Positions 1-64,000 of a DNA stretch of 64,000 bases are shown in pieces. Both the position numbers and the translations under genes were made by a program. Below the pieces are notes generated by a model. It made no database searches, was not told where the DNA came from, and saw only the letters and a list, made by a program, of their open reading frames with translations. Numbering within the stretch: the stretch's first letter is position 1; the number at the start of each line of letters is the position of its first letter. Origin of the DNA: Candidatus Peregrinibacteria bacterium (GTDB lineage Bacteria > Patescibacteriota > Gracilibacteria > Peribacterales > Peribacteraceae); NCBI GenBank assembly GCA_043814035.1, contig JBDRKJ010000007.1, positions 128,100 through 192,099 on the forward strand. The letters run 5' to 3'.

Positions 1-1071
1 GGTATCGGAGCCGGTGTTCTTGCCCTTGGTGGGACGGGGGTGGGATATCTTGCAACTAGAGAGCCACGAGGATTTGATCTTGAAGAAGAAAAAACAGAGG
101 AAGATATTTGGGAAGGTATGCCTGAAATATACAAAGGGCAGGAAAAAATGTGGGAAGACCTCGGCCCTGACGGACGAAAGAAGATGCGCAAACAAATGAG
201 TGGATGGAAAAAAGAAGGGGTAGTGGATACAAAAGGCATGTCAACGGAAACAGGGGGAGAAATGGCAAAAAAGGAACCAGAAGGTTGGTGGGCATGGGCG
301 AAAGAACAAGCTGGCGAAAAGCTATATTGGCCCGATTTGGTCGCACGTGTTTCGGCTCCTGCTGCAACAGAAATCGTTCTGCGAGTGCTTCAGCACATCC
401 GAAGGAATAACTCACGAGAACGAGCAGAGCAGTACTCGCGAACCGAATTGGGCGATGATAAAAATCGCAATAGATATCACGGTTCCCCCTATGATGACAT
501 ACCTCTTGAGTCGCTGAGTTCGACTCAATTGCACAAACTGCGTGAAGAAGTATTGAGTTCCAAACGAAAATTCCGCAGGGAAACGAAAACTGTTGAGAGG
601 AAGATTGTAACCGAAAGAACTGTGGCATACTCGGCCATCGCTGCCGTAGAATTAATCACGAACCTAACGTATGCTGGCCTGATTTCAGAACAAATGGTTG
701 CCAATATTGTGGGAGGATGTCTCGGTTATGGAACAGTCAAACTTGGGCGAGTGTTCGCTAGCGCATCTGAAGACACTATCGAAGACGAACTTGATAAAGT
801 TGTGACAGACATCGATGACATCTTGCCGACTGTCAAAGAGCGCGAGGAGCATGCATCGCGCACAGAAAAAGCCGCGGAAGAGAAAGGAAAAAGAGATGAG
901 CTAAGAGGTGAGACTCAGGAAGAGAAGAAACTCGAACGACGGGAGGCACGTAGGGATGCAACGATAGCTCACAAACGCGAATTAGCGCGACTGGAGAAAC
1001 AGGCCGAGCTTGAGGCAAAGAAGAACGCACCAAAAATCGCAAAACCTGGAGACCCTGAATGGAAAGGATGA
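1..1071 (+). CDS. Hypothetical membrane-associated Lys/Glu-rich protein; 5' end lies outside the window
   Basis: Frame 1 is open from base 1 (GIGAGVLALGGTGVGY, hydrophobic) to the stop at 1069-1071. The listed start at 40 is a GTG inside this open frame. There is a hydrophobic segment mid-protein and a charged coiled-coil-like tail (EEKKLERREARRD...). No family recognised. Confidence 0.5.
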   Translation, partial: GIGAGVLALGGTGVGYLATREPRGFDLEEEKTEEDIWEGMPEIYKGQEKMWEDLGPDGRKKMRKQMSGWKKEGVVDTKGMSTETGGEMAKKEPEGWWAWAKEQAGEKLYWPDLVARVSAPAATEIVLRVLQHIRRNNSRERAEQYSRTELGDDKNRNRYHGSPYDDIPLESLSSTQLHKLREEVLSSKRKFRRETKTVERKIVTERTVAYSAIAAVELITNLTYAGLISEQMVANIVGGCLGYGTVKLGRVFASASEDTIEDELDKVVTDIDDILPTVKEREEHASRTEKAAEEKGKRDELRGETQEEKKLERREARRDATIAHKRELARLEKQAELEAKKNAPKIAKPGDPEWKG

Positions 1072-1114
1072 GAAAGATACTTCTGTAGAACCGATCCGTG
1101 GAGTGACCATTCTA

Positions 1115-2062
1115 CTATGGAATCGGCACACCTCTGATAAAGTTCCATCCCTGTACGACGTAACTCCACGCTTTAGGAAACATCCCAAAGTATGTTTGTA
1201 CTCCTGCAGCCCCCCATCCGAGATACGCTGCACCGGCACCGAGAGCAACGAGAGCTCCCACTGAAGTGACAGTGCTAATCGGTTTGGTAAGAACGGACCA
1301 TCCTCCCTTCAAGCTTCCTGCCAGTACCTTTTGTGTAGTAAGGAAAGGAATCGTGGCGGTCCCGACAACTAATTGCATGGCAGCTTCAATAGTACCTTTC
1401 AGAAAATTCATGCCCATTTTTAATCCTTTTATTCCCGTCTCTTTTGTCCACTTCAGTGCTCCTCCTACACGCTCCGAAACATACTCCACTGCCCGAGCGA
1501 GCCTGTTCCCTTTTTCTTCTTCCGTTACCTCACCCGTCAGACCTTGTTTGATATTGTGCCCAACTATCAGGGCGCCAGAAACAGGCGCGGAGACAGTTCC
1601 GGCTAATACATCCAATGACTTTGATGCTCCACCTGTTACAACAGCTCTGGGGATTTCATACATCTGTCCTATTCCCGGTATTTTTGAAACCGTCGCGCGT
1701 GCGAGTTTATCGCCAATGTAGAGAGTGCCGGCAGCAACAGGATTTGCAGCTACCGCCCCCCAGAAGAGCAAGTTCCCTAATGGGCGTCGTACTGTATCGT
1801 GAGTAACGCGCCAGATCGCAGAATTGGCTCCCGGCTGAACGCGTTCCTGATCCTTAGGTGCAACAACAGGATTCGAGAATCCTTCCTTCGGTGTTTCGGA
1901 GGGAATTTTTCCAGAAGCAGGCGCCTTGGGACTCTCTTTTTCTTTTCCGCGCTCCGCATCTTCACCTTTATGCTTTTTTTCGCCTTCTCCAGCGGAAGGT
2001 TTCTCCTTTTCTGGACTTGAAGGCTCGCGTGGCTCTGCCTCTGGTGTCGAGGTGTTTGGCAT
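1115..2062 (-). CDS. Hypothetical membrane protein with a disordered Pro/Glu/Lys-rich N-terminus and Gly/Ala-rich hydrophobic segments
   Basis: 315-aa ORF starting 7 nt after the stop of the upstream giant ORF, so probably the same operon. The C-terminal segment VTSVGALVALGAGAAYLGWGAAGV looks transmembrane. No family recognised. Confidence 0.55.
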   Translation of the reverse strand: MPNTSTPEAEPREPSSPEKEKPSAGEGEKKHKGEDAERGKEKESPKAPASGKIPSETPKEGFSNPVVAPKDQERVQPGANSAIWRVTHDTVRRPLGNLLFWGAVAANPVAAGTLYIGDKLARATVSKIPGIGQMYEIPRAVVTGGASKSLDVLAGTVSAPVSGALIVGHNIKQGLTGEVTEEEKGNRLARAVEYVSERVGGALKWTKETGIKGLKMGMNFLKGTIEAAMQLVVGTATIPFLTTQKVLAGSLKGGWSVLTKPISTVTSVGALVALGAGAAYLGWGAAGVQTYFGMFPKAWSYVVQGWNFIRGVPIP

Positions 2063-2068
2063 TGATGG

Positions 2069-5000
2069 TTAAGGGAGTTTGCTGGCTCTTTCTGTATCTT
2101 TCACTCCATTCCAAACTTCCAAGAACTGTTGGAATGTGACGAGCCTTTCTCGCTCTTCAAGATACTGATCAAGCAGGCGAGCTTCGTGAACAGACAAGTG
2201 GAGTGGACGATGTTGCTCCTTCTCGGGAATGGAATAGCTTGTCAGCATTCCACGAAGAAAGACTTCGCCGAGCACCACGTTCTCAAGATATCGCTCGTAA
2301 GATGACCGAGCAGCCGCCTCCGTATTCTCTTTGAGACATTTTTGGTAGGTCGGATCACGATCGATCCGCCGCTTGAGCCACTGATCAGCAGAAACTTTCA
2401 TGGCCCTATACTCTGCATCCCCAACAAGCCAATTGAATGGAAGAAAGAAGATTTTTGAATCTTGCGGAGTGAGAGCTTTTAGCAAATCGGAACGACGCCC
2501 TGCACTACCGGCAACTGATAGGATCTCTGAATCAATGTTATTTGGTGCTGCGGCAGCGCCGGGCACCGTCAACAGCTTGTCGAATTCAATTGCAACAGGA
2601 GGATCTATTCCTTTTTCGAGCAGGGCCTCAAGATCTCTTTGGGCAGTCACTAATACTTGTTCAGCTGTTGCAAGTGCAGCAGAGGCATTTGTTGCTTTGG
2701 TTTCGGCTGCTGGTATTCCCACTATCTGTGGGGTGATCACATTTAGTTTCGCAACAATCACCGTAAGGCGCTGATTCATTTCTCGTGCCTTCTTTTGATC
2801 GTTTGGATCAAGTGATGCAACGAGTGGAGGAAGTAATACGAGAAGGCTGGCCTGTTCCTGCGAGAGAGATGTTTTTTCCTGCTCAAGAGATTTGAGACGA
2901 GAAAGATTCGCGTGTTCCTGTTCGTTATCAACTTTTCGTCGATCACGATCTGTTTCTGCCCCTCGTAATGTACCTTCTAAAGTTGACTTGTTTCTATCAA
3001 ATGTTTGAATTGCAGTAAGAAGAGCAGGATTTTTTGTAATTTGGCTGTAGAGATTTGTAGTGAGCACCTCAAACACATATCTCTTCTGTGCCGGCTTGAG
3101 TGCTTTGAATTTTTCTTCTGTATCTATGTCTACATCGAAGAGCTTCTTAGCAATTTCCACCTGCCATTTGACCAGCGACTCTCTTACTTTATCTTCACTG
3201 ATGATGGCACCCGCAGCATCCGTAAATTTGAGAATATTCGTGCGTCGAATGCGAGTTCTCTCAAATGCACTGATAGTTGCAGTCGGAGCCAACACATCGC
3301 GAATGGGATAGTTCCCACCACTAAACATACTCACCAAGGATTGCTCCTCCTCTTTGTATTGCTCATTAGCTTTTTCAAGATTTAATTCTTCAAACTGATG
3401 CCCAAATACACGGCCTACACTTTCAAGGAAGGGCTCTATGTAATCATGCAACAGAGGAACGGTAAGCATGTAATCGTAAATGCCCTTCAATTCCTCGAAT
3501 GTGCGACCAGCTACATTAACTGTTCCTTCAAACACAAACCCGATCACGCCGGGTGTCACTTCCACTACCGTCATACCAATCTTGGAGCCGGTATCGATGA
3601 CGAACTTCCATGCGGTGATGAAGTCATCTTTTACTTCGGGGCCAAGCTTGGCTCCCGTCACACGCATCCAGTCCCATACAGCTTCAGCCGAATTGAATAC
3701 TGCATCTTTGCTTGCCTCGTAGATCTCCGGAACTTTGTGGATACCCTGCTTCATCATCACCCACGCCTGCGTGCCGTATTTCTTTACCAGCGCGGCGGCC
3801 TCTGTATACGTGTAGCCGAACATATCCGCAGCAGCTTCGAGGTAGTTTCTATTCTCGAGCATCTCTTTGGTCGGCATCTGACACTCCGACATGATCACCT
3901 CGAACATCGTGGCGGGCTTTAAGTTCGCAGCACGATTCACGACGTAGCGCTGTCGGATGGTATCTGCGCCTTGTTCGGCATTCGTATCGACGTTGCCGCC
4001 GGCAAGCCCATTGATGCGTGCCACGTCGCCACAGAGTGCTTCGAAGGCAAAGTACGCCACCTTATAGGCTTTCTCTTTGGAGCCGGTAGAGCCGAGGTTA
4101 TCTTCGATGTCTGAGACACGCAGCGACGCAGGTGCGCCGAGTGCGAACTTTTTTCCACCACCGGACTTCACGGCCTCGCGCCATGCGAGGAGCTCCTCTA
4201 CCTTCACCGGATGTTTCTCATCCATGAGAACGCGGATGGCCGCCTGACCAGAGGGCTGCATGAGCATTTCGTATCGCTCATCGAGCGCGGCACCACGTCG
4301 ACGGAAAGCCTCAAGCGGGGACGTGCGGTCCTCCTTATTCTTCCAGCGCATGTTCTCGCCGAGCAAGTCGCGGCCTGTGCGCTGTTTTACAATGTGATTG
4401 ACACCCAAGAGGATCGGAAGACCGAGAAGGAGGAACTTCCCCTTCTTGCTCTTCCACGCCTCCCTAATCATCCAGTAGGCAGCGAAAGCGATGGCGATGA
4501 CCTCGGCCTTACCGACCATGTCGGTATTCCAGAGATCCTTCATCGACTCCAGCCCCGTACGGAGCCATCGGTCTACGGGATTTGTGAACTCATCTTCATC
4601 TTCGATTTGCTCTTTGGCTCTGATACTGCCGCGCATCTCGAAGAGGAGTCGCTTCTGTATGACATCCACCGCCATGCGCGCGTCAGTTACCGTCACCTTC
4701 TCGGTGCGGCCCTGATGCTCGTATGTCTGTTCTGCCCCTGTCACAAAAGCATCGAGGAACGCCTTCTTCGCAGGACCGTTCTCCAGTGCGATCTCGAGAG
4801 AAGCGCGCACCTGTTCGGGAGGATCCATGAGCCAGCGACCCACGTTCGCCGCCAGATTGATGGCAGGGTTCGCAGGATCCGGTTCCTGACGCAGGAGATC
4901 GAGTGCACGCGGCTTGAGTAGGAGTCCGCGCTGGCGCAGGGGACCCACGATGTCTCTGCCCTCCTCATTCTCGACAAGCGCACGTGCATCGGTATAGGAC

Positions 5001-7675
5001 AGGAACGCATCTCTGTCGGCCGGGTGCTCGGCAATCCATGTATCGACGAATGCATCCTGCCGTTCGGGTGTCACGAGTGCCGCAGTCTTCTGCAACAGTT
5101 CTTTTGCTTCATTGAGGCCCTTCTCGGGATCACCCTTGGTATCCTTATACTTGAGCATGGACATCCAGAGCGTGAGCTGACGTAGCCGCTTCGAACGCAT
5201 GCTCCAGCCCATCGTATTGAGCTGGCCGATCACGTACTGGTTGGCCATGAGCAGCGCACGGGCCTGTTCTTGGTGCTCCAGCGGGGAGACTGCGGGATCA
5301 CCGCGGATAGCTTTGAGTTGAGCTTCTCTGCGACCGCGCAGACCATTTTCTGTGGTTTCGAGGAATTTCTGCGCTCCCGAAGAGGCCGTCTGTAGCTTCT
5401 CGAGCGCGGCCTTGCCACCCTCCAGAGCTGTCTGCTGGTTGAGAAGTTTCAGCAGATCGGCATCATGTTCCGGATCCCAGAAATTCTTACGGATTCCCGC
5501 GATGTAATCCCACCATATGCTCCCGCCCGCTTTGGCGAGCTTCCAGAATTCGGAGGCATGGTTCCCGACGGATTCCTTCCACGTAACCTCGTGCACCTTT
5601 GCCGTGCGCATCTTCGTGTAGATATCCATCGGCTTGCTTCCGGCCGCGACTGGGAGCTCGTTAAGCTGCTGGATGAGAAGCCCCCTGTTGACCAAATATG
5701 TACCATCTGTCTGATGCAGCAGGGGCCCGCCTACGGCCTTGAATTCCGCAAGCTTCTTTTTTGCCTCCTTGTCAGCCTCAGCTCCATTGCCATCAAAATG
5801 CAGGAATGTGAGGTACTCGAGCAGCAGGCCACCGTCATTCTTGAGCTTGAAACCGGTTCCCGAGCCTGTGGGCTCCGTCACGCTTTCGACGATTGCCGTG
5901 GCACTCTCCCTTCCTAGGAAGCCTGCTTCATCGACATCTGTTTCGACCGTGAGCGTCCCCATTCTCGTCATCAGCGCATCCTCATTTGGAATAAGATAAA
6001 ATTTATTGTCTGGACCGAATACCTGGATGAGACCTGCCTTCAGAAAATCGGCGATATCTCGCTCGGCCAATCCACTTGCCACTACACCTCCCTTCGCTGT
6101 GTGAATTTTTTCAAGTGCCTTTTTTAGATTTTCAACAGACACCTTGAGGCTGGCAGCTACAATGCGATCGATATCAGGACTGAGTGCCAATATCGCTTGT
6201 GGTTTGCCCAACGGCACTTCTTTCTTCTTTGTGCCAAACCGCTCCATCTTCGCGACGGAGACCAATACACTGGGGCTCGGACGGTAGTTGCCGTCCTCCA
6301 GCGTCTTCACCACATCCTCCGGCATGCGTGCGCGCAGTGCCAATGCCGAAAGTGAAATGCCCGTGGGATTGTCGATTTTTACGCCTTCGCTCCTGAGGTA
6401 ATCCTCCGCCTTTCCGGTATTCCACAGGCTCAAAAGATCGCGGGAGAAATCGTCGATGGAAACCGTTGCGGATGGGACCGTCTTCTTCAATTCTGTTTCC
6501 GACTTCGCACGGTCCGCCTCTACGGCTTCTCTTCCGCCTTTGAGGATGGCGAGGATGAGTTTCTTGATTTCATTGTCGTCCTTGATCTTGTACTTCTCAC
6601 GGATTTTCTTCACCTGAACGAGATCCGCCAGCACGATGGCACCCTTCAGCCCGAGGGATTCCTCGAGCACATCCTTCTGTGGACCGGTAAGCTTGGCCTT
6701 CTTCAGAATCTCCAGCCGCTGAATGAGCGCATCCAATCTGAACTTACCATTGCGCTCGACTGACAGATGAATGAGCGCCTCCTGATCCGTTCCACCGAGG
6801 CGGTCTAAGTAACGGACACGCTCCTGAAATTCGTCCTGAATGTGTTTCTGCTGATCGATCTCCATGGCCGCCAGCTTGGTATCGATGGCTTTGATGGCCG
6901 CATCCACCTTCTCGCGCTCATCCGCAGTCAGAAGCTCGATACCGCCGGTCTCGCGGACGATCTTGAGCAACGCTGAACGGCGCGCAGTCGGTTCGGTGGC
7001 ATCGATGTACGGCTTGAGCCTGTCCTCGGAAATACCGGCAGCGGTCAGCTTCTTTTTCCACGGGTCTACTTTCTGGATTTCATCATCGGTTGCCCAGAGG
7101 ATGTCTTTGAGAAGATCAACCAGCTGGTCGAAGCGCTTCTTAAATGTGTCGAAATCCGCCTTCTTCTGGAGCACTCCGTTCAGTGATGCGTCGAATCCCG
7201 GAAAATCCCCCTCCCCTCCAGCATCTCTGTAGGCCTTTTCCTGCGCCTTCAGTTCATCGATCGTCACCTGCAGAATCCGAGCGCACTCTTTCGCATTGAC
7301 TGTAGACTTGTCCTTGGCCGCATTGATGGCCTGTCCCTCGCCGGTGAATACTTCGCCGCTCTTCTGCAGGAATGATAGAGCAATGGCAGTGAGCCACTTC
7401 TTTGATTTGTTCCCCGGAAGCAATTCCACCTGCGATGCGATCATTTTCACCGTCTCCTTATCCGCGAGCATCTCATTGATCTTGGGATCATTCAGCGTTC
7501 TCGCAGCTTCACGGAGTGCGGCAGCGGCCTCGGTAAGTCCGGGCCCCAGCTTCTCTTGGTCCTGCCGTATTTTCTCGCCACTGCTCACCCCTGGCTTCTC
7601 GGGACCATCTTTGAAAATAAGCCGCGCTTCACGTAGGTCATCAGGGCCAAATATCGGAAAGAGTTTTTGTGTCAT
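2069..7675 (-). CDS. Giant (1868 aa) orphan protein, mostly helical/charged, with a central two-helix hydrophobic hairpin
   Basis: Uninterrupted 5.6-kb ORF. No N-terminal signal peptide, and no Walker A or other catalytic motif seen. Two adjacent hydrophobic helices (AEVIAIAFAAYWMI ... KFLLLGLPILLGV) are encoded around 4390-4515. TGGTACAAT lies 11 nt upstream of the ATG. Confidence 0.8.
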   Translation of the reverse strand: MTQKLFPIFGPDDLREARLIFKDGPEKPGVSSGEKIRQDQEKLGPGLTEAAAALREAARTLNDPKINEMLADKETVKMIASQVELLPGNKSKKWLTAIALSFLQKSGEVFTGEGQAINAAKDKSTVNAKECARILQVTIDELKAQEKAYRDAGGEGDFPGFDASLNGVLQKKADFDTFKKRFDQLVDLLKDILWATDDEIQKVDPWKKKLTAAGISEDRLKPYIDATEPTARRSALLKIVRETGGIELLTADEREKVDAAIKAIDTKLAAMEIDQQKHIQDEFQERVRYLDRLGGTDQEALIHLSVERNGKFRLDALIQRLEILKKAKLTGPQKDVLEESLGLKGAIVLADLVQVKKIREKYKIKDDNEIKKLILAILKGGREAVEADRAKSETELKKTVPSATVSIDDFSRDLLSLWNTGKAEDYLRSEGVKIDNPTGISLSALALRARMPEDVVKTLEDGNYRPSPSVLVSVAKMERFGTKKKEVPLGKPQAILALSPDIDRIVAASLKVSVENLKKALEKIHTAKGGVVASGLAERDIADFLKAGLIQVFGPDNKFYLIPNEDALMTRMGTLTVETDVDEAGFLGRESATAIVESVTEPTGSGTGFKLKNDGGLLLEYLTFLHFDGNGAEADKEAKKKLAEFKAVGGPLLHQTDGTYLVNRGLLIQQLNELPVAAGSKPMDIYTKMRTAKVHEVTWKESVGNHASEFWKLAKAGGSIWWDYIAGIRKNFWDPEHDADLLKLLNQQTALEGGKAALEKLQTASSGAQKFLETTENGLRGRREAQLKAIRGDPAVSPLEHQEQARALLMANQYVIGQLNTMGWSMRSKRLRQLTLWMSMLKYKDTKGDPEKGLNEAKELLQKTAALVTPERQDAFVDTWIAEHPADRDAFLSYTDARALVENEEGRDIVGPLRQRGLLLKPRALDLLRQEPDPANPAINLAANVGRWLMDPPEQVRASLEIALENGPAKKAFLDAFVTGAEQTYEHQGRTEKVTVTDARMAVDVIQKRLLFEMRGSIRAKEQIEDEDEFTNPVDRWLRTGLESMKDLWNTDMVGKAEVIAIAFAAYWMIREAWKSKKGKFLLLGLPILLGVNHIVKQRTGRDLLGENMRWKNKEDRTSPLEAFRRRGAALDERYEMLMQPSGQAAIRVLMDEKHPVKVEELLAWREAVKSGGGKKFALGAPASLRVSDIEDNLGSTGSKEKAYKVAYFAFEALCGDVARINGLAGGNVDTNAEQGADTIRQRYVVNRAANLKPATMFEVIMSECQMPTKEMLENRNYLEAAADMFGYTYTEAAALVKKYGTQAWVMMKQGIHKVPEIYEASKDAVFNSAEAVWDWMRVTGAKLGPEVKDDFITAWKFVIDTGSKIGMTVVEVTPGVIGFVFEGTVNVAGRTFEELKGIYDYMLTVPLLHDYIEPFLESVGRVFGHQFEELNLEKANEQYKEEEQSLVSMFSGGNYPIRDVLAPTATISAFERTRIRRTNILKFTDAAGAIISEDKVRESLVKWQVEIAKKLFDVDIDTEEKFKALKPAQKRYVFEVLTTNLYSQITKNPALLTAIQTFDRNKSTLEGTLRGAETDRDRRKVDNEQEHANLSRLKSLEQEKTSLSQEQASLLVLLPPLVASLDPNDQKKAREMNQRLTVIVAKLNVITPQIVGIPAAETKATNASAALATAEQVLVTAQRDLEALLEKGIDPPVAIEFDKLLTVPGAAAAPNNIDSEILSVAGSAGRRSDLLKALTPQDSKIFFLPFNWLVGDAEYRAMKVSADQWLKRRIDRDPTYQKCLKENTEAAARSSYERYLENVVLGEVFLRGMLTSYSIPEKEQHRPLHLSVHEARLLDQYLEERERLVTFQQFLEVWNGVKDTERASKLP

Positions 7676-7722
7676 AAAATCTCACTATTGTACCAAAAAT
7701 CGCGTTTTTCTTCAATGGAGCC

Positions 7723-10062
7723 CTAAAGCCTTCGCTTAAGCCAAAGTAGAGACACCCCCACGCTCGAAAGTACCCCCAAAACGCCCATTTCGGGTATGGA
7801 GGATTGCTGGCGGTCTTCGCCCGTCACCGTCAGAGAGTCGGGTAATTCGGTCTCCACGAAGGTCATGAGGAGGGAACCGGATACAGAGGAAGGAAAAGAA
7901 AGAGAAGAAATAGAGGATCGGGACGCCGAGACATAGCGAGTCCGTGAGAATGCGGGCGCTGCCGCGGCGACGGATTTCTTTGCGCTCGCGATGGATGAGA
8001 CTGGTAATGGCAGAGTTGTCTGACACGTATTGGGTAACCCGGGCGTGGGATCGGAGGTTCTCCATTCCCCGTTGCAAAAACTCAACGACGTTCCTGCTTT
8101 GAGTTTCGGAATCGTAACGTGATCGGACCATGAATTATCGGGCGCAATCAGCCACACGTCATCGCCTGTATCGTTGAGGGCGAGCTTCGTATCATCCCGC
8201 GAAAATATGCGATACGCGCCAGCTGCAATCGTTGTACTCGAAGGAATAATAAATGGCTTGCTCCCACCTCCGCTCCTGGCGGAGCTACGGTGGGCAAGAC
8301 CGCCTTCACGGAGGTCATCGAGTATCCAGCCAGCCAAAGAAATTTCGTGATCGGTCGAATTGAAAAGTTCGATCCACTCATCGCCGGTCATCATCACTTC
8401 ACTTAAAACAGCACCCGTCTCAACGAGAGCAGAGGCGGAAGACGAAAAAGAAGAAATAGAGGAAGTAAAAGAAATAGAGGAGGAAGAGGAGACAGAAGAA
8501 AAAGAGGAAAGAGAAGATGAAGAAGCAGAAGATTTCGAGGAGCTGGATTGTGGTTGTTCTTTCGGAAGCACGGTCACGTTGAGAGTGCTTACTGAAATGC
8601 CTCCGCAGAAGTCACGCACCGTCAGACGCACCGTGTAATCACCGGGGTCCGAGAATGTGTGTGACGGCGGATTGCAGGCACTGCTCACTGCATCATCGCC
8701 GTAGTCCCACGTGCATACGGCGGAAGCGAGGGAACCGGCTCCGGCAGCGGCTTGCAGGTTGATCGACACGTGCTCCTCGCCCACGACAAATGCGCTGCCA
8801 ACCGAAGCCGATCCGGCATCCTGAATGAGGATGCGCGGCGCAAGTGATGCGACAACGTTTGGTTGGCCTTCGCTGGGAACGCAGAACGCATGGAGCGCGT
8901 AAGGCGGATCTTTATCGCGACCGAAACTCACCTCTTCGGCTGTCATCGGATACTCCCACGCATCGATGAGTTGTGAACCGTTCATCAGACTCACGCGCTC
9001 GCCGTTGTTATCGAGCGGGAGACTTGTGACGGATTTGCGAAACGACCAGTACTCGCCCGGTGCCAGAAAAAATCCGGAGCCGGATTGCGGCAGGATCGTG
9101 TACACCGCGGAGGAGTTTCCATCATCGAGCGTCCAACCGGCGATGTTCACGGAAACGGCTCCCAGATTGGCGATCTCGATCCACTCTTCAGTATCCGCAC
9201 CGATGGGATTTGCGAGAACTTCGGTGATGAAGACGGAGGGGATAGAAGAAGAAATAGAGGATGAAGAGGAAAGAAAAGAAATAGAGGAGAGCGAGGATGC
9301 GGATGACACGCTGCTCACGAAAGAACCGGAACCGGAGGATGACTGCACGGAACCGAGCGATGACCCTGTGGAGGAAGAGGAGGAAACTGAAAATGCCGAG
9401 GAAGCCGAAGATGCCAAGGGGGGAGAAGAGTCACGCAAAAATCCCGGCGTGCCGAAGATGGGCGCACCTTCTTTGAATCCGAGTGACAGAGTTGCCGTCT
9501 GCCAGTTCTCGGCAATATTGCCCGGCACCGCAAGATCGATGCGCTCCATACTGGCTTTGGGTAAGCCAGAAACATTTGCGCCGGCGAAGGGGCTACCCAC
9601 GCCGTCATCCACTTCATCGCGGACCACACCGTCGGCATCATAAAGCCGCAGGAGCAACTTGGTATTCGGCAGGCTCATCGACGGCGTTGTGATCCACGGC
9701 TCTGATAAAAGCCGCGAAGACGCCGCCGGATAGTTGCTCACAACGCGTACGTCACCGGCCGGGAGCATCGCACCCGTTTGGAACGTGTGAATCACGGCTT
9801 CCTCACCCGTGCTCTTTGAGCTCGTGAGAGTCCAGCCACTCAAATCGCAATCGCCTACTCCTGTGCATACGATCTCGACCCACTCATCGGACGTAGATAC
9901 ATCCGATCCCATCCACATCACTTCACTGATCACTACCGAACCGGCCGCGGCCGCCTCATCCGCGAAGACCCTGTGTGCAGGAAGACCCGAACACACGCAG
10001 AGCAGCGCTCCTGCAGGGAGCAGGTACGCGAGAAGCCGATGCAGTACTGTGCAGGTTTTCAA
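7723..10062 (-). CDS. Secreted/anchored surface protein: three lamin-tail-domain (LTD)-like repeats, one PKD-like domain, Ser-rich linkers, C-terminal hydrophobic anchor
   Basis: N-terminal signal-like LLAYLLPAGALLCVCSG. LTD-type motifs occur three times (VISEVMW...DEWVEIV...LSGWTL; ITEVLANP...EEWIEIANLG...IAGWTLDD; LSEVMMTGDEWIELFN...LAGWILDD). The PKD-like stretch is WDYGDD...HTFSDPGDYTVRLTV. The tail is IPEMGVLGVLSSVGVSLLWLKRRL. The start codon is TTG, so the start is uncertain. Confidence 0.75.
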   Translation of the reverse strand: MKTCTVLHRLLAYLLPAGALLCVCSGLPAHRVFADEAAAAGSVVISEVMWMGSDVSTSDEWVEIVCTGVGDCDLSGWTLTSSKSTGEEAVIHTFQTGAMLPAGDVRVVSNYPAASSRLLSEPWITTPSMSLPNTKLLLRLYDADGVVRDEVDDGVGSPFAGANVSGLPKASMERIDLAVPGNIAENWQTATLSLGFKEGAPIFGTPGFLRDSSPPLASSASSAFSVSSSSSTGSSLGSVQSSSGSGSFVSSVSSASSLSSISFLSSSSSISSSIPSVFITEVLANPIGADTEEWIEIANLGAVSVNIAGWTLDDGNSSAVYTILPQSGSGFFLAPGEYWSFRKSVTSLPLDNNGERVSLMNGSQLIDAWEYPMTAEEVSFGRDKDPPYALHAFCVPSEGQPNVVASLAPRILIQDAGSASVGSAFVVGEEHVSINLQAAAGAGSLASAVCTWDYGDDAVSSACNPPSHTFSDPGDYTVRLTVRDFCGGISVSTLNVTVLPKEQPQSSSSKSSASSSSLSSFSSVSSSSSISFTSSISSFSSSASALVETGAVLSEVMMTGDEWIELFNSTDHEISLAGWILDDLREGGLAHRSSARSGGGSKPFIIPSSTTIAAGAYRIFSRDDTKLALNDTGDDVWLIAPDNSWSDHVTIPKLKAGTSLSFCNGEWRTSDPTPGLPNTCQTTLPLPVSSIASAKKSVAAAAPAFSRTRYVSASRSSISSLSFPSSVSGSLLMTFVETELPDSLTVTGEDRQQSSIPEMGVLGVLSSVGVSLLWLKRRL

Positions 10063-10328
10063 TGGGATCCATTGCAGCGCACGATGAGCGCCAGAGCAGC
10101 AGCTTCATGCGAATGAAATGCGATCGACAACTGTTTTTTGGCTTGAGGATGCGAATAAAATGGTTCTGTAATCAAGTGGAACACTCCCCTCTCCGTGGCA
10201 GGTGTGCGACTGGTTCGGAGAGGGGGTGAGGGGGTGAGGCAAACATTCAACACAAACACTTATTCTGTCAACCGTTCCTTTTGGCTTGAGAGTGACACGG
10301 TGGCTTCGTAAAGCCTCGACTTTCTCTC

Positions 10329-10357
10329 TTCGCACGAGTGGGATCATCCGATATAAT
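10329..10357 (+). promoter_or_regulatory. Sigma70-like promoter upstream of rny (TTCGCA-N17-TATAAT)
   Basis: Perfect TATAAT at 10352-10357 with TTCGCA 17 nt upstream. This would give a ~175-nt pyrimidine-rich 5' UTR before the rny ATG. Confidence 0.4.
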
Positions 10358-10540
10358 AGAGCAGAACTCTCTATAGAGTTCCTACCGTTACACGCATTTT
10401 TCCCCTCTGCTCCCTTCCTTTCGAACTCTCCCCCTGTGACGCTCTCTTCTCCATTGATGGCACGCTCTCTCCTTCTTCTACGGAGAGACAGGTAAGAAGC
10501 TCGAGGTAGGAGCAGGGTATTTCCCTGTTCCCTAATTACT

Positions 10541-12097
10541 ATGGACTACACCATTGTGTTCCTTGCACTCCTCGCCGGGTGCGGTGTCGGTTTACTCGCT
10601 GGCTGGTTCTGGTTTAACAAAGGCAAACATGTCAGTGCTTCGTTGCAGACCGAGATCAACAAGAAAGAGCAAGAGATCGAGAAGCTGAAACTGCACATCG
10701 GGCAGGCGCAGAGTCAGATTAAAACCGCCGAAGTCGAAGCCCGCGCGATTGCCAAAGAGATCGTCTCGGATGCGAAAGCACAGGCAACCGAATCGGATGC
10801 GAAGATCGAGAAGGAGCAAGGCAGGCTGGAGGAAAAAGAAAGGACGCTCGACGAAAAAGTTCGCGAGCTGGAGCGTCAGCGCGAAAACATCGCCAAGCAG
10901 GAAGAAGAGGTAGTTGTACTCAAGACGGAACTGGTCACTGCGAGTGCGAAGCATCGCGAAGCACTCGAAAAAGTCGCCAAGCTCACGCAGGATCAAGCGA
11001 AGGAGCAACTTAAAGAAGAGCTCGTTCATGAGTTCTCGGATTTCTTCGCCGGGCAGGCCAAGCTCGTACGCAAGCAATTCAAAGAAGAAGCTGAGGAGGA
11101 AGCGAAGAATCTGCTCGCCGAGGCCATGCAGCGCTTCGCCTCAGAAGTGGCAACGGAATCCACCGCCACGGTGGTGCAGCTGCCTTCTGACGATGTGAAA
11201 GGCAAGATCATCGGCAAAGAGGGGCGCAACATCACGGCATTCGAAGCGGCAACCGGCGTCGATATCATCATCGACGACACACCCGGCGCCATCGTGATCT
11301 CGGGTTACGATCTGGCCCGACGCTACGTGGCCAAGCTTGCCATGGAGAAGCTCATCAAAGATGGACGCATTCAGCCGGCACGCATTGAGGAAGTCGTGAA
11401 CAAGATGAAAGAAGAAGTCGGAAAGATGATGTTGGAATTCGGCAAGCGCGCTACAGAAGAACTCGGCATTGCCAATTATCCGCAGGACCTGCTCAAGATC
11501 ATCGGGCGCCTGCGCTTTCGCACCAGTTACGGCCAGAACGTACTCAAGCACTCACTCGAGATGGCCAACATCGGCAAGATGCTCGCCGAGGAAATCGGCG
11601 CCGATGCGAATGTGGTAGCGGAAGGATGTTTGCTCCATGACATCGGCAAAGCACTCGACCACGAAGTTTCGGGAACGCACGTGGAAATCGGCATCGAGAT
11701 CGCACGCAAGTTCAAGGTGCGACCCGAGGTACTGCACTGCATTGCCTCCCACCACAACGATGTGCCGATCGAATCGCCCGAAGCCTTCATCGTCGCGGCA
11801 GCGGATGCCATTTCGGGGGCACGACCGGGAGCACGTCGCGAGTCGTTCGAGGCCTACGTGCGCCGACTCAAGGAACTCGAAGAAACAGCCAAAGGATTCG
11901 AAGGTGTAAAGCGTGCCTTCGCCATCTCTGCCGGGCGCGAAGTACGCGTGTATGTGGATATTGAGAAGATCGACGATCTGGGACAAGAGCGGCTGGCCAA
12001 AGACATCGCCCAGAAGATCGAGAAGGAACTGACATACCCAGGCGTGATCAAGGTGAACGTCATCCGTGAGCGACGTATAGAGGAAACAGCAAAGTAA
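10541..12097 (+). CDS. rny: Ribonuclease Y
   Basis: N-terminal TM helix, long coiled coil, KH motif (GKIIGKEGRNI), HD domain (LLHDIGKA ... ASHH). 518 aa is typical. Confidence 0.95.
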   Translation: MDYTIVFLALLAGCGVGLLAGWFWFNKGKHVSASLQTEINKKEQEIEKLKLHIGQAQSQIKTAEVEARAIAKEIVSDAKAQATESDAKIEKEQGRLEEKERTLDEKVRELERQRENIAKQEEEVVVLKTELVTASAKHREALEKVAKLTQDQAKEQLKEELVHEFSDFFAGQAKLVRKQFKEEAEEEAKNLLAEAMQRFASEVATESTATVVQLPSDDVKGKIIGKEGRNITAFEAATGVDIIIDDTPGAIVISGYDLARRYVAKLAMEKLIKDGRIQPARIEEVVNKMKEEVGKMMLEFGKRATEELGIANYPQDLLKIIGRLRFRTSYGQNVLKHSLEMANIGKMLAEEIGADANVVAEGCLLHDIGKALDHEVSGTHVEIGIEIARKFKVRPEVLHCIASHHNDVPIESPEAFIVAAADAISGARPGARRESFEAYVRRLKELEETAKGFEGVKRAFAISAGREVRVYVDIEKIDDLGQERLAKDIAQKIEKELTYPGVIKVNVIRERRIEETAK

Positions 12098-12130
12098 AAG
12101 AGCCCGAAGATAACAATGAAGACGACGATA

Positions 12131-12154
12131 TCGAGGAGGACCATTCCTCCTCGA
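12131..12154 (+). terminator. 10-bp hairpin downstream of rny (weak terminator candidate)
   Basis: TCGAGGAGGA-CCAT-TCCTCCTCGA, 34 nt after the rny stop. The tail is only modestly T-rich (CGTCTTCGATTTCC). Confidence 0.3.
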
Positions 12155-12353
12155 CGTCTTCGATTTCCCCCTTCGACTACGCTCAGGGTGACACTGTGGT
12201 GTCATCGGCACTCTCTTATAAAAGACAATGATTCTTCGTAAGAGACAGAAACATGAATACAGGAACTTCGTCCGCAGCCGTCAAGCCATCACGGATGCGC
12301 TCAGATGCAGCAATGGTACGATTTCTTAAATTCTTCTTTCCGCTCTCTCTCTC

Positions 12354-15300
12354 ATGGTCTCGAAACGCACAGTTATCCTTGGGGTATTTTCCTTAAGCGT
12401 CGCGGCAGCTTTTGTCGGAACGCTCTGGAACCTGCAGGGAAATACCTTCCAGGGGCAAGTCGTCTCAGGAACATCGCAGGTCATTGATGATGGCGATGCG
12501 GGATTTAGTACATCCGGTCAAGGATGGCAGCGCTTTCAGCACTCTCTGGGATACAGAGGAGACATCATGGCTCCGTCGAAGGTGACAGATTCCTCGCTCG
12601 CTGCCACATGGACATTCTCAAATATGGCGGCCGGGCAGTACAAGTTCTACGTCACCTTCAAGGCCTACAGCCTGCTCACGAATAAAGCACCCTACACCAT
12701 CAAAGATGGATCATCGACACTCGGATCGACGACAGTGAACCAGAAGACCGATCCCACGGGCAACTTGTACGATGGAAAAAACTGGTCATTGCTCGGCATG
12801 TACACAGTGAAAGGGCCGACGGTCTCGATCACACTCTCTCGCCCACAGGATCTCACGGTGAACGGCATGATTGCGGATAGCGCTCGTATCGAACGCGTTA
12901 CGGCTCCGGCAGAAACGTTTGGGTTGCTCCCTGCTGCAGGGCTAGCTGAAGGGCAAGGTGGTTGCCGTGCGGGATTCACGCTCGTTGAGGGATACAACTA
13001 TCCTTACATTACGTGTCTAGCTTTCTGCGGGGACGACATCTGCAATACCGCCGAATACTATCAGTACAGTGGATCAACTGCCTGCTGCAAGTGTGGACCC
13101 AGTCTGTGGTGCGCTTCTTCGTCTTCCCGCTCCTCTACACCGGGAGCGACATCTTCACTCTCCTCTACACCGGGTGCAGCATCTTCGCGTTACTCTACAC
13201 CCGGAGCGACATCTTCGCGTCCTGCACAGAGCTCGGCAATGAGTAAGCCATCGACTGGAGGCTCTTCTGCGTTCGCTTCTAGTTTGCCGGATGCTGAGGT
13301 TCTTCCGCCTAACCAGCTGCAGTATCCCGGTCAGCAATGCCCCCCTGGAACGATCCCCGATTGTCCCACTCCTAATTATTGCGAATGTAAGCCGTTCCCC
13401 TGCCCGCCTGGAACGATCCTCGATTGCAATCCTAGTGGTTGCGACTGTAGGCCGCTCTCCTGCCCGGATGGGTTTTACGTCGACCACAATACTGGTATCT
13501 GCATGCCCGTCTCAGTGTGCGGCGATGGCTACGTCGAACCGCAAGGGCGACCGATTGAGCTCTGCGAAACCGGCACGAACGAAGGATGTGCTCCGGGTCG
13601 CACGTGTCAGGGGTGTACCCGCTGCGGGCTCTGTGGCGACACCTTCATCGATCGCTCCGAGACCTGTGAGGCCGACTACTCCTGCGCGAGTGGAAGTGCT
13701 TGTCAGGATTGTCAGTGCACGACATCGACCACGCCCCTCACGGCGAACATGACTTCTGCACTCGATAGTGCTAGCCCCGGTTTCTCGACGTACACCTCTC
13801 CGTACAATACGACGGTCCTCTCGTGGACCCTCGCCATTCAACCACAGAGCATGTACGACGTGTACGTCAAACTGAAGCGGGCTTACAGCGATCCCTGTCC
13901 CATCCGTAGCTACTGGCGCGTCTACGACGGGAGCCGACAGGTGCACACGCTCACCATCAATTATGGGAATTACGTCTGCACGACATGGCCGGGAACCAAC
14001 GTGCAGGGGACACAGGAGGCGTGGGTGAACATCGGTAGTGTCGTGGCATCTTCCTCTTCCCTGCGCATCGAACATGCACCGCCTCCGCCACCGGAGGGGC
14101 AGCAGCCGGCAATTACTACTTTCCAGCCAACTGCCGTGCGCGTCGTGAAACAATTCAACATCGTCGATCCCGCTCCTCTTGGCGTCACGCTCATCGACAA
14201 CGGTGATCTGGGATTCCGTACCTTGGTAGGCACGTGGGAAGAACGTCAGTTCCCCATGCCCGATGCCTGGTCCATCGGTCCCGTGACGAATCCCCTCTTC
14301 GACGACGACATCGCCCTGCAATACATTAACAGGGGTGATCCTTCGCCAACTTCGAGCTGGAGCTTTACGGTCGCCCCTGGTAGCTACCGCGTACTGGTGA
14401 CGTTCGCCAAGCTCTCTCCAGTCAACTTCGTCAATAAGAACGCCATATACTCCGTGCGCAACGGCAACCAGGCCGGACCAGAGCTTGGCCGCGTGACAGT
14501 CGATCACTCCTATCCTCCCAATGGCCCGATGTACCGCTTCGTATCGTGGAAAGATCTGGGCACCTACACCGTCACCGGTAACCGCCTCTCGGTCGTGCTC
14601 ACGAATCCCTACGGTCTCAGTTCCGATGCCGTGCGCATCGAGAAGATCGGCGGCGCCAGTTCCTCGGCACAATCGTCCTATTGGAGCTCCGCTTCGTCAC
14701 AGGGTCTCACTTGTTCTTCGCTGCCCTGGTTGCAGTGTGCATCCGGATTCCAGTGTCTTGCACAGTGCATCAATGGTGACTGTGCTGGTGTTGATACCCT
14801 CGGCTGCCCGCCCGGGACGGTGTCTCAGCGTAATGGAACGTGCGGTAATGACCTTTGTCACAATGAGTGTGAGCGGTGCGTCCCTGTTGCCTCGTCTTCG
14901 CGCTCATCCGCCAGCTCTCAACAGTGGTTTGGGTGTTCGGGCAGTTTCAAATGCAATGTCGCATGGGCAAACAACCAGTGTGCTCGCCTCTCCATCGACT
15001 GCTCTCCCGGTACGCAACTTGTCTGTGACGCCCCCTGTGGTTCTGCCTCCTGTGGTGGAGAGTGCTGCAGGTGTGCGAGTGTTGCATCGTCGCGTTCCTC
15101 TGCCTCATCGGTCGTCGCCTGTGCGAACGAGGGCGAAGTGGTTTCCGAGGGGAACATGCGACCCTGCTGCGATAGCCTGAAATCGATTCCGTTCATACAG
15201 CCCGATGCGAGCAATCAATGTTTCAACATATCGCTCAACAGCATTTGCACGCGATGTGGCAACGGCCAGTGCGGAACAGGAGAGAACTTCTGTAATTGCA

Positions 15301-17612
15301 CCAACGACTGCCCGCGACCAGCTTCTTCACGTTCGTCTGCTGTCTCTTCGGCATCCTCAACTGCATGGAGGGTCTGCGATGCGAACCTTCTGTGCGAAGT
15401 ACAGTGGTACCAAAACCAGTGCAACGTATTACCAATCGACTGTATGCCCGGGGCCAATCTGGTGTGTGACGGTGGTGCATGCGGAAACAATCAATGTGCC
15501 GGTCGCTGCTGCAGATGCGTGGGTGGTACGTCTTCACGTTCCTCTACCTCATCGGCCGCCGCTGCCTGCGGCAACTATCGGCTCGATCCCGGCGAACAGT
15601 GTGACGGACCGAACCTTCCCTGCCAGCCCGGTCAGGTGTGTACGGCCGACTGTACGTGCGTCCCGCAACCTCCCAACCGCATTCAGTGGGAGACGGTTGG
15701 TGATTCCTACCTTGTAAGCACACTCAGTGATTACGCGATCTTCGGACACGGCTCGTACCTCTACATTGTTGGAGGCATGGGCTTCTGGGGTCCAACACGC
15801 GATGAACTGCGTTCATCTGATGGCCTCAGTTGGAGCAGGGTGGCCTCGCTACCCCAATCTCTCTCGAATACTGCCTATCTGCAATCCGATGCCGCTGCCC
15901 TCCTCGTTGGAGGACTGCTGAACGCCGATAGCACGGTGCATTGGGCCTTCGAGACCCCGAACCTCCTCACGGTAGGTTTCCAATCAAACCCGGATTATGG
16001 GCTCTCAAGTCCGCGCTACGACGGTGCGCTCCTGCGGGTGGGAGATCGCACGTACTTCTTAGGCGGTTATTCCAAATCCAGTCCGCTCGGTGGCTTCTTG
16101 TTGAGCTCTCTCTTAGGCTCGCTCGTGAGCCAGACGGCGATCTCGACTCCCTCAAAAGAAATCTACCTGCACGTCGGAACCCGCTGGTCACGCGTGCAGC
16201 CCGATCTGCCGTTCGCCGTGTCACAGGATGATGCCTTCACCATTGGTAATCGGCTCTTCATTCTCGATCGCTCCACTCCACGCAAGGTCTACATGTCGAC
16301 GACCGGTACGTCGTGGGCTCAGGTAGCAACCCTCCCGACAGAAACAGCATCGACGAAATTCCTGAAGCCTATTCAGCACAAGGGTGCCATCTGGTTCATC
16401 GCCAAATCTGGACCCCTTGCAGGCTCGGCTGTCACCACGACCAATGGACAACAGTGGATCGTAGCGGATGGAGTCTTCCCGTCGGACCTTAAAGAGTTCG
16501 AACCGGAGGCCGCTGTCTCGTTCAAAGATGAAATCTGGCTCTTGGGCTCTGTGCGTGACTATTACGTTGGCGGTAATTCCCGCAATGGCAAGGTGTTGCG
16601 CACAGGCGCTTCTGGAGGTCCGTTCTGTGGAGATGGCTTCGTGCTTTCGCCCGAACAGTGTGACGACGGCAATGCAACCCCCAGCGATGGGTGTTCCAAC
16701 TGCCAGATCGATAGTGGATGGATCTGCACAGGTTCACCGAGTCGTTGCACGATGATCATCGGCTCTTCCAGTTCGGCCCAGTCCTGTGCTCAGAACGGAG
16801 AAAGGGTCTACGTCGCATCACAGTTCGGCCCCACCACCTGCTGTAGCAAGAATGCTGGAATAAAACCCAACAGTTATCTTGCCGGGGAAATATGCGTTTC
16901 GACGACTGACGGCGCGAAGGGAACCTGTATCGACAACTGGTGGCAGACCTGCGGTGATGGGATATGTGGAGCAGATGAGGATCAGTGCAACTGTTCTGCA
17001 GATTGTCCTGCAGCCACATGCGGCAACGGCCTTTGTGAAGAAGGAGAGGCAAATTCCTGCCCGGCATGCGTGTACCAAAACCCGCCTTGTAACGCTCCCT
17101 GCCAGTCCGGCACCTGCCCCAATGATTGTCCCTCTGTCTGCGGTGACGGAAAGTGTGAGGAAAACGAGAACGCACAGAACTGTTTCCAGGATTGTTGCCC
17201 TGCCATGCTCGACTGTCCTGCTCCACCGCCGGGATGCGTATATGTGGATCCACGTGAGGATGGCAAAGGCTGCCCCATAAGTTGTGGCACGCTGAAGTGC
17301 GAAGATACCTGCGGCAACGGTCGCATCGACCTCGGCGAGGAATGTGATTCCTCGGCAGAATCTTTCGCGAACCAATGCGGACAGAGAGAAAAATGCGGCA
17401 AGGATTGTCGATGTAGCGGCGTCATTTGTCCTGTTTACTCGGCTCCATACTGCCCCAATGGCGTCTTGGTGCCGCAACTGGGACCCGACGAGAACGGCTG
17501 CAGTCTGCCTCCGGTTTGCTGCAATGGAGCAAAGAACTTGAAAGCACAGTGCTCTCTCACGCTCAAATGCGGAGGAGGTTCCTGTGTGATCTCTTCATGC
17601 ACGTGCAAATAA
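12354..17612 (+). CDS. Giant Cys-rich modular surface protein A (1752 aa)
   Basis: Modules, in order:
- N-terminal hydrophobic anchor/signal.
- Golvesin-C-like beta-sandwich units (12480-12899, 14187-14648, degenerate copy 13749-14075).
- Many Cys-rich modules separated by Ser-rich linkers.
- Kelch-like blade repeats (15681-16613: YLYIVGG, TYFLGGY, RLFILD, AIWFIA, EIWLLG).
- One CGDG...CDDGN...DGC...C Myxococcus-type Cys repeat (16626-16751).
- A C-terminal CP..GVLVPQLGPDENGC..PPVCC module (17427-17609). Confidence 0.85.
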   Translation: MVSKRTVILGVFSLSVAAAFVGTLWNLQGNTFQGQVVSGTSQVIDDGDAGFSTSGQGWQRFQHSLGYRGDIMAPSKVTDSSLAATWTFSNMAAGQYKFYVTFKAYSLLTNKAPYTIKDGSSTLGSTTVNQKTDPTGNLYDGKNWSLLGMYTVKGPTVSITLSRPQDLTVNGMIADSARIERVTAPAETFGLLPAAGLAEGQGGCRAGFTLVEGYNYPYITCLAFCGDDICNTAEYYQYSGSTACCKCGPSLWCASSSSRSSTPGATSSLSSTPGAASSRYSTPGATSSRPAQSSAMSKPSTGGSSAFASSLPDAEVLPPNQLQYPGQQCPPGTIPDCPTPNYCECKPFPCPPGTILDCNPSGCDCRPLSCPDGFYVDHNTGICMPVSVCGDGYVEPQGRPIELCETGTNEGCAPGRTCQGCTRCGLCGDTFIDRSETCEADYSCASGSACQDCQCTTSTTPLTANMTSALDSASPGFSTYTSPYNTTVLSWTLAIQPQSMYDVYVKLKRAYSDPCPIRSYWRVYDGSRQVHTLTINYGNYVCTTWPGTNVQGTQEAWVNIGSVVASSSSLRIEHAPPPPPEGQQPAITTFQPTAVRVVKQFNIVDPAPLGVTLIDNGDLGFRTLVGTWEERQFPMPDAWSIGPVTNPLFDDDIALQYINRGDPSPTSSWSFTVAPGSYRVLVTFAKLSPVNFVNKNAIYSVRNGNQAGPELGRVTVDHSYPPNGPMYRFVSWKDLGTYTVTGNRLSVVLTNPYGLSSDAVRIEKIGGASSSAQSSYWSSASSQGLTCSSLPWLQCASGFQCLAQCINGDCAGVDTLGCPPGTVSQRNGTCGNDLCHNECERCVPVASSSRSSASSQQWFGCSGSFKCNVAWANNQCARLSIDCSPGTQLVCDAPCGSASCGGECCRCASVASSRSSASSVVACANEGEVVSEGNMRPCCDSLKSIPFIQPDASNQCFNISLNSICTRCGNGQCGTGENFCNCTNDCPRPASSRSSAVSSASSTAWRVCDANLLCEVQWYQNQCNVLPIDCMPGANLVCDGGACGNNQCAGRCCRCVGGTSSRSSTSSAAAACGNYRLDPGEQCDGPNLPCQPGQVCTADCTCVPQPPNRIQWETVGDSYLVSTLSDYAIFGHGSYLYIVGGMGFWGPTRDELRSSDGLSWSRVASLPQSLSNTAYLQSDAAALLVGGLLNADSTVHWAFETPNLLTVGFQSNPDYGLSSPRYDGALLRVGDRTYFLGGYSKSSPLGGFLLSSLLGSLVSQTAISTPSKEIYLHVGTRWSRVQPDLPFAVSQDDAFTIGNRLFILDRSTPRKVYMSTTGTSWAQVATLPTETASTKFLKPIQHKGAIWFIAKSGPLAGSAVTTTNGQQWIVADGVFPSDLKEFEPEAAVSFKDEIWLLGSVRDYYVGGNSRNGKVLRTGASGGPFCGDGFVLSPEQCDDGNATPSDGCSNCQIDSGWICTGSPSRCTMIIGSSSSAQSCAQNGERVYVASQFGPTTCCSKNAGIKPNSYLAGEICVSTTDGAKGTCIDNWWQTCGDGICGADEDQCNCSADCPAATCGNGLCEEGEANSCPACVYQNPPCNAPCQSGTCPNDCPSVCGDGKCEENENAQNCFQDCCPAMLDCPAPPPGCVYVDPREDGKGCPISCGTLKCEDTCGNGRIDLGEECDSSAESFANQCGQREKCGKDCRCSGVICPVYSAPYCPNGVLVPQLGPDENGCSLPPVCCNGAKNLKAQCSLTLKCGGGSCVISSCTCK
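13131..13220 (+). repeat. 3 x 30-nt in-frame tandem repeat encoding an SSTPGA(T/A)SS linker
   Basis: Units at 13131-13160, 13161-13190 and 13191-13220 (tcctctacaccgggagcgacatcttc...). They differ at a few positions only. Confidence 0.9.
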
Positions 17613-17636
17613 TTCTTCTTTTTCCATAGTTCTCTG

Positions 17637-20600
17637 ATGCCCTCCCTCCACTTACGTTGGCCTTCCCTACTTCTCCCTCTCGGTCTCTTTGCGATCATCG
17701 CGGCTATCATTGTTACCGTCAGGTCACCCGCCTTGTGGACAGCGCAGACCGTGACGGCCTATTGCGGCAACAGTGTCGTGGATGCGGGCGAAACGTGCAT
17801 GGAGCCGGGTCTCGGAACCTGCTCTGAATCTCAGGAATGCATTCAGTGCAGATGCACAACGCCAAACAAGAGTTTCCGATGCGGCAACGTCTATGGTCGC
17901 ACGGGTGGTTGTACACCTACGCGCGCAGGAATGACATGCATGATTGAATGTCGTAATAACCGCCTCATCGCGGGTAAATGCGATGCCAATAAGAACTGCT
18001 ACGGCTACTGCGGTGACGGCAAAGTGGACCTCGGGGAACTGTGTGACACGGGCGATATACTCAACAGCGAAGCGTGCACAGAATTCTGTACTATCCGTTC
18101 AGGATGGACGTGCACAGGTTCGCCCTCACGATGCACGCTGACCCCGGCGGCCGCGTCATCGTCTGCCGCAGCAGCTTCTAGCGCATTGGCTAACCGCAAA
18201 GACATCGTACTCGATAACAACGACCTCGGTTTCATGTCGTACTCCGGTACCTGGTCGGTCAGCTCGGTCGGTTACAAGGGAGCACAACACGTTCATGCCA
18301 CCGGTCCAAGTGATTGGAATCGTCCTTTGGAATGGGGCGGCTGGTCTATCAATAGAGTGCCAGTAGGCAGTTACGGCATGTATGCTACGTGGGAACCAAG
18401 CTCCCAGTACTCCAAGAAAGTCACCCTCGAGATCGACCGCTCGAGAGGGCTCGTCTCAGTTCCGTCAGAAAACAACCGATGGACACGGGCAACCATCAAT
18501 CAGCAAAACAGCCCAACTGCCAGCTGGACATGCAATGGCAGAAAGTGGAGGTACTTCGGAAACCTGACCATCACCAAAGATTACAACTACGTCGGTGTCT
18601 TCATGTACACGGAGAATGGCGCACCCAGGAACTCACGGTTCGCCATGGATGGATTCATCCTCTCGCCGTCCGATCGCAAGCCCGTATGCGCTGTCCCACA
18701 ATCCTCTTCCAGTTCTCAAGTCTCCTCTTCGAGCTCCCAAAGCTCGTCTTCAAGTTCCCAAAGCTCCTCTTCCAGTGTCAGCAGCGATCCCTGTGAAGGA
18801 GGAAGGTGTGCGTTGGAATGCCCATGCGGTTCGATCGATTGCGGCTGTATCTGCTTGCCATGCAGCAGTAGTTCCTCTTCCAGTTCCCAAAGCTCCTTGT
18901 TCTGTGCCACTACCGGTAAACTGGTGTACGTCTCCCCATCAATGGGTCCCACGACCTGCTGCAGTCAGTTTGATAGCATTAAGCGACTCAGCTGGTTTGC
19001 GGGAAACCGATGTTACTCGCCCATCAATTCGGTCATCGGTACATGCGTAAGAGGCTGGGATGAGATCTGTGGCAACGGTTCCTGTGACACTAACGATGAG
19101 GATCAGTGCACCTGCCCCGAGGATTGCCATGGTAGTGCTCCCTCATGTGGCGATGGACAGGTGGTCTCGCCTGAACAATGTGACGATGGCAACCAGTGGA
19201 CCGATGACGGTTGTTCGCACCCCGACTGTCAGGTTGAATCTGGCTGGATCTGCTCGGGGTCTCCGAGCCAGTGCACGAGAATCGCGAGTTCCTCCAGCTC
19301 TGCCCGCCCCGTCTGTGGTAACGGCATTCGCGAAGGATCGGAGGAATGTGACAACGGCTCTGCCAACGGGCTGAATTTCAGTTGCGGAAGAGACTGTATG
19401 ATGTGCATCGCCCCGCCCCCCTGCCCGACAGGCACACACGGCTCAGGAGGCGGCATCGATGCCCGCGGGTGCGCAACCGGAGGCCAGTGCATTCCCAATG
19501 AGGCCGTTTGCGGAAATGGAATCCGCGAAGGATCAGAACAGTGCGAAGTAGGCATAACTTGCCCGCCCATCAACTGTTTCACTACTCCTTGCCCTCAGCA
19601 ACAGTGTGACTTCGCAACCTGTTCCTGCAGCTTCACCTGCCCCGATCCCACGCCCCCCATTTGCGCGGGCGGTGTGCTCTTCCCACAGCTCGGCACAGAT
19701 GAGAATGGGTGTAAACGTCCGCCGGTCTGTTGCGAGGGAGCCGCAAGCGGAGGCGAGTGCACCACAAACATGAACTGTACGAACGGCAAGTGCGTGGTGG
19801 AGTCATGTACGTGTGGCTATCTGTGCCCCGATCCCACGCCCCCCATTTGCGCGGGCGGTGTGCTCTTCCCACAACTTGGTCTGGATGAGAACGGGTGTAA
19901 ACGTCCGCCGGTCTGTTGCGAGGGAGCCGCAAGCGGAGGCGAGTGCACAATGAATATGAATTGCGCGGGCGGACGATGCATAGTGGAATCCTGTACGTGT
20001 GGACACGGCGTCGCTTCGGCCTCCTCTCAACCGTTGCAAGTATCCAGCATGTCGTCAGTAAGTGGTCAGCTGTATCCTGACATCATCTATACTGGTAATG
20101 TCATTCCCCAACCGAAACTCAAGCTCAGCATTGAGGGCCCCACGTACGGCCCCGTCGACACGCCCTTCACGCTCACTGCGATAGTCGAGAATACTGGCGA
20201 CCTGTTCGACAAATCGACGGAGATGACACTCTCGTGGATTATGAGTAAGCCTGAAATTCTCTCATTCCCGCCGACCTGCACAAGAAGCTACCCGTCCGGT
20301 GGCATTTCGGGGTACCCGGTCTATTTCACCTGTCCGGTGCCTGCCATTACGCCGTCGACACCGGGGAAGAAGGTCTCCTTTCCCTTCACCTTCCAGCTCG
20401 ACCGCAGCAGATTTACCTCTGCCATTGCCAAGGCTTGCGTGGACCCGACCTCGATGATCTTCGAGCTGAAGCCCATCATCATCCGACAGAGAACGCCCGG
20501 TGGAAACATCATCAATCACCAGATGGGCGGTCAAAAAGTACCGTTGCTCTACACTCATCGATGCGATTCAAGCTCGAGCAGCAGAGTGCTGGCTGTGTGC

Positions 20601-21053
20601 GGCAACGGCATTATGGAACAGCCGGAATGGTGCGACGATGGAAATACCGCCACAGGGGACGGATGCTACAGGTGCCTCACGCAGGGAGGGTTCTCGTGCA
20701 CCAAGGTGTATGGCCAACGGTCCATCTGCACGCGCACGCAATGCGGCAACGGCGTGGTCGACTCGGGAGAGGTGTGTGATGATGGCAACGTGGTCGGAAA
20801 CGATGGTTGCGGCGGGGACTGCAAAGTGGAGTATGGATTCTCTTGCGTCATCTACAAAGACCAGCCCTCTCGCTGTAGCAGGGGAACGTGCGGCAATGGC
20901 CGATGGGATCTGTACGAAGACTGCGACGACGGTAACAAGAGCAGTAGTGACGGCTGCAGTGCGGCCTGCAAGTATGAAGCGGGTTGGATCTGCACTGGCT
21001 ACCCATCAAGATGCTCGCGCAACGGTATATCCCCACCCAAGACCACGCATTGA
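17637..21053 (+). CDS. Giant Cys-rich modular surface protein B (1138 aa), mosaic paralog of protein A
   Basis: Starts 24 nt after protein A. Modules:
- N-terminal hydrophobic anchor.
- Myxococcus-type Cys repeats (18006-18134, 19146-19274, three at 20598-21011).
- One golvesin-C-like unit (18201-18668).
- Poly-Ser linkers.
- A Cys module shared with A (18900-19127).
- A duplicated 62-aa module (19638-20009).
- A CARDB-like sandwich (20079-20561). Confidence 0.85.
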   Translation: MPSLHLRWPSLLLPLGLFAIIAAIIVTVRSPALWTAQTVTAYCGNSVVDAGETCMEPGLGTCSESQECIQCRCTTPNKSFRCGNVYGRTGGCTPTRAGMTCMIECRNNRLIAGKCDANKNCYGYCGDGKVDLGELCDTGDILNSEACTEFCTIRSGWTCTGSPSRCTLTPAAASSSAAAASSALANRKDIVLDNNDLGFMSYSGTWSVSSVGYKGAQHVHATGPSDWNRPLEWGGWSINRVPVGSYGMYATWEPSSQYSKKVTLEIDRSRGLVSVPSENNRWTRATINQQNSPTASWTCNGRKWRYFGNLTITKDYNYVGVFMYTENGAPRNSRFAMDGFILSPSDRKPVCAVPQSSSSSQVSSSSSQSSSSSSQSSSSSVSSDPCEGGRCALECPCGSIDCGCICLPCSSSSSSSSQSSLFCATTGKLVYVSPSMGPTTCCSQFDSIKRLSWFAGNRCYSPINSVIGTCVRGWDEICGNGSCDTNDEDQCTCPEDCHGSAPSCGDGQVVSPEQCDDGNQWTDDGCSHPDCQVESGWICSGSPSQCTRIASSSSSARPVCGNGIREGSEECDNGSANGLNFSCGRDCMMCIAPPPCPTGTHGSGGGIDARGCATGGQCIPNEAVCGNGIREGSEQCEVGITCPPINCFTTPCPQQQCDFATCSCSFTCPDPTPPICAGGVLFPQLGTDENGCKRPPVCCEGAASGGECTTNMNCTNGKCVVESCTCGYLCPDPTPPICAGGVLFPQLGLDENGCKRPPVCCEGAASGGECTMNMNCAGGRCIVESCTCGHGVASASSQPLQVSSMSSVSGQLYPDIIYTGNVIPQPKLKLSIEGPTYGPVDTPFTLTAIVENTGDLFDKSTEMTLSWIMSKPEILSFPPTCTRSYPSGGISGYPVYFTCPVPAITPSTPGKKVSFPFTFQLDRSRFTSAIAKACVDPTSMIFELKPIIIRQRTPGGNIINHQMGGQKVPLLYTHRCDSSSSSRVLAVCGNGIMEQPEWCDDGNTATGDGCYRCLTQGGFSCTKVYGQRSICTRTQCGNGVVDSGEVCDDGNVVGNDGCGGDCKVEYGFSCVIYKDQPSRCSRGTCGNGRWDLYEDCDDGNKSSSDGCSAACKYEAGWICTGYPSRCSRNGISPPKTTH
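19638..20009 (+). repeat. 186-bp in-frame tandem duplication (2 copies) inside protein B
   Basis: Copies at 19638-19823 and 19824-20009 both encode CPDPTPPICAGGVLFPQLG.DENGCKRPPVCCEGAASGGEC.... The first ~125 nt of each copy are almost identical at the nucleotide level. Confidence 0.9.
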
Positions 21054-22019
21054 TCACTCGTGGAGGACGTAGGTCGCCCCCTTGCGGGCGGCCAGTTTCT
21101 CCTGCTCCAATTGCCTGAGTATTTCTGAAAGCCACCCCCTGTGTGCTGGGGACCAGTCGGAGCAGGTCTTCCGTCCAATGGAGGATACGAACAGGCCATC
21201 CGTCGCGTCGCGGAGTACTTCGATGATTTTGCCACGTGTAATGCGATTCGCAACGAAGCGACCGGCGATGACACGACCCGGTTCAGCATTCGGAGCTCGA
21301 AGCTCGGTCTTGGGAAAATTTCTGGGCGTGGCTTTCATAAGACTTTTTTTAGAAAGCGGACATGTATCCCATTGGGGACTTCTTTTCGTCTGGACTAAAG
21401 AACCAAAGTCCATGAGTGCAGCATGCCAATTACGGGCATCGTGATCCTGGTAACCATCCATCGCCACCTGCAAGACCTCTTCTGCAACCTTTAGAAGATA
21501 TTTGTCATCTCTCTTCCACGTTCCGTCTGAGGATTCCGGGCCGACGAATGCGCGATGCAAGATACGACGGATGTTTGTATCGATGCACGGAGTCGGCAGG
21601 TTGAAAGCAAAATTCCGGATGGCGGCGGCCGTGTAGTGACCCAACCCCTTAATGCTCTGTAGTTCTTCCATACTTAAAGGAAAGACACTCCCGTGTTGTT
21701 CCACAATCGTACGGGCGGCATCACGCAGACGGAGTACACGGCTGTTGTAACCCATCCCGCGCCAGGCGAGGATCACCTCGCGATTGGAGACTGCCGCAAG
21801 GTCGTGAAGGCGAGGAAACTGTTTCAAAAATCGCTCGTAAATGATGACGACGCGCTCCACCTGCGTCTGCTGGAGCATGACCTCAGAAACAAGGATGTGA
21901 TAGGCACGCTCGGTGTCATCGTCAATGGTCAAATCACGCCATGGGAGCGACCGTTTCTGCCGTGCGTACCACTGCCAGATCGCCTCAACAAAGGCCAATA
22001 TCCGCTTATTTTGCTTCAT
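21054..22019 (-). CDS. mutY: MutY-family HhH-GPD adenine DNA glycosylase-like protein lacking the Fe-S cluster cysteines
   Basis: LVSEVMLQQTQV, GMGYNSR, HhH LQSIKGLGHYTAAAI, and the catalytic Asp in CIDTNIRRIL. The start is placed at the internal ATG (22019, MKQNKR). The longer ORF to 22148 adds a non-conserved basic extension. The cluster loop reads SLVQTKRSPQWDTCPLSKKS, with one Cys instead of four. Confidence 0.8.
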   Translation of the reverse strand: MKQNKRILAFVEAIWQWYARQKRSLPWRDLTIDDDTERAYHILVSEVMLQQTQVERVVIIYERFLKQFPRLHDLAAVSNREVILAWRGMGYNSRVLRLRDAARTIVEQHGSVFPLSMEELQSIKGLGHYTAAAIRNFAFNLPTPCIDTNIRRILHRAFVGPESSDGTWKRDDKYLLKVAEEVLQVAMDGYQDHDARNWHAALMDFGSLVQTKRSPQWDTCPLSKKSLMKATPRNFPKTELRAPNAEPGRVIAGRFVANRITRGKIIEVLRDATDGLFVSSIGRKTCSDWSPAHRGWLSEILRQLEQEKLAARKGATYVLHE

Positions 22020-22194
22020 TGTGTGCAGTGTAATCGACGGAGCAACGTGAGGACCATGCCCGGCCGCGAACGAAATCTCTTTCCCTCCCCGATTTTGGCC
22101 GTAAATCCGTTGACTGCCCCTATCAATCTCCCTAGACTTTCCGGGCAAAAAGAAGCTAAAGTGCTTCTGATATTCTCCTTTTCCCTCCTTTGAT

Positions 22195-23376
22195 ATGGCA
22201 GATCAGAAGAAGTTCGATCGCTCGAAGCCGCACGTAAACGTCGGCACCATTGGTCACGTCGACCACGGTAAAACCACTCTCACGGCAGCCCTCTCCGTTA
22301 ACTTCTCACCGGAAGGCGAGAAGAAGGTCTTCGCTGATATCGACAACGCGCCCGAAGAGAAAGAGCGCGGCATTACCATCAACACCTCGCATGTGGAGTA
22401 CGAGTCTGCCAAGCGTCACTACGCTCACGTGGACTGTCCGGGTCACGCCGACTACGTGAAGAACATGATCACAGGTGCCGCTCAAATGGACGGTGCTATT
22501 CTCGTCGTTTCCGCAGCCGATGGCCCCATGCCTCAGACCCGCGAGCACATTCTTCTGGCCCGCCAGGTGAACGTGCCGTACATCGTGGTCTACCTGAACA
22601 AAGTGGACCTCGTCACGGATCAAGAGCTCATTGATCTCGTCGAGACCGAGATACGTGAACTGCTCACGAAATATGATTTCCCCGGCGACAAGACGCCGAT
22701 TCTGCGAGGCTCCGCCCTCAAAGCGCTAGAAGGTGATACAGGAGAAATCGAAACCCTGAAGAAGCTCTTGGATACGCTCGATGAGTGGATTCCTATTCCC
22801 GAGCGCCAGATAGACAAGCCATTCCTCATGTCGGTAGAAGATGTGTTCTCGATCAAGGGACGCGGTACCGTGGCTACGGGTCGTATCGAGCAGGGCAAGG
22901 TGAAGGTCAACGAAGAGGTCGAGATCGTCGGTATTAGGCCGACCAGCAAGACCGTCGTCACGGGTGTGGAGATGTTCCACAAGCTTCTCGACGAAGGTCT
23001 GGCCGGTGACAACGTAGGCTTGCTTCTGCGTGGTATTGAACGCGAGGATATCGAGCGCGGCCAGGTGCTGGCCAAGCCCGGTTCCATTACCCCGCACACC
23101 AAGTTCGAGTCAGAGGTGTATGTCCTCACAAAAGAGGAAGGTGGTCGCCACACCCCCTTCTTTAAGGGCTACAAGCCGCAGTTTTACCTCCGCACGACCG
23201 ACGTGACGGGTTCTGTAGAACTGCCCGCCAACGTAGAAATGGTCATGCCGGGTGACAACGTGAAATTCGTCGTCACACTCGGCGCGCCGATCGCTCTGAC
23301 CGATGGTACCCGCTTCGCAATTCGTGAAGGCGGTCGCACAGTCGGTTCGGGTGTGGTGACCAAAGTCGTTGAATAA
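22195..23376 (+). CDS. tuf: Elongation factor Tu
   Basis: [22 protein letters not shown], and full-length conservation. Confidence 0.98.
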
Positions 23377-23387
23377 CAATTTTCTCC

Positions 23388-23417
23388 CGTAGCTGGGGTT
23401 CATGAACCCCAGCTACG
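23388..23417 (+). promoter_or_regulatory. Perfect 13-bp hairpin between tuf and rpsJ (attenuator/processing-site candidate)
   Basis: CGTAGCTGGGGTT-CATG-AACCCCAGCTACG, 12 nt after the tuf stop, with no U-tract. The ATG of the longest rpsJ ORF (23402) sits in the loop. Confidence 0.5.
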
Positions 23418-23452
23418 ACGAGAATTATCTTGCTCTTTCCCCCCTCCTCTCC

Positions 23453-23962
23453 ATGGCCCCTCAGAAGAAGGCACCAGCGAAGAAATCCCCTCCTGCAAAG
23501 GATACGAAGAAAAAAGCTCCTGTGCAGAAGAAGACTCGTGCCTCCCAGCCTTCGCTGAAGCTTCGACCGGCAAGCAAGAGGGAGCCTGTGGTTGCCGTGC
23601 AAGAGAAGAAACACACTCACTCTCCTACTCCCAAGAAAGCAGCCGATGCAAAGGCTGTCCCTTCGATTCGTATTCGCTTGAGCGCGTTCGATCACACTGT
23701 TTTGGATGAGGCAGCAGCAAAGATTATCGATACCGCAGAGCGCTCGGGTGCTGTGATTCACGGGCCGATTCCCCTGCCCACCCGCATCCGCAAGTTCACC
23801 GTGAATCGCTCAACCTTCGTGCACAAGAACTCGCGCGATCAGTTCGAGATGCGTACGCACCGTCGCCTAATCGACCTTAAAGAAACCACGTTCAAAACCA
23901 TGGAGAGCCTGCAGAGCTTGAGCCTACCCTCCGGCGTGGATATTGAGATTAAAATGCGGTGA
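23453..23962 (+). CDS. rpsJ: Ribosomal protein uS10 with a ~70-aa Lys/Pro/Ala-rich N-terminal extension
   Basis: The core [14 protein letters not shown]...GPIPLPT...[26 protein letters not shown] is canonical S10. The start is placed at ATG 23453 ([11 protein letters not shown]), which is preceded by a CT-rich leader. Alternative start at 23402. Confidence 0.88.
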
Positions 23963-24005
23963 GTTTAGCCTTTTAGTTTATTGGTAACTGCTAATAGGCT
24001 CGTGA

Positions 24006-24695
24006 TCACTTCCACTTCTTCACCTTTAAGCCTGCCTCCGCCGCAGCCTGTTCTGCCTCCTGTTTGCTTACGCCATCCCCCTGCGCCACACGTTCTTCGT
24101 CAACGAATATGGCACACGTGAAAGTTTTTGCATGATCCGGACCTTGCTCATCAATCACCTCATAGCGCGGTGTGACGCCAAGAAGCTCCTGAGATTTCTC
24201 TTGAAAGACACTTTTGAAATCACGATGCTTGCCGGCTTTAAGCAGCTCCCCCAGACGTTGGAGAATGTGATCAAAACAGAATGTGCGTGCTGCCTCGAAA
24301 CCCTGATCGAGATAGATCCCTCCAATGAGTGCCTCAAGGGAATTTGCCAGCGTTGATTCCTTTTCACGGCCACCACTGGCCTCCTCTCCGCGACTCATGA
24401 AGAGGTATTCTCCTAATTTAAGCTCCCGCGAAACGACAGCGAGCTGCTTGCCGTTTACAAGGGCGGCACGCCAGTTGGTGAGCTCTCCTTCGCTCTTTTC
24501 CTCAAAAGAAAAGAGATACTCCGTAGTCACGAGCTCGAGCACAGCGTCGCCCAGAAACTCCATGCGCTCATTGTGCTTATGCAGATGAGCTTTTCCTGTG
24601 GCACTGCGATGCGTGAGTGCTTGCGCCAACAGATCCTTATTCTGAAAAGAGAGATGCAGCGATTTCTCTAGGAGGACGAGAGATTGGGGAGCCAT
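24006..24695 (-). CDS. rnc: Ribonuclease III
   Basis: Signature ERMEFLGDAVLELV, plus a C-terminal dsRBD (KTFTCAIFVDEERVAQGDGVSKQEAEQAAA). Confidence 0.95.
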   Translation of the reverse strand: MAPQSLVLLEKSLHLSFQNKDLLAQALTHRSATGKAHLHKHNERMEFLGDAVLELVTTEYLFSFEEKSEGELTNWRAALVNGKQLAVVSRELKLGEYLFMSRGEEASGGREKESTLANSLEALIGGIYLDQGFEAARTFCFDHILQRLGELLKAGKHRDFKSVFQEKSQELLGVTPRYEVIDEQGPDHAKTFTCAIFVDEERVAQGDGVSKQEAEQAAAEAGLKVKKWK

Positions 24696-24752
24696 GTCGA
24701 TATCAGTGTATGGGATCGATGAGAGAAGTGAAATAGTTCCTCAGGCATCCAT

Positions 24753-25157
24753 CTACGCGTGTATATCTTGCGCAATCGCATTGAGCACCCCATTCACAAA
24801 TTTACTACTCTCGGAGGTACCGTACTCCTTCGCGATTTCAATGGCTTCATTCATGATGACAGCCGGCGGAGCTTCTTTGAGTATGAGAAGTTCATACGCG
24901 CCAACGAGCAGAACACACCGTGAAATCGGATCCATGCGTTCGAGCGACCATCCGGGCGCATGTTCCTGAATGGCTTTTTTGAGCGTATCTTCCTGCTCTT
25001 CAATACCCAAGATCAGTGTTTGGGCAAAGGATTCATCCATCTCACCCAGCTCTTTTGCATTTCGCGAAAGCGACTCCTCTTCATCACACGGCCTTCTCTC
25101 TCGCTCGAAGAGCGTCTGCATAACGGCAATTCTAGAGAGATGACGACGTCGAGCCAT
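24753..25157 (-). CDS. nusB: Transcription antitermination factor NusB
   Basis: RHLSRIAVMQTLF...ERMDPISRCVLLVGAYEL...VIMNEAIEIAKEYG...KFVNGVL. Confidence 0.9.
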   Translation of the reverse strand: MARRRHLSRIAVMQTLFERERRPCDEEESLSRNAKELGEMDESFAQTLILGIEEQEDTLKKAIQEHAPGWSLERMDPISRCVLLVGAYELLILKEAPPAVIMNEAIEIAKEYGTSESSKFVNGVLNAIAQDIHA

Positions 25158-25182
25158 GAGAGAACGGAAAGAGCAACGGCAA

Positions 25183-25368
25183 TTATGCCTTGATTCTTGT
25201 AATACCCTTTAGGGCTTTCTGCGTCTTTCGCTTCGGCGCAGCGAGAGCTGCAAACGGGGAATTCTGCTTATTCTTCAACTTGCGAATGCGCCTCTGCACG
25301 TAGATCGAATGCTGCCGCCTGCCGCGGCTTTTCTCGCGCCGTTTCTTGGGTGTCGGTCGCTTCGACAT
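25183..25368 (-). CDS. Small basic protein, possibly ribosomal protein bL32
   Basis: The N-terminus RPTPKKRREKSRGRRQH resembles the bL32 motif (P.PKKK.SK.RR..RR.H). There is no zinc-ribbon Cys and the remainder is not diagnostic. Confidence 0.4.
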   Translation of the reverse strand: MSKRPTPKKRREKSRGRRQHSIYVQRRIRKLKNKQNSPFAALAAPKRKTQKALKGITRIKA

Positions 25369-25449
25369 GTTGGGCGTAGGGTAAACGAGAGCAAGGGTTT
25401 GTGCAAAGAAAATGTGAGCAGAATAACACCCTGTTTCCCGAATACGGCT

Positions 25450-26139
25450 TCACCGCCTGTTACCGCTGAGCGCCAGCATGAAACGTAGAATATACAGGAA
25501 GAGATTGAAGATATCGAGATAGAGACTCAGGGCCAGCAGAAAGGGATTAGCCCCCAGACGACCGAGTGCCTGAATGCGTTGTATATCGTACGCAGTGAAC
25601 GCCGCAAAGATCACAACACCCACCCCTGCAATAAGTACCTCTGCTCCGCCGGTACGAAGTGCCGGCACAAAGATCTGCAGAAGTGCGATCGCAATAAGCC
25701 CAATAAGCCCCATGAAGAGCACTCTTCCGAGACCCGAGAGATCCGCCTTCGTCGTGAGCGCGAATACCGCTGTTCCTGCGGCCATGAAGACCGTCGCAGC
25801 CAGAGCATTGAGCAGAATCGTCGCTCCATTTACGTACCCCGCAAGAACGTACAGGATGTAGGGAGAGACTGTAATACCTGACAGCAGCGGAAAGGTTGCA
25901 AAGAGAATGATGTTGAGCGGTGAGGAACGCATCCACATGCGCGACGTGAAGATTAAAACGAGCTCAGCAATGAGAAAGAAAATATGTAAACCTGAACCAA
26001 TCAACACCCGGGCGTACGCAATACCGAGAAATGTTCCAACAACCGTGAGGGCGAGGGCGAGAGCAAAAAGCCCATACACCTTCGCTTCAGAGGAGGAATT
26101 GAGTACAACCGGATGACTGCGGACAGAAGTGAGCGCCAT
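25450..26139 (-). CDS. BAX inhibitor-1/YccA family membrane protein
   Basis: Seven hydrophobic segments and the family C-terminus (AFTAYDIQRI...LALSLYLDIFNLFLYILRF). The start is set at internal ATG 26139. The longer ORF to 26355 overlaps the divergent gene and is Cys-rich junk. Confidence 0.8.
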   Translation of the reverse strand: MALTSVRSHPVVLNSSSEAKVYGLFALALALTVVGTFLGIAYARVLIGSGLHIFFLIAELVLIFTSRMWMRSSPLNIILFATFPLLSGITVSPYILYVLAGYVNGATILLNALAATVFMAAGTAVFALTTKADLSGLGRVLFMGLIGLIAIALLQIFVPALRTGGAEVLIAGVGVVIFAAFTAYDIQRIQALGRLGANPFLLALSLYLDIFNLFLYILRFMLALSGNRR

Positions 26140-26259
26140 AAGGATCCCATCATACGATTGACGACAAAGAATGCAATTGCCGCTTGCATAAGCCTCTTTA
26201 CCGATGCTCTTTTCTGAGGATAGCCACAGAATCCAGTTTCTGGTACAATAAACAGATTT

Positions 26260-27069
26260 ATGCGCAAGTTCTCCGCAGCAATCATCGCCGTACTTGCCGC
26301 CATCCTTCCACAGGTGGTCCTGGCAGCCTCGAACCCGAATCCGGGCATCATTCAAACGTGCGTCGTGCCGGGAATTTCCTGTCTTGGCGGAGACCTAGCC
26401 TCGTACATCGACTCGACCATACTCGAAGGGGCACGCATCGCCTTCACGGGGCTACTCTTCGGCGCCATTCTGTACTACGGCATTCGACTGCTCCTTGCCC
26501 CCGAGAGTGAGAATACTCTGACAGAAACCTCAAAGGCATTTGAGTATGCAATCTTCGGTGTCATCCTCATGGTTGGTGCGAACCTCATCGCTTCCAGTTT
26601 TGTGACAGGAGGCGTAGCCGAACCAGCGGGATTGACCACCGTACTCGGTACAATCGTCACCTTCATTAAAGCGATCATCGCCACAGCCCTACTTGTGAAT
26701 ATCAGCATTCAGGGATTCAACATGATCACCTCGACCGACGAAGGTGGCTTCACCAAAGCGCGAACACGCTTTCTTCATGGTGTGTACGGCGCAGCCATTG
26801 TGCTTCTGGCCTCACCGATCGTGAACATGGTGTACGGCAAGAACCCTTCAGCCGGAGAGATCGAATTAAAGGGAATTGCCAACTACATCATTACCATCTT
26901 CGGCCTACTCGCCGTCGTGGCACTGATCATAAGCGGTATCATGCTGATTGTTTCTGTTGATGAGAGTTTCAAAGACCGAGCAAAGAAGCTCGTTACCGGA
27001 AGCCTCATTGCTCTCATCGTCGTCATCTCGGCCGGTGCACTCGTCAATTTCTTCATCATTCGACCATGA
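26260..27069 (+). CDS. Membrane protein made of three VirB2/T4SS-pilin-like helical hairpin repeats (copy 1)
   Basis: Signal peptide (AVLAAILPQVVLAAS), then three units of hydrophobic helix, short polar loop (S.DE....KA+) and hydrophobic helix. An example unit is LLAVVALIISGIMLIVSVDESFKDRAKKLVTGSLIALIVVISAGALVNFFI. Confidence 0.6.
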   Translation: MRKFSAAIIAVLAAILPQVVLAASNPNPGIIQTCVVPGISCLGGDLASYIDSTILEGARIAFTGLLFGAILYYGIRLLLAPESENTLTETSKAFEYAIFGVILMVGANLIASSFVTGGVAEPAGLTTVLGTIVTFIKAIIATALLVNISIQGFNMITSTDEGGFTKARTRFLHGVYGAAIVLLASPIVNMVYGKNPSAGEIELKGIANYIITIFGLLAVVALIISGIMLIVSVDESFKDRAKKLVTGSLIALIVVISAGALVNFFIIRP

Positions 27070-27872
27070 CATATCGCTCTGTCATACGCTGGCTGGGAGC
27101 ATGTGCGCTGTGGACCATCCCCATGGTGGCTTACGGCTTCTTCGAAGACACCATTCAGCACGTGGGCGGCGCACTCTCGAGTGGGATTGGTGGTGCGGAA
27201 TTCGGCAGTATCTACCAGGTCATCACCGAATCTCTGGTGGGAATAGCATCAATTCTCGGTGTTGTAATGATCGTGCGAACAGGACTCACCCTCACGATCA
27301 GTCAGGATGAGGGACAATTCGCCAAGGCGAAGAAAACAATCATTGCTGTTTCTGCAGCACTCATCATCATCAATCTTGCTCCGCGGATCGCCGAGGCGTT
27401 CATTGCCTACCAGAGCGGCGGACCCGGTATTCTGGATACAGAAATAAGAGGCCTTCTCAGCTTCTTTGAAACGGTTGCTGCGATCACGGCAATCATCTTC
27501 TTGATTGTGAGCGGTATTCGCGCGGTGATCAGCTACGGAGGAGAAGACGGTGGAACACACATGAAACGTGCGATTATCAGTATTGGAGCAGGTATCCTCA
27601 TTATTGCCGCCAAACTGCTCATCGTGAACGCCGTTGTCATTGAGCGCACGCCGGGCGGCATCCTCGCGATCATCTCCACATTCATGACACTACTACTCGG
27701 CTTCGTCGCGTTCGTTGCAACGATCGTACTTATTTGGGCCGGCCTGCTGATGATCGTGAATCTCGGCAAGGATGAACAGTACACGCGTGCCAAGAATCTC
27801 GTCATCCGCGTGGGCATCGGCCTCATTGTCATCCTCGTAAGCCTCGCATTGGTGCAATTTGTTATTGTATAG
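27066..27872 (+). CDS. Membrane protein made of three VirB2/T4SS-pilin-like helical hairpin repeats (copy 2, paralog)
   Basis: ATGA start/stop overlap with copy 1. Same three-unit architecture (ILGVVMIVRTGLTLTISQDEGQFAKAKKTIIAVSAALIIINLA; IIFLIVSGIRAVISYGGEDGGTHMKRAIISIGAGILIIAA; IVLIWAGLLMIVNLGKDEQYTRAKNLVIRVGIGLIVILVS). Confidence 0.6.
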   Translation: MTYRSVIRWLGACALWTIPMVAYGFFEDTIQHVGGALSSGIGGAEFGSIYQVITESLVGIASILGVVMIVRTGLTLTISQDEGQFAKAKKTIIAVSAALIIINLAPRIAEAFIAYQSGGPGILDTEIRGLLSFFETVAAITAIIFLIVSGIRAVISYGGEDGGTHMKRAIISIGAGILIIAAKLLIVNAVVIERTPGGILAIISTFMTLLLGFVAFVATIVLIWAGLLMIVNLGKDEQYTRAKNLVIRVGIGLIVILVSLALVQFVIV

Positions 27873-27929
27873 GCATGGAAGGAAAACCTACGGTTCTCCT
27901 TCCATGAACCATCCTCTCCCTTTAATGGT

Positions 27930-27982
27930 GTGCCTCCAGGCAAGCAAAGCTCGCCTTCGGCACAGATTTTATTATTTATTTT
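27930..27982 (+). terminator. Intrinsic terminator candidate after the pilin-like pair
   Basis: Compound hairpin GTGCC...GGCAAGC-AAA-GCTCGCC...GGCAC followed by AGATTTTATTATTTATTTT. A separate 10-bp hairpin (27874-27906) lies directly after the stop. Confidence 0.5.
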
Positions 27983-36115: not shown

Positions 36116-36868
36116 ATGTCGTCTCATCGTGCAGAACTGCGCTCGGATGTACGAAGGCTCGTCGATCTCCTCGATGATGCCAAGAGGGCGGATCAGTTGA
36201 TGAATCCGAGAGGTACAGAGAACGTCACCGCCATGCGTTCTACTCTTAAGAAAAGGTATGCGGAGATTGTCAGTCGAGCGAAGCAGGCTGTTCGTGCAAG
36301 CCCCCGCATGACGAAAAATACGTTAGGACAGGGAGAACGTAGAGTACTCAGTGAGCTTTTACAGGTACTCAAGGAACAACGCCGTATGATTTCCACTATT
36401 CGGCCGAACGATGGGTTGCTCGAGCACTTCTGTCGGGAACTCATGCGTACGAACATCATGTATACAGAAGTTTTTCCTAGTGTTTTGGAGCAACGGATCC
36501 GCCCGCCCATTCCCCTGAGCCTCTCGCACGAGTCCATGATCCCCGACGCCAAACAGCTCCTCAGAACACTGGCCGGCACAATCTCAAAACTCGCGCGATC
36601 GGAGCCGATGGTGCACAGTCTCGACGACACGCAGAAGAAGGTTGCGCAGCTGTGTGAAACCCTACTTAAGAATTGCGAGCAGGTGGCGTTCGAGGAGCCA
36701 GCAGACGGGGCTTATCGAGAGCGGATGGCGCTCTACCACCTGGCCCAGCCTCTCCTCACACTCGTCACCGAGATCCAAACAACACTCGTGCACCTGGAGG
36801 AATGGAATCCTGTACGCCTCGGTATTTTCGTTGATTCCCTTAAAAGCATGCTTCGGCATCACTTATAA
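36116..36868 (+). CDS. Hypothetical helical protein (250 aa)
   Basis: Clean ORF with a CT-rich leader. No family recognised. Confidence 0.5.
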   Translation: MSSHRAELRSDVRRLVDLLDDAKRADQLMNPRGTENVTAMRSTLKKRYAEIVSRAKQAVRASPRMTKNTLGQGERRVLSELLQVLKEQRRMISTIRPNDGLLEHFCRELMRTNIMYTEVFPSVLEQRIRPPIPLSLSHESMIPDAKQLLRTLAGTISKLARSEPMVHSLDDTQKKVAQLCETLLKNCEQVAFEEPADGAYRERMALYHLAQPLLTLVTEIQTTLVHLEEWNPVRLGIFVDSLKSMLRHHL

Positions 36869-36920
36869 CAACAGGATATTCATTGGAGGATGACGAAAGA
36901 GCGGCTAGAATAGGCCATCT

Positions 36921-37316
36921 ATGGCAGATTCCGACGTTTGCAGATTTCAGCGCATGGGCAAAGAAGTCGCCGATGCTCTCCGTGCACGGAAAACTGTCGA
37001 CGAACAAGGCGGCAATTCTGAGGAGGAGGTGCGATCAATCCGGCTACAGGTGACGACCACGGCGCATGCCCTCCTTGTGGCTTTTAATGGATTGTACGGA
37101 AAGTTTTTTCCGGATATGGCAAACATGATCGCCATCATGGCACTGCGCGAACTGGTCCGAGACAAAATTCACACGCTTTCCGTTGATCGTCCGGTGTGTC
37201 CTCGTCACCTCGGCAATCTGCTCACCGCGCTGGAGAGCTTGTCCATCCTGAATCCCGCCGCCTTGAGCTCCCCTCTTCTAGGGCCCGAGTTCGATAAGAA
37301 GAAGGAACTGAATTGA
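36921..37316 (+). CDS. Hypothetical protein (131 aa)
   Basis: TAGAAT lies 9 nt before the ATG. No family recognised. Confidence 0.45.
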   Translation: MADSDVCRFQRMGKEVADALRARKTVDEQGGNSEEEVRSIRLQVTTTAHALLVAFNGLYGKFFPDMANMIAIMALRELVRDKIHTLSVDRPVCPRHLGNLLTALESLSILNPAALSSPLLGPEFDKKKELN

Positions 37317-37354
37317 GTTCTGCACAGCACCACCAATATTGGTAGGATAGAGAC

Positions 37355-37906
37355 ATGGAACTCACCCTCCCCTTGCTACAGGAGAAGCTAAAGGCATGGA
37401 AAGGTTGCCCACTGCACGAGAATGCGAATGCGGTACTCGGCGAAGGGAACGAACACGCGCAGGTCATGTTCATTGGCGAGGCTCCCGGTGAGCAGGAGAA
37501 CCGTCTTGGCCGACCTTTTGTAGGACCCGCTGGCAAGTTTCTCGATGAGCTGCTCGCAAGTATCGGCTTCAAACGTTCAGATGTGTACATCAGTAACGTG
37601 GTGAAGTACCGCCCACCGGCGAACCGCGATCCTACAGACGAGGAAAAGGCGCAGTGCATGCCATGGTTGCAACTCGAGATCGCACTCATCAAACCCGCAG
37701 TCATCGTACCGCTGGGACGCCACGCACTAGGGCACTTCTTCCCCAAGCTCAGCATCTCGGCCGCGCACGGCAAACCGCAGAAGCTCTCAGACTCGGTGAC
37801 AGTGTTTCCCATCTACCACCCTGCCGCCGCCCTGCACAACGGCAACTTACGCCAATCCTTGCTCGATGACTTCAAGGCACTCAGCGATTTTCTCGCATCC
37901 TCTTAA
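37355..37906 (+). CDS. Family 4-type uracil-DNA glycosylase with only two cysteines
   Basis: GEAPGEQENRLGRPFVGPAGKFLDELL, SNVVKYRPP, HPAAALH. TGGTAGGAT lies 6 nt before the ATG (leaderless). Confidence 0.85.
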   Translation: MELTLPLLQEKLKAWKGCPLHENANAVLGEGNEHAQVMFIGEAPGEQENRLGRPFVGPAGKFLDELLASIGFKRSDVYISNVVKYRPPANRDPTDEEKAQCMPWLQLEIALIKPAVIVPLGRHALGHFFPKLSISAAHGKPQKLSDSVTVFPIYHPAAALHNGNLRQSLLDDFKALSDFLASS

Positions 37907-37922
37907 GTCCTAACCCAGCACC

Positions 37923-38285
37923 ATGACTTCCCTTCTCTTCGGACTCTCGCTGGCCTCTTTACTCTCGATCACTTCACTCGTGATTATCGTGCTTCGGGTG
38001 AGCCCGCTCACGGCACCGACTCAGGCAATTCCCGCGTTCTTCTTAAGTCTCTTTCTCTCGATCAGTACCGCCGGAGCCCTGATCTTCCTCATGATCTGGA
38101 AGTGGCTCCCGACGCACAACTGGGATTCCGGCAGAGTGATGAGTGTAGCGTTGCGCGAGGGCGTCTTTTTGGCATTCGCTGTAGTGATTCTCGTAATATT
38201 CCATCTTTTGGAGCTGCTCACGTGGTGGATCGCCATTCTGATCTTTGCAGTGTTTGGATTGATTGAGCTTGCCTTGGATCAATGA
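37923..38285 (+). CDS. Hypothetical membrane protein (4 predicted TM segments)
   Basis: Hydrophobic throughout. It overlaps the pheS start by 4 nt (ATGA). Confidence 0.5.
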   Translation: MTSLLFGLSLASLLSITSLVIIVLRVSPLTAPTQAIPAFFLSLFLSISTAGALIFLMIWKWLPTHNWDSGRVMSVALREGVFLAFAVVILVIFHLLELLTWWIAILIFAVFGLIELALDQ

Positions 38286-39331
38286 CGGAAAACGCTACAC
38301 TACCCCCAGTTATGGACGAATCCCCTTCCTCTTGGCAGGACTTCGAGCGGCGACTTCAGGCTGCGAAGTCTGCTGAAGATCTTGCGGGTATCGAGCAGGA
38401 GCTCTTCGGACGCAAATCCGGTGCAATGACGCTCGCGCTCAAGGCCCTGCACGAGAAGAAACCTGACGAACGTAGGGCGGCTGCCGAGGAACTCAACACC
38501 TGGAAACGCCGACTGGAGGATCTCGTTGCCCAGCGTCGACGGGACCTTGCCAGCCCATCGGATGAAGCCTTGCGCTCTGCAGACCGCATCGACGTATCGC
38601 TGGAGTTGCCGCAGCACGAACGCGGGCATTTACACCTCATTCCCGAATTTATCCGGCAGGTGGAAGAAGTCTTCGGCCGTATGGGATTCGATATCGCCGA
38701 CGGTCCCGAGATCGAAACAGAGGAATTCAACTTCAACCTGCTCAATATTCCATGTGATCACCCCGCCCGCGATGCGCAAGACACCTTCTGGATCAAGACG
38801 AAGAATGCGAAGGATCGTCTGCTGCTACGCACCCAGACCTCTCCCATGCAGATTCGCTACATGCAAAGTCACAAGCCACCGTTGCGCGTGATCGCGCCGG
38901 GCAAGGTATACCGCAAGGATTCCGATGCCACGCACTCCCCCATGTTCCACCAGTTCGAGGGATTGATGATCGGAGAAGATGTGACACTGGCAAACATGAA
39001 AGCTGTGATGATCACCGCCATCCGTGAGCTCGTATCATCCACCGCGGAGTTTCGCTTCCGCACGGGGTTCTTCCCGTTCGTCGAACCAGGTCTGGAAGTG
39101 GATATGCGCTGGCAGGGGGATGAAGAAGACAGCCGCGAGGGTAAGTGGCTCGAAGTTGTGGGCTGCGGCATGGTGCATCCCAACGTGCTCAAGAATTGCG
39201 GCATTGATCCAAAGAAATATCAGGGCTTCGCCTTCGGCTTCGGTGTGGAGCGCATGCTGATGATTAAGCACCAGATTCCGGACCTGCGTGCGTTCTTTGA
39301 GGGAGACTTAAGGTTTTTGCGGCAGTTCTAG
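38282..39331 (+). CDS. pheS: Phenylalanine--tRNA ligase alpha subunit
   Basis: HPARDAQDTFW, LLRTQTSPMQIR, GKVYRKDSDATHSPMFHQFEG, FRTGFFPFVEPG, GCGMVHPNVL, GFAFGFGVERM. No pheT follows it. Confidence 0.95.
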   Translation: MTENATLPPVMDESPSSWQDFERRLQAAKSAEDLAGIEQELFGRKSGAMTLALKALHEKKPDERRAAAEELNTWKRRLEDLVAQRRRDLASPSDEALRSADRIDVSLELPQHERGHLHLIPEFIRQVEEVFGRMGFDIADGPEIETEEFNFNLLNIPCDHPARDAQDTFWIKTKNAKDRLLLRTQTSPMQIRYMQSHKPPLRVIAPGKVYRKDSDATHSPMFHQFEGLMIGEDVTLANMKAVMITAIRELVSSTAEFRFRTGFFPFVEPGLEVDMRWQGDEEDSREGKWLEVVGCGMVHPNVLKNCGIDPKKYQGFAFGFGVERMLMIKHQIPDLRAFFEGDLRFLRQF

Positions 39332-39594
39332 TCGTTCTGTCGTGGCGACCTGTATTCACTGGGATCTCCTGACAAGGGATAGACGCCACGGTGGTCCACA
39401 GGCTCGCTCACTTCATCGGGATCCGGCTGGAACGCACGATGCTCTCCGATCTCGACCAACGGGGTATTGCGGATCTCACGCATTGCGGCTTGCATCAGGG
39501 CTTCCAGCTCCTTTTGCACTGCAACATCACCGGCAAGAGCAGCGAAATAGTCTTCGGGCAAAGGTGTAACGGCGCTTTCAGAGAGTGACATCAT
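39328..39594 (-). CDS. Hypothetical acidic protein (88 aa)
   Basis: On the minus strand, TATCAT (39606-39601) lies exactly 6 nt before the ATG, which is the leaderless promoter pattern. No family recognised. Confidence 0.45.
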   Translation of the reverse strand: MMSLSESAVTPLPEDYFAALAGDVAVQKELEALMQAAMREIRNTPLVEIGEHRAFQPDPDEVSEPVDHRGVYPLSGDPSEYRSPRQND

Positions 39595-39624
39595 ACTGAA
39601 ATGATAAACTATTATTTTTAATTA

Positions 39625-40335
39625 TCAAATTCCGACATGGAATGGGTTGAAATTCGTATGACGGTCGTAGAAATCTTCCTGCTCCCTTTTTTTAAGGAAC
39701 CCGACAATGCGATATGTCACGGGTGTGAAGAGTACTTCGATGCCCACCTTGAGCAGGTAGTTGCTCACAATAAGACTGAGGGCAATCGCCCAGGGGAAGA
39801 CGCCAAAACTGCAGGCCAACGTGATGAACACGACGGTATCGAACCCCTCGCCGACGAGTGTCGAGCCGATGGTACGTACCCACAGATAACGACCCTGCAT
39901 CCACACCTTCATCTTGGCGAGGATGAAGGAGTTACTAAATTCCCCGAAGAGGTATGCAAGCATACTGGCTGCGACAATGCCGCCGGAGCTGACACTGCCG
40001 AGGATGGCACCAAAAGCCTGGTCACCTGCATACCCCAGCCACGCCTCTTCGCCAGGGAGAACTGCAATGAGCCAGAGACATGCACTCATAGCAAGAGAAG
40101 CGGCAAACCCCGTCCAGATCACGCGCCGGGAACGCGCGTAGCCGTACACCTCGGTGAGAATGTCGCCGAAGATGTAACTTAATGGGAAAAGGAGCGTTCC
40201 GCCGTCGAACGAAAGCCGAAGACCAAAAATCGAAACACCCGCATCCACGATCTTGGCTGAAGATGCAATATTGCTGACGAGCAGCACAGCCACAAACGCT
40301 GCCATCACGAAGTCGAAATAACGGTAGGAACGCAT
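39625..40335 (-). CDS. yhhQ: Queuosine-precursor transporter (YhhQ/DUF165, VUT family)
   Basis: LVSNIASSAKIV...FDGGTLLFPLSYIFGDILTEVYGYARSRRVIWTGF, plus six TM segments. Confidence 0.85.
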   Translation of the reverse strand: MRSYRYFDFVMAAFVAVLLVSNIASSAKIVDAGVSIFGLRLSFDGGTLLFPLSYIFGDILTEVYGYARSRRVIWTGFAASLAMSACLWLIAVLPGEEAWLGYAGDQAFGAILGSVSSGGIVAASMLAYLFGEFSNSFILAKMKVWMQGRYLWVRTIGSTLVGEGFDTVVFITLACSFGVFPWAIALSLIVSNYLLKVGIEVLFTPVTYRIVGFLKKREQEDFYDRHTNFNPFHVGI

Positions 40336-40341
40336 GGAACG

Positions 40342-40380
40342 ATTATACGTTACTCGTTGGCTAGTTGCTCGTTACTCGTT
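40342..40380 (-). promoter_or_regulatory. Leaderless yhhQ promoter (TATAAT-N6-ATG) with two 11-nt direct repeats over the spacer/-35 region
   Basis: TATAAT (reverse complement of 40342-40347). CGTTACTCGTT occurs at 40348-40358 and again at 40370-40380, a 22-nt period. Confidence 0.45.
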
Positions 40381-40437
40381 ACACATTGCCATGCTCCCCG
40401 ATCAAGAAACGAGCCAACGAGAAACGAGCTACAGACG

Positions 40438-41070
40438 TCATGTCCCCCACTGTTCCGGATCCCGAATGAACCGTCGCGCTGTTTCAATGTCCTCTTCCGA
40501 CAACCGTCCCTGCGCACTCGCCACATCGAGCAGGATGGAAAATGTGGAGAGCGGATGCAGGTGGACTTGCGCGATTTGCGCCTTCTCGGTCGCCTCGAGC
40601 AGTTCGTAGCTGAAGATTGCCACGACATCGGAGATGGTGGCTTTGCCTTCATTGCGCAGTGCTTCGACAGACGAAACGGCACTGCCACCGGTCGAGAGCA
40701 GATCCTCTATGAGGACCACATGTTTCTCAGGTCTAAGATCACCTTCGATGAGCTTCTTCGCCCCGTGCTCCTTGGCCTTGGCGCGCACGTAGACGAAAGG
40801 CAGATTCATACGATCCGCCACGAGTGCCGCCCATCCAATGGCCGCCATAGCTGTTCCCGCAATACAATCGGGGGGAACTGTGAGCGAGTGCACGCGAGAG
40901 ACGAATGCATCCACAACGAACTTGCGCGCATCGGGATGACTGTAGAGCATGCGGTTATCGCAGTAGATCGGAGATTTGATACCGCTCGTCCAGGTGAAAG
41001 GCGGATCCACCGAAAGCTTCACGGCACCGATATTGAGAAGGAGTTCCGCGATACGTTGTCCGTGGGGCAA
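40438..41070 (-). CDS. pyrE: Orotate phosphoribosyltransferase
   Basis: FTWTSGIKSPIYCDNR, and the PRPP motif VVLIEDLLSTGGS. TTG start, preceded by ACTTCCCCCTCCTCCC. Confidence 0.9.
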   Translation of the reverse strand: MPHGQRIAELLLNIGAVKLSVDPPFTWTSGIKSPIYCDNRMLYSHPDARKFVVDAFVSRVHSLTVPPDCIAGTAMAAIGWAALVADRMNLPFVYVRAKAKEHGAKKLIEGDLRPEKHVVLIEDLLSTGGSAVSSVEALRNEGKATISDVVAIFSYELLEATEKAQIAQVHLHPLSTFSILLDVASAQGRLSEEDIETARRFIRDPEQWGT

Positions 41071-41128
41071 GGGAGGAGGGGGAAGTGTATCCTGACGCTA
41101 CCATGTTCACTCCCGACCCTCAATTCCC

Positions 41129-41806
41129 ATGATCACCGAAGAGATGCGAAGTCGGCTCGAGCGGCTTCGCGATGCCTTCCTCACAGAGAATGCGAAACTG
41201 AATCTCTCCGCCTTCCGCACGCCGGAAACCTGCTGGACAGGGAACATTCTGGATTCGGTGGCCGCACTTGAAACGAAATCACTGCGTGATCAACAACCGC
41301 TGCGCATTCTCGACCTCGGCACGGGAGGAGGATTTCCACTCCTGCCACTCGCTCTTGGATTGCCCCAATGCACCTTCGTGGGCATGGACGCCACCCAGAA
41401 GAAGATTGCAGCTGTTCAACGCATCATCGATACGCTCAAGATCCCTCGTGTCACACTCGTCTGCGGACGCTCCGAAGAACTTGCCCGTGACAGCGCGCAC
41501 CGCGAGCAGTACGACGTGGTCCTCTGCCGGGCGATAGCGGAACTCAACGTGCTCTTAGAACTCGCCGCCCCGTTTGCGAAAGTTGGAGGCGCCATCCTCT
41601 GCTGGAAGAGTTTGAAGATTGATGAGGAGCTTAAAAGTTCCCTCCTCGCCCGATCCGAGCTCTCGTGCCAGATGGAGCAACCGTACGAGTACGACTTGGG
41701 CAGCACGTGGGGCAAGCGGCAGATCCTCGTGTTCACAAAACGCGCGAAGACGCATGCGAAGTACCCGCGTGCAGTGGGCGAGCCGAAGAAGAGGCCGATC
41801 CTCTGA
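41129..41806 (+). CDS. rsmG: 16S rRNA (guanine527-N7)-methyltransferase
   Basis: ILDLGTGGGFPLLPLAL, VGMDATQKKI, GRSEEL, RAIA. These are typical GidB/RsmG motifs. Confidence 0.85.
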   Translation: MITEEMRSRLERLRDAFLTENAKLNLSAFRTPETCWTGNILDSVAALETKSLRDQQPLRILDLGTGGGFPLLPLALGLPQCTFVGMDATQKKIAAVQRIIDTLKIPRVTLVCGRSEELARDSAHREQYDVVLCRAIAELNVLLELAAPFAKVGGAILCWKSLKIDEELKSSLLARSELSCQMEQPYEYDLGSTWGKRQILVFTKRAKTHAKYPRAVGEPKKRPIL

Positions 41807-41809
41807 CGT

Positions 41810-42013
41810 TCAGCCCTCGCCTTCACCCTCCATAGATCCAAGAACCTTCCTTACTCTTTTTCGTAGCCCCGGAATACCCAAGCCACCCTCGAAATTTGCC
41901 CTGCTCGGCTTGCGCCTCGGTGCACGTTCCGCAGCAGTAATGATACTGCCATCGGGACGACGTGCGAGTTCCTCGAATGTCTTGCTGCGCGTTGTATGCG
42001 GTTCGTGCCTCAT
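41810..42013 (-). CDS. Small basic protein (67 aa), hypothetical
   Basis: A near-consensus minus-strand promoter, TTGACA-N16-TAAAAT, ends exactly 6 nt before its ATG. No family recognised. Confidence 0.45.
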   Translation of the reverse strand: MRHEPHTTRSKTFEELARRPDGSIITAAERAPRRKPSRANFEGGLGIPGLRKRVRKVLGSMEGEGEG

Positions 42014-42019
42014 AGAAGC

Positions 42020-42065
42020 ATTTTAAAGTTCTTTTTGACTCTGTCAATTACAGCTCTGGTAAAAT
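42020..42065. promoter_or_regulatory. Back-to-back divergent leaderless promoters
   Basis: Minus strand: TTGACA (42047-42042), TAAAAT (42025-42020), ATG at 42013. Plus strand: TTGACT (42035-42040), TGGTAAAAT (42057-42065), ATG at 42072. The two -35 boxes form TTGACtcTGTCAA. Confidence 0.5.
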
Positions 42066-42071
42066 TTCCGC

Positions 42072-42665
42072 ATGCCTAAGCGCTACATCCCCAATGATGC
42101 GTGGAGTCGAAAGGCGGCGAAAGATGGCTACCGGGCCCGCTCGGTTTATAAACTCATGGAAATCGACGAGCGGTTCAGGCTGCTTAAGCCCGGACAGACG
42201 GTAGTGGATCTCGCTGCTGCGCCAGGCAGCTGGCTGCAGTACGTGAGTGAGCGCATCGGCCCCAAGGGGCTCGCCATCGGATTCGACCTGCAGGCCATCG
42301 AGCCCATTGCCGAGAACGTGCGAACGTTTCAGCAAGACATCAATGAGCCGGAGAAGATTGACTCGCTGCTCGAGGCAGAACACTTGCCCGCCATCGACCT
42401 CGTGCTTTCGGATATCGCCCCCTCCACGAGCGGTATCCGGGATGTGGATCAGTGGCGATCGATCGAGCTCAATCAAGTCGTGCTCGCAATCGCAAATCGG
42501 TGGCTCAAACCCGGCGGCCACTGTGTAATCAAAGTCTTTCGCGGAGCGGATTTTGATGAGTTCTTGCGCGACGTAAAAAGAGACTGGAAAGATGTGAAGA
42601 TCGTCATGCCCCATGCAAGTCGTGACCGCAGCAAGGAGGTGTATCTGGTCATGAGAAAACCGTAA
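42072..42665 (+). CDS. rlmE: 23S rRNA (uridine2552-2'-O)-methyltransferase RlmE/FtsJ
   Basis: YRARSVYKL.EID..F.LLKPG..VVDLAAAPGSW, DLVLSD.AP..SG, KVF.G. Confidence 0.9.
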   Translation: MPKRYIPNDAWSRKAAKDGYRARSVYKLMEIDERFRLLKPGQTVVDLAAAPGSWLQYVSERIGPKGLAIGFDLQAIEPIAENVRTFQQDINEPEKIDSLLEAEHLPAIDLVLSDIAPSTSGIRDVDQWRSIELNQVVLAIANRWLKPGGHCVIKVFRGADFDEFLRDVKRDWKDVKIVMPHASRDRSKEVYLVMRKP

Positions 42666-42724
42666 GACGCAATGGCCATGAGAAGTGGAATGCTCCGAGT
42701 GCGGAATGCGGTATACTGATTTCC

Positions 42725-43510
42725 ATGATTGTACTCAGGGAGGTTTCGAAAACCTTCGGGAAGAACACCGTGCTCGATCACATTTCACTCACGATCAATC
42801 CGGGCGAGTTCGTGTGTGTGGTCGGTCCCAGTGGTGCTGGTAAGACAACGTTGCTCGAGCTGCTCATCGGCGCACAACGTGCAACAGAGGGCGTCGTCGA
42901 AGTGGATGAAGTGGACCTGCGTATCATTCCCCCATCGATCCTCCAGCTCTATCGGCGCAGGGTTGGATTTGTTTTTCAGAATGATCGCCTGATTTCCCAC
43001 CGCACCGTGGCCGAAAACTGCGCGCTCCCGCTTGAGGCAAGTGGGTGGCACGATGCCGCTATTCAACAACGCACCGCTGATGTTCTTCAGATCCTAGGGC
43101 TCTCTGCCCTCGCTTCGACTCTGCCGGCAGATCTTTCGGGCGGCGAGCGCTCATGCGTGGCAATTGCCCGAGCCGTCATCCACGAGCCGATGATTTTGCT
43201 GGCCGACGAACCGACGGGGAACCTCGATCCTCAGCAATCGATGGAAATTCTCAGGCTCTTTCAGCAGATCCACCAAAGTGGAACCACCGTCGTGCTTGCC
43301 ACACACGACAGCGGCCTGGTGGAGGCACTACAGACGCGTGTCGTTCACCTGCAGGCAGGCAAGATCGTGCAGGATGGGGCGGGCGGCTATCCCTCCGCCA
43401 CTCCCACACAAGCCGCCAAGCACGAAATCCTCGCTAAAGAGCCGGCGAAGAGCTCTGGGGAGGAACCACCGGAAAAGAGAAAAATCAAAATTACGGCGAT
43501 TCACTCGTAG
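42725..43510 (+). CDS. ftsE: FtsE-like ABC ATPase with a C-terminal low-complexity extension
   Basis: Walker A GPSGAGKTT, signature LSGGERSCVAIARA, Walker B ILLADEPTGNLD, H-loop ATHD. TATACT lies 7 nt before the ATG. No FtsX-like permease is adjacent. Confidence 0.7.
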   Translation: MIVLREVSKTFGKNTVLDHISLTINPGEFVCVVGPSGAGKTTLLELLIGAQRATEGVVEVDEVDLRIIPPSILQLYRRRVGFVFQNDRLISHRTVAENCALPLEASGWHDAAIQQRTADVLQILGLSALASTLPADLSGGERSCVAIARAVIHEPMILLADEPTGNLDPQQSMEILRLFQQIHQSGTTVVLATHDSGLVEALQTRVVHLQAGKIVQDGAGGYPSATPTQAAKHEILAKEPAKSSGEEPPEKRKIKITAIHS

Positions 43511-43937
43511 GGCTCTCTGCGCTGGGCTTCTGCTGCACAGGTAAGACCAATTTTGGTTCGGTGAGCGACACAAACCGAATCAGGGCACCGCTGATGAGTA
43601 CGAAGTACACCATCTCGGGCAGCAGAACCGTGAAAGGCATCATGCCACGCGAGAGCAGCACGACATCGGCAACGAAGAGTGCGAAAAAGTGCAACAGCAG
43701 CGCAAGCGAGAGTAGGCGGAACCCTTCAGGACGCAGAAATGCGAGCAGCGCGAGTGCGGCAAGCACGAAGAACAAGGCACCGTGTTGCAGCGAAAAGTAG
43801 AAGTGCAGCGGATCCACAGGTGGTACACCGTAGAGCCGTTCCACCAGTGATGGCGAGAAAAAGAAGAGCGACGCGAATGAGAGATTGATGGCACAGGCGA
43901 TGAAGAGGACCGCCCGAAGGCTGCGGGAATTCTGCAT
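43491..43937 (-). CDS. Hypothetical membrane protein (148 aa, 4 TM)
   Basis: The start is set at internal ATG 43937, preceded by TACGAT-N6. The longer ORF to 44201 overlaps purM antisense. Confidence 0.45.
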   Translation of the reverse strand: MQNSRSLRAVLFIACAINLSFASLFFFSPSLVERLYGVPPVDPLHFYFSLQHGALFFVLAALALLAFLRPEGFRLLSLALLLHFFALFVADVVLLSRGMMPFTVLLPEMVYFVLISGALIRFVSLTEPKLVLPVQQKPSAESPTSESP

Positions 43938-43987
43938 GACAACATCGTACCTTCTCTTGTGATCTTCGGCTATGCTACAAACCGACC

Positions 43988-45061
43988 ATGGCCACGTACA
44001 AAGACGCCGGCGTTGACATTCGCGAGGGAGATCGCGCATCTGCACTCGCCTATGCTCATGCTGCTTCGACATTTGCCTCGCGTAAAGATTTGGTGGGAAA
44101 ACCCATCGAGGAGAAAGACGGCTATGGAGGGTTTCTCGATATGGGCGACCACTACCTCGTGATGAGTGATGATTCCACGGGATCCAAGATTGACCTCGCA
44201 TTCGATGTGGGCAAATACGACACTCTGGGTTTTGACCTCGCCGCTATGGTGGCCGACGACGCCGTCTGTACGGGTGCGGAGCCCATCGCCATCTCGAATA
44301 CAATCGACGTGCCAAAAATTGACGCCACGATCATTGATCAACTGATGGGCGGGCTTGCCAAGGCGTGCACTGCCCAGAAGATCGTCGTACCTGCTGGCGA
44401 GATCGCCGAGGTACCCGGTGCTGTGACGCGAGGGGTGTGGAGCGCGACTGTCATCGGCATCGTGGCCAAAGATCGCGTACTGAAACCGGAAACGATTAAG
44501 CCGGGTGACGCCATCATTGCTCTTAAAGATCCCGTCGCGCGGAGTAACGGCTTCTCGCTTATTCGTTCGATCCTCGCAAAAGCACACGGCAACGACTGGT
44601 TCAAAAAAGAGTGGAAGGATGGCACCACGTGGGGCGAAGTCTTCCTCACGCCGAGTGTCATCTACTCCGCTGCGATTCTCTCGCTCACAGGGCGCCACGG
44701 TGAACCCGTGCACGTTCCTGTGAAGGGCGTGGCGCACATCACGGGGGGCGGCATCCCGAGCAAACTTAAGCGCGTGCTCAAGAAGTCTAAGTGCGGTGCA
44801 ACACTCACGGACTTATGGTCACCGCATGAAGCACTGCTCGACGTGATCAAGCTGGGGAATGTTCCTGTGGAGGAAGCGTATCTCACCTGGCACATGGGCA
44901 GCGGCATGCTGGTGATTTTGGAAGAGAAGAATGTGAAAAAAGCACTAGAGCTCCTTGCGGCAAGCAATGTCGAAGCCAAGCAGGCAGGAACGGTGACGCA
45001 AGAGCCATCGATCGACATCAGTGCATTCGACGGCAAAGTGCTTCACTTTGCGGTTAATTGA
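43988..45061 (+). CDS. purM: Phosphoribosylformylglycinamidine cyclo-ligase (AIR synthetase)
   Basis: YKDAGVDI, GGF, DDSTGSKIDLA, MVADDAVCTGAEP, HITGGG. Confidence 0.92.
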   Translation: MATYKDAGVDIREGDRASALAYAHAASTFASRKDLVGKPIEEKDGYGGFLDMGDHYLVMSDDSTGSKIDLAFDVGKYDTLGFDLAAMVADDAVCTGAEPIAISNTIDVPKIDATIIDQLMGGLAKACTAQKIVVPAGEIAEVPGAVTRGVWSATVIGIVAKDRVLKPETIKPGDAIIALKDPVARSNGFSLIRSILAKAHGNDWFKKEWKDGTTWGEVFLTPSVIYSAAILSLTGRHGEPVHVPVKGVAHITGGGIPSKLKRVLKKSKCGATLTDLWSPHEALLDVIKLGNVPVEEAYLTWHMGSGMLVILEEKNVKKALELLAASNVEAKQAGTVTQEPSIDISAFDGKVLHFAVN

Positions 45062-45067
45062 GGGACA

Positions 45068-45991
45068 TTGTTCTTAAGCACGGAAGTAGCTACGCTCGCC
45101 GTGATGGAGAAGCTCTCCGCACACGCGCATAACGAGCGCTCCGTGCAGCGCCGACCCCTCCACCCAAAACGGTCGTCCATTGCTGACCTCTCGCTTCTGA
45201 GGCGTCTGGCAATTCTCGGTGTGCTCTGCGGAAGCACAGGAGAGATGATGCAGACCAAAACACCCCATCCGATACCTTCAGCCGCAGTGCAACATGTGCA
45301 GACAATGGATGATCTGCTCTACACCATTCGCTCACAGCTGGGTGACATTACCGTGGAGGAGCAAGTCATGTCGCCCGACGATGCTGATCTGCCGCCGGAC
45401 CCGGGCGTCGCCCCATACGAGATGACGAAAGCTGGGCTCGCAAAACTCTGGTCGATGTGCGAAAAGCTGTGGTCAGAACCTAGCGAGGCCGCGGTCGATA
45501 TTTCGCACGACGTCGAGGCATCGGCACGTTATCTGCGCGACTACCGCATGAACGACGACCAGGTACGGAGTAGCGAGCCCTCTGCGCTCGACTGCAACGA
45601 CCATGCCAATGTCACCTGTGAACGGCTACAGGAACAGGGAATGCCAATGTACCTGCTCTCCATCTGGCCAGAAGATCCCGCACGACGTTTCGATAAAGGG
45701 TGGCATCAAATGGCGGTCTGCAAAGTGCGCGAAGACTGTTACTTCATCTTCGATGATCAGAAGGCAACACTTTGGCACGGTAGCCTTGCCGCATTCGCGC
45801 GGCAGTACGGATCGGATATGCATACGCGCATCATCCCCTATGTGGGTATCTCGACGTATGCCGAGCCCAAGTACGACAACTTTGCCTCCAAGTTTCTCAT
45901 ACAGGGTCGGCATGGCATTCCCAGCGAAGCAGACATGCAATCGCTCGATCTTCCTGTACGCGGAGAGTCTCTGCAGCTTGCGAGTCGATGA
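45068..45991 (+). CDS. Hypothetical protein with a possible papain/transglutaminase-like Cys-His-Asp core
   Basis: LDCNDHANVTCERLQEQGMPMYLL ... KGWHQMAV ... FIFDDQ resembles the C...H...D arrangement of transglutaminase-like peptidases. The start is uncertain (TTG at 45068; internal ATGs available). Confidence 0.4.
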   Translation: MFLSTEVATLAVMEKLSAHAHNERSVQRRPLHPKRSSIADLSLLRRLAILGVLCGSTGEMMQTKTPHPIPSAAVQHVQTMDDLLYTIRSQLGDITVEEQVMSPDDADLPPDPGVAPYEMTKAGLAKLWSMCEKLWSEPSEAAVDISHDVEASARYLRDYRMNDDQVRSSEPSALDCNDHANVTCERLQEQGMPMYLLSIWPEDPARRFDKGWHQMAVCKVREDCYFIFDDQKATLWHGSLAAFARQYGSDMHTRIIPYVGISTYAEPKYDNFASKFLIQGRHGIPSEADMQSLDLPVRGESLQLASR

Positions 45992-46216
45992 GAGACATTG
46001 ACAAGAGATCAAACCAGCGTAGGATGCCCTCGAAATGCACCAGAGGAATATTCTCCTCGGCCTGGCTCTCCTCCTCCTTACGGCGGAAGGCAGGTTGCGT
46101 GCATAAGAAAAAACCTTAAGAAATAGCACGAGCCTCCCTTCCGAGCGAGACACGTTGTTCGCGAACGACGTGTCGAGGCGAGGTTTTTTGTATCCCCATT
46201 CTTCATCTCTCACCAC

Positions 46217-47809
46217 ATGGAAACACCCGTACAACCACACGTTATGGTCTTTGATACAACCCTCCGTGATGGAGATCAGGCCGGCGTACTATTCGACGAG
46301 AAACAAAAAGTCATCATTGCCCATGCACTTGAGGAAATAGGAACCGATGTCATTGAGGCGGGTAATGCATTCTCGGGTTCATTTGATCGAGAGGCAATCG
46401 CACACATTGCAAAAGAGGTGAGAGGTCCTGCCATCTGTTCGCTCGCCATCTGTAAACGTGATTCCGTGGAAGCGGCGGCGAAAGCGCTGGAACATGCCGC
46501 ACATCCACGCATTCACATCTATCGTGCATCGTCGCGTGAACATTTAGAGAAAGTATTTCACGGGATGGGAGAGAATCAGTATCTGGATGACATCGCCAAG
46601 CACATCGAACTCGCGCGGAGATACGTTTCGGATGTGGAGTACAGCGCGGAAGATGCGACGAACACTCCACGAGAATTCTTAGCACGCATTGGGAAGCGGG
46701 CTGCCGAAGCGGGTGCAACCACCTTTAATATTCCAGATACCTACGGGCAGGCATTGCCGACGGAGATGGAGGAACTCATGGCCTATCTCTATCACAACAT
46801 TCCAGCCATTCGAGAGCACAAAATGCGGCAGAGTACGCACAATCACGATGACCACGGACTGGCAACAGCCAACACGCTGTATGCTCTAAAAGGTATGGGG
46901 GATGCTTTAAAGCAGGCAGAACTCACGATCAATGGATTGGGGGAACGAGCCGGAAATGCCTCTCTGGCGGAAACCGTGATGACAGCGCGCTACAGGAAAG
47001 ACCATTTTCCAACTGTCAATTTCGACCATATCAGAGCAGAAATGTTGGTTCGGCTGAGTCGCATTGTCAGTGCGTTGAGCGGAGTTCCAGTTCCTCGCAA
47101 CACTCCATTCGTTGGCGCCGGAATCAATGCGCTCGGTACAGGAACGCATGTCGCCGCTCAGGACAGAATTGGAATCCGCAGCGGCGCATATCGCGACGAT
47201 GTTCCACAGGACGTCGGATTCAAGGAATTTGATATTGAGTTCGGTGCAACTTCGGGCAAAGGGGTCGCAGATGTGTATGCACGGAGACTGGGATATCACA
47301 TCCCCGAGAACGAACTGATTCCCTTCACAGCATTCGCCAAAGCATTTGCAGAAACGAAACGCGGAACGGATTGCCGCATTGTCACACCTGATGAATACTG
47401 TACGCTCCTCTTTCAGTATTTTGGAGTTGGCGTTCCCATTGCGGGTACGGGAGGAAAACAATTCCTGCGTGCTTCGAAGAACGGCCAATGGGAAGTAGAA
47501 CTGACGATTTCCAACCGAGATGGGGAGAAAACCTACACCGGGCGTTCGGAGAAGAAACAAGGTGTACTTCAGGCCGTAACGGCTATATTGCGTGAGCAGT
47601 CCGGACTGGACTTTGAGTTCGTCGAACAGTGGGAGGAATCCGATAAGACCCAAGGTGAGAGGAGCGGCAGTGTAACAGGAGTAATGATCCGAGTCGGGAA
47701 AATGGAATGCCAGGGTTTTGCGCAAGGCACCGATGTGACGGAAACGACGGTCCGCGCACTCTTCGATGCGGTCAACAAGGCAAAACTAGCTAGTCTCATT
47801 CCCGAATGA
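46217..47809 (+). CDS. leuA: 2-isopropylmalate synthase / citramalate synthase family (HMGL-like plus LeuA dimer domain)
   Basis: VFDTTLRDGDQA, metal-site HNHDDHGLATAN, NGLGERAGNA, plus a C-terminal regulatory-type domain. Confidence 0.78.
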   Translation: METPVQPHVMVFDTTLRDGDQAGVLFDEKQKVIIAHALEEIGTDVIEAGNAFSGSFDREAIAHIAKEVRGPAICSLAICKRDSVEAAAKALEHAAHPRIHIYRASSREHLEKVFHGMGENQYLDDIAKHIELARRYVSDVEYSAEDATNTPREFLARIGKRAAEAGATTFNIPDTYGQALPTEMEELMAYLYHNIPAIREHKMRQSTHNHDDHGLATANTLYALKGMGDALKQAELTINGLGERAGNASLAETVMTARYRKDHFPTVNFDHIRAEMLVRLSRIVSALSGVPVPRNTPFVGAGINALGTGTHVAAQDRIGIRSGAYRDDVPQDVGFKEFDIEFGATSGKGVADVYARRLGYHIPENELIPFTAFAKAFAETKRGTDCRIVTPDEYCTLLFQYFGVGVPIAGTGGKQFLRASKNGQWEVELTISNRDGEKTYTGRSEKKQGVLQAVTAILREQSGLDFEFVEQWEESDKTQGERSGSVTGVMIRVGKMECQGFAQGTDVTETTVRALFDAVNKAKLASLIPE

Positions 47810-47879
47810 GTGAAAGATGTTACTTTCACTCAATAAGGAGTGGGAGTAGAGTGGTCAGTAAATCTTCCCCTTCTCTTCC

Positions 47880-48200
47880 ATGCTTACTCCGATCTTCACC
47901 CTCATCCTTCTCACAGGTTTCGCCTTCATGGTCATCTGGGCAGTGCGCTTTGCCACGAAGCAACAGCTCAAGTACGCCATCTCATGGTTCCTCGGTATCG
48001 GTATCGTGGGCAGTCTGCTCGCCGGAACATTGAGTGTTTTCGCTCAGCACCGCTTCAAGAGTCTGCAACCAGGATTCGACAGTTCATACCTGATGATGGG
48101 TGGCAAGGCACGCGCCGGCGAGAAAGGCGGATGGTTCGGCTGTCCCTACGCTGACGAAGCAAAAGATGCGGGCGCCGCCTCTTCTGTCACGCAGAAGTAA
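47880..48200 (+). CDS. Small membrane protein (106 aa), hypothetical
   Basis: Two hydrophobic helices and a CT-rich leader. Confidence 0.4.
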   Translation: MLTPIFTLILLTGFAFMVIWAVRFATKQQLKYAISWFLGIGIVGSLLAGTLSVFAQHRFKSLQPGFDSSYLMMGGKARAGEKGGWFGCPYADEAKDAGAASSVTQK

Positions 48201-48209
48201 CCGTCCCTC

Positions 48210-48962
48210 ATGACCCAGCACCACTCCGACCTTCAGCAGGCGCTCGCCGCCCATGAGGAAGCTGATATCCACGGTTCGCGACTGCGCGAGTACATTCAGG
48301 ATATCGTGCTGGGCGGCAACGACGGCATCGTCACCACTTTCGCTGTTGTGGCAGGCACGGCCGGTGCACGGCTGCCATCGGTCATCGTCATCATTCTTGG
48401 CCTCGCGAATCTTCTGGCCGACGGCCTCTCGATGGGCGCAGGGGTCTACTTGTCACTCAAGTCGGAACGGGACCGCTACGTGCGGCTGCGCAAAGAAGAA
48501 GCGCAGGAAATTGACGATGATCCCGAAATCGAGCGCGAAGAGGTGCGCCGCGCCTTCAGGAAAAAGGGATTCTCGGGTGAGCTGCTCGAGAACGTGGTGA
48601 CCACCATTACCGCCGACAGGGAGCGCTGGGTCGATGCGATGATGCACGAAGAGCACGGTCTCGTAGGCTCTGAGCATGAACGACCGCTCCTTAAAGGATT
48701 CATGACGTTTTGTTCCTTTGCCGTCTTTGGCGCCATTCCGCTGATCCCCTACCTCCTGCAGCTCCCCGATGCCTTCCGTTTCGAATCTGCCCTCGTATCA
48801 ACAACCCTCGCCCTCATTCTGCTGGGAATCACACGCAGCGTCGCCACGCGTGAACGCATCTTCAAAGGACCGCTCGAAATTGTGAGCATCGGCCTCATCT
48901 GCGCGGTGGTGGCATACGGCGTGGGCGCGGCTCTACGTGGCGTCTTCGACATCGTCGTCTAG
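48210..48962 (+). CDS. VIT1/CCC1-family iron/manganese transporter
   Basis: [39 protein letters not shown], and C-terminal TM helices. Confidence 0.8.
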
Positions 48963-48996
48963 GCACACGACCCTAGGCAGTTTACTATGGGTACGT

Positions 48997-49986
48997 ATGG
49001 CTGCCATTACGTTTCTCGAAGTGGACCCAGAAGACGCCGTGCTGGTGAAGAGCATTTTTTCTGACGCCCTGATCCTCAAGGAATCACTCGCCGGCAAGGG
49101 GGTGATGGAGCAGTGCGCCGATGTAGAAATTCTCTCGTGTTTCATCTACTCCAAAGTCACGAAAGACGTGCTCGCCAAGCTTCCGAAACTTAAATTGCTC
49201 ATCACGCGCTCCGTGGGATTCGATCACATCGACCTCGAGACCTGCAAAGAGCGCAAGATCGTCGTCTGCCACGTGCCCGACTATGGCTCGCACGTGATTG
49301 CGGAGCACGTCTTCGCCCTCCTGCTCTCGACCATGCGCCACATCACCGAGGCAGATAAACGAGTGGAGGGCGGCACCTTCGACTACCACGGACTGAAGGG
49401 CATGACCCTGCGCGGCAAGACCATCGGTATCGTGGGAACCGGCAAGATTGGCCGACGCGTCGCACAGGCTGCGCACGGCTTCGGCATGCGCATCATCGCC
49501 TTCGACCGCTGCCGCACGCTCGAACTTTCGGATCTGCTGGGCGTGGAGTACGTGTCACTGGAAGAACTCTTGAAGCAGAGTGACATCATCACGCTACACC
49601 TACCCGCGATCCCCGAGGCAGAGCACATGATCAACGATGCAGCCATCGACCAGATGAAGCAGGGGGTCATCCTCGTCAATACCGCCCGCGGTTCGCTCAT
49701 CGACTCCAAGGCGCTACTGCAAGGGCTCAAAGGTGGAAAAATCCGCTACGCGCTCCTCGATGTACTCGAACATGAGAAGAACTTTGCTGAGAACAAGGAA
49801 CTCATCGATCATCCCAGTGTCGTCACTACACCACACATCGGGTTCTACGCCGACGATAGTGTAACGAGCATGTTCACTGATTGCTTTGAGACCATTAGAC
49901 AATGGCAAGCAGGCCAGGTGCCTGATCACGTAATTAAACCAACCACCAGGGTGTGCGATCTTCCAGGAATCAAGCCGGTTGCCTAA
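48997..49986 (+). CDS. D-isomer-specific 2-hydroxyacid dehydrogenase (D-lactate/glycerate dehydrogenase family)
   Basis: NAD motif GIVGTGKIGRRVA, LVNTARG, TPHIGF. The start is set at ATG 48997 (TACTAT 8 nt upstream). The longer ORF overlaps the VIT1 gene. Confidence 0.85.
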   Translation: MAAITFLEVDPEDAVLVKSIFSDALILKESLAGKGVMEQCADVEILSCFIYSKVTKDVLAKLPKLKLLITRSVGFDHIDLETCKERKIVVCHVPDYGSHVIAEHVFALLLSTMRHITEADKRVEGGTFDYHGLKGMTLRGKTIGIVGTGKIGRRVAQAAHGFGMRIIAFDRCRTLELSDLLGVEYVSLEELLKQSDIITLHLPAIPEAEHMINDAAIDQMKQGVILVNTARGSLIDSKALLQGLKGGKIRYALLDVLEHEKNFAENKELIDHPSVVTTPHIGFYADDSVTSMFTDCFETIRQWQAGQVPDHVIKPTTRVCDLPGIKPVA

Positions 49987-50166
49987 AGGCCGCTCTGTTG
50001 GTCCAGATCCTCGTAGAATTGCCTCTAATCTGCCTTTTCGTCTTTGACAAAGCCAAACACCACTGTAAACTATTCACGCAAAGTCCTTCGAACAGACGCT
50101 ATCGGTAACCACGAGAAACCTGGTAGAAGGAACAGCGCATTTACTTCCTTCTTTCCATTTCTCTGT

Positions 50167-50439
50167 ATGGCAGATCAACAGATCACCTGCCGCGACTGCG
50201 GTGCCGCGTTCACGTTCACAGAAGGTGAACAGGAATTCTACACCTCTCGGAACCTGAACGCGCCACAGCGCTGCAAGGATTGCCGCGACAAGCGCAAGGA
50301 CGAGCGGAACCAAAAGTTCGACGCCGTCTGCGCCCAGTGTGGTGCCGAGTGTCAGGTGCCGTTCAAGCCGAAGCCGGAGTCTGAAGGAGGCCGTCCCGTG
50401 CTCTGCACGGCGTGCTTCCGGGCTTCGAAGGCTGCGTAA
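50167..50439 (+). CDS. Small double zinc-ribbon protein (CxxC x4)
   Basis: ITCRDCGAAFTFTEGEQEFY...RCKDCR and CAQCGAECQVPF...VLCTACF. This resembles the zf-trcl-type probable zinc ribbon. CT-rich leader. Confidence 0.6.
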   Translation: MADQQITCRDCGAAFTFTEGEQEFYTSRNLNAPQRCKDCRDKRKDERNQKFDAVCAQCGAECQVPFKPKPESEGGRPVLCTACFRASKAA

Positions 50440-50464
50440 TACGCTTCCTTTCGACTTCAAGAGA

Positions 50465-50488
50465 GCCCCGCACTGCGGGGCTTTTTTT
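50465..50488 (+). terminator. Canonical intrinsic terminator
   Basis: GCCCCGC-ACT-GCGGGGC followed by TTTTTTT. Confidence 0.85.
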
Positions 50489-50553
50489 ATTCTTGCGCGC
50501 TGTAGTGGGAAGAAAGAAAAACTCCCCTTCACAAGGGCAAATATTTTGCTAGG

Positions 50554-51078
50554 ATGACTTCCTTTTTCATGGCCCTCTGGACCTCCCGCATCGCGCTCGC
50601 CCTTCTGCTCCTCTCGTTTGCCACACCGGGGCAGGCACTCATGATCGAGACGCCGCGCAAGGAATTCACCGAGCGCGAGAAGGAGCGCATTCTGCTGCCA
50701 TGCAAGCGCGCAAGCGCCGATCGCCGCATCCGCTGCGAGGTACGTGAGCTCAAGCGAGCCGAAGCGGAGTGGGGCATGAGCAATCCCATCAATGCCTACG
50801 ATGTCTACAACTGGATGGACTTAGGCGGACAGCAGCTACGCAATCGGCTGCAGCAGGAGCGACTGCAGGCTTTCTCGGATCACTGGAGACAAACGCGCAA
50901 AGTCTACAGCGAGTTTGAGCCGACCGACGACATCAACACGCAGCGCCTCCCCTACGTGAATGCCATTCGCGAGAGCCGCTTAGACTGCATGTACGCGCGG
51001 CATGGTCGTACACGCACTCTCTGCTTCGACATTCAGATAGATGTGTCGCAGAGGATGATGCGCACACCTCCACGATGA
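50554..51078 (+). CDS. Hypothetical secreted protein (174 aa)
   Basis: Signal peptide IALALLLLSFATPGQA. TATTTT lies 6 nt before the ATG. Confidence 0.45.
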   Translation: MTSFFMALWTSRIALALLLLSFATPGQALMIETPRKEFTEREKERILLPCKRASADRRIRCEVRELKRAEAEWGMSNPINAYDVYNWMDLGGQQLRNRLQQERLQAFSDHWRQTRKVYSEFEPTDDINTQRLPYVNAIRESRLDCMYARHGRTRTLCFDIQIDVSQRMMRTPPR

Positions 51079-51254
51079 GAGCAGCACAACACAGTTGACT
51101 CCTATTTCATTCAATCCTACAGTCGCTCTGTCAATGCACCACTCGTCGCTCCAATCCATGAAGAAGGCGACCAAGAAGAACTCCACTCATCTGGAGGCGT
51201 GGTTGCGTAGGTAAATACCATTCTCTTTCCTTCCCCACCACCCTCCAGAGACCA

Positions 51255-52976
51255 ATGGAGGGAGTTTCTCGTATGGCACACCGCACGACTCCACCACCGG
51301 CAAATGGGTACGATGCCCTGCTCACCAGCGATGTCTACGTTACGAAGGTCGGGGGCGACAATGCCGTAAAGCTTGCCTCGAATGCCAGTATCGTCCACAG
51401 ACGTGCACAGAATATGCGCACACAAGTGCTTGCGGTCTCTGCAATCCGCAGCTCTGATCCCCGATTCTCAGATAGGACGCACCCCGCGGTCATGGAGCAG
51501 GAAATAGAAGAGCATGGCAAGAGAAAACCTGGCTTCAACACGACCTCGCACCTCATTGCCATTGCCCAGTGTCTCGGGAGGGGCGATCAGGATCCTGCAC
51601 GCGATATGGCTGAACGTATTGCCAGCTTCACGACAACGATCGTCGACGAACAGATTGAGCAGGATGGGCTGCTCGCAGACCGCATCCGCACGCGCGATCT
51701 GTTGCATGCGGAAATCACACGGACTATCGAGGACCCTCAGGATCCTACTTCGCTCCTCTCTCTCATTCGCACTACCCGTCCCGAAGATATCCGGCACGTC
51801 GGAGAAGACTGGCTACGCGTAGGAGTGAACGGCACGCAATCCATTACCGGTCTGGGCGAACAGCTCGCGCAATCCATCACGCGTGGCTACTTCTTCGCTC
51901 GCAACATTCCCTCAAAAGAACTTGATTGCGGTGATAAGCAGGCCATCTATGAAACATTGTTGCAGGGAGACGCCAGTGGCGCACATCAGAAACTCCGCGA
52001 GGGTGTGCGGCAATCACTGGAACGCACCCTGCAGTCAGGTCGTGTCATTATTGCCGGCGGCTATGCACCGCCACTCGGCAGTGAGCGCGGCTACAGTGAC
52101 AAGACAGGGGCACTCATCGCGCATCTCGCTCACACCCTCGACACGAACGTCGCCTACCTGATCGAAAAGGCAAAACGCATCATGTCAGCCGACCCGAATA
52201 ACGTGGAAGGAACGCGCGGGATATCGAACATGACCCCTTTCCTTGCGAAGGAACTCTTCGGCAATACTCGAGGAGCTGATGCCGGCGCCCTCCATCCCGA
52301 AGCTCTCGATATGCTCGCAGAAGACGCCATTCCGATTGTGGTGCTGAATTCAGAAGAGGAACCCACTCCGTACAACACCACACTCATCTATCCATTTAAT
52401 CCGGAACCGAACGGCGTCGAAATCGTTCACAGTAAGCCTGTTCCCTTTGCGCTCCAAGTCGTCACAGGAAAGATGATCGGCCAGACAGGGTTCGAGGAAG
52501 ATATCGCCCGCTGGTTCGCCGAGCACCACGTGTCAATTCAGCACATCGCCACGAGTGAGGGATCGATCTCGTACACGTTCGACAACGGTAAGAAGTCTGC
52601 TGCCACAGTCGCGGCACTCCGTCAACACGTGCATGATCGCTATGGCGTGAATGGTGAGGAAGTCATTCAGGCTGTCGATCATCTCGCAGTGGTGTACTGC
52701 CTTGGTAATGACATGCGCATACCCGGACAAGCCGAAAAGGCCACATTTGCTCTTCATGGTGCCGACGTGAATATCCGCATGATCACGCAGGGACTCAATC
52801 AATCGGTGATGGCATTTCTCGTGGATAGAGACGATGCCCAGCGCGCCGTGCAGGCACTGCACGATATCTTCATCACCCTCCCCGATGAGGTCTACCGCAC
52901 GCTGATGGACGAGGCCCGTCTGAAAATCGCCGGCGCCGTTGTCGCACAAAAACACGGCACCTTGTCACATGCCTGA
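51255..52976 (+). CDS. Divergent aspartokinase-like protein (amino-acid kinase fold plus two ACT-like domains), 573 aa
   Basis: VTKVGGDNAV (KFGG-like), VLAVSA, ITGLGEQLAQ, IIAGGYAP.LGSERGYSDKTGALIA, MSADPNNV, GALHPEAL. The C-terminal ACT-like halves end in AQRAVQALHDIF. Several canonical motifs are degenerate. Confidence 0.55.
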   Translation: MEGVSRMAHRTTPPPANGYDALLTSDVYVTKVGGDNAVKLASNASIVHRRAQNMRTQVLAVSAIRSSDPRFSDRTHPAVMEQEIEEHGKRKPGFNTTSHLIAIAQCLGRGDQDPARDMAERIASFTTTIVDEQIEQDGLLADRIRTRDLLHAEITRTIEDPQDPTSLLSLIRTTRPEDIRHVGEDWLRVGVNGTQSITGLGEQLAQSITRGYFFARNIPSKELDCGDKQAIYETLLQGDASGAHQKLREGVRQSLERTLQSGRVIIAGGYAPPLGSERGYSDKTGALIAHLAHTLDTNVAYLIEKAKRIMSADPNNVEGTRGISNMTPFLAKELFGNTRGADAGALHPEALDMLAEDAIPIVVLNSEEEPTPYNTTLIYPFNPEPNGVEIVHSKPVPFALQVVTGKMIGQTGFEEDIARWFAEHHVSIQHIATSEGSISYTFDNGKKSAATVAALRQHVHDRYGVNGEEVIQAVDHLAVVYCLGNDMRIPGQAEKATFALHGADVNIRMITQGLNQSVMAFLVDRDDAQRAVQALHDIFITLPDEVYRTLMDEARLKIAGAVVAQKHGTLSHA

Positions 52977-53040
52977 CTCTCGGAATATTTGGGATAGCAC
53001 GACACTTGCTCTGTACCTATGGGGGAGGTATGATGACAGC

Positions 53041-53229
53041 ATGCAGAAACCGGAGAAGATCTTCTGGGGCCTCGCAGGATGTTCAGTGCTCTACGTGCTC
53101 TTGAGCACATCATTTTCCTTTGGTCAAAGCACCGCGCAGGCCACCACCCCTCTTGAACCAGAAGTAGCCGTTGGATCCTGTCATACAGAAGGCGGTGGAT
53201 GTGGTTGTGGAGGTGCAATACTTCCTTGA
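53041..53229 (+). CDS. Small secreted/anchored peptide with a Cys/Gly-rich C-terminus (62 aa)
   Basis: Hydrophobic N-terminus, then ...GSCHTEGGGCGCGGAILP. It is the first ORF of the plus-strand metal cluster. Coding status is uncertain. Confidence 0.3.
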   Translation: MQKPEKIFWGLAGCSVLYVLLSTSFSFGQSTAQATTPLEPEVAVGSCHTEGGGCGCGGAILP

Positions 53230-53263
53230 GGTTCCCTCTGAGACCCCCTACACTTAGGCATTC

Positions 53264-53650
53264 ATGCGCTCGTTTCTCCTCATTGCCATCGGCCTTCAGA
53301 TCTTCTTCGGCACTGGATGCTGGTCGACGCTCGCATATGCGCAGGAGCCCGCAACCGAGATGATGATGACTGTAGCGCCGGCGCACGATCCACATGCAGA
53401 GTGTGCACAAGGCAATACAGAGACACCCGATGGTAACGAGGGTAGTCTGCCCTGTCTCGGCCACTGCCTCGCAGAAGCCACGCAGCGCGCAGCGAGCGAT
53501 TCTTCTGTGCAGGTGCTGACTGTTGCATCACTCGCATTGAACACCGATCCACAATCCCCTGTCCCCTCGACAGAATTACGTCGCACTCTCCCTGTTCAAC
53601 CCTGTTCACTTTCCCCGCCACCGGTTGATACGGTTGTGCTGAGACAATAG
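53264..53650 (+). CDS. Secreted Met/His/Cys-containing protein (128 aa), hypothetical
   Basis: Signal peptide, then EMMMTVAPAHDPHAEC and LPCLGHC, which are candidate soft-metal ligands. Confidence 0.4.
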   Translation: MRSFLLIAIGLQIFFGTGCWSTLAYAQEPATEMMMTVAPAHDPHAECAQGNTETPDGNEGSLPCLGHCLAEATQRAASDSSVQVLTVASLALNTDPQSPVPSTELRRTLPVQPCSLSPPPVDTVVLRQ

Positions 53651-53708
53651 AAAGGAGGAAGGCGCACATCATGCGCTCGTTTCGATATCCTTCCCCTTTT
53701 TCTTCCCC

Positions 53709-55109
53709 ATGTCCGCACCCTCAGAAAAACGGCAAGTCACCCTGTGCATCAACGGGATGACCTGTCACAGTTGCGAGCTCCTCCTGGAGCGGAAAATTAA
53801 ATCTGTTCCGGGAGTGACGCACGTCAACGTGCAGCATCGCAAGGGCGTTGCCAAAATCACGGCTTCGGCCGATACACTCCCTTCTTTCGAGCAACTCGAG
53901 TCTGTGATTCGTGAAGCGGGATACAAGGTCATCTCGGAGCAAGAGAACCTCACCATTCGCCAAGACCACAGCATTCAGCATGAACCCGAGCCTTCGCAGC
54001 AGAAGTGGTTCGAAATCGGTGGCGCGCTCATCATCATCTTCGCCATCTACAAGCTCCTAGGTGCATTCGATCTCATCTCCCTCGCACCTTCTACAGCCGG
54101 GACCCTCACCTTCGGCAGTACGCTCCTTATCGGCATCGTCGCCGGCATGAGCAGCTGTCTTGCCGTCACAGGAGGGCTTCTGCTCGCGATGGCCGCCAAG
54201 TACAACGAGATTCACGGCGGTTCCACGCCTGGGCAGCGGCTGAAGCCTCTTATGCAGTTCAATATTGGACGTCTCGCTTCGTACTTCATTCTCGGTGGAC
54301 TCGTAGGACTCCTCGGGCAATCCATCACACTCTCGACCCAGATGACGGGCTTCATGAGTATAGTTGTGGCACTGGTCATGCTCTACCTTGCCCTCACGAT
54401 TCTAAAAATCATTCCGAAGGGGAGCTTTCCGATTCAGCCACCCAAGGCTTTCACGCACTGGATCGCTAATCTTTCGGAGAATGACCATCCAGCAGCCCCC
54501 TTCGCCCTTGGGGCACTCACATTCTTCCTGCCCTGCGGTTTCACCCAGTCACTGCAGCTCGTCGCTCTCGCTTCCGGAAGTTTCTGGGCCGGTGGGCTCA
54601 CGATGTTCATATTCGCCCTCGGCACACTGCCCTCCCTCATCGGCATCAGCTATATCTCCGCCAATGCCAGAGGGGCTTCTTCGCGGCTCTTCCTGCGGTT
54701 TGCCGGAACACTGGTTCTCGTTCTCTCCGTCTTCAATCTCAACAACGGATTTACCCTCGTCGGCATCGACGTACCACAGACCATGGCAGCCGCATTCGGC
54801 TCGAAGAATACCGCAGGTGCCCTCCCATCCGCAGCCGCACAGAACGGCATGCAGGAAGTCTCCATGACCGTCACGGGTCGCGGCTATGAACCAAGCACTC
54901 TTACGATCCGCGCAGGGATTCCCGTACGCTTTCATGTCGATGGCACCGGAGCAGGAGGCTGCACGCGCGGCTTCGTGATCCCCTCGCTCGGTATTAGTAA
55001 AGTTCTCGCCTCAGGAGATAACGTCTTCGAATTCACTCCCCAGAAGCCCGGTCGCATCCCCTTCAGCTGTTCCATGGGCATGGTCCGCGGTTCTTTCACC
55101 GTCATTTGA
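53709..55109 (+). CDS. Fusion protein: HMA metal-binding domain, polytopic DsbD_2/TauE-like membrane domain and C-terminal cupredoxin-like domain
   Basis: N-terminal INGMTCHSCELLLERKI. The membrane core has GMSSCLAVTGG and FFLPCGFTQS. The C-terminus is MTVTGRGYEPSTLTIRAGIPVRFHVDG...CTRGFVIP...IPFSCSMGMVRGSFTV. Confidence 0.7.
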   Translation: MSAPSEKRQVTLCINGMTCHSCELLLERKIKSVPGVTHVNVQHRKGVAKITASADTLPSFEQLESVIREAGYKVISEQENLTIRQDHSIQHEPEPSQQKWFEIGGALIIIFAIYKLLGAFDLISLAPSTAGTLTFGSTLLIGIVAGMSSCLAVTGGLLLAMAAKYNEIHGGSTPGQRLKPLMQFNIGRLASYFILGGLVGLLGQSITLSTQMTGFMSIVVALVMLYLALTILKIIPKGSFPIQPPKAFTHWIANLSENDHPAAPFALGALTFFLPCGFTQSLQLVALASGSFWAGGLTMFIFALGTLPSLIGISYISANARGASSRLFLRFAGTLVLVLSVFNLNNGFTLVGIDVPQTMAAAFGSKNTAGALPSAAAQNGMQEVSMTVTGRGYEPSTLTIRAGIPVRFHVDGTGAGGCTRGFVIPSLGISKVLASGDNVFEFTPQKPGRIPFSCSMGMVRGSFTVI

Positions 55110-55149
55110 CAGTCCTACGCTCTTCACCCTATCCCCTACCCCCTTACTC

Positions 55150-55917
55150 ATGACCTCTCTTCAGTGGAAAGAGCCCCACGGCTCCAAGGCCCCACCAACG
55201 CAACGCACTCAGTCGAATTTCTGGTTCGGTGTCTCGATGGTGTTCATTGGCGTTATCGTCGGTTTCTCGGCAGGACGTTTCGCCGGTGGAGGACTCACCT
55301 TCGCTAACGCCGTTCCCGCTCCGGCGGCTCAAGCCCCGACGGCTCCCGCTCCAGCCCCTGCGCCGGATCCCGAGACTGCGATCAATGTCGTCCCTGTCGA
55401 CCTTGAAAAGGATCATATTCGTGGCAGTACGACGGCCGACATTGCCGTGATCGAGTACTCCGACTTCGAGTGTCCGTTCTGTCAGCGTGTGCATCCGACC
55501 ATGAAGCAGCTGCTCGAACAGAATACAGGCAAGATCATGTGGATCTTCCGCCACTATCCTCTGAGCTTTCATCCGAAGGCGGAACCAGCAGCAATCGCCT
55601 CTGAATGCGTGAATGAGCTGGGAGGCAACACGGCATTCTGGAAATTTACGGACGCCGTCTTCGATCAGCAGGCAACCTTTGATCCCGCCACTATCGCGAA
55701 ACAGATCGGTATTAATGCCGATGCTTTTGATCGCTGTGTCAGCAGTGGCAAGTATCAGTCGATCGTCCAGGAGCAGCTCTCACAGGGCTCCGCTTCGGGC
55801 ATCCAGGGCACTCCGGGCACCATCGTTCTGAATCTGAAGACGCAAGAGAACCGCATCGTCTCTGGCGCCCAACCTCTCGCAAACTTCCAAGCTGCAATCG
55901 ATGCACTCCTCCAATAA
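55150..55917 (+). CDS. Membrane-anchored DsbA-family thiol:disulfide oxidoreductase
   Basis: TM anchor, Ala/Pro linker, then the thioredoxin-fold active site EYSDFECPFCQR. Confidence 0.8.
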   Translation: MTSLQWKEPHGSKAPPTQRTQSNFWFGVSMVFIGVIVGFSAGRFAGGGLTFANAVPAPAAQAPTAPAPAPAPDPETAINVVPVDLEKDHIRGSTTADIAVIEYSDFECPFCQRVHPTMKQLLEQNTGKIMWIFRHYPLSFHPKAEPAAIASECVNELGGNTAFWKFTDAVFDQQATFDPATIAKQIGINADAFDRCVSSGKYQSIVQEQLSQGSASGIQGTPGTIVLNLKTQENRIVSGAQPLANFQAAIDALLQ

Positions 55918-55951
55918 TTCCTCTACCCCTCACTCTACCCCTAACCCTATT

Positions 55952-56176
55952 ATGCGTACTCTCGTCCAAATCCCCGGCATACACTGCCAGTTCTGCGCCG
56001 TCCTCATCAGGGACGTCAGTCAGGAATTTCCCTCCATACAGAACATCGACGTCAATGTGGACTTAAAAACAGTCGACCTGCGCCATGACGGCCATTTCGA
56101 TCTCACATCATGGACAGGAGCTGTCGAAGAACTGAATACCTCCTATACAGTCAAACCGCTTTCACAAACACTGTGA
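55952..56176 (+). CDS. Small HMA-like (CopZ-like) protein with a variant HCQFC motif
   Basis: VQIPGIHCQFCAVLIRDV sits at the position of the MxCxxC loop. About 74 aa from ATG 55952. Confidence 0.5.
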   Translation: MRTLVQIPGIHCQFCAVLIRDVSQEFPSIQNIDVNVDLKTVDLRHDGHFDLTSWTGAVEELNTSYTVKPLSQTL

Positions 56177-56224
56177 ATGAGATTCCCTCCCGCCCTGCCG
56201 CCGCGGAAACGGTGGGGCGGGATT

Positions 56225-56248
56225 TACCTACCCCCTAGGTTGTGGTAC
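56225..56248. promoter_or_regulatory. CsoR-type operator candidate 1 (upstream of csoR)
   Basis: TACCTACCCCCTAGGTTGTGGTAC. It shares the frame TACCTA..CCCTAGGT...GGTA with site 2. Confidence 0.45.
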
Positions 56249-56274
56249 CGTGTGGGCATCTTCCTCTCTCACCT

Positions 56275-56547
56275 ATGACCCCACAGAAGCAAAAAGCGCT
56301 CATCGGATACAAGAAAGCACAGAGCCTTCTCAAGAAAATCATCACAATGGTCGAAGAAGACCGATACTGCATCGATATCATGCAGCAGAACCTGGCTGCC
56401 ATCGGCCTGCTCAAGTCCGCGCACCAGCTCCTCTTTGAAGGGCACTTGAACAGCTGTTTCAAGAGTGCGCTTGATACGAACAGTCCTTCAAAAAAGCAGA
56501 AGATGATCGACGAGATCCTGACCGTGACAAAGATGGCGAATAAGTGA
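56275..56547 (+). CDS. csoR: CsoR/RcnR-family copper-sensing repressor
   Basis: LLKKIITMVEEDRYCIDIMQQ...AHQLLFEGHLNSC shows the C-H-C ligand pattern of CsoR. Confidence 0.8.
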   Translation: MTPQKQKALIGYKKAQSLLKKIITMVEEDRYCIDIMQQNLAAIGLLKSAHQLLFEGHLNSCFKSALDTNSPSKKQKMIDEILTVTKMANK

Positions 56548-56595
56548 GCAGGGTTGATTTGCACTGAATTTTTCTTCCTTGACGCCGAGTACCTA

Positions 56596-56619
56596 TACCT
56601 ATACCCTAGGTATGGGTAT
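56596..56619. promoter_or_regulatory. CsoR-type operator candidate 2 (overlapping the copA promoter)
   Basis: TACCTATACCCTAGGTATGGGTAT. The inverted arms ATACCTATACC / GGTATGGGTAT match 10 of 11 with a 3-nt spacer. TTGACG at 56579-56584 lies upstream. The site ends 22 nt before the copA ATG. Confidence 0.5.
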
Positions 56620-56640
56620 TAGCTTTTTCCCCACAGCAGT

Positions 56641-58998
56641 ATGTCCGATTCTCATGATCACACGACAAGCACTCCTGGCAACGGCAAGGTTTCACTGTCG
56701 CTCAAGGGAATGCATTGTGCTTCGTGCGCAGGCCTCATTGAGCGCTCATTGAAGAAGCTCCCTGGCATTCAAAGTGCCAATGTGAACTTTGCCGCAGAGA
56801 AAGCATCCGTACTCTTCGATCCAACCAAAACCTCAACGGAAAAATTGATTCATGCAGTGGAACAAGCCGGCTACCACGCCTCTATTGCCGTGGAGAACGA
56901 CCGCGATGCCGATCGAAAACGTCGTAAAGAAGATGTGCTCGCTGTTCGACGGAGTTTCATCGTGGCCTTTATTTTCAGCGCCCCGCTGCTCCTGCTCATG
57001 ATCGTTCCTTTCTTCCCGCAGAGTGCAGTGAGTGCGCTCCTCGGGCCGTGGATGGGCATCCTCTCGCTTATTTTCGCCACCCCCGTGCAATTCTGGCTGG
57101 GAGCAGGCTTCTATCGTGGTTTTTGGTCCAGCCTGAAGATGAAGACCTTCTCGATGGATAGCCTCATTGCCATCGGCACCTCCACCGCGTACTTCTTCAG
57201 CCTCTTCAACTTCATCATCGCATCATGGGGGCGCCGATCGCTCATCGGCGAGACACCCAACCTCTACTTCGAAGTAGCCGCACTCCTGATCACGTTCGTG
57301 TTGCTCGGTAAATGGCTCGAAGCGCGTGCCAAGGGCCAAACGAGCGAAGCGATTGAAAAACTGATGGGACTGCAGCCCAAAACCGCCCGCGTGCTGCGCG
57401 ACGGCAATGCGACAGATATCCCCATTGAAGAAGTGCAGGTCGGCGACACGATCGTCGTGCGCCCGGGCGAGAAGATTCCCGTGGACGGCATCGTGACCCG
57501 TGGCCTCTCGGCTGTAGACGAATCGATGCTGACCGGCGAGAGTATTCCCATCGAAAAAAAGGAGGGTGATCGTGTATTCGGCGCCACCGTAAACCAGCAC
57601 GGCTCCATCGAATTCACCGCAGACAAGATCGGTGCCGAAACCGCTCTCTCACGCATTATTCGCTTCGTCGAAGAAGCTCAGGGCAGCAAGGCACCTATTC
57701 AGAATCTGGCGGACTCCATTGCGCGCTGGTTCGTGCCTGCGGTTATTCTCACGGCGATTCTGACCTTCGTCGTGTGGATGCTCATCGGCCAGACCCTCAC
57801 CTTCGCACTGCTCGCCTTCGTCTCAGTGATCGTGATCGCCTGCCCCTGCGCACTCGGTCTCGCCACGCCAACGGCCCTCATGGTCTCGACTGGCCGCGGC
57901 GCTGAACTGGGCGTACTGATTCGCGGTGGTGAGCCGCTCGAAGCAGCCAACGCCATCGATACCGTCATCTTCGACAAGACCGGCACGCTCACCCACGGCA
58001 AGCCCGTGGTGACGGATATCCTGCCCACGGGATCACTCTCGACACAGGAATTACTCGGCATTGCAGCAAGCTTGGAGCAGGTCTCGGAGCACCCGTTGGC
58101 CGAGAGCATCGTGCGCAAGGCAAACGAAGATCAGGTGGAACTCTCATCTGTCGAACATTTTCGTGCAATCCCCGGACACGGAGTTGAGGGAATGATTGCG
58201 GGAACACTCACCTACCTCGGCAACCGCAAGCTGCTTGAACAAATACAGATTCCCACAGCACAGATCGAAGAACAGCTACGTGCACTGGAGGAACAAGGCA
58301 AGACCGCCATGATCCTCGCGCGAAAGGATGGCGTGCTCGGGCTTATCGCCGTCGCCGATACGCTTAAAGAAACTACGCCGCAGGCCATTGCCGCACTGAA
58401 ACACATGGGCCTCACGCCCGTAATGATCACGGGTGACAATACCCGCACGGCGCAAGCCATTGCCAAGCTCGCAGGCATTGAGCGCATTCTCGCCGACGTG
58501 CTGCCAGAGCAGAAAGCTGAGGAAGTGAAACGTCTGCAAGCTGAAGGAAAGCGCGTCGCCATGGTGGGTGACGGCATCAACGACAGTCCGGCCCTTGCGC
58601 AAGCCGATTTGGGAATCGCCATGGGCAGCGGCACTGACATCGCCATGGAAACCGGCGGCATCGTGCTGGTAAAGAACGACCTGCGCGACGTTGCAACGGC
58701 GATTCACTTAAGTCGCACAACCGTGAGCAAAATCAAGCAGAACCTCTTCTTCGCCTTGTTCTACAACGTTTTGGGCATTCCCATCGCTGCACGCGCCTTT
58801 GCCAGCTTCGGCATCATCCTGCGGCCGGAGCTTGCCGGATTCGCCATGGCCTTAAGCTCTGTCTCGGTTGTGATAAATTCACTCCTGCTCAAAGGATGGC
58901 AGCCGGGAAAGTTAAATCTGCTCTCACGGCTTGCCCCGATCATCATGGTGGCAGGATTTACCGGGCTCTTCCTCGTGTTTGCACGATTGAGTGCGTGA
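56641..58998 (+). CDS. copA: Copper-translocating P1B-type ATPase
   Basis: [19 protein letters not shown] ([12 protein letters not shown]), [17 protein letters not shown]. Confidence 0.95.
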
Positions 58999-59044
58999 TC
59001 CGGCTTTTCCGCAGCAGGAAAAGGACATTCTATGAATAACTTTT

Positions 59045-59965
59045 TTGTTCAATCCATTGAGTTGCGACGTACATTCCTTAAGAATGCCTGCAACATTTTC
59101 CACAACAATCATGAATACTCCTGAACACGAACCCGAAGCCGCCGAACATGCTGAGCACCCTGACATGCGTACCATGCTGGACACTGAGCTACAGAATCCG
59201 TTCCACAAGGATCCTGTGGCTTTTCTTGATGGAAATCCCAACGTCGAGCAGAACGCATTTCGCGCTTCCGATACACGCATTCTGCGCACCGCAGGCTCCG
59301 GCATTCTCAAGGATCCCGACCAGTGGGCACAGCAACTGGCAGACTATGTGTGCGCTCTAGAACAGGAGAATGGAAACGGTACACAGATCGAAGTAGAACT
59401 GGAAGCGCATGACACCTGCGGCGCAGGCGGACTCAAACGCCCCGACGAGCAGAACACCGACGATCCGGCCCATGCAGATATCGAAGGTATCGCACAGAAA
59501 CTGCAGGCACTCGGCATCAACGCCACCTGCCCCAAGCAGCGATCACCCATGAACGGTCTTTCGGTGCATAACGCACTAGGCGTTACCATCGACATGACGC
59601 AGGGCAGCAGAATGCAGTGTCCTCCGTTCAACAGCTTTGCCTTGAGCTCGCCCGATGCGGATGCCTTCCCTGTTGAAGCGCTCACGGCCGGCCAGATCTC
59701 GAGCAAGCCCCTCGAGCAACACGGCCACGGCTACGGCAATCTGCTCAGCGAAACAGGAGTCCCGTACACCTACCTCGTATACGTCGATCCCAGCCAGCCA
59801 CAGAGTGCAGCACGCGTGCAGGCGATTCGCGAGAAGGTCGAAGAGCTGCACACGAAAGGCATCAACGTCCGCGTCATCGAGCGGCAGGCACCGAACGTCA
59901 CGCAAAAAGTGCCTGTCAAAAAAGTGGTCGTCCGCTGCATGGACGAACGCTGTAACGCAGCATAA
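59045..59965 (+). CDS. Hypothetical protein (about 285-306 aa, start uncertain)
   Basis: ORF with a TTG start and in-frame ATGs at 59084 and 59111. It is acidic and His-rich, and ends 5 nt from the convergent atpG stop. No family recognised. Confidence 0.4.
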   Translation: MFNPLSCDVHSLRMPATFSTTIMNTPEHEPEAAEHAEHPDMRTMLDTELQNPFHKDPVAFLDGNPNVEQNAFRASDTRILRTAGSGILKDPDQWAQQLADYVCALEQENGNGTQIEVELEAHDTCGAGGLKRPDEQNTDDPAHADIEGIAQKLQALGINATCPKQRSPMNGLSVHNALGVTIDMTQGSRMQCPPFNSFALSSPDADAFPVEALTAGQISSKPLEQHGHGYGNLLSETGVPYTYLVYVDPSQPQSAARVQAIREKVEELHTKGINVRVIERQAPNVTQKVPVKKVVVRCMDERCNAA

Positions 59966-59970
59966 GGACC

Positions 59971-60897
59971 CTACTGCAGGGCCGCCTTGGCCGCCGAGAG
60001 CTCTGCCAACTCCGCAGTGATGTTCGCCTGACGTGTCTGGTTGTAGACGATGGTGAGGTCGTCGAGGATCTCCGTGGCGTTATCGGAAGCAGCGCGCATC
60101 GCCACCATTCGTGCCGAGTGCTCTGAGGCACCGGCTTCGAGGATGGCCTGATACACCTGAATCTCGGTGAGTTGCGGCAAAATGGTCTCTAGGATTGCAT
60201 CGGCCGACGGCTCGAACACGTACTCCCCCACTCCCTCGGCATGCATCGCCATCTGCGTCTCTTTGCGGTACTTACGGGGCAGCAGGCTCTCGAGCATGGA
60301 TTTCAACTCTGTCTGTGAGAACGGCAGCAATACCTTCACCGTTGATTCCTGCACGAGCGCCGAGACGAAGTCGGGGTAGATGAGCGACACCGAATCGTAG
60401 GTACCCGCGAGAAAGCCCTCGGTGGCCATACGCACGATGGGCAGCACATCTTTGAATGTGGGATAGTTCGAGAAGGCCGGGAACGCGGCAATGACCTTCT
60501 GGTCTAGACGCGGCAGATACTGCTGACCCTTGCGCCCCACGGCAATGAACTCGACGGATTCGAAATTCGGGAGCTTTTTTAAGCCCTGAATATACTGTGT
60601 AGTCGTTCGCAGTAGTTGAGCGTTGAGGTTGCCGCACATGCCACGATCAGGCGTGAAGAGGATCGCAAGGATTTTTTTGGGTTCACGCTTCTGCAGGTAG
60701 GGATGGAGCTCCGGATGCACATCGGCAAGCTTCTGCAGGACCTGCCATGCAAGGAACGCGTAATGCCGCAGCTTCTGCGCATTCGAAACGGCACGGCGCA
60801 TCTTCGAGGCTGCAACGAGTTCCATGGCCTTGGTCACCTGATGGGTGGCCTTGATGGCTTTCATTTTGCGCCGGAGATCGCGGAGACTTCTCGCCAT
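59971..60897 (-). CDS. atpG: F1 ATP synthase gamma subunit
   Basis: LRDLRRKMKAIKATHQVTKAMELVAASKMRRA ... QANITAELAELSAAKAAL. Confidence 0.92.
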   Translation of the reverse strand: MARSLRDLRRKMKAIKATHQVTKAMELVAASKMRRAVSNAQKLRHYAFLAWQVLQKLADVHPELHPYLQKREPKKILAILFTPDRGMCGNLNAQLLRTTTQYIQGLKKLPNFESVEFIAVGRKGQQYLPRLDQKVIAAFPAFSNYPTFKDVLPIVRMATEGFLAGTYDSVSLIYPDFVSALVQESTVKVLLPFSQTELKSMLESLLPRKYRKETQMAMHAEGVGEYVFEPSADAILETILPQLTEIQVYQAILEAGASEHSARMVAMRAASDNATEILDDLTIVYNQTRQANITAELAELSAAKAALQ

Positions 60898-60914
60898 GGG
60901 AGCAAATCAGAATA

Positions 60915-62444
60915 TTACGAAGCCTTCATGATAAATCCTCCTTCCTGTTTGAATGTCATGAGCAGGCGTTTGAGCGTCTCTTCGGTCTCGGGCTTGATTT
61001 CGGCCGTGAGCTCTTTGAGCACCTGCGGGTGCTTGTTCTGTAAGAATGCCACGAACTCGCTCTCAAAGCGGCGAATCTGATCGACCGGCACATCATCCAA
61101 AAGACTGTTCACACCGGCGTACAACATAGCCACCTGCTCCGCCACTGCCACCGGCACGTACTGATCCTGCTTGAGGAGTTCGGTGAGCCTCACACCACGA
61201 TCGAGCTGCTTCTTGGTATCGGCATCGAGATCGGATCCGAACTGGGCAAACACCGCAAGCTCGCGGTACTGAGCAAGGTCGATACGGAGTCGGCCTGCCA
61301 CTTTCTTCATGGATTTTCGCTGCGCGGCGGATCCCACACGCGAGACAGAGAGACCGATGTTCAACGCCGGACGAACGCCTTTGTAGAAGAGATCGGATTC
61401 GAGGAAGATCTGGCCGTCGGTGATGGAGATAACGTTCGTGGGAATGTACGCCGAGATATCACCGGCCTGTGTTTCGATGATCGGCAGAGCCGTGAGACTA
61501 CCGCCTCCCTGCTTGTCATCCAGGCAACAGGCGCGCTCCAGTAGACGGGAGTGGAGGTAGAACACGTCGCCCGGATACGCCTCGCGTCCCGGAGGACGAC
61601 GCAGCAGCAGCGACACCTGACGGTACGCCCACGCATGCTTACTCAGGTCATCGTAGATGCACAGCACATCCTTGCCCTGATCGAGGAAGTACTCACCCAT
61701 GGCACACCCGGCAAAGGGGGCGATGTACGAGAGCGACGCAGGTTCCGAGGCACCGGCCGACACGACGATGGTATAGTCCATGGCTCCGTGCTTCTCGAGT
61801 TCTTTGACAATCTTGGCGACTTTCGACTCTTTCTGACCGATAGCCACGTAAATGCAGATGACGGGCCGGTCGCTCTTCTGCGTCTCTTTCTGATTGATAA
61901 TGGTATCAATGGCCACGGCAGTCTTACCCGTCTGACGATCGCCGATGATGAGCTCGCGCTGGCCGCGTCCGATAGGAATGAGGGCATCGATCGCCTTGAT
62001 ACCGGTCTGCAGCGGCATTGTAACCGATTTGCGCTCGATGACACGCGGGGCGATTTTCTCGATCGGGTAGCGCTGCTTTGACTGTATAGCGGAACCACCG
62101 TCTTTAGCATTGCCCAGCGGATCCACCACACGTCCGATAAGCGCTTCACCAACGGGGACAGAGAGAATCTGACCCGTCGCCTTGGCGGTGTCGCCCTCTT
62201 TGATCTTGCTGTCATCACCGAGCACGATCACGCCCACGTGATCCTCCTCGAGGTTGAACGCCACACCCATGATCCCATTGCCGAAATCAACCATTTCTGC
62301 GGATCCGACCTTCGAGAGACCCGACACCGTAGCGATGCCGTCACCGACCGAGAGGACCGTACCGACGTGCTCGTGCTTCACATCCTTGCGATAGGACGCA
62401 ATACGTTCTTCGAGTGTTTTGAGGAGAGTCTGACTGACGGACAT
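60915..62444 (-). CDS. atpA: F1 ATP synthase alpha subunit
   Basis: [28 protein letters not shown], and full-length conservation. Confidence 0.97.
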
Positions 62445-62469
62445 TGTATGAGGGGGGAGGACGGAGAAA

Positions 62470-62883
62470 TTAAGAAATAGGAATAGGCTTGGTTAGGCGA
62501 GCAGCGGCATCAGCCAGAGCTCCGCGAAGTGTAGCATCGTAACGCTCGTCACCGATCTGCAGCAATACACCGCCGAGCACAGAAGCATCGGTCTGTTCCT
62601 CAATGTGGCACGAGCGCTTGAGCGTCTGCTCCACAATGTGTGCGACGTCTTTCTTGAGCGTTCCTGCATGGCCGGACATCGTGGTGATGCGTATTTGCAC
62701 TTCTCCTGTGCTGCGGAACCACTCGCGCTCGACTAAGCGGGGGAACGTTTGTGCCGCTTTCAGCAAACCCTGCTGCAACAGCAAGTGTGCCGCCGCCTCT
62801 GCCAGTGCGGGGATCTCGTCTTGCGGGAGCGTCTTGGCGACGTCCACAAAGGCCCGAGCAAGGGAAACAGGCGTCATCTTCAT
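62470..62883 (-). CDS. atpH: ATP synthase delta (OSCP) subunit, short form (137 aa)
   Basis: Position between atpF and atpA, and the C-terminal pattern [22 protein letters not shown]. The N-terminal domain looks shortened. Confidence 0.7.
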
Positions 62884-63386
62884 TGAATAGTCTTGGGAAG
62901 ATCAGCGATAAGCTGCTCCTGAATGCGCTTCTGGTCAGTGGGAGTGAATTCGCGTTCGAGTAGCTTCTCGGTCATGCGGATAACCACACTGTTCACCGTC
63001 TTCATGACATCTTCCATCATGATCCGGCGCTCTTCGTCGATGCGCTTGAGTGCGCCCTGAAGCGTGGCCTCTGCCTCTTTCTTGGCATTGGCGAGCAACT
63101 CTTCGTGCAGCGCCTGTGCCTCTTTACGAATACGCTCAAAGTGCTTACCGCTCTCCTGATCGAGACGCTTCATCTCTGCTTCACGCAGTTTGGCGAGCTC
63201 CTGCGCATGTTGCTCAATACGCTTGGCATCTTCCATCGACTTGCGAATTCGTTCCGCACGAGTGTCGAGGAGGTTTAAGATCGGTCGATACAGAAAGAAC
63301 CCGAGCACTCCCATGACGATGAGGAAGTTCACTACCTGTGCAATCAGGAGCCCCCAGTTAATGCCGAGTTTGGCGAGCAATTCCAT
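62880..63386 (-). CDS. atpF: Fo ATP synthase b subunit
   Basis: N-terminal TM (LLIAQVVNFLIVMGVLGFFLY), then a long charged helix. 4-nt overlap with atpH. Confidence 0.8.
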   Translation of the reverse strand: MELLAKLGINWGLLIAQVVNFLIVMGVLGFFLYRPILNLLDTRAERIRKSMEDAKRIEQHAQELAKLREAEMKRLDQESGKHFERIRKEAQALHEELLANAKKEAEATLQGALKRIDEERRIMMEDVMKTVNSVVIRMTEKLLEREFTPTDQKRIQEQLIADLPKTIQ

Positions 63387-63505
63387 GAACGTGAAGGGAA
63401 AAGAAAGTCGATGGCCAACGGCAGGCGATCAGCTGCTATTGCTGTTCACTGATCGCTCAACGCTGACCCGCCCGGCCGTTGGCCGGTACGGACGGGCCAC
63501 CCCGA

Positions 63506-63790
<285 letters not shown>

Positions 63791-63936
63791 TTAAAGCGCG
63801 CGGATTGTAGGGATGCCAGAAGAGACAATCAAGGGTCTTAGCGTGCGCTTTTCGAGAATTTGACAGAAACTGTTTTCGTAGAAAAACCATCTCCTCGAGG
63901 CGATCGTGCATACAGGTACGTGTGCCTTCGAACACA

Positions 63937-64000
63937 TCATGCATGTGCCACCTCACCTGCCTGTCCATGATCGTGCCCACCATGCGCTGTGACAGCCATT
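63937..64000 (-). CDS. atpB: Possible 3' end of the Fo a subunit gene (partial, runs off the window)
   Basis: The minus-strand frame from 63999 reads ...AVTAHGGHDHGQAGEVAHA-stop (TGA at 63939-63937). Position upstream of atpE and a His-rich tail are compatible with an a-subunit C-terminus. There is too little sequence to be sure. Confidence 0.3.
   Translation of the reverse strand, partial: MAVTAHGGHDHGQAGEVAHA

What the first reader, a model, noticed from the sequence alone, without database searches (positions are those of the whole stretch)
1115..10062. Orphan three-gene envelope operon: 3xLTD+PKD surface protein, 1868-aa giant with a central TM hairpin, Gly-rich membrane protein
Three minus-strand genes are packed head to tail, with gaps of 47 and 6 nt.

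1. The first gene is exported and has three lamin-tail-domain-like repeats plus a PKD-like domain on Ser-rich stalks.
2. The second is a 5.6-kb ORF. It has no signal peptide, no nucleotide-binding or catalytic motif that I can find, and long charged helical stretches. Its only membrane element is a two-helix hairpin in the middle (about 4390-4515). That predicts two ~800-1000-aa cytoplasmic arms tethered to the membrane.
3. The third has a disordered N-terminus and glycine-zipper-like helices.

I recognise no described secretion, adhesion, division or defence system with this composition. It is my best candidate in this window for an undescribed envelope-spanning apparatus. The partial convergent gene at 1-1071 has a similar Lys/Glu-rich style and may belong with it.
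Basis: partly seen in the sequence, partly recalled or inferred. Interest (0 to 1): 0.7.

Follow-up and report, generated by a model that had tools for sequence, protein, structure and literature searches.

The report
Orphan giant protein module of Peribacteria
A 1868-residue protein with no recognisable relatives outside one group of ultra-small (CPR) bacteria sits with a small partner gene that is swapped together with the giant's tail end between lineages; the three genes are real, but they are not one operon and their function is still unknown.

Summary
The three minus-strand ORFs, the 47- and 6-nt gaps, the 3xLTD+PKD architecture and the hydrophobic helix pair at giant residues 1053-1100 are all present as described. 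The organism is a Candidatus Peribacteraceae bacterium (Peregrinibacteria, CPR).

The giant has no hit in Pfam, NCBIfam, PHROGs, PADLOC or PDB sequences. It has no Walker motif. Two AlphaFold models gave no meaningful Foldseek match (TM-score 0.1 or less). An exhaustive profile search found about 64 cluster representatives, nearly all 1500-2350 aa.

New findings:
- The giant has its own conserved extended -10 promoter in the 47-nt gap. Relatives carry toxin-antitoxin genes between the LTD gene and the giant. The LTD gene is therefore most likely a separate transcription unit.
- The giant's C-terminal tail comes in two unalignable classes. Each class is tied in 16 of 16 loci to its own downstream gene set. 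The classes are interleaved on the core tree, and breakpoints lie inside the gene.
- The "TM hairpin" is conserved but only marginally hydrophobic, and its loop is basic. The two-cytoplasmic-arms topology is unproven.

Verdict: this is a real, lineage-restricted giant-plus-partner module that cannot be classified. The "envelope-spanning three-gene apparatus" reading is only partly supported.

The parts
7723..10062 (-). Gene 1: exported, C-terminally anchored surface protein (779 aa) with 3 LTD domains and 1 PKD domain on Ser-rich linkers. It is a conserved neighbour of the giant and probably a separate transcription unit.
   Evidence: LTD1 is at window 9607-9954, LTD2 at 8950-9249, PKD at 8569-8790 and LTD3 at 8113-8409. 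The signal-like segment covers residues 9-29 and the C-terminal anchor residues 756-776. Orthologues were found in 12 related loci; two distant ones also carry an SNase domain.
7687..7715 (-). Promoter-like element TTGAAG-17 nt-(TG)gTACAAT. It ends 11 nt upstream of the giant's ATG, which implies a near-leaderless mRNA.
   Evidence: scan; sequence. It is conserved almost base for base in L001, L004, L006, L007 and L019, and is recognisable in L016-L018 and L020. This includes loci where other genes are inserted upstream.
2069..7675 (-). Gene 2: giant protein of 1868 aa, the founding member here of an uncharacterised Peribacteria-restricted family.
   Evidence: There are 13 close homologues and about 64 representatives at 50% clustering, with no family, PDB or fold match.
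7601..7675 (-). Conserved N-terminal peptide of the giant (residues 1-25, ...LREARLIFK; family-wide [FS]xExRLxF). It is disordered in the model.
   Evidence: The same motif is present at the N-terminus of the class-B ~290-aa partner proteins.
5636..7570 (-). N-terminal arm (residues 36-680): helical bundles, the conserved NPxG[IV]S...LR..[LM]P block (about residues 436-476), then small alpha/beta domains (residues 480-680).
   Evidence: AF2 model 2, with pLDDT mostly 75-92. Only sub-threshold HTH_31/HTH_3 hits were found, and a PDB profile search was negative. This arm is itself exchanged by recombination.
4520..5608 (-). Conserved core, pre-hairpin helical domain (residues 690-1052).
4376..4519 (-). 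Conserved hydrophobic helix-loop-helix (residues 1053-1100). Helix 1 has a ~14-residue apolar run. The loop is basic (WKSKKGK). Helix 2 has a 16-residue apolar run with a conserved G[IL]P motif. It is followed by the near-invariant KQRTGRDLLGEN.
3476..4375 (-). Conserved core, post-hairpin helical domain (residues 1101-1400). This is the most conserved part of the family and includes the near-invariant Cys1215.
2072..3475 (-). Class-A C-terminal tail (residues 1401-1868). It diverges fast and is co-inherited with the downstream small gene.
1115..2062 (-). Gene 3: class-A partner (315 aa), with a disordered Lys/Glu/Pro-rich N-terminus (MPxxSTPEAEP...) and Gly/Ala-rich weakly hydrophobic helices. 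It starts 6 nt after the giant's stop codon.
   Evidence: It lies directly downstream of a class-A giant in 9 of 9 class-A loci. It is only 28-41% identical to its counterparts, even in the closest relatives.
40..1071 (+). Convergent gene (partial; its N-terminus lies outside the window). Fast-diverging counterparts follow the small gene in class-A loci and carry twin-arginine-type signal peptides.

Best explanation
The locus is two units, not one operon.

Unit 1 is an LTD/PKD surface protein. It is exported by a signal peptide and held by a C-terminal anchor. It is transcribed on its own.

Unit 2 starts at a conserved, near-leaderless promoter inside the 47-nt gap. It encodes a Peribacteria-specific giant, mostly alpha-helical, multi-domain protein, followed by a translationally close small Gly/Ala-rich partner protein.

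The giant is modular:
- a conserved N-terminal peptide;
- an exchangeable N-terminal arm;
- a conserved core built around a short hydrophobic helix pair, which most likely attaches the protein to the cytoplasmic membrane;
- a fast-diverging C-terminal tail.

The tail exists in two classes. Each class always comes with its own downstream gene set: class A with one ~300-aa protein, class B with ~850-aa and ~290-aa proteins. Tail and partner are moved together between lineages by recombination.

The most likely working model is that the conserved core is the membrane-attached body and the tail is the docking surface for its cognate partner protein(s). The fast-evolving tail-plus-partner pair would be the part under diversifying or conflict-type selection, for example at the cell envelope or the cell-cell interface of these probably symbiotic bacteria.

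Shown here: gene structure, promoter conservation, family range, modular mosaicism, and the link between tail class and partner type.
Inferred: membrane attachment, physical tail-partner contact, and any envelope or host-interaction role.
For: Family and orphan status:
- Homologues are named only as Peribacter, Peribacteraceae or Peregrinibacteria.
- An exhaustive HMM search gave 67 hits, nearly all giants with the core in the middle.
- No Pfam hit in 24 distant or 14 close members.
- No NCBIfam, PHROG, PADLOC or PDB-sequence hit.
- Foldseek against PDB and BFVD gave only generic long-helix matches with TM 0.05-0.1.

Separate transcription unit:
- The promoter TTGAAG-17-TGgTACAAT is conserved next to the ATG in loci with and without inserted genes.
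- TA pairs or small ORFs lie between the LTD gene and the giant in L001, L004, L007, L018, L019 and L021.

Giant plus partner:
- The gap is 6-21 nt in class-A loci.
- Tails form two BLAST-unconnected classes, 20 and 44 representatives.
- Tail class matches the downstream gene set in every locus typed: window, L004, L009, L012, L015, L017, L019, L020 and L021 are class A; L001-L003, L006, L007/L008, L016 and L018 are class B.
- Classes A and B are interleaved on the core tree.

Mosaicism:
- P0001 vs P0002 identities are N-arm 79, core 79, tail 51, partner 28%.
- P0002 vs P0005 identities are N-arm 45, core 77, tail 77, partner 86%.

Rates:
- Where RNase Y is 86-89% identical, the core is 58-81%, the tail 34-51% and the partner 34-41%.

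Helix pair:
- It is conserved in character across 35 diverse members.
- It is the most conserved region of the alignment.
Against: - Membrane attachment is not demonstrated. The helix pair scores far worse than true anchors in the same window, has low pLDDT of 53-63, and its basic loop contradicts the simple N-in/C-in hairpin.
- No direct evidence shows that tail and partner touch. A mirror-tree style correlation over nine class-A loci was no stronger for tail-partner than for core-partner.
- The region between the giant and the carbamoyl-phosphate synthase gene also collects TA, MNT/HEPN and HicB genes. Part of the variability may simply reflect a recombination hotspot.
- No expression or proteomic data were available.
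Confidence: 0.45

Rival explanations
1. Polymorphic effector or toxin-like system. The giant would be released or delivered to another cell. Its Ala/Gly-rich helix pair would be a colicin- or Bcl-2-like membrane-insertion hairpin that is buried in the soluble state. The swappable C-terminal tail plus downstream genes would be the effector/immunity-type cassette.
For: - Cassette-like co-swapping of the C-terminal tail and downstream genes, with breakpoints inside the gene.
- Very fast divergence of the tail and partner.
- No signal peptide.
- Marginally hydrophobic, Gly/Ala-rich helix pair with a basic turn.
- TA modules cluster around the locus.
- One of 14 members gave a sub-threshold Pre-toxin TG hit (E 0.14).
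Against: - No toxin, pre-toxin, Rhs, LXG, colicin or secretion domain was detected in any of 38 members scanned.
- Only two ancient tail classes exist, rather than many.
- The 'immunity' candidates are 300-890 aa and Gly-rich.
- The gene is single-copy at a fixed chromosomal site in every locus seen.
- The helix pair and its flanks are the most conserved part, not an accessory.
- No secretion system is in the window.
Confidence: 0.15
2. The LTD/PKD surface protein, the giant and the Gly-rich protein would form one envelope-spanning apparatus made from a three-gene operon. The giant would be held by a TM hairpin with both ~800-1000-aa arms in the cytoplasm.
For: - LTD protein and giant are adjacent, in the same orientation, in all loci that reach far enough, down to ~25-35% core identity.
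- The LTD protein ends in a membrane anchor.
- The helix pair is conserved.
Against: - The giant has its own conserved promoter, and a relic of the LTD 3' end is left behind where genes were inserted.
- TA genes or ORFs separate the two genes in six loci.
- The entire neighbourhood is collinear, so adjacency is uninformative.
- LTD similarity follows the core, not the tail class.
- The charge pattern disfavours the N-in/C-in hairpin.
Confidence: 0.15
3. Bitopic variant. Only helix 2 would span the membrane. The first ~1080 residues would then be cytoplasmic, and the conserved post-hairpin domain plus the variable tail would be extracellular, where the tail and partner would meet the environment or host.
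For: - The loop before helix 2 is basic, net +2.5.
- Helix 2 is the more hydrophobic of the two and has fewer charged residues.
- Extracellular exposure would explain the rapid tail divergence.
- Two Cys residues are invariant in the close family within the post-hairpin domain.
Against: - The C-flank is also basic, net +2.2.
- The tail has no Ser-rich linkers or Cys-rich repeats, which are typical of this lineage's exported proteins (PMC4736985).
- The second Cys is not conserved in distant members.
- The partner has no signal peptide.
Confidence: 0.12
4. Soluble cytoplasmic scaffold, either nucleoid-associated and SMC-like or cytoskeletal. The helix pair would be a buried core element, and small HTH or winged-helix-like domains would bind nucleic acid.
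For: - The top Foldseek PDB hits are JetC, MukB, PrgA and SMC5/6 (E 5e-5 to 3e-2).
- Sub-threshold HTH_31/HTH_3 hits fall at a conserved block.
- The hydrophobicity is marginal.
Against: - TM-scores are 0.05-0.08 with rmsd above 45 A, which marks generic long-helix matches.
- There is no Walker A/B motif or ATPase head.
- A PDB profile search of the HTH-like block was negative.
- The partner proteins are Gly/Ala-rich and hydrophobic.
Confidence: 0.08

Closest known systems
Bacterial LTD (lamin-tail domain, PF00932) / PKD surface proteins, including LTD-nuclease fusions
   Same: Gene 1 has three LTD domains above threshold and one PKD domain, a signal peptide and Ser-rich linkers. Orthologues in L016 and L018 add a staphylococcal-nuclease domain. 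This is the usual bacterial context of LTD (own knowledge of the Pfam family description).
   Different: The window copy has no nuclease or other catalytic domain. Its link to the giant is positional only.
Polymorphic toxin / effector-immunity loci (Rhs, CdiA, LXG and similar)
   Same: Both have a large protein with a conserved body and an exchangeable C-terminal end that travels with the gene(s) immediately downstream. Both show recombination breakpoints inside the gene.
   Different: No trafficking, pre-toxin or toxin domain was detected. There are only two tail classes, each ~470-690 aa. The downstream proteins are large and Gly-rich. The locus is single-copy and universal at a fixed chromosomal site.
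Pore-forming colicins / Bcl-2-type helical hairpin proteins
   Same: Both are long helical proteins without a signal peptide that contain one short Ala/Gly-rich hydrophobic helical hairpin of marginal hydrophobicity.
   Different: There is no sequence or fold match. Here the hairpin is central and flanked by ~700 conserved residues. There is no receptor or translocation domain and no lysis gene.
SMC-family proteins (MukB, JetC, Smc5/6) and other long coiled-coil scaffolds (EzrA, PrgA)
   Same: These are the best-ranked Foldseek targets, and they share a long helical architecture.
   Different: TM-scores are 0.05-0.1. There is no ATPase head, hinge or Walker motif. The similarity is that of any long helix.
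Large cysteine-rich extracellular proteins of Ca. Peribacter riflensis (PMC4736985)
   Same: They come from the same lineage, are large, and are strain-variable. Two such genes lie next door in the window (12354-21053).
   Different: The giant has 4 Cys in 1868 residues, no signal peptide and no DUF4215 or Golvesin repeats. It is a different family.

Membership tests
LTD (PF00932) surface protein | LTD domain(s) scoring above Pfam's gathering threshold | tested here: met
   Three separate segments score 48.9, 54.7 and 43.1 bits against a cut-off of 34.3. The whole protein scores 135.8 bits.
PKD domain protein (PF18911/PF00801) | PKD domain above threshold | tested here: met
   PKD_4 scores 45.8 bits (cut-off 27) and PKD 31.2 bits (cut-off 23.5).
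Single three-gene operon | No internal promoter, and uninterrupted gene order in relatives | tested here: not met
   A conserved promoter lies in the 47-nt gap. Genes are inserted between the LTD gene and the giant in six relatives. The giant-to-small-gene junction (6-21 nt, no promoter) does fit co-transcription.
Integral membrane protein with TM hairpin | Two helices hydrophobic and long enough to span the membrane, with flanking charges that obey the positive-inside rule for N-in/C-in | tested here: inconclusive
   Apolar runs are ~14 and 16 residues. Crude insertion sums are +7.3 and +8.5, against -1.2 for the RNase Y anchor. The loop has net charge +2.5 over 35 members. pLDDT is 53-63. 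No dedicated topology predictor was available.
Polymorphic toxin system | Recognisable N-terminal trafficking domain or pre-toxin/toxin domain | tested here: not met
   No Pfam family at E<=0.01 in 24 distant members. In 14 close members there are only sub-threshold hits.
Polymorphic toxin system | Variable C-terminus that is exchanged together with the downstream gene(s) | tested here: met
Polymorphic toxin system | Small cognate immunity protein that neutralises the C-terminal domain | not testable with these tools
   The downstream proteins are 285-890 aa and of unknown function. A neutralisation test needs experiments.
SMC / MukB / JetC | ABC-type ATPase head with Walker A and B motifs | tested here: not met
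   No G....GK[ST] or hhhhD[DE] motif. No SMC Pfam or NCBIfam hit.
Dynamin-like / mitofusin / atlastin membrane-hairpin GTPases | GTPase domain with P-loop | tested here: not met
   No P-loop and no GTPase family hit.
Phage tape-measure or other phage structural giant | PHROG or Pfam tape-measure match, or a phage gene context | tested here: not met
   No PHROG hit. BFVD Foldseek gave only E>=0.009 with TM<=0.1. No tblastn hit in 50,697 phage records. The neighbours are housekeeping genes.
Known anti-phage defence systems (PADLOC) | Match to a PADLOC model | tested here: not met
   No hit for the giant, the small protein, the convergent protein or the class-B partners. Only the LTD protein touches the candidate model 'SNc+LTD', at E 0.011.
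Peribacteria giant family (defined here) | Central ~700-aa core with the helix pair and the KxxTG+D/G LLG motif, in a protein of 1500-2350 aa | tested here: met

The most novel reading that the evidence does not exclude
The giant and its cognate partner(s) could be a previously unknown, Peribacteria-wide envelope or cell-contact machine. Its conserved membrane-attached core would carry one of two ancient, recombining 'specificity' modules (tail plus partner proteins). That would be a dimorphic recognition or conflict locus, for example for host attachment, self/non-self discrimination or phage exclusion, with no counterpart among described secretion, adhesion, division or defence systems.
Probability: 0.2. 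Interest if true: 0.8.

Novelty: categorically new. Interest (0 to 1): 0.55.

Why it matters
CPR bacteria make up a large share of bacterial diversity, live as probable symbionts with tiny genomes, and remain almost entirely without functional genetics.

A 5.6-kb gene is about 0.4% of a genome of ~1.3 Mb. This one is kept in every Peribacteria locus examined and matches nothing known. It is therefore likely to encode lineage-defining biology.

The two-class tail-plus-partner cassette is a concrete, testable handle. It predicts cognate protein-protein specificity. It also marks the part of the protein that is under conflict or diversifying pressure.

If that part faces a host or a phage, the locus would be a direct entry point into how these organisms interact with other cells. 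If the function turns out to be structural only, the finding still corrects the operon model and defines a new protein family with clear domain boundaries.

Tried and rejected
Family and sequence searches with no hit:
- Pfam, NCBIfam, PHROGs and PADLOC on the full proteins.
- Pfam at E up to 10 on five sub-segments of the giant. Only sub-threshold SNAP, HTH_31, WXG100 and TraP noise appeared.
- Pfam on 24 distant and 14 close members. Nothing recurred beyond 2 of 14 for SNAP and HTH_3.
- PDB sequence search with the full-length profile, and with a profile of the conserved NPxGIS...LP block that looked ParB/Xre-like by eye. The best E was 0.58, so the HTH/ParB idea is dropped.
- tblastn of the core against phage and plasmid collections found nothing.

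Structure searches:
- The first AF2 model, built from a shallow 14-sequence alignment, was poor (pLDDT 64.5), and its Foldseek run was empty.
- The second model, built from 35 diverse sequences, was better (pLDDT 78). It gave only generic long-helix hits.

Searches that added little:
- The genome-contig scan returned only close relatives, plus one odd 'Omnitrophica' contig that carries just a 224-aa fragment.
- Cluster look-up of distant members gave no names.

Profile-profile comparisons:
- Class-A against class-B tails match only over the first ~100 residues (E 1.8e-5).
- Class-A ~300-aa against class-B ~290-aa partners gave E 1.3e-4 at 54% probability. This is suggestive of remote homology but not proven.
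- All other pairs were negative.

Other tests:
- The mirror-tree correlation was not discriminating.
- The N-terminal motif was searched in all six frames of the window as a possible general sorting signal. It occurs only in the giant.

Failed calls:
- Two literature searches on LTD nucleases failed on time-out.
- One large alignment call failed.

Full report
1. What is there

The three minus-strand ORFs are exactly as described:
- 7723-10062, 779 aa, TTG start.
- 2069-7675, 1868 aa.
- 1115-2062, 315 aa.
- The gaps between them are 47 and 6 nt.

RNase Y is transcribed divergently upstream at 10541-12097. It matches TIGR03319 at 571 bits. Two Cys-rich DUF4215/Golvesin_C giants, a glycosylase, EF-Tu and other housekeeping genes follow. 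No secretion, pilus or phage genes are nearby.

Named homologues of the giant all come from Candidatus Peribacter, Peribacteraceae or Peregrinibacteria. The window is therefore from a CPR bacterium of that group.

2. Gene 1

Pfam finds three LTD domains. Each is above threshold when scanned alone:
- residues 37-152, 48.9 bits;
- residues 272-371, 54.7 bits;
- residues 552-650, 43.1 bits.

One PKD domain covers residues 425-498. A signal-like N-terminal segment, long Ser-rich linkers and a C-terminal hydrophobic anchor ending in KRRL complete the protein.

In two distant relatives the orthologue also carries a staphylococcal-nuclease domain. The window copy does not.

3. Gene 2 is an orphan, but it belongs to a sizeable family

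No hit was found in any of these searches:
- Pfam, NCBIfam, PHROGs and PADLOC.
- PDB sequences with a family profile.
- Regular-expression scans for Walker A/B, HExxH or CxxC motifs.

The word-indexed search found 13 homologues at 41-71% identity. An exhaustive HMM search with the conserved core (residues 690-1400) against 1.84 billion representatives found 67 proteins. About 60 of them are 1500-2350 aa long and have the core in the middle. Twenty-four distant members have no Pfam domain either.

Two AlphaFold2 models were made.
- The core with 14 close sequences gave pLDDT 64.5.
- Residues 1-1200 with 35 diverse sequences gave pLDDT 78 and pTM 0.38.

The second model is mostly helical. It has small alpha/beta domains at residues 480-680 and a disordered N-terminus of 35 residues.

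Foldseek against the PDB ranked JetC, MukB, PrgA and SMC5/6 first, at E 5e-5 to 3e-2. TM-scores were 0.05-0.08 and rmsd was above 45 A. Against BFVD, the named hits were mostly tape-measure and SMC-like proteins, at E of 0.009 or worse. These are the matches that any long helical protein gives. I do not read them as homology.

4. The 'TM hairpin'

The element at residues 1053-1100 (window 4376-4519) is the best-conserved part of the family. It keeps its character in 35 diverse members:
- helix 1 has an apolar, small-residue run of ~14 residues;
- the turn is W-K/Q-basic-G-G;
- helix 2 has an apolar run of 16 residues with a G[IL]P motif;
- a K..TG+(D/G)LL motif follows.

Three observations weaken the TM reading.
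- A crude Hessa-scale sum over 19 residues gives +7.3 and +8.5. The RNase Y anchor gives -1.2 and the LTD protein's signal peptide +3.4. Another segment of the giant (residues 1366-1384) scores the same as the helix pair.
- Over 35 members the loop has net charge +2.5, the C-flank +2.2 and the N-flank -0.9. A basic loop facing outward is what the N-in/C-in model requires, and it contradicts the positive-inside rule.
- pLDDT is lowest in this region, at 53-63.

Membrane association is plausible. The topology is open. It could be a hairpin, a single span through helix 2, or a buried hairpin of the colicin or Bcl-2 kind.

5. Not one operon

The 47-nt gap contains TTGAAG-17 nt-TGgTACAAT, ending 11 nt before the ATG. 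The window-wide count of promoter-like sites is not above shuffled expectation. What matters is conservation.

The block ttgaaNaaaaaSScgatttttGGTACAATAGTnnGATTTTATG is kept almost base for base in L001, L004, L006, L007 and L019. It is recognisable in L016-L018 and L020.

In L004, L007 and L018, PhdYeFM/ParE pairs lie between the LTD gene and the giant. In L001, L019 and L021, other small ORFs lie there.

In L001, L004, L007 and L019, a ~25-nt relic of the old LTD 3' end still sits just upstream of the promoter. It encodes ...WLKRRL-stop, as in the window. The LTD gene in those loci has acquired a new end.

The giant therefore starts its own, nearly leaderless, transcript. In contrast, the small gene follows the giant after 6-21 nt with no promoter in class-A loci.

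6. Synteny

The order is RNase Y (divergent), LTD protein, giant, partner gene(s), and further on carbamoyl-phosphate synthase. It is kept in every locus that reaches far enough, down to giants only 25-35% identical in the core.

The three genes are therefore syntenic. But the whole neighbourhood is collinear as well, so the adjacency of the LTD gene says little about function.

7. The new observation: a two-state tail-plus-partner cassette

After the core, the giants fall into two classes that BLAST does not connect:
- class A: 20 representatives, tail ~450-580 aa;
- class B: 44 representatives, tail ~570-690 aa.

Profile-profile comparison aligns them only over the first ~100 residues.

Class A is always followed by one ~300-aa protein of the window's gene-3 family. 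One or two convergent genes come next. The class-A loci are the window, L004, L009, L012, L015, L017, L019, L020 and L021.

Class B is always followed by a ~780-890-aa protein with its own TTGACA-17-xATAAT promoter and by a ~285-313-aa protein. The class-B loci are L001-L003, L006, L007/L008, L016 and L018.

On a neighbour-joining tree of the core, A and B are interleaved at many depths. For example, the window's giant (A) is sister to P0010 (B).

Identities show breakpoints inside the gene:
- window vs L019: N-arm 79%, core 79%, tail 51%, partner 28%;
- L019 vs L004: N-arm 45%, core 77%, tail 77%, partner 86%.

Relative rates point the same way. Where RNase Y is 86-89% identical, the core is 58-81%, the tail 34-51% and the partner 34-41%. 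The partner is no more similar in the closest relatives than in the most distant ones.

Tail and partner therefore travel together, and they diverge much faster than the body of the protein.

8. Other shared features

The giant's N-terminal peptide (...LREARLIFK; family-wide [FS]xExRLxF) recurs at the N-terminus of the class-B ~290-aa partners as SEARLLFKSG, AESRLLSK and ERRLLFKDK. Class-A partners start with a related MPxxSTPEAEP.

Both partner families share the same layout. A Lys/Glu-rich disordered stretch of ~80 residues and a GGD motif are followed by Gly/Ala/Pro-rich weakly hydrophobic helices. hhalign gives E 1.3e-4 at 54% probability over 259 columns. Remote homology is possible but not proven.

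The motif is not a general signal in this genome. In the window it occurs only in the giant.

9. The convergent gene

The partial ORF at 40-1071 has a 25%-identical counterpart in the same position in L004 and L019. Unrelated-looking but similarly placed genes occur in L015, L017, L020 and L021.

All the full-length counterparts inspected (L004, L015, L017 and L019) begin with a twin-arginine-type signal, such as SRRKFLG or SRRGFFK.

The convergent gene is part of the variable class-A region. Whether it works with the giant is unknown.

10. Interpretation

The best-supported reading, at about 0.45 confidence, has three parts:
- a separately transcribed LTD/PKD surface protein;
- next to it, a giant-plus-partner module in which the conserved core is the membrane-associated body;
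- a tail that acts as the cognate docking surface for the partner(s), with the tail-partner pair under diversifying or conflict-type selection.

Membrane attachment, tail-partner contact and any envelope or host-contact role are inferences.

The rivals are:
- a polymorphic-effector or colicin-like system (0.15);
- a bitopic topology with an extracellular C-terminal half (0.12);
- a soluble SMC-like or cytoskeletal scaffold (0.08).

None is excluded. Each has a stated refuting experiment.

11. Novelty and score

The LTD/PKD protein is an ordinary member of a known kind. The giant and its partners match no described family, fold or system. NCBI and JGI, the only sources that name any of them, label them 'hypothetical protein'.

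In that sense the module cannot be placed in any known kind. I rate it categorically new while stressing that the function is unknown.

Interest is moderate to high at 0.55. The family is real, lineage-defining and has an unusual dimorphic cassette structure. But no mechanism is demonstrated, and part of the variability may reflect a recombination hotspot that also collects TA genes.

Noticed in passing
window 12354-17612 (+) and 17637-21053 (+): Two adjacent large proteins (1752 and 1138 aa) carry DUF4215 / myxococcal Cys-rich repeats, and the first also has a Golvesin_C domain. They resemble the large cysteine-rich extracellular proteins reported for Ca. Peribacter riflensis (PMC4736985). 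Orthologues keep the same position in relatives.
   Followed up: partly
L001, L004, L007 and L019, just upstream of the giant; compare window 7723-7745: Where extra genes are inserted between the LTD gene and the giant, a ~25-nt relic of the original LTD 3' end (TTGGCTTAAGCGACGTCTTTAA, encoding ...WLKRRL-stop) remains next to the giant's promoter. The LTD gene itself has a new C-terminal end (IWFGRKWWWL-stop). The insertions therefore landed inside the last codons of the LTD gene.
   Followed up: yes
L004 8758-9871; L007 2965-3476; L018 2845-3458; also L004 18325-19971 and L019 11931-12576: Toxin-antitoxin and related small modules (PhdYeFM/ParE, MNT/HEPN-type NTP_transf_2 with HepT, HicB) recur on both sides of the giant in relatives. 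This marks the locus as an insertion and recombination hotspot.
   Followed up: partly
L016 1851-4511; L018 284-2827: The LTD-protein orthologues of distant relatives carry a staphylococcal-nuclease (PF00565) domain, suggesting an extracellular DNA-related role for this surface protein family. The window copy lacks it. PADLOC's candidate model 'SNc+LTD' touches the window protein only at E 0.011.
   Followed up: partly
window 40-1071 (+); L004 16327-17769 (-); L019 9945-11321 (-); L015 17066-19778 (-); L017 8141-10007 (-): The convergent genes that follow the small partner in class-A loci encode very fast-diverging proteins with twin-arginine (Tat-type) N-terminal signals. The window copy is truncated by the window edge, so its signal cannot be seen.
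   Followed up: partly
L001 16268-16298; L006 16022-16054; L007 9196-9283; L018 8666-8701: In class-B loci the short, AT-rich spacer after the giant holds a strong TTGACA-17-xATAAT promoter-like site immediately before the ~850-aa gene. As for the giant, this implies a near-leaderless transcript.
   Followed up: partly
L014 10001-10660 (contig MHFU01000150.1, labelled Omnitrophica bacterium RIFOXYB12_FULL_50_7): This contig carries only a 224-aa piece of the giant's post-hairpin domain (64% identity) at its very end. No upstream giant sequence, LTD gene or RNase Y is present. It is probably a chimeric or mis-binned contig rather than evidence that the family occurs in Omnitrophota.
   Followed up: partly
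window 8966-9643 (+): A 225-aa plus-strand ORF lies antisense to the Ser-rich linker region of the LTD gene. It is a shadow ORF with Glu/Ser-rich low-complexity sequence. The sign flip of AT skew at 8-10 kb coincides with this Ser-rich region and probably reflects its codon composition, not a strand switch.
   Followed up: no
giant residues 1826-1846 (window about 2138-2200): Near the C-terminus of class-A tails, a conserved 'LHLSxxEARLLxQxLEER' block repeats the EARL[LI] core of the N-terminal peptide. Whether the two ends share a binding partner is unknown.
   Followed up: no

Follow-up and report, generated by a model that had tools for sequence, protein, structure and literature searches.

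The window, a 64-kb stretch of a Peribacteria/Peregrinibacteria (CPR) genome from an uncultured groundwater bacterium, contains two adjacent long open reading frames, A and B, whose coordinates and 24-nt spacing were reproduced as given in an earlier note on this DNA. ORF A encodes 1752 aa with 128 Cys (7.3%) and ORF B encodes 1138 aa with 102 Cys (9.0%). Their neighbours are genes for RNase Y, a MutY-like protein and EF-Tu, and none of the flanking genes has a transport or degradative function. The window also encodes a glycan phosphorylase and a phosphoglucomutase. A terminator-like hairpin after B is located inside the 3' end of a convergent HhH-GPD gene. The short gap and this hairpin give the locus an operon-like layout, and A and B are probably co-transcribed as a pair. 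The following features were recognised:

12354..17612, +, ORF A, putative modular surface protein, 1752 aa, 128 Cys
12354..12443, +, N-terminal signal-anchor or signal peptide of A (MVSKRTVILGVFSLSVAAAFVGTLW), its sole hydrophobic segment, conserved in all orthologues
12459..12914, +, Golvesin_C / CBM6-35-36-like beta-sandwich of A, copy 1, aa 36-187, 0 Cys (Pfam, AF2, Foldseek)
12915..13139, +, 8-Cys module of A, aa 188-262, among orthologues only in L010 and L009/P0002
13140..13733, +, S/T/P-rich linker of A, aa 263-460, with repeats and a CGDG-type 12-Cys segment
13734..14078, +, beta-rich unit 'betaX' of A, aa 461-575, conserved in 5 orthologues
14169..14663, +, Golvesin_C-type sandwich of A, copy 2, aa 606-770, 0 Cys (phmmer against copy 1, orthologue alignment)
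14727..15518, +, three 'W' Cys modules of A, 9-10 Cys each (aa 792-842, 858-907, 1005-1055), with a 75-aa module variant
15681..16613, +, Kelch-type beta-propeller region of A, aa 1110-1420, 0 Cys (orthologue profile)
16614..16751, +, DUF4215 / TIGR02232 6-Cys repeat of A, aa 1421-1466
16782..17006, +, 75-aa 10-Cys module of A, aa 1477-1551, uncatalogued
17007..17426, +, short CG[DN]GxC...E...C..DC and CGNG..E.CD mini-modules of A, aa 1552-1691, 24 Cys
17427..17609, +, 60-aa module with 10 Cys, forming the C-terminal end of A, aa 1692-1752
17637..21053, +, ORF B, putative modular surface protein, 1138 aa, 102 Cys
17637..17750, +, predicted N-terminal signal-anchor of B (SLLLPLGLFAIIAAIIVTV) (hydrophobicity)
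18006..18137, +, DUF4215 unit of B, aa 124-167
18192..18686, +, divergent Golvesin_C-type sandwich of B, aa 186-350 (profile-profile comparison)
18900..19277, +, 75-aa 10-Cys module of B (aa 422-497), then a DUF4215 unit (aa 498-547)
19638..20009, +, 60-aa module of B, duplicated in tandem, aa 668-791 (186 bp x 2, 87% nucleotide identity)
20079..20561, +, all-beta unit 'betaY' of B, aa 815-975 (AF2, Foldseek)
20598..21017, +, three tandem DUF4215 / TIGR02232 units of B, aa 988-1127
21072..21093, +, terminator-like GC-rich hairpin just 3' of the B stop (consensus match only)
55150..55917, +, DsbA/BdbD-like thiol-disulfide oxidoreductase, membrane-anchored, with a CPFC motif, possible oxidant of the Cys modules

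Module composition of A and B

Units of about 140 aa in both proteins had been likened to golvesin-C/Xly-type sandwiches, and this assignment was borne out. Copy 1 of A matches Pfam Golvesin_C with 57.8 bits (A43-181; cut-off 31.6 bits), and its AF2 model (pLDDT 91.8) has as best Foldseek match the Paenibacillus xanthan lyase structure 6f2p (E 3e-8, TMq 0.76, rmsd 2.7 A), followed by CBM6, CBM35 and CBM36. This domain begins about 10 residues past the anchor and is the best conserved part of A, with 66-97% identity among orthologues. Copy 2 scores 19.7 bits against Pfam, under the cut-off, and matches copy 1 with 36 bits in phmmer, aligning with it across orthologues. The unit of B is by itself weak (9-15 bits in phmmer, 15.1 in Pfam); comparison with the A golvesin profile (hhalign 95.8%, E 7.7e-9) indicates that it is homologous to those of A. 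Distant carriers of Golvesin_C include subtilisin-type proteases. Published work (PMC9166713) connects domains of this class with xanthan lyase and the lectins Cbeg4/5.

The suggested Kelch-like region of A was upheld at the superfamily level: in window A itself it falls under the Pfam cut-offs, and its orthologue profile matches PDB Kelch domains (E 1e-4), with Pfam NANM found in all seven A orthologues (best 8.5e-8) and Kelch_1 in three of the seven. Two other assignments fared less well. BetaX, regarded in the earlier note as a degenerate golvesin copy, is unproven as such, since A466-574 scores 0.2-1.7 bits against the golvesin copies in phmmer and the unit reaches a 6.9% hhalign probability against the golvesin profile; its top PDB match, CBM35 2vzp, is not significant (E 0.45). 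For betaY, described as a CARDB-like sandwich, no family match was found in Pfam or NCBIfam, and its all-beta AF2 model (pLDDT 56) gave generic Ig-like matches only (YcnI, cohesin and CLIPPER; Foldseek E ~2e-4). It may at best be called a generic Ig-like beta-sandwich, with low confidence; the unit is duplicated in P0013.

That A and B are built from common modules is evident from several pairs with significant phmmer scores and from a blastp match of A1431-1751 to B381-726 (35% identity, E 1e-52). The 75-aa module (A1477-1551 and B422-497) gave 54-56 bits, the 60-aa module (A1692-1752 against B668-726 and B730-788) 50-53 bits, and the DUF4215 unit A1425-1466 scored 21-51 bits against five B units. 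The DUF4215-type repeats expected in both proteins exceed the curated cut-offs of DUF4215 and TIGR02232; A has one copy of this 6-Cys repeat and B has five. The duplication of the W-module in A was reproduced (A858-907 and A1005-1055, 36 bits), but a third, weaker copy at A792-842 (11 bits) had been missed. ASSRSS-type linkers separate the W modules and the 75-aa variant (aa 923-986) lying among them, and the linker at 13140..13733 contains a 30-bp repeat (3.4 copies) and a 60-bp Pro/Cys repeat (2.1 copies).

The 75-aa and 60-aa modules had been thought private to this pair; in fact, the former was found in 53 or more further protein clusters, which include proteins of MAGs labelled archaeon, and the latter in 15. 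PG_binding_1 domains occur in other carriers of the 75-aa module. The 60-aa module, modelled by AF2 with low confidence, is C-terminal in all seven A orthologues. No extra copies of any A/B module were found elsewhere in the window. The modules common to both proteins are old duplicates; the sole nucleotide match between A and B is 66% over 164 nt.

Variation of the locus among related genomes

The pair occupies the same site in seven related assemblies, in the order RNase Y - A - B - MutY-like - EF-Tu. The strain comparison proposed in the earlier note revealed gain and loss of whole modules and varying copy numbers at this locus. The flanking genes are 87-99% identical; A and B, where they can be aligned, are 45-82% identical. 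The B orthologues of some relatives have almost no modules in common with window B. In the closest relative, A residues ~275-922 are absent and the junction falls within ASSRSS-type linkers; this L010 deletion could have arisen in the assembly, by collapse of the repeated linkers.

In one pairwise comparison the dN/dS of A/B segments was 0.11-0.42, indicating purifying selection. The dS values, obtained from one pairwise comparison with a simple estimator, were 0.19-0.79 between A/B segments versus 0.05-0.21 in the flanks, and this mosaic suggests allele exchange. The description of the family as rapidly evolving applies to its architecture and recombination, but not to its substitution pattern. 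The locus would diversify as whole modules are gained, lost or duplicated at repeated linkers and as it recombines with divergent alleles, and not through accelerated amino-acid substitution.

Proposed export and function

The hydrophobic anchor noted at the start of both ORFs corresponds to a single stretch at residues ~5-28 in each protein, and every complete A and B orthologue has such an N-terminal segment and none elsewhere. It may be either a cleavable signal peptide or a signal-anchor; neither a lipobox nor an LPXTG motif was found in A or B. The number of Cys per module is even, mostly 6, 8 or 10, with none in the Kelch domain or in either golvesin domain of A. Together with the N-terminal segment and the DsbA-like gene, this topology supports an extracytoplasmic location. 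The proposal that the disulfide load fits the gene at 55150 holds in that a membrane-anchored CPFC protein is encoded, but the gene belongs to a copper / DsbD_2 cluster at a distance of 34 kb, and so its link to A and B is at the genome level only.

The interpretation we favour, with a probability of about 0.6, is that A and B are co-transcribed, membrane-tethered surface proteins for attachment, varying by module turnover. The N-terminal segment would export both proteins and probably tether them, or the adjacent CBM-like domain would do so if the segment is cleaved. The proteins would extend outward from the cell as a chain of independently folding units, in which modules with 6, 8 and 10 Cys (DUF4215, 75-aa, 60-aa, W and CGNG mini-modules), locked by internal disulfides, would be joined by Ser-rich linkers. 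Cys-free domains of binding type would be the Golvesin_C/CBM6-35-like sandwiches of both proteins, the Kelch-type propeller of A and the Ig-like sandwich of B. The conserved membrane-proximal part would form the base and the variable distal part the recognition end. The most likely role is attachment, the targets being glycans or proteins of another cell or of a polymer surface. No catalytic domain or known adhesin-tip domain was found in A or B.

Less probably, the two proteins belong to an S-layer-like or wall-associated matrix, with CBM-like domains that bind peptidoglycan or amino-sugar polymers of the cell itself, disulfide-rich modules that would supply rigidity, and no partner cell. Copy 1 of the golvesin domain, directly following the anchor and best conserved, might bind the cell's own wall polymers and not a partner, and the purifying selection and the PG_binding_1 domains of other 75-aa module carriers agree with this. 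Heavy investment in amino-sugar polymers was likewise stressed for Peribacteria, with Cys possibly adding rigidity, although the lineage is reported to have separate genes for an S-layer (PMC4736985). Such a scaffold leaves unexplained the wholesale module turnover between near relatives whose flanks are 87-99% identical, including B orthologues almost devoid of window B modules.

It appears quite unlikely that the CBM-like domains and the propeller serve nutrition, capturing environmental polysaccharides or detritus at the cell surface to be taken up or to be acted on by enzymes whose genes lie elsewhere. The fold matches to CBM6/35/36 and the xanthan lyase module, the proteases among distant Golvesin_C carriers and the glycan phosphorylase and phosphoglucomutase genes are in its favour; however, A and B contain no hydrolase, lyase or protease domain, and the genes flanking them include no transporter or degradative ones. 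It is more improbable still that A and B are phage receptors or decoys, their module turnover being an escape from adsorption and not partner recognition: architecture varies while modules stay under purifying selection, and allele exchange is suggested, but this pressure is compatible with attachment rather than exclusive of it. Finally, although A and B contain repeats, and in one relative B is frameshifted and a scaffold gap interrupts the tandem 60-aa repeat, the long ORFs are hardly assembly chimeras. The A backbone is collinear in seven assemblies obtained independently from different sites, and the curated complete genome of Ca. P. riflensis likewise carries the pair at this site. Repeats within the window are at most 87-91% identical in nucleotides, low enough for unambiguous assembly.

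Comparison with known systems

Large Cys-rich extracellular proteins were described in the Peribacteria lineage by Anantharaman et al. 2016 (PeerJ 4:e1607, PMC4736985), who proposed an attachment role, noted strain variation, inferred an at most semi-independent lifestyle and already listed the orthologous pair _229/_228; A and B thus belong to an already described kind. In Ca. Peribacter riflensis, of the same lineage, RIFOXYC2_FULL_PER-ii_58_32_229 (2236 aa) and _228 (1030 aa) lie at the same chromosomal site (rny - 229 - 228 - mutY - tuf - S10), are of the same class in size and Cys content (6.3-6.4% versus 7.3-9.0% in A and B) and show weak kelch and pappalysin/Myxococcus-repeat hints, as A and B do. 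P0003, an A orthologue, equals _229 in length; window A/B and P0003 are diverged orthologues, 42-47% identical in alignable parts and with different module counts. The _229 protein was termed a 'putative lipoprotein', whereas A and B have no lipobox. The 2016 paper gives no module map and reports no CBM-like golvesin identity, uncatalogued Cys modules or recombination mosaic; new here are the module map, the uncatalogued Cys modules and the mosaic of synonymous divergence.

Golvesin_C (PF25275) is the CBM6-CBM35-CBM36_like_2 domain of Paenibacillus/Bacillus xanthan lyase and the Bacteroides lectins Cbeg4/5, and the predicted jelly-roll of A copy 1 superposes on the xanthan lyase module (rmsd 2.7 A) as on CBM6/35/36 folds. 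In A and B it is part of anchor-bearing, Cys-rich proteins that are not enzymes, and A copy 2 and the B copy score under the Pfam cut-off. The DUF4215 / TIGR02232 6-Cys repeat is shared with Myxococcus cysteine-rich repeat proteins, including 'fibro-slime' and others of Myxococcota, with pappalysin and a diatom adhesive-trail protein, and with secreted adhesive or matrix proteins. DUF4215 proteins are the best non-orthologous matches of B, covering only ~12-13% of it, and the Myxococcus-repeat proteins lack the golvesin, Kelch, 75-aa, 60-aa and W modules.

Fibrillar adhesins differ from A and B in having a C-terminal LPXTG or outer-membrane anchor instead of an N-terminal hydrophobic one, tandem Ig-like repeats instead of heterogeneous disulfide-rich mini-modules in the stalk, and a known adhesive tip domain. 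Nevertheless, A and B resemble them as long, repetitive, putatively surface-exposed proteins with binding-type domains and strain-level variation in repeat number, and betaY has the CLIPPER domain of a fibrillar adhesin as one of its weak structural matches.

Organisation of ORFs A and B

The two large Cys-rich proteins are encoded by adjacent ORFs separated by 24 nt, and their coordinates, lengths and spacing all match those claimed in the earlier note. The ORFs and the two principal Cys-rich modules that they share are located as follows.

12354..17612, + strand: ORF A, 1752 aa with 128 Cys (7.3%)
17637..21053, + strand: ORF B, 1138 aa with 102 Cys (9.0%)
16782-17006 (A) and 18900-19127 (B): 75-aa module with 10 Cys
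17427-17609 (A) and 19638-20009 (B): 60-aa module with 10 Cys

A Kyte-Doolittle scan of the whole proteins revealed one hydrophobic stretch each in A and B, at residues ~5-28, and the same single-stretch pattern in every complete A or B orthologue. The first Cys of A lies past residue 187, and the anchor and the first Golvesin_C copy are Cys-free. No lipobox ([LVI][ASTVI][GAS]C) was found within the first 40 residues of either protein; classification as a bacterial lipoprotein, the annotation of the gene pair _229/_228 of Candidatus Peribacter riflensis, was therefore rejected for A and B. Likewise, neither is a sortase substrate, since both lack an LPXTG motif and a C-terminal hydrophobic segment.

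That A and B share modules was borne out by phmmer, with every module claimed in the earlier note run against both proteins. The 75-aa module at A1477-1551 matched B422-497 with 54-56 bits, with a weaker variant at A923-986; the 60-aa module at A1692-1752 matched B668-726 and B730-788 with 50-53 bits; and the DUF4215 unit at A1425-1466 matched five units of B with 21-51 bits. Within A, the W module, a further Cys module, scored 36 bits between A858-907 and A1005-1055 and has a weaker third copy at A792-842, and Golvesin_C copies 1 and 2 also scored 36 bits against each other. By blastp, A1431-1751 aligned to B381-726 with 35% identity (E 1e-52). No further module copies were found outside A and B within the 64-kb window. 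Modules carry even numbers of Cys, mostly 6, 8 or 10, and both the Kelch region and the A golvesin domains are Cys-free, a distribution that fits self-contained disulfide-bonded mini-domains. The borders between modules of A carry the motif ASSRSSxSS, with six occurrences.

The identification of the ~140-aa units as carbohydrate-binding-like sandwiches of golvesin-C/Xly type proved correct. Residues A43-181 scored 57.8 bits against Golvesin_C (PF25275) in Pfam, where the gathering cut-off is 31.6 bits; taken alone, copy 2 (19.7 bits) and the B copy (15.1 bits) fall under this value. The profile of B-copy orthologues aligned to the A golvesin profile with 95.8% probability (E 7.7e-9, hhalign); with this match for the B copy and the 36 bits between copies 1 and 2, both sub-threshold units are judged homologous to a bona fide copy. 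The AlphaFold2 model of copy 1, built from a 31-sequence alignment (pLDDT 91.8, pTM 0.88), had as its top PDB match in Foldseek the Paenibacillus xanthan lyase 6f2p (E 3.3e-8, TMq 0.76, rmsd 2.7 A), followed by 2cdp (CBM6), 2w3j (CBM35) and 7ay3 (CBM36). The model thus predicts a beta-sandwich resembling the xanthan lyase module and CBM6/35, with putative carbohydrate binding. The InterPro class CBM6-CBM35-CBM36_like_2, cited in PMC9166713, is consistent with this. The DUF4215 units, which carry 6 Cys in the pattern CG[DN]G..E.CDDGN..DGC, are indeed of the Myxococcus cysteine-rich repeat type, as curated cut-offs were passed in both proteins: 39.6 bits in A and 56.5 bits in B for DUF4215 in Pfam (cut-off 27), and 40 and 142.2 bits, respectively, for TIGR02232 (cut-off 20.8). 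One unit in A and four to five in B lie above these cut-offs.

The Kelch-like region of A is supported at the superfamily level through its orthologues, while the window copy itself stayed under the Pfam cut-offs (NANM 16.3 bits against a cut-off of 45, Kelch_2 13.5, Kelch_1 11.7). A profile of the region from seven orthologues matched the PDB Kelch domains 5yy8/6n3h (E 1e-4), the Kelch-type family NANM was matched by 7/7 A orthologues (best 8.5e-8) and Kelch_1 by 3/7 (1.3e-5), which together argue for a Kelch-type propeller. The segment A466-574 (betaX), previously described as a degenerate golvesin unit, is kept in five orthologues. It scored 0.2-1.7 bits against the golvesin units by phmmer, and its hhalign match to the golvesin profile, though in register, was not significant (6.9%, E 0.005), nor was its best PDB profile match, CBM35 2vzp (E 0.45). 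The label 'CARDB-like' (PF07705 / DUF11-type) for B815-975 (betaY) did not hold: no Pfam or NCBIfam family matched at E<=1, and its profile matched nothing significantly among PDB sequences. A word-index search with betaY returned one fragment only, so a deep alignment could not be built. The five-sequence AlphaFold2 model of B660-985 is all-beta; its pLDDT of 55.7 does not allow a specific fold to be named, and from this low-confidence model Foldseek matched generic Ig-like sandwiches only (YcnI, cohesin, CLIPPER and MG domains, E ~2e-4).

Cys-rich modules beyond the locus

The 75-aa and 60-aa modules, considered private to A and B in the earlier note, turned out to be spread over many other proteins. 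When A1470-1752 was searched exhaustively with HMMER in a set of 1.84 billion representatives, 264 proteins matched at E<=1e-3, 77 of them at E<=1e-10. Among the 145 representatives listed, the 75-aa module is present in at least 53 proteins (77 copies, 1-4 each, median 8% Cys) and the 60-aa module in at least 15. Neither had a match in Pfam or NCBIfam or a significant match to PDB sequences, and an NCBIfam scan of the uncatalogued modules likewise gave none. Through the module map, at least two families of well-conserved Cys-rich domains are added that Pfam, NCBIfam and PDB lack, one of them present in both bacterial and archaeon-labelled metagenome genomes.

The consensus of the 75-aa module is.CA..G..VY....FGPT.CCSKNAGIKP.....C....DGS.GTCV..WW.TCGDG.C...ED.CNC..DC, and in its carriers it is combined with PG_binding_1, Kre9_KNH, Kazal, DUF333, FG-GAP, Big_7, DUF11 or DUF4215. 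Named carriers belong to Peribacteraceae, 'Patescibacteria group bacterium' and 'archaeon'-labelled MAGs. The archaeon-labelled protein P0100 matched the module profile with 99.7% probability and 55% identity, keeping 10/10 Cys; the archaeon-labelled MAG proteins with the module at ~55% identity include MFA5125779.1, encoded on a 375-kb contig, and MFH1358785.1. This distribution suggests either transfer between domains of life or mislabelled MAGs.

The 60-aa module ends 0-5 residues from the C-terminus in 12/15 carriers, single or closing a tandem array, and forms the C-terminal end in 7/7 A orthologues. Window B carries it as an internal tandem duplicate. From its placement the module may have a terminal role, as tip or cap.

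Tentatively, and with the odds against so broad a proposal, the 75-aa, 60-aa and W modules might be undescribed disulfide-rich families that constitute a surface cassette kit of ultrasmall groundwater prokaryotes, partner specificity shifting through linker-mediated gain and loss of cassettes and import of divergent alleles. Were this so, the 60-aa module, being nearly always extreme C-terminal, would be the distal tip, and the ~55% identity and 10 retained Cys of the 75-aa module in archaeon-labelled MAGs would imply inter-domain exchange.

Conservation and divergence of the locus

Among the species-representative genomes scanned, A orthologues were found in a Candidatus Peregrinibacteria MAG (CG1_02_54_53) and an uncultured Candidatus Peribacteria MAG, and an index of 5.8 billion proteins contained only five orthologue clusters for A and two for B. 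Looking up B by exact match in the contig index gave no hit. All orthologues occupy one site, in the order RNase Y, A, B, convergent HhH-GPD glycosylase, EF-Tu, S10. Identity to relatives is 94-99% for EF-Tu, 87-97% for RNase Y and 86-90% for RNase III; A and B reach 45-82% where they can be aligned, and over large parts they cannot. Orthologues of A range from 942 to 2494 aa on a backbone of anchor, Golvesin_C, betaX, Golvesin_C, W and 75-aa modules, Kelch, DUF4215, 75-aa and 60-aa modules, with copy numbers of 0-3 (W), 2-4 (75-aa) and 1-2 (DUF4215) and with large lineage-specific inserts. Those of B are far more variable than those of A (betaY 0-2, DUF4215 0-6): two have little or nothing in common with window B, and FG-GAP repeats are present in one.

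In the closest relative (locus L010, 80-93% identity in common parts), A residues ~275-922 are missing, with the deletion junction within Ser-rich linkers. The L010 A gene contains no N run, and its shortening may come from assembly collapse. In the B gene of L010, the interval 6550-6959 includes a scaffold gap of 100 N, situated within the tandem 60-aa repeat, and a frame change near 6959, reflecting either a repeat assembly problem or a pseudogene.

Recent gene conversion between A and B was rejected, since their nucleotide sequences share one weak match only (66% over 164 nt), which indicates that the shared modules are old duplicates; the only recent event is a 186-bp tandem duplication in B (87% identity). 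Substitution rates were estimated by the Nei-Gojobori method for a single genome pair, the window and L010. The dN/dS values of A and B (0.11-0.42; flanks 0.09-0.28) rule out positive selection over whole segments and indicate purifying selection on the retained modules. Values of dS are low in A1-274 (0.19) and the flanking genes (0.05-0.21) and high in A1043-1565 (0.63) and B1-409 (0.79); for this one pair, the uneven dS suggests recombination with imported divergent alleles.

Several features of the surroundings were also recorded. No intergenic space is left between B, whose stop codon is at 21051-21053, and the convergent HhH-GPD gene (21054..22148, - strand), the two stop codons being directly adjacent; the only strong terminator-like hairpin (21072-21093) lies within the 3' end of the HhH-GPD gene. 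The S10 ORF (23402-23962, + strand) encodes 186 aa, of which only residues 90-184 make up the S10 domain, against 164-169 aa called in relatives, and seems to have either a lineage N-terminal extension or an overcalled start codon. Two adjoining ~269-aa proteins with T4SS_pilin domains (E 1e-11 to 1e-14) are encoded at 26260-27872 (+ strand), and a T4SS_pilin gene also lies downstream in the related locus L001. Upstream of and divergent from RNase Y, 7723-10062 (- strand) encodes a 779-aa protein that combines a PKD domain with three Lamin Tail Domains, probably another surface protein; the gene is syntenic in two related loci (L003, L005). These loci also keep, at the same position and with 52-65% identity, a 1868-aa ORF with no Pfam match and 0.2% Cys (2069-7675, - strand). 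In L003, ParE/PhdYeFM toxin-antitoxin genes (3760-4873), absent from the window, separate the Lamin Tail/PKD gene from this Cys-poor ORF.

The heavy disulfide load had been connected with the following gene.

55150-55917: DsbA-like CPFC protein, TM-anchored

A link at the genome level remains, while one by proximity was rejected: the gene is 34 kb from A/B and lies between a DsbD_2, cupredoxin and HMA fusion (53709-55109) and an HMA-bearing P-type ATPase (56641-58998), the whole (53709-58998) looking like a copper-handling/thiol-redox cluster.

Possible role and published counterparts

To our knowledge, partner recognition and holding in CPR bacteria are largely unknown beyond the type IV pili of Saccharibacteria. 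Set beside fibrillar adhesins, which join an anchor, a repeated stalk and a known adhesive domain, A and B have a predicted anchor, a modular stalk-like chain and binding-type domains; domain scans found no catalogued adhesive tip domain in either. Both proteins would be Sec-exported and N-terminally tethered, their modules oxidised outside the membrane, and disulfide-locked spacers and binding domains would project as a chain. The likely recognition end would be the variable distal part, closed in A by the 60-aa module. In this reading the CBM-like domain, conserved and close to the membrane, may contact the wall of the cell itself. Attachment is the role we infer, with a probability of about 0.6. 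A scaffold of the cell's own envelope, although unlikely, is the foremost alternative. Capture of polymers is less probable still. That phages drive the variation is improbable, and an assembly artefact is very improbable. The locus is syntenic and alignable in relatives, and a conserved base of anchor, CBM-like domain and Kelch propeller is separable from variable distal cassettes, which makes it practical for testing binding and specificity.

Candidatus Peribacter riflensis was described by Anantharaman et al. 2016 (PMC4736985), who reported Cys-rich proteins weakly similar to Myxococcus Cys-rich repeats and pappalysin, and a single protein for disulfide formation encoded by the genome. The genes _229 (2236 aa, with a hint of kelch) and _228 (1030 aa, with a hint of pappalysin-2) are entered in their Table S4, and Table S2 places both between rny and mutY/tuf/S10 (PMC4736985). 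From this site, _229/_228 are identified as the pair orthologous to A/B: the order rny-229-228-mutY-tuf-S10 equals RNase Y-A-B-HhH-GPD-EF-Tu-S10 of the window, and the A orthologue P0003, at 2236 aa, is equal in length to _229. The central idea, that Peribacteria possess variable Cys-rich attachment proteins of large size, is already in print, and the gain is one of detail, not concept. What is added is a map of the modules, Cys domains not yet catalogued, one of which also occurs in archaeon-labelled MAGs, the position of the 60-aa module at the C-terminus, and the mosaic of dS values. In their length (>1000 aa), Cys content (~5-11%), predicted N-terminal export signal, weak similarity to Myxococcus repeats and occurrence in a Peribacteria genome, A and B fit the large Cys-rich extracellular proteins of Peribacteria; they are ordinary for the lineage and published in outline.

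What the first reader, a model, noticed from the sequence alone, without database searches (positions are those of the whole stretch)
26260..27872. Tandem paralogs each built from three fused VirB2/T4SS-pilin-like hairpins
Each ~269-aa protein has an N-terminal signal-like helix followed by three repeats of hydrophobic helix, short loop rich in S/D/E/G then K/R, and hydrophobic helix. In copy 1 the repeats span about aa 55-115, 125-192 and 205-267. In copy 2 they span about aa 50-112, 128-190 and 198-268.

A single such unit looks like the ~100-130-aa proteins annotated as T4SS pilin (VirB2/TrbC-like) in many candidate-phyla genomes. I do not recall a triple fusion, duplicated in tandem with translational coupling (ATGA overlap), being described. 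No VirB4, VirB6 or VirD4 genes are nearby. The products could be a covalently concatenated pilin, a pilus base or pore, or an unrelated membrane scaffold.
Basis: inference. Interest (0 to 1): 0.65.

Follow-up and report, generated by a model that had tools for sequence, protein, structure and literature searches.

The report
Fused triple-hairpin pilin-like gene pair
Two adjacent, translationally coupled genes in a Peribacteria (candidate phyla radiation) genome each encode three fused copies of the small membrane hairpin that normally forms a type IV secretion pilin, which gives a natural constraint on how these still-unseen pilin assemblies are built.

Summary
ORFs 26260-27069 (A, 269 aa) and 27066-27872 (B, 268 aa) overlap by ATGA. 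Each has a signal-like N-terminus followed by three helix-loop-helix hairpins. Both pass Pfam T4SS_pilin (PF18895) with three stretches each, and the six repeat positions are mutually homologous (HHalign 91-98%).

The pair is not a one-off. The A-then-B pair sits in the same housekeeping slot in 43 of 44 Peribacteria/Peregrinibacteria species loci, down to 28% identity. Its stop/start junction is always tight, and dN/dS is about 0.1. Three deeply diverged lineages carry A and B fused into one six-hairpin chain. Elsewhere in Patescibacteria, proteins with 4 to at least 15 units occur inside arrays of single-unit pilin genes.

No VirB4 or VirD4 lies within the window or within 10 kb of the pair in any species. 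However, Peribacteria contigs, including one of about 1.25 Mb, encode a VirD4-like coupling ATPase with ordinary pilin genes beside it.

Best reading: a consolidated VirB2-like pilin array, six hairpins in two genes, acting as a fixed 1:1 building block of the Patescibacteria T4SS-type pilus or conduit. A static membrane ring or an unrelated scaffold is not excluded. The searchable literature describes arrays of separate pilin genes only. I rate this a new variant of a known kind.

The parts
26260..27069 (+). Gene A: 269-aa protein with a signal peptide and three T4SS_pilin (PF18895) hairpins
   Evidence: ORF. Pfam PF18895 44.3 bits, 3 stretches. AF2 pLDDT 84.5. dN/dS 0.08-0.12 against orthologs.
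26260..26328 (+). A signal peptide (aa 1-23, MRKFSAAIIAVLAAILPQVVLA|AS), probable signal peptidase I site
   Evidence: Hydropathy 2.38 at aa 4-22. Positive n-region conserved across the family. Cleavage itself is inferred, not shown.
26359..26382 (+). Near-invariant Cys34...Cys41 pair in the post-signal N-terminal segment of A
   Evidence: At least 90% conserved in alignments A3 and A4. DsbA-like and DsbD-type genes are present in the window. The disulfide is inferred.
26395..26598 (+). Hairpin A1 (aa 46-113)
   Evidence: AF2 helices 46-79 and 84-113. PF18895 15.9 bits alone. HHalign to the other repeats 92-98%.
26626..26838 (+). Hairpin A2 (aa 123-193)
   Evidence: AF2 helices 123-157 and 161-193. 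PF18895 29.9 bits and TrbC 19.1 bits alone.
26845..27057 (+). Hairpin A3 (aa 196-266), the most conserved unit, with loop motif SVDESFKDRAKK
   Evidence: AF2 helices 196-231 and 235-266. PF18895 24.8 bits alone. Best cross-paralog match to B3.
27066..27069 (+). ATGA stop/start overlap between A and B (translational coupling)
   Evidence: Sequence. In 43 species loci the junction is always -14 to +8 nt, with 17 four-nt and 9 one-nt overlaps.
27066..27872 (+). Gene B: 268-aa paralog with a signal-like N-terminus and three T4SS_pilin hairpins
   Evidence: ORF. PF18895 54.3 bits, 3 stretches. NCBIfam pilin-like conjugal transfer family 29.6 bits, below its cut-off of 40. dN/dS 0.07-0.16.
27066..27137 (+). 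B signal-like segment (aa 1-24, ...WTIPMVAYG|FFEDT)
   Evidence: Conserved positive n-region and P..A..(A/G) before the FEDT motif across the B family. Cleavage is inferred. In natural A-B fusions this segment degenerates into a linker.
27201..27416 (+). Hairpin B1 (aa 46-117)
   Evidence: AF2 helices 46-78 and 82-117. PF18895 29.4 bits alone.
27426..27644 (+). Hairpin B2 (aa 121-193)
   Evidence: AF2 helices 121-155 and 162-193. PF18895 19.1 bits alone.
27651..27866 (+). Hairpin B3 (aa 196-267), with loop motif NLGKDEQYTRAK
   Evidence: AF2 helices 196-231 and 236-267. PF18895 33.4 bits alone. Holds most of the invariant columns of the B family.
26221..26249 (+). Promoter-like site (TAGCCA-17-TACAAT with TG extension) 11 nt upstream of the A start. 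A lead only.
   Evidence: The number of sites in the region equals the shuffle expectation, so this is not evidence on its own.

Best explanation
A and B are a co-transcribed, translationally coupled pair of membrane proteins. Each is a covalent concatenation of three VirB2-like (Pfam T4SS_pilin) helical hairpins behind a cleavable signal peptide. Together they are the Peribacteria version of the Patescibacteria 'pilin array': six diverged pilin units packed into two genes, and in some lineages into one.

Each hairpin inserts with its charged loop in the cytoplasm and both ends outside, as VirB2 and TraA do. Units can therefore be strung together without disturbing topology.

Made in a 1:1 ratio, A and B form a hetero-oligomeric block with fixed order and stoichiometry. 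That block serves as the structural subunit of the T4SS-type pilus or envelope conduit that these host-dependent bacteria use. The ATPases that would drive it are encoded elsewhere in the genome.

Shown: the repeat architecture, the homology, the topology signals, the conservation, the coupling, the natural A-B fusions, and the presence of a coupling-type ATPase with ordinary pilin genes in Peribacteria. Inferred: signal-peptide cleavage, physical A-B interaction, and any role in a pilus or in T4SS function.
For: Homology:
- PF18895 scores above its cut-off with 3 stretches in each protein.
- All six repeats hit it when scanned alone.
- 36 of 43 hairpin units sampled across the family hit it alone, and 8 also hit TrbC/VirB2.
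- The six repeat positions are mutually homologous.

Topology:
- K+R averages 2-3.9 per hairpin loop, against 0.3-1.1 in the inter-hairpin linkers and 0.2-0.55 in the post-signal N-terminus.
- The confident AF2 model shows three helical hairpins.

The genes are real and constrained:
- dN/dS is 0.07-0.16.
- A directly followed by B occurs in 43 of 44 Peribacteria/Peregrinibacteria species loci, in the same slot.
- The junction is always -14 to +8 nt.
- The pair and its synteny are also kept in a relative with 36% identity.

A and B act together:
- Single-chain A1-A2-A3-B1-B2-B3 proteins exist in three lineages that are only 30-33% identical to each other.

Concatemers behave as pilin-array members:
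- Proteins with 3-6 units lie inside arrays of single-unit PF18895 genes in L052-L056.
- The slot that holds two single-unit pilins in L072 holds a 4-unit fusion in L050.

T4SS machinery exists in the lineage:
- A VirD4-like ATPase (PF10412 42-45 bits, PF02534 33-34 bits) lies about 4 kb from pilin genes in Peribacteraceae contigs, including one of about 1.25 Mb.

Literature:
- VirB2-like pilin arrays of 2-11 genes averaging 25% identity are widespread in Patescibacteria, and pilin genes lie near virB4 in only 1135 of 1948 assemblies.
- T4SS parts are dispersed in Gracilibacteria (PMC12102498).
- The six-pilin cluster of Southlakia is essential (PMC12857230).
Against: - No VirB4, VirD4 or VirB6 gene lies in the 64-kb window or within 10 kb of the pair in any of 44 species. 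The context is purely housekeeping.
- I could not test whether Peribacteria have a VirB4 at all.
- I did not show that the coupling-ATPase locus and the A-B pair lie on the same genome record. Only the contig size matches.
- No pilus built from PF18895 proteins has been observed in any organism, so the name 'pilin' is itself an inference.
- The canonical TrbC/VirB2 model is matched only below its cut-off.
- No solved pilin is matched by sequence profile or by fold.
- Pulling a six-helix protein out of the membrane into a fibre has no precedent.
- Universal, fixed-copy, core-genome conservation fits a housekeeping membrane complex better than a variable host-interaction fibre.
- There are no expression data.
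Confidence: 0.5

Rival explanations
1. A and B form a static membrane ring, pore or platform. The six hairpins of an A-B heterodimer, or a small multiple of it, close into a ring that stays in the cytoplasmic membrane. It would act as a channel or as the nucleation platform of the T4SS-type apparatus, possibly taking the place of the VirB6 that is missing in this class. It would not polymerise into a fibre.
For: - The unit number (3+3) is fixed, and fully fused six-hairpin chains exist. This is what a closed assembly of defined stoichiometry would predict.
- The copy number is invariant and the location is core-genome, in contrast to the variable pilin locus next to the coupling ATPase.
- VirB6 homologues are reported as scarce or absent in Gracilibacteria, the class that I believe contains Peribacterales in GTDB (my own knowledge for the placement; PMC12102498, for VirB6).
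- From my own knowledge, an analogy: A/V-type ATPase proteolipids with 2, 3 or 13 fused hairpins form closed rings.
Against: - There is no sequence similarity to VirB6 or TrbL.
- There is no structural match to any solved channel.
- Concatemers of 4, 5, 7, 8 and at least 15 units also exist, which does not point to one ring size.
- Nothing here tests the oligomeric state.
Confidence: 0.25
2. The pair is a housekeeping membrane scaffold unrelated to secretion. The hairpin would be an old pilin-derived or merely pilin-like module, reused for a lineage-specific envelope function such as membrane organisation, lipid handling or stress response, with no T4SS involvement.
For: - The neighbourhood is purely housekeeping (EF-Tu, S10, RNase III, NusB, Bax1-I, then the pair, then glucan phosphorylase, PGM and Gmk) and is conserved across the class.
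- No T4SS gene lies within 10 kb in 44 species.
- Three of the six repeats fall below the Pfam cut-off when scanned alone.
- Short hydrophobic hairpins carry little family-specific signal.
Against: - The loop motif and the full unit length match PF18895 specifically. Other multi-pass membrane proteins in the window (Bax1-I, Vut_1, VIT1, DsbD) do not hit it.
- Related concatemers sit inside genuine pilin arrays and next to a coupling ATPase.
- The whole block is syntenic across the class, so the neighbours say little about function.
Confidence: 0.2
3. The ORFs are chance or spurious, or the repeats are a compositional artefact of hydrophobic sequence.
For: The sequence is hydrophobic and of low complexity, and there are no transcript or peptide data.
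Against: - dN/dS is about 0.1.
- Full-length orthologs run from 98% down to 28% identity in 44 species.
- There are 451 cluster representatives.
- The AF2 model is confident.
- Profile E-values reach down to 1e-14.
Confidence: 0.01

Closest known systems
VirB2-like pilin arrays of Patescibacteria, such as the essential six-pilin cluster of Ca. Southlakia epibionticum ML1 and the array of Nanosynbacter lyticus TM7x (PMC12102498, PMC12857230)
   Same: - Same Pfam family (PF18895, with weak PF04956 hits).
- Adjacent paralogous units with low mutual identity: 29% here against an average of 25% reported.
- Chromosomal, not on a mobile element, and often not next to virB4.
- The total of six units equals the Southlakia cluster, which may be coincidence because arrays range from 2 to 11 genes.
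   Different: - Here the units are covalently fused three per polypeptide instead of one per gene of about 100-130 aa.
- The number and order of units are fixed across a whole class.
- The pair sits in a ribosomal and housekeeping neighbourhood.
- Only the first unit of each chain has a signal peptide.
Conjugative pilins VirB2, TrbC and TraA of Gram-negative T4SSs (T-pilus, F-pilus)
   Same: - A two-helix hairpin with a short charged loop, a leader peptide, and both termini outside with the loop in the cytoplasm. The topology of the canonical pilins is from my own knowledge.
- Conserved basic residues sit just after the loop.
- Individual repeats give weak TrbC profile hits.
   Different: - The TrbC model is matched only below its cut-off.
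- No solved pilin is matched by sequence or by fold.
- The host is a monoderm.
- There is no adjacent virB operon.
- Concatenated conjugative pilins are not described in the papers I could search.
Mycoplasma ICE pilin-like conjugal transfer protein family (NCBIfam NF045849, Mbov_0395 / MMCAP2_0565)
   Same: Hairpin B3 aligns over nearly the full 80-position model at 29.6 bits. NCBI gives this name to a related 4-unit concatemer, P0209.
   Different: The score is below the family cut-off of 40, and A scores only 7.8 bits. The family is single-unit and is encoded on conjugative elements.
Multi-hairpin proteolipid (c/K) subunits of A- and V-type ATPases (analogy only, from my own knowledge)
   Same: A two-helix membrane hairpin that normally oligomerises is found duplicated, triplicated or concatenated many times in one chain. 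This fixes the stoichiometry of the assembly.
   Different: There is no sequence relationship, and those proteins form closed rotor rings. The comparison only shows that hairpin concatenation is compatible with oligomeric assemblies.
VirB6 / TrbL polytopic T4SS channel subunit
   Same: A polytopic inner-membrane protein with at least five helices. It is reported as scarce or absent in the class that I believe contains Peribacteria in GTDB (placement from my own knowledge; for VirB6), which leaves a vacancy.
   Different: There is no detectable sequence similarity, and the build, repeated hairpins, is different.

Membership tests
Pfam PF18895 T4SS_pilin | Whole-protein score above the gathering cut-off (26.6 bits) | tested here: met
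   A scores 44.3 bits and B scores 54.3 bits, with 3 stretches each.
Pfam PF18895 T4SS_pilin | Each repeat on its own reaches the cut-off | tested here: inconclusive
   A2, B1 and B3 pass at 29.9, 29.4 and 33.4 bits. A1, A3 and B2 score 15.9, 24.8 and 19.1 bits. All are homologous to each other by HHalign at 91-98%.
Pfam PF18895 T4SS_pilin | Two hydrophobic helices joined by a short acidic-then-basic loop, about 70 residues per unit | tested here: met
   Hydropathy, AF2 helices, and loop charge statistics.
TrbC/VirB2 conjugative pilin (PF04956) | Score above the gathering cut-off (27.9 bits) | tested here: not met
   The best single-repeat score is 19.1 bits. 8 of 43 family units hit at E <= 0.01.
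TrbC/VirB2 conjugative pilin (PF04956) | Encoded with VirB4 and other T4SS channel genes | tested here: not met
   None in the 64-kb window or within 10 kb in 44 species.
TrbC/VirB2 conjugative pilin (PF04956) | Similarity to solved pilin structures | tested here: not met
   Foldseek finds no hit at E <= 0.001. The hairpin profile finds no pilin among PDB sequences. Foldseek is weak on bare hairpins, so this is not strong negative evidence.
TrbC/VirB2 conjugative pilin (PF04956) | Leader peptide removed, and the protein polymerises with lipid into an extracellular pilus | not testable with these tools
   The sequence is compatible with signal peptidase I cleavage. There are no experimental data.
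Patescibacteria VirB2-like pilin array (PMC12102498) | Two or more adjacent genes matching PF18895 or PF04956, with low mutual identity | tested here: met
   A and B are adjacent and 29% identical. The pair is conserved in 43 of 44 loci.
Patescibacteria VirB2-like pilin array (PMC12102498) | Each member is a single small pilin | tested here: not met
   There are three units per gene. Other arrays do contain fused members, so the published definition is too narrow.
Patescibacteria VirB2-like pilin array (PMC12102498) | The genome also encodes the T4SS ATPases (VirB4, coupling protein) | tested here: inconclusive
   A VirD4-like ATPase with neighbouring pilin genes is found in Peribacteraceae contigs, including one of about 1.25 Mb. 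VirB4 was not found or searched genome-wide.
NCBIfam NF045849 pilin-like conjugal transfer protein | Score above the cut-off (40 bits) | tested here: not met
   B scores 29.6 bits and A scores 7.8 bits.
   Only sub-threshold Pfam hits (HGSNAT_cat 18 bits, DUF6112 16.7 bits). Foldseek TM-score normalised to the query is at most 0.29, and no hit reaches E <= 0.001.
VirB6 / TrbL | Profile match | tested here: not met
   No such family is listed at E <= 10.

The most novel reading that the evidence does not exclude
The A-B pair is not a fibre subunit. It is a pilin-derived membrane channel: six covalently constrained VirB2-type hairpins (A3 plus B3, or one chain in the fused lineages) close into a lipid-lined ring. 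This ring would be a core, probably essential, envelope conduit of Peribacteria, standing in for the missing VirB6 or working independently of any T4SS. That would be a new class of membrane pore evolved from a pilin, and the concatemers of 4 to 15 or more units elsewhere in the candidate phyla radiation would be size variants of the same principle.
Probability: 0.15. Interest if true: 0.8.

Novelty: new variant of a known kind. Interest (0 to 1): 0.55.

Why it matters
T4SS genes, including a cluster of VirB2-like pilins, are essential for the epibiotic growth of the only genetically tractable Patescibacteria (PMC12857230, PMC12102498). Nobody knows whether these pilins form a pilus, or how the many divergent paralogs are arranged.

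Natural concatemers fix which units are neighbours, in what order and in what ratio. These include the three-unit A and B, the six-unit A-B fusions, and chains of 4 to at least 15 units inside pilin arrays. That is the kind of constraint experimenters otherwise build by hand with tandem fusions.

These proteins give direct targets for multimer prediction, cryo-EM and cross-linking. They also show that surveys counting 'pilin genes' undercount pilin units.

The pair is also a strictly conserved, class-wide core marker of Peribacteria, which suggests a function these organisms cannot lose.

Tried and rejected
- **AF2 of B with a 23-sequence alignment:** the model was poor (pLDDT 65, pTM 0.38), and its PDB fold search returned only generic helical bundles. 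I set it aside in favour of the 141-sequence model of A.
- **Fold search with the good model of A:** no hit at E <= 0.001. This argues against a known permease fold but cannot confirm a pilin fold.
- **Sequence-profile searches of PDB** with the B family and with a hairpin-unit profile gave only noise.
- **Order of events:** HHalign of the repeat positions resolved only A3 with B3. A2-B1 and A1-A2 score as high, so whether the triplication came before the A/B duplication is left open.
- **Genome scan:** the first attempt with a 42-sequence alignment failed for lack of a conserved stretch. The 12-sequence alignment worked, but it used a single motif from the A3 loop, which may bias recovery toward Peribacteria.
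- **Expression:** only DNA metagenome runs hold the locus.
- **VirB4 in Peribacteria:** not in any held sequence, and no paper links Peregrinibacteria with VirB4. The stored part of the supplementary table of PMC12102498 has no Peribacteria rows. With the genome-collection scan already spent and no seed sequence, a genome-wide test was not possible.
- **Type IV (T4P) pilin reading:** considered and rejected. The 'G|FFEDT' after B's signal segment superficially recalls a prepilin site, but no hydrophobic helix follows it and there is no globular domain.
- **Promoter and terminator scan:** counts equal the shuffle expectation.
Full report
**What is there.** On the + strand, ORF A (26260-27069, 269 aa) and ORF B (27066-27872, 268 aa) overlap by the four bases ATGA. 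Each protein starts with a hydrophobic, signal-like segment followed by six hydrophobic helices in three pairs. An AlphaFold2 model of A built on 141 homologs is confident (pLDDT 84.5, pTM 0.64). It shows a signal helix (2-15) and three long helical hairpins: 46-79/84-113, 123-157/161-193 and 196-231/235-266. A shallower model of B gives the same layout.

**Are the repeats real, and are they pilin-like?** Pfam T4SS_pilin (PF18895, cut-off 26.6 bits) scores 44.3 bits for A and 54.3 bits for B, with three matched stretches in each. Cut out and scanned alone, the six repeats score 15.9, 29.9, 24.8, 29.4, 19.1 and 33.4 bits. Four of them also give sub-threshold TrbC/VirB2 hits. NCBIfam's Mycoplasma 'pilin-like conjugal transfer protein' model aligns to B3 at 29.6 bits, below its cut-off of 40. 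Profiles built from orthologs for each of the six repeat positions match one another at 91-98% HHalign probability. A hairpin-unit HMM finds no other ORF in the 64-kb window. Other multi-pass membrane proteins in the window do not hit PF18895. Across the wider family, 36 of 43 single units hit PF18895 on their own. No transporter family matches. The confident model has no significant match in the PDB, with TM-scores of at most 0.29 when normalised to the query. Neither fold search nor profile search reaches a solved conjugative pilin. The link to canonical VirB2 rests on the Pfam family and the weak TrbC hits.

**Topology.** Across 141 A-type and 30 B-type sequences, the hairpin loops carry 2-3.9 K+R on average. 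The linkers between hairpins carry 0.3-1.1, and the 26-32 residues after the signal segment carry 0.2-0.55, with net negative charge. The exception is the acidic loop of A1. By the positive-inside rule the loops face the cytoplasm, and the N-terminus, linkers and C-terminus face outside. From my own knowledge this is the topology of VirB2 and TraA, here repeated three times. A hairpin begins and ends on the same side, so concatenation does not disturb topology. A has a near-invariant Cys34/Cys41 pair in the outside N-terminal segment. The window also encodes DsbA-like and DsbD-type proteins.

**Organism and conservation.** The closest homologs are from Candidatus Peribacteraceae/Peregrinibacteria, including Ca. 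Peribacter riflensis. A full HMMER scan of 1.84 billion cluster representatives with A finds 451 proteins at E <= 0.001. Most of the top 150 are 250-290 aa and match over their full length. A-type and B-type form separate families. A scan of species-representative genomes returned 44 loci, all Peribacteria/Peregrinibacteria except two labelled only 'bacterium', down to 28% identity. In 43 of them, A is directly followed by B in the same slot: EF-Tu, S10, RNase III, NusB, Bax1-I, then A and B, then glucan phosphorylase (where present), PGM, asparaginase and Gmk. The A-stop/B-start distance is always -14 to +8 nt, with 17 four-nt and 9 one-nt overlaps. dN/dS against five orthologs is 0.07-0.16 for both genes. 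These are real, constrained, co-translated core genes and not mobile-element cargo.

**Fusions.** The 44th locus (L030) has one 608-aa ORF identical to P0066. Together with P0042 and P0062, it encodes A1-A2-A3-B1-B2-B3 in one chain. The three are only 30-33% identical to each other, and the former B signal segment has degenerated into a linker. This Rosetta-stone pattern supports A and B acting together, 1:1 and in the same orientation. Independent concatemers also exist, with 4, 5, 6, 7, 8 and at least 15 nearly identical units. Among the 225 proteins collected, 173 have three units.

**Context of concatemers elsewhere.** In another CPR lineage, 3-6-unit proteins sit inside arrays of single-unit PF18895 genes downstream of gyrA, a methyltransferase gene and an SBP gene. 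No VirB4 lies within 10 kb. In a Peribacteraceae contig (L050), a 4-unit protein (P0218) lies about 4 kb from an 837-aa VirD4-like coupling ATPase (PF10412 45.4 bits, PF02534 33.9 bits). A lytic transglycosylase-like gene and a peptidoglycan-binding gene lie between them, and a PKD-domain protein follows. That ATPase has at least 171 relatives in metagenome contigs, of which the best 80 are 66-85% identical (plus one identical copy). One of these, at 75% identity, lies on a 1,248,112-bp contig (L072), where the same slot holds two single-unit T4SS_pilin genes of 34.7 bits each. That contig size matches the 1,248,181-bp Peribacter riflensis contig that carries the A-B orthologs. I did not show both loci on one record. 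The lineage thus appears to have a variable pilin locus beside a T4SS-type ATPase, plus the invariant A-B pair elsewhere. No VirB4 was seen in any sequence I held.

**Literature.** Quinonero-Coronel et al. 2025 (PMC12102498) report VirB4 in 2,417 of 3,035 Patescibacteria genomes and VirB2-like pilins in 1,948 assemblies, near virB4 in only 1,135. They report 441 arrays of 2-11 pilin genes averaging 25% identity. For Gracilibacteria they report dispersed T4SS genes and scarce or absent VirB6. The 2025 FEMS review (PMC12857230) notes that the Southlakia T4SS locus has six divergent VirB2-like pilins, that they are essential, and that whether a pilus forms is unknown. Neither paper mentions several pilin units fused in one polypeptide, and nothing else I could search does. 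The 2016 Peribacteria genome paper mentions type II secretion and type IV pili but not T4SS.

**Interpretation.** The best-supported reading is that A and B are a consolidated pilin array. Six diverged VirB2-like units are made as two three-unit chains at 1:1. They form a fixed building block of the Patescibacteria T4SS-type pilus or conduit, driven by ATPases encoded elsewhere. I put this at about 0.5. The homology and architecture part is above 0.9.

The main rival (0.25) is a static ring or platform in the membrane. It is favoured by the fixed unit number, the full fusions, the core-genome location and the reported lack of VirB6 in the class. A pilin-derived scaffold unrelated to secretion (0.2) remains possible, given the housekeeping context and the absence of any experimental evidence that PF18895 proteins form pili. 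An artefact is excluded.

**Verdict.** The architecture is common in databases but undescribed in the searchable literature, so I rate it a new variant of a known kind. It is of moderate interest as a natural constraint on an unsolved assembly.

Noticed in passing
window 2069-7675 (-), 7723-10062 (-), 12354-17612 (+), 17637-21053 (+): Four very large predicted surface proteins lie upstream of the pair: 1868 aa with no Pfam hit, 779 aa with three Lamin-tail domains plus PKD, 1752 aa with Golvesin_C plus DUF4215, and 1138 aa with four DUF4215 stretches. This fits the large exported cysteine-rich proteins reported for Peribacteria (PMC4736985).
   Followed up: partly
window 23402-23962 (+): The ribosomal protein S10 ORF is 186 aa, but the S10 domain covers only residues 90-184. 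Relatives are called at 163-185 aa, so an N-terminal extension of roughly 60-90 aa seems conserved in this lineage.
   Followed up: no
window 53709-58998 (+): A single 466-aa protein combines HMA, DsbD_2 and cupredoxin domains. It is followed by a DsbA-like thioredoxin (55150-55917) and a heavy-metal P-type ATPase (56641-58998). This is an unusual copper and disulfide-handling cluster.
   Followed up: no
P0177 (1775 aa), P0179 (820 aa), P0158 (583 aa) from the representative search: Single polypeptides carry at least 15, 8 and 7 T4SS_pilin hairpins with nearly identical repeats. These are extreme concatemers whose genomic context I could not fetch.
   Followed up: partly
L072 3184-12478 and L050 3437-13296: A conserved Peribacteria locus holds a VirD4-like coupling ATPase, a lytic transglycosylase-like (DPBB_1) gene, a peptidoglycan-binding protein and an M24 peptidase. 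It then holds a variable pilin slot (two single units in L072, one 4-unit fusion in L050) followed by a PKD-domain protein of about 690 aa. No VirB4 lies within 22 kb.
   Followed up: partly
L052, L053, L055, L056, L054: In another CPR lineage, pilin arrays of 4-7 genes follow gyrA, a methyltransferase gene and an SBP_bac_1 gene. Each array contains exactly one concatenated member of 3-6 units at a fixed position, flanked by single-unit genes.
   Followed up: partly
L054 4010-7711: The GyrA gene is interrupted by an intein (Intein_splicing plus LAGLIDADG_3 domains, 1233 aa in total).
   Followed up: no
window 25450-26355 (-) against 26260 (+): The mechanically listed 301-aa Bax1-I ORF overlaps the start of gene A. 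Orthologs are 229-230 aa, so the true start is probably internal. That would leave an intergenic region of about 115 bp, transcribed divergently, that contains the only promoter-like match upstream of A.
   Followed up: partly
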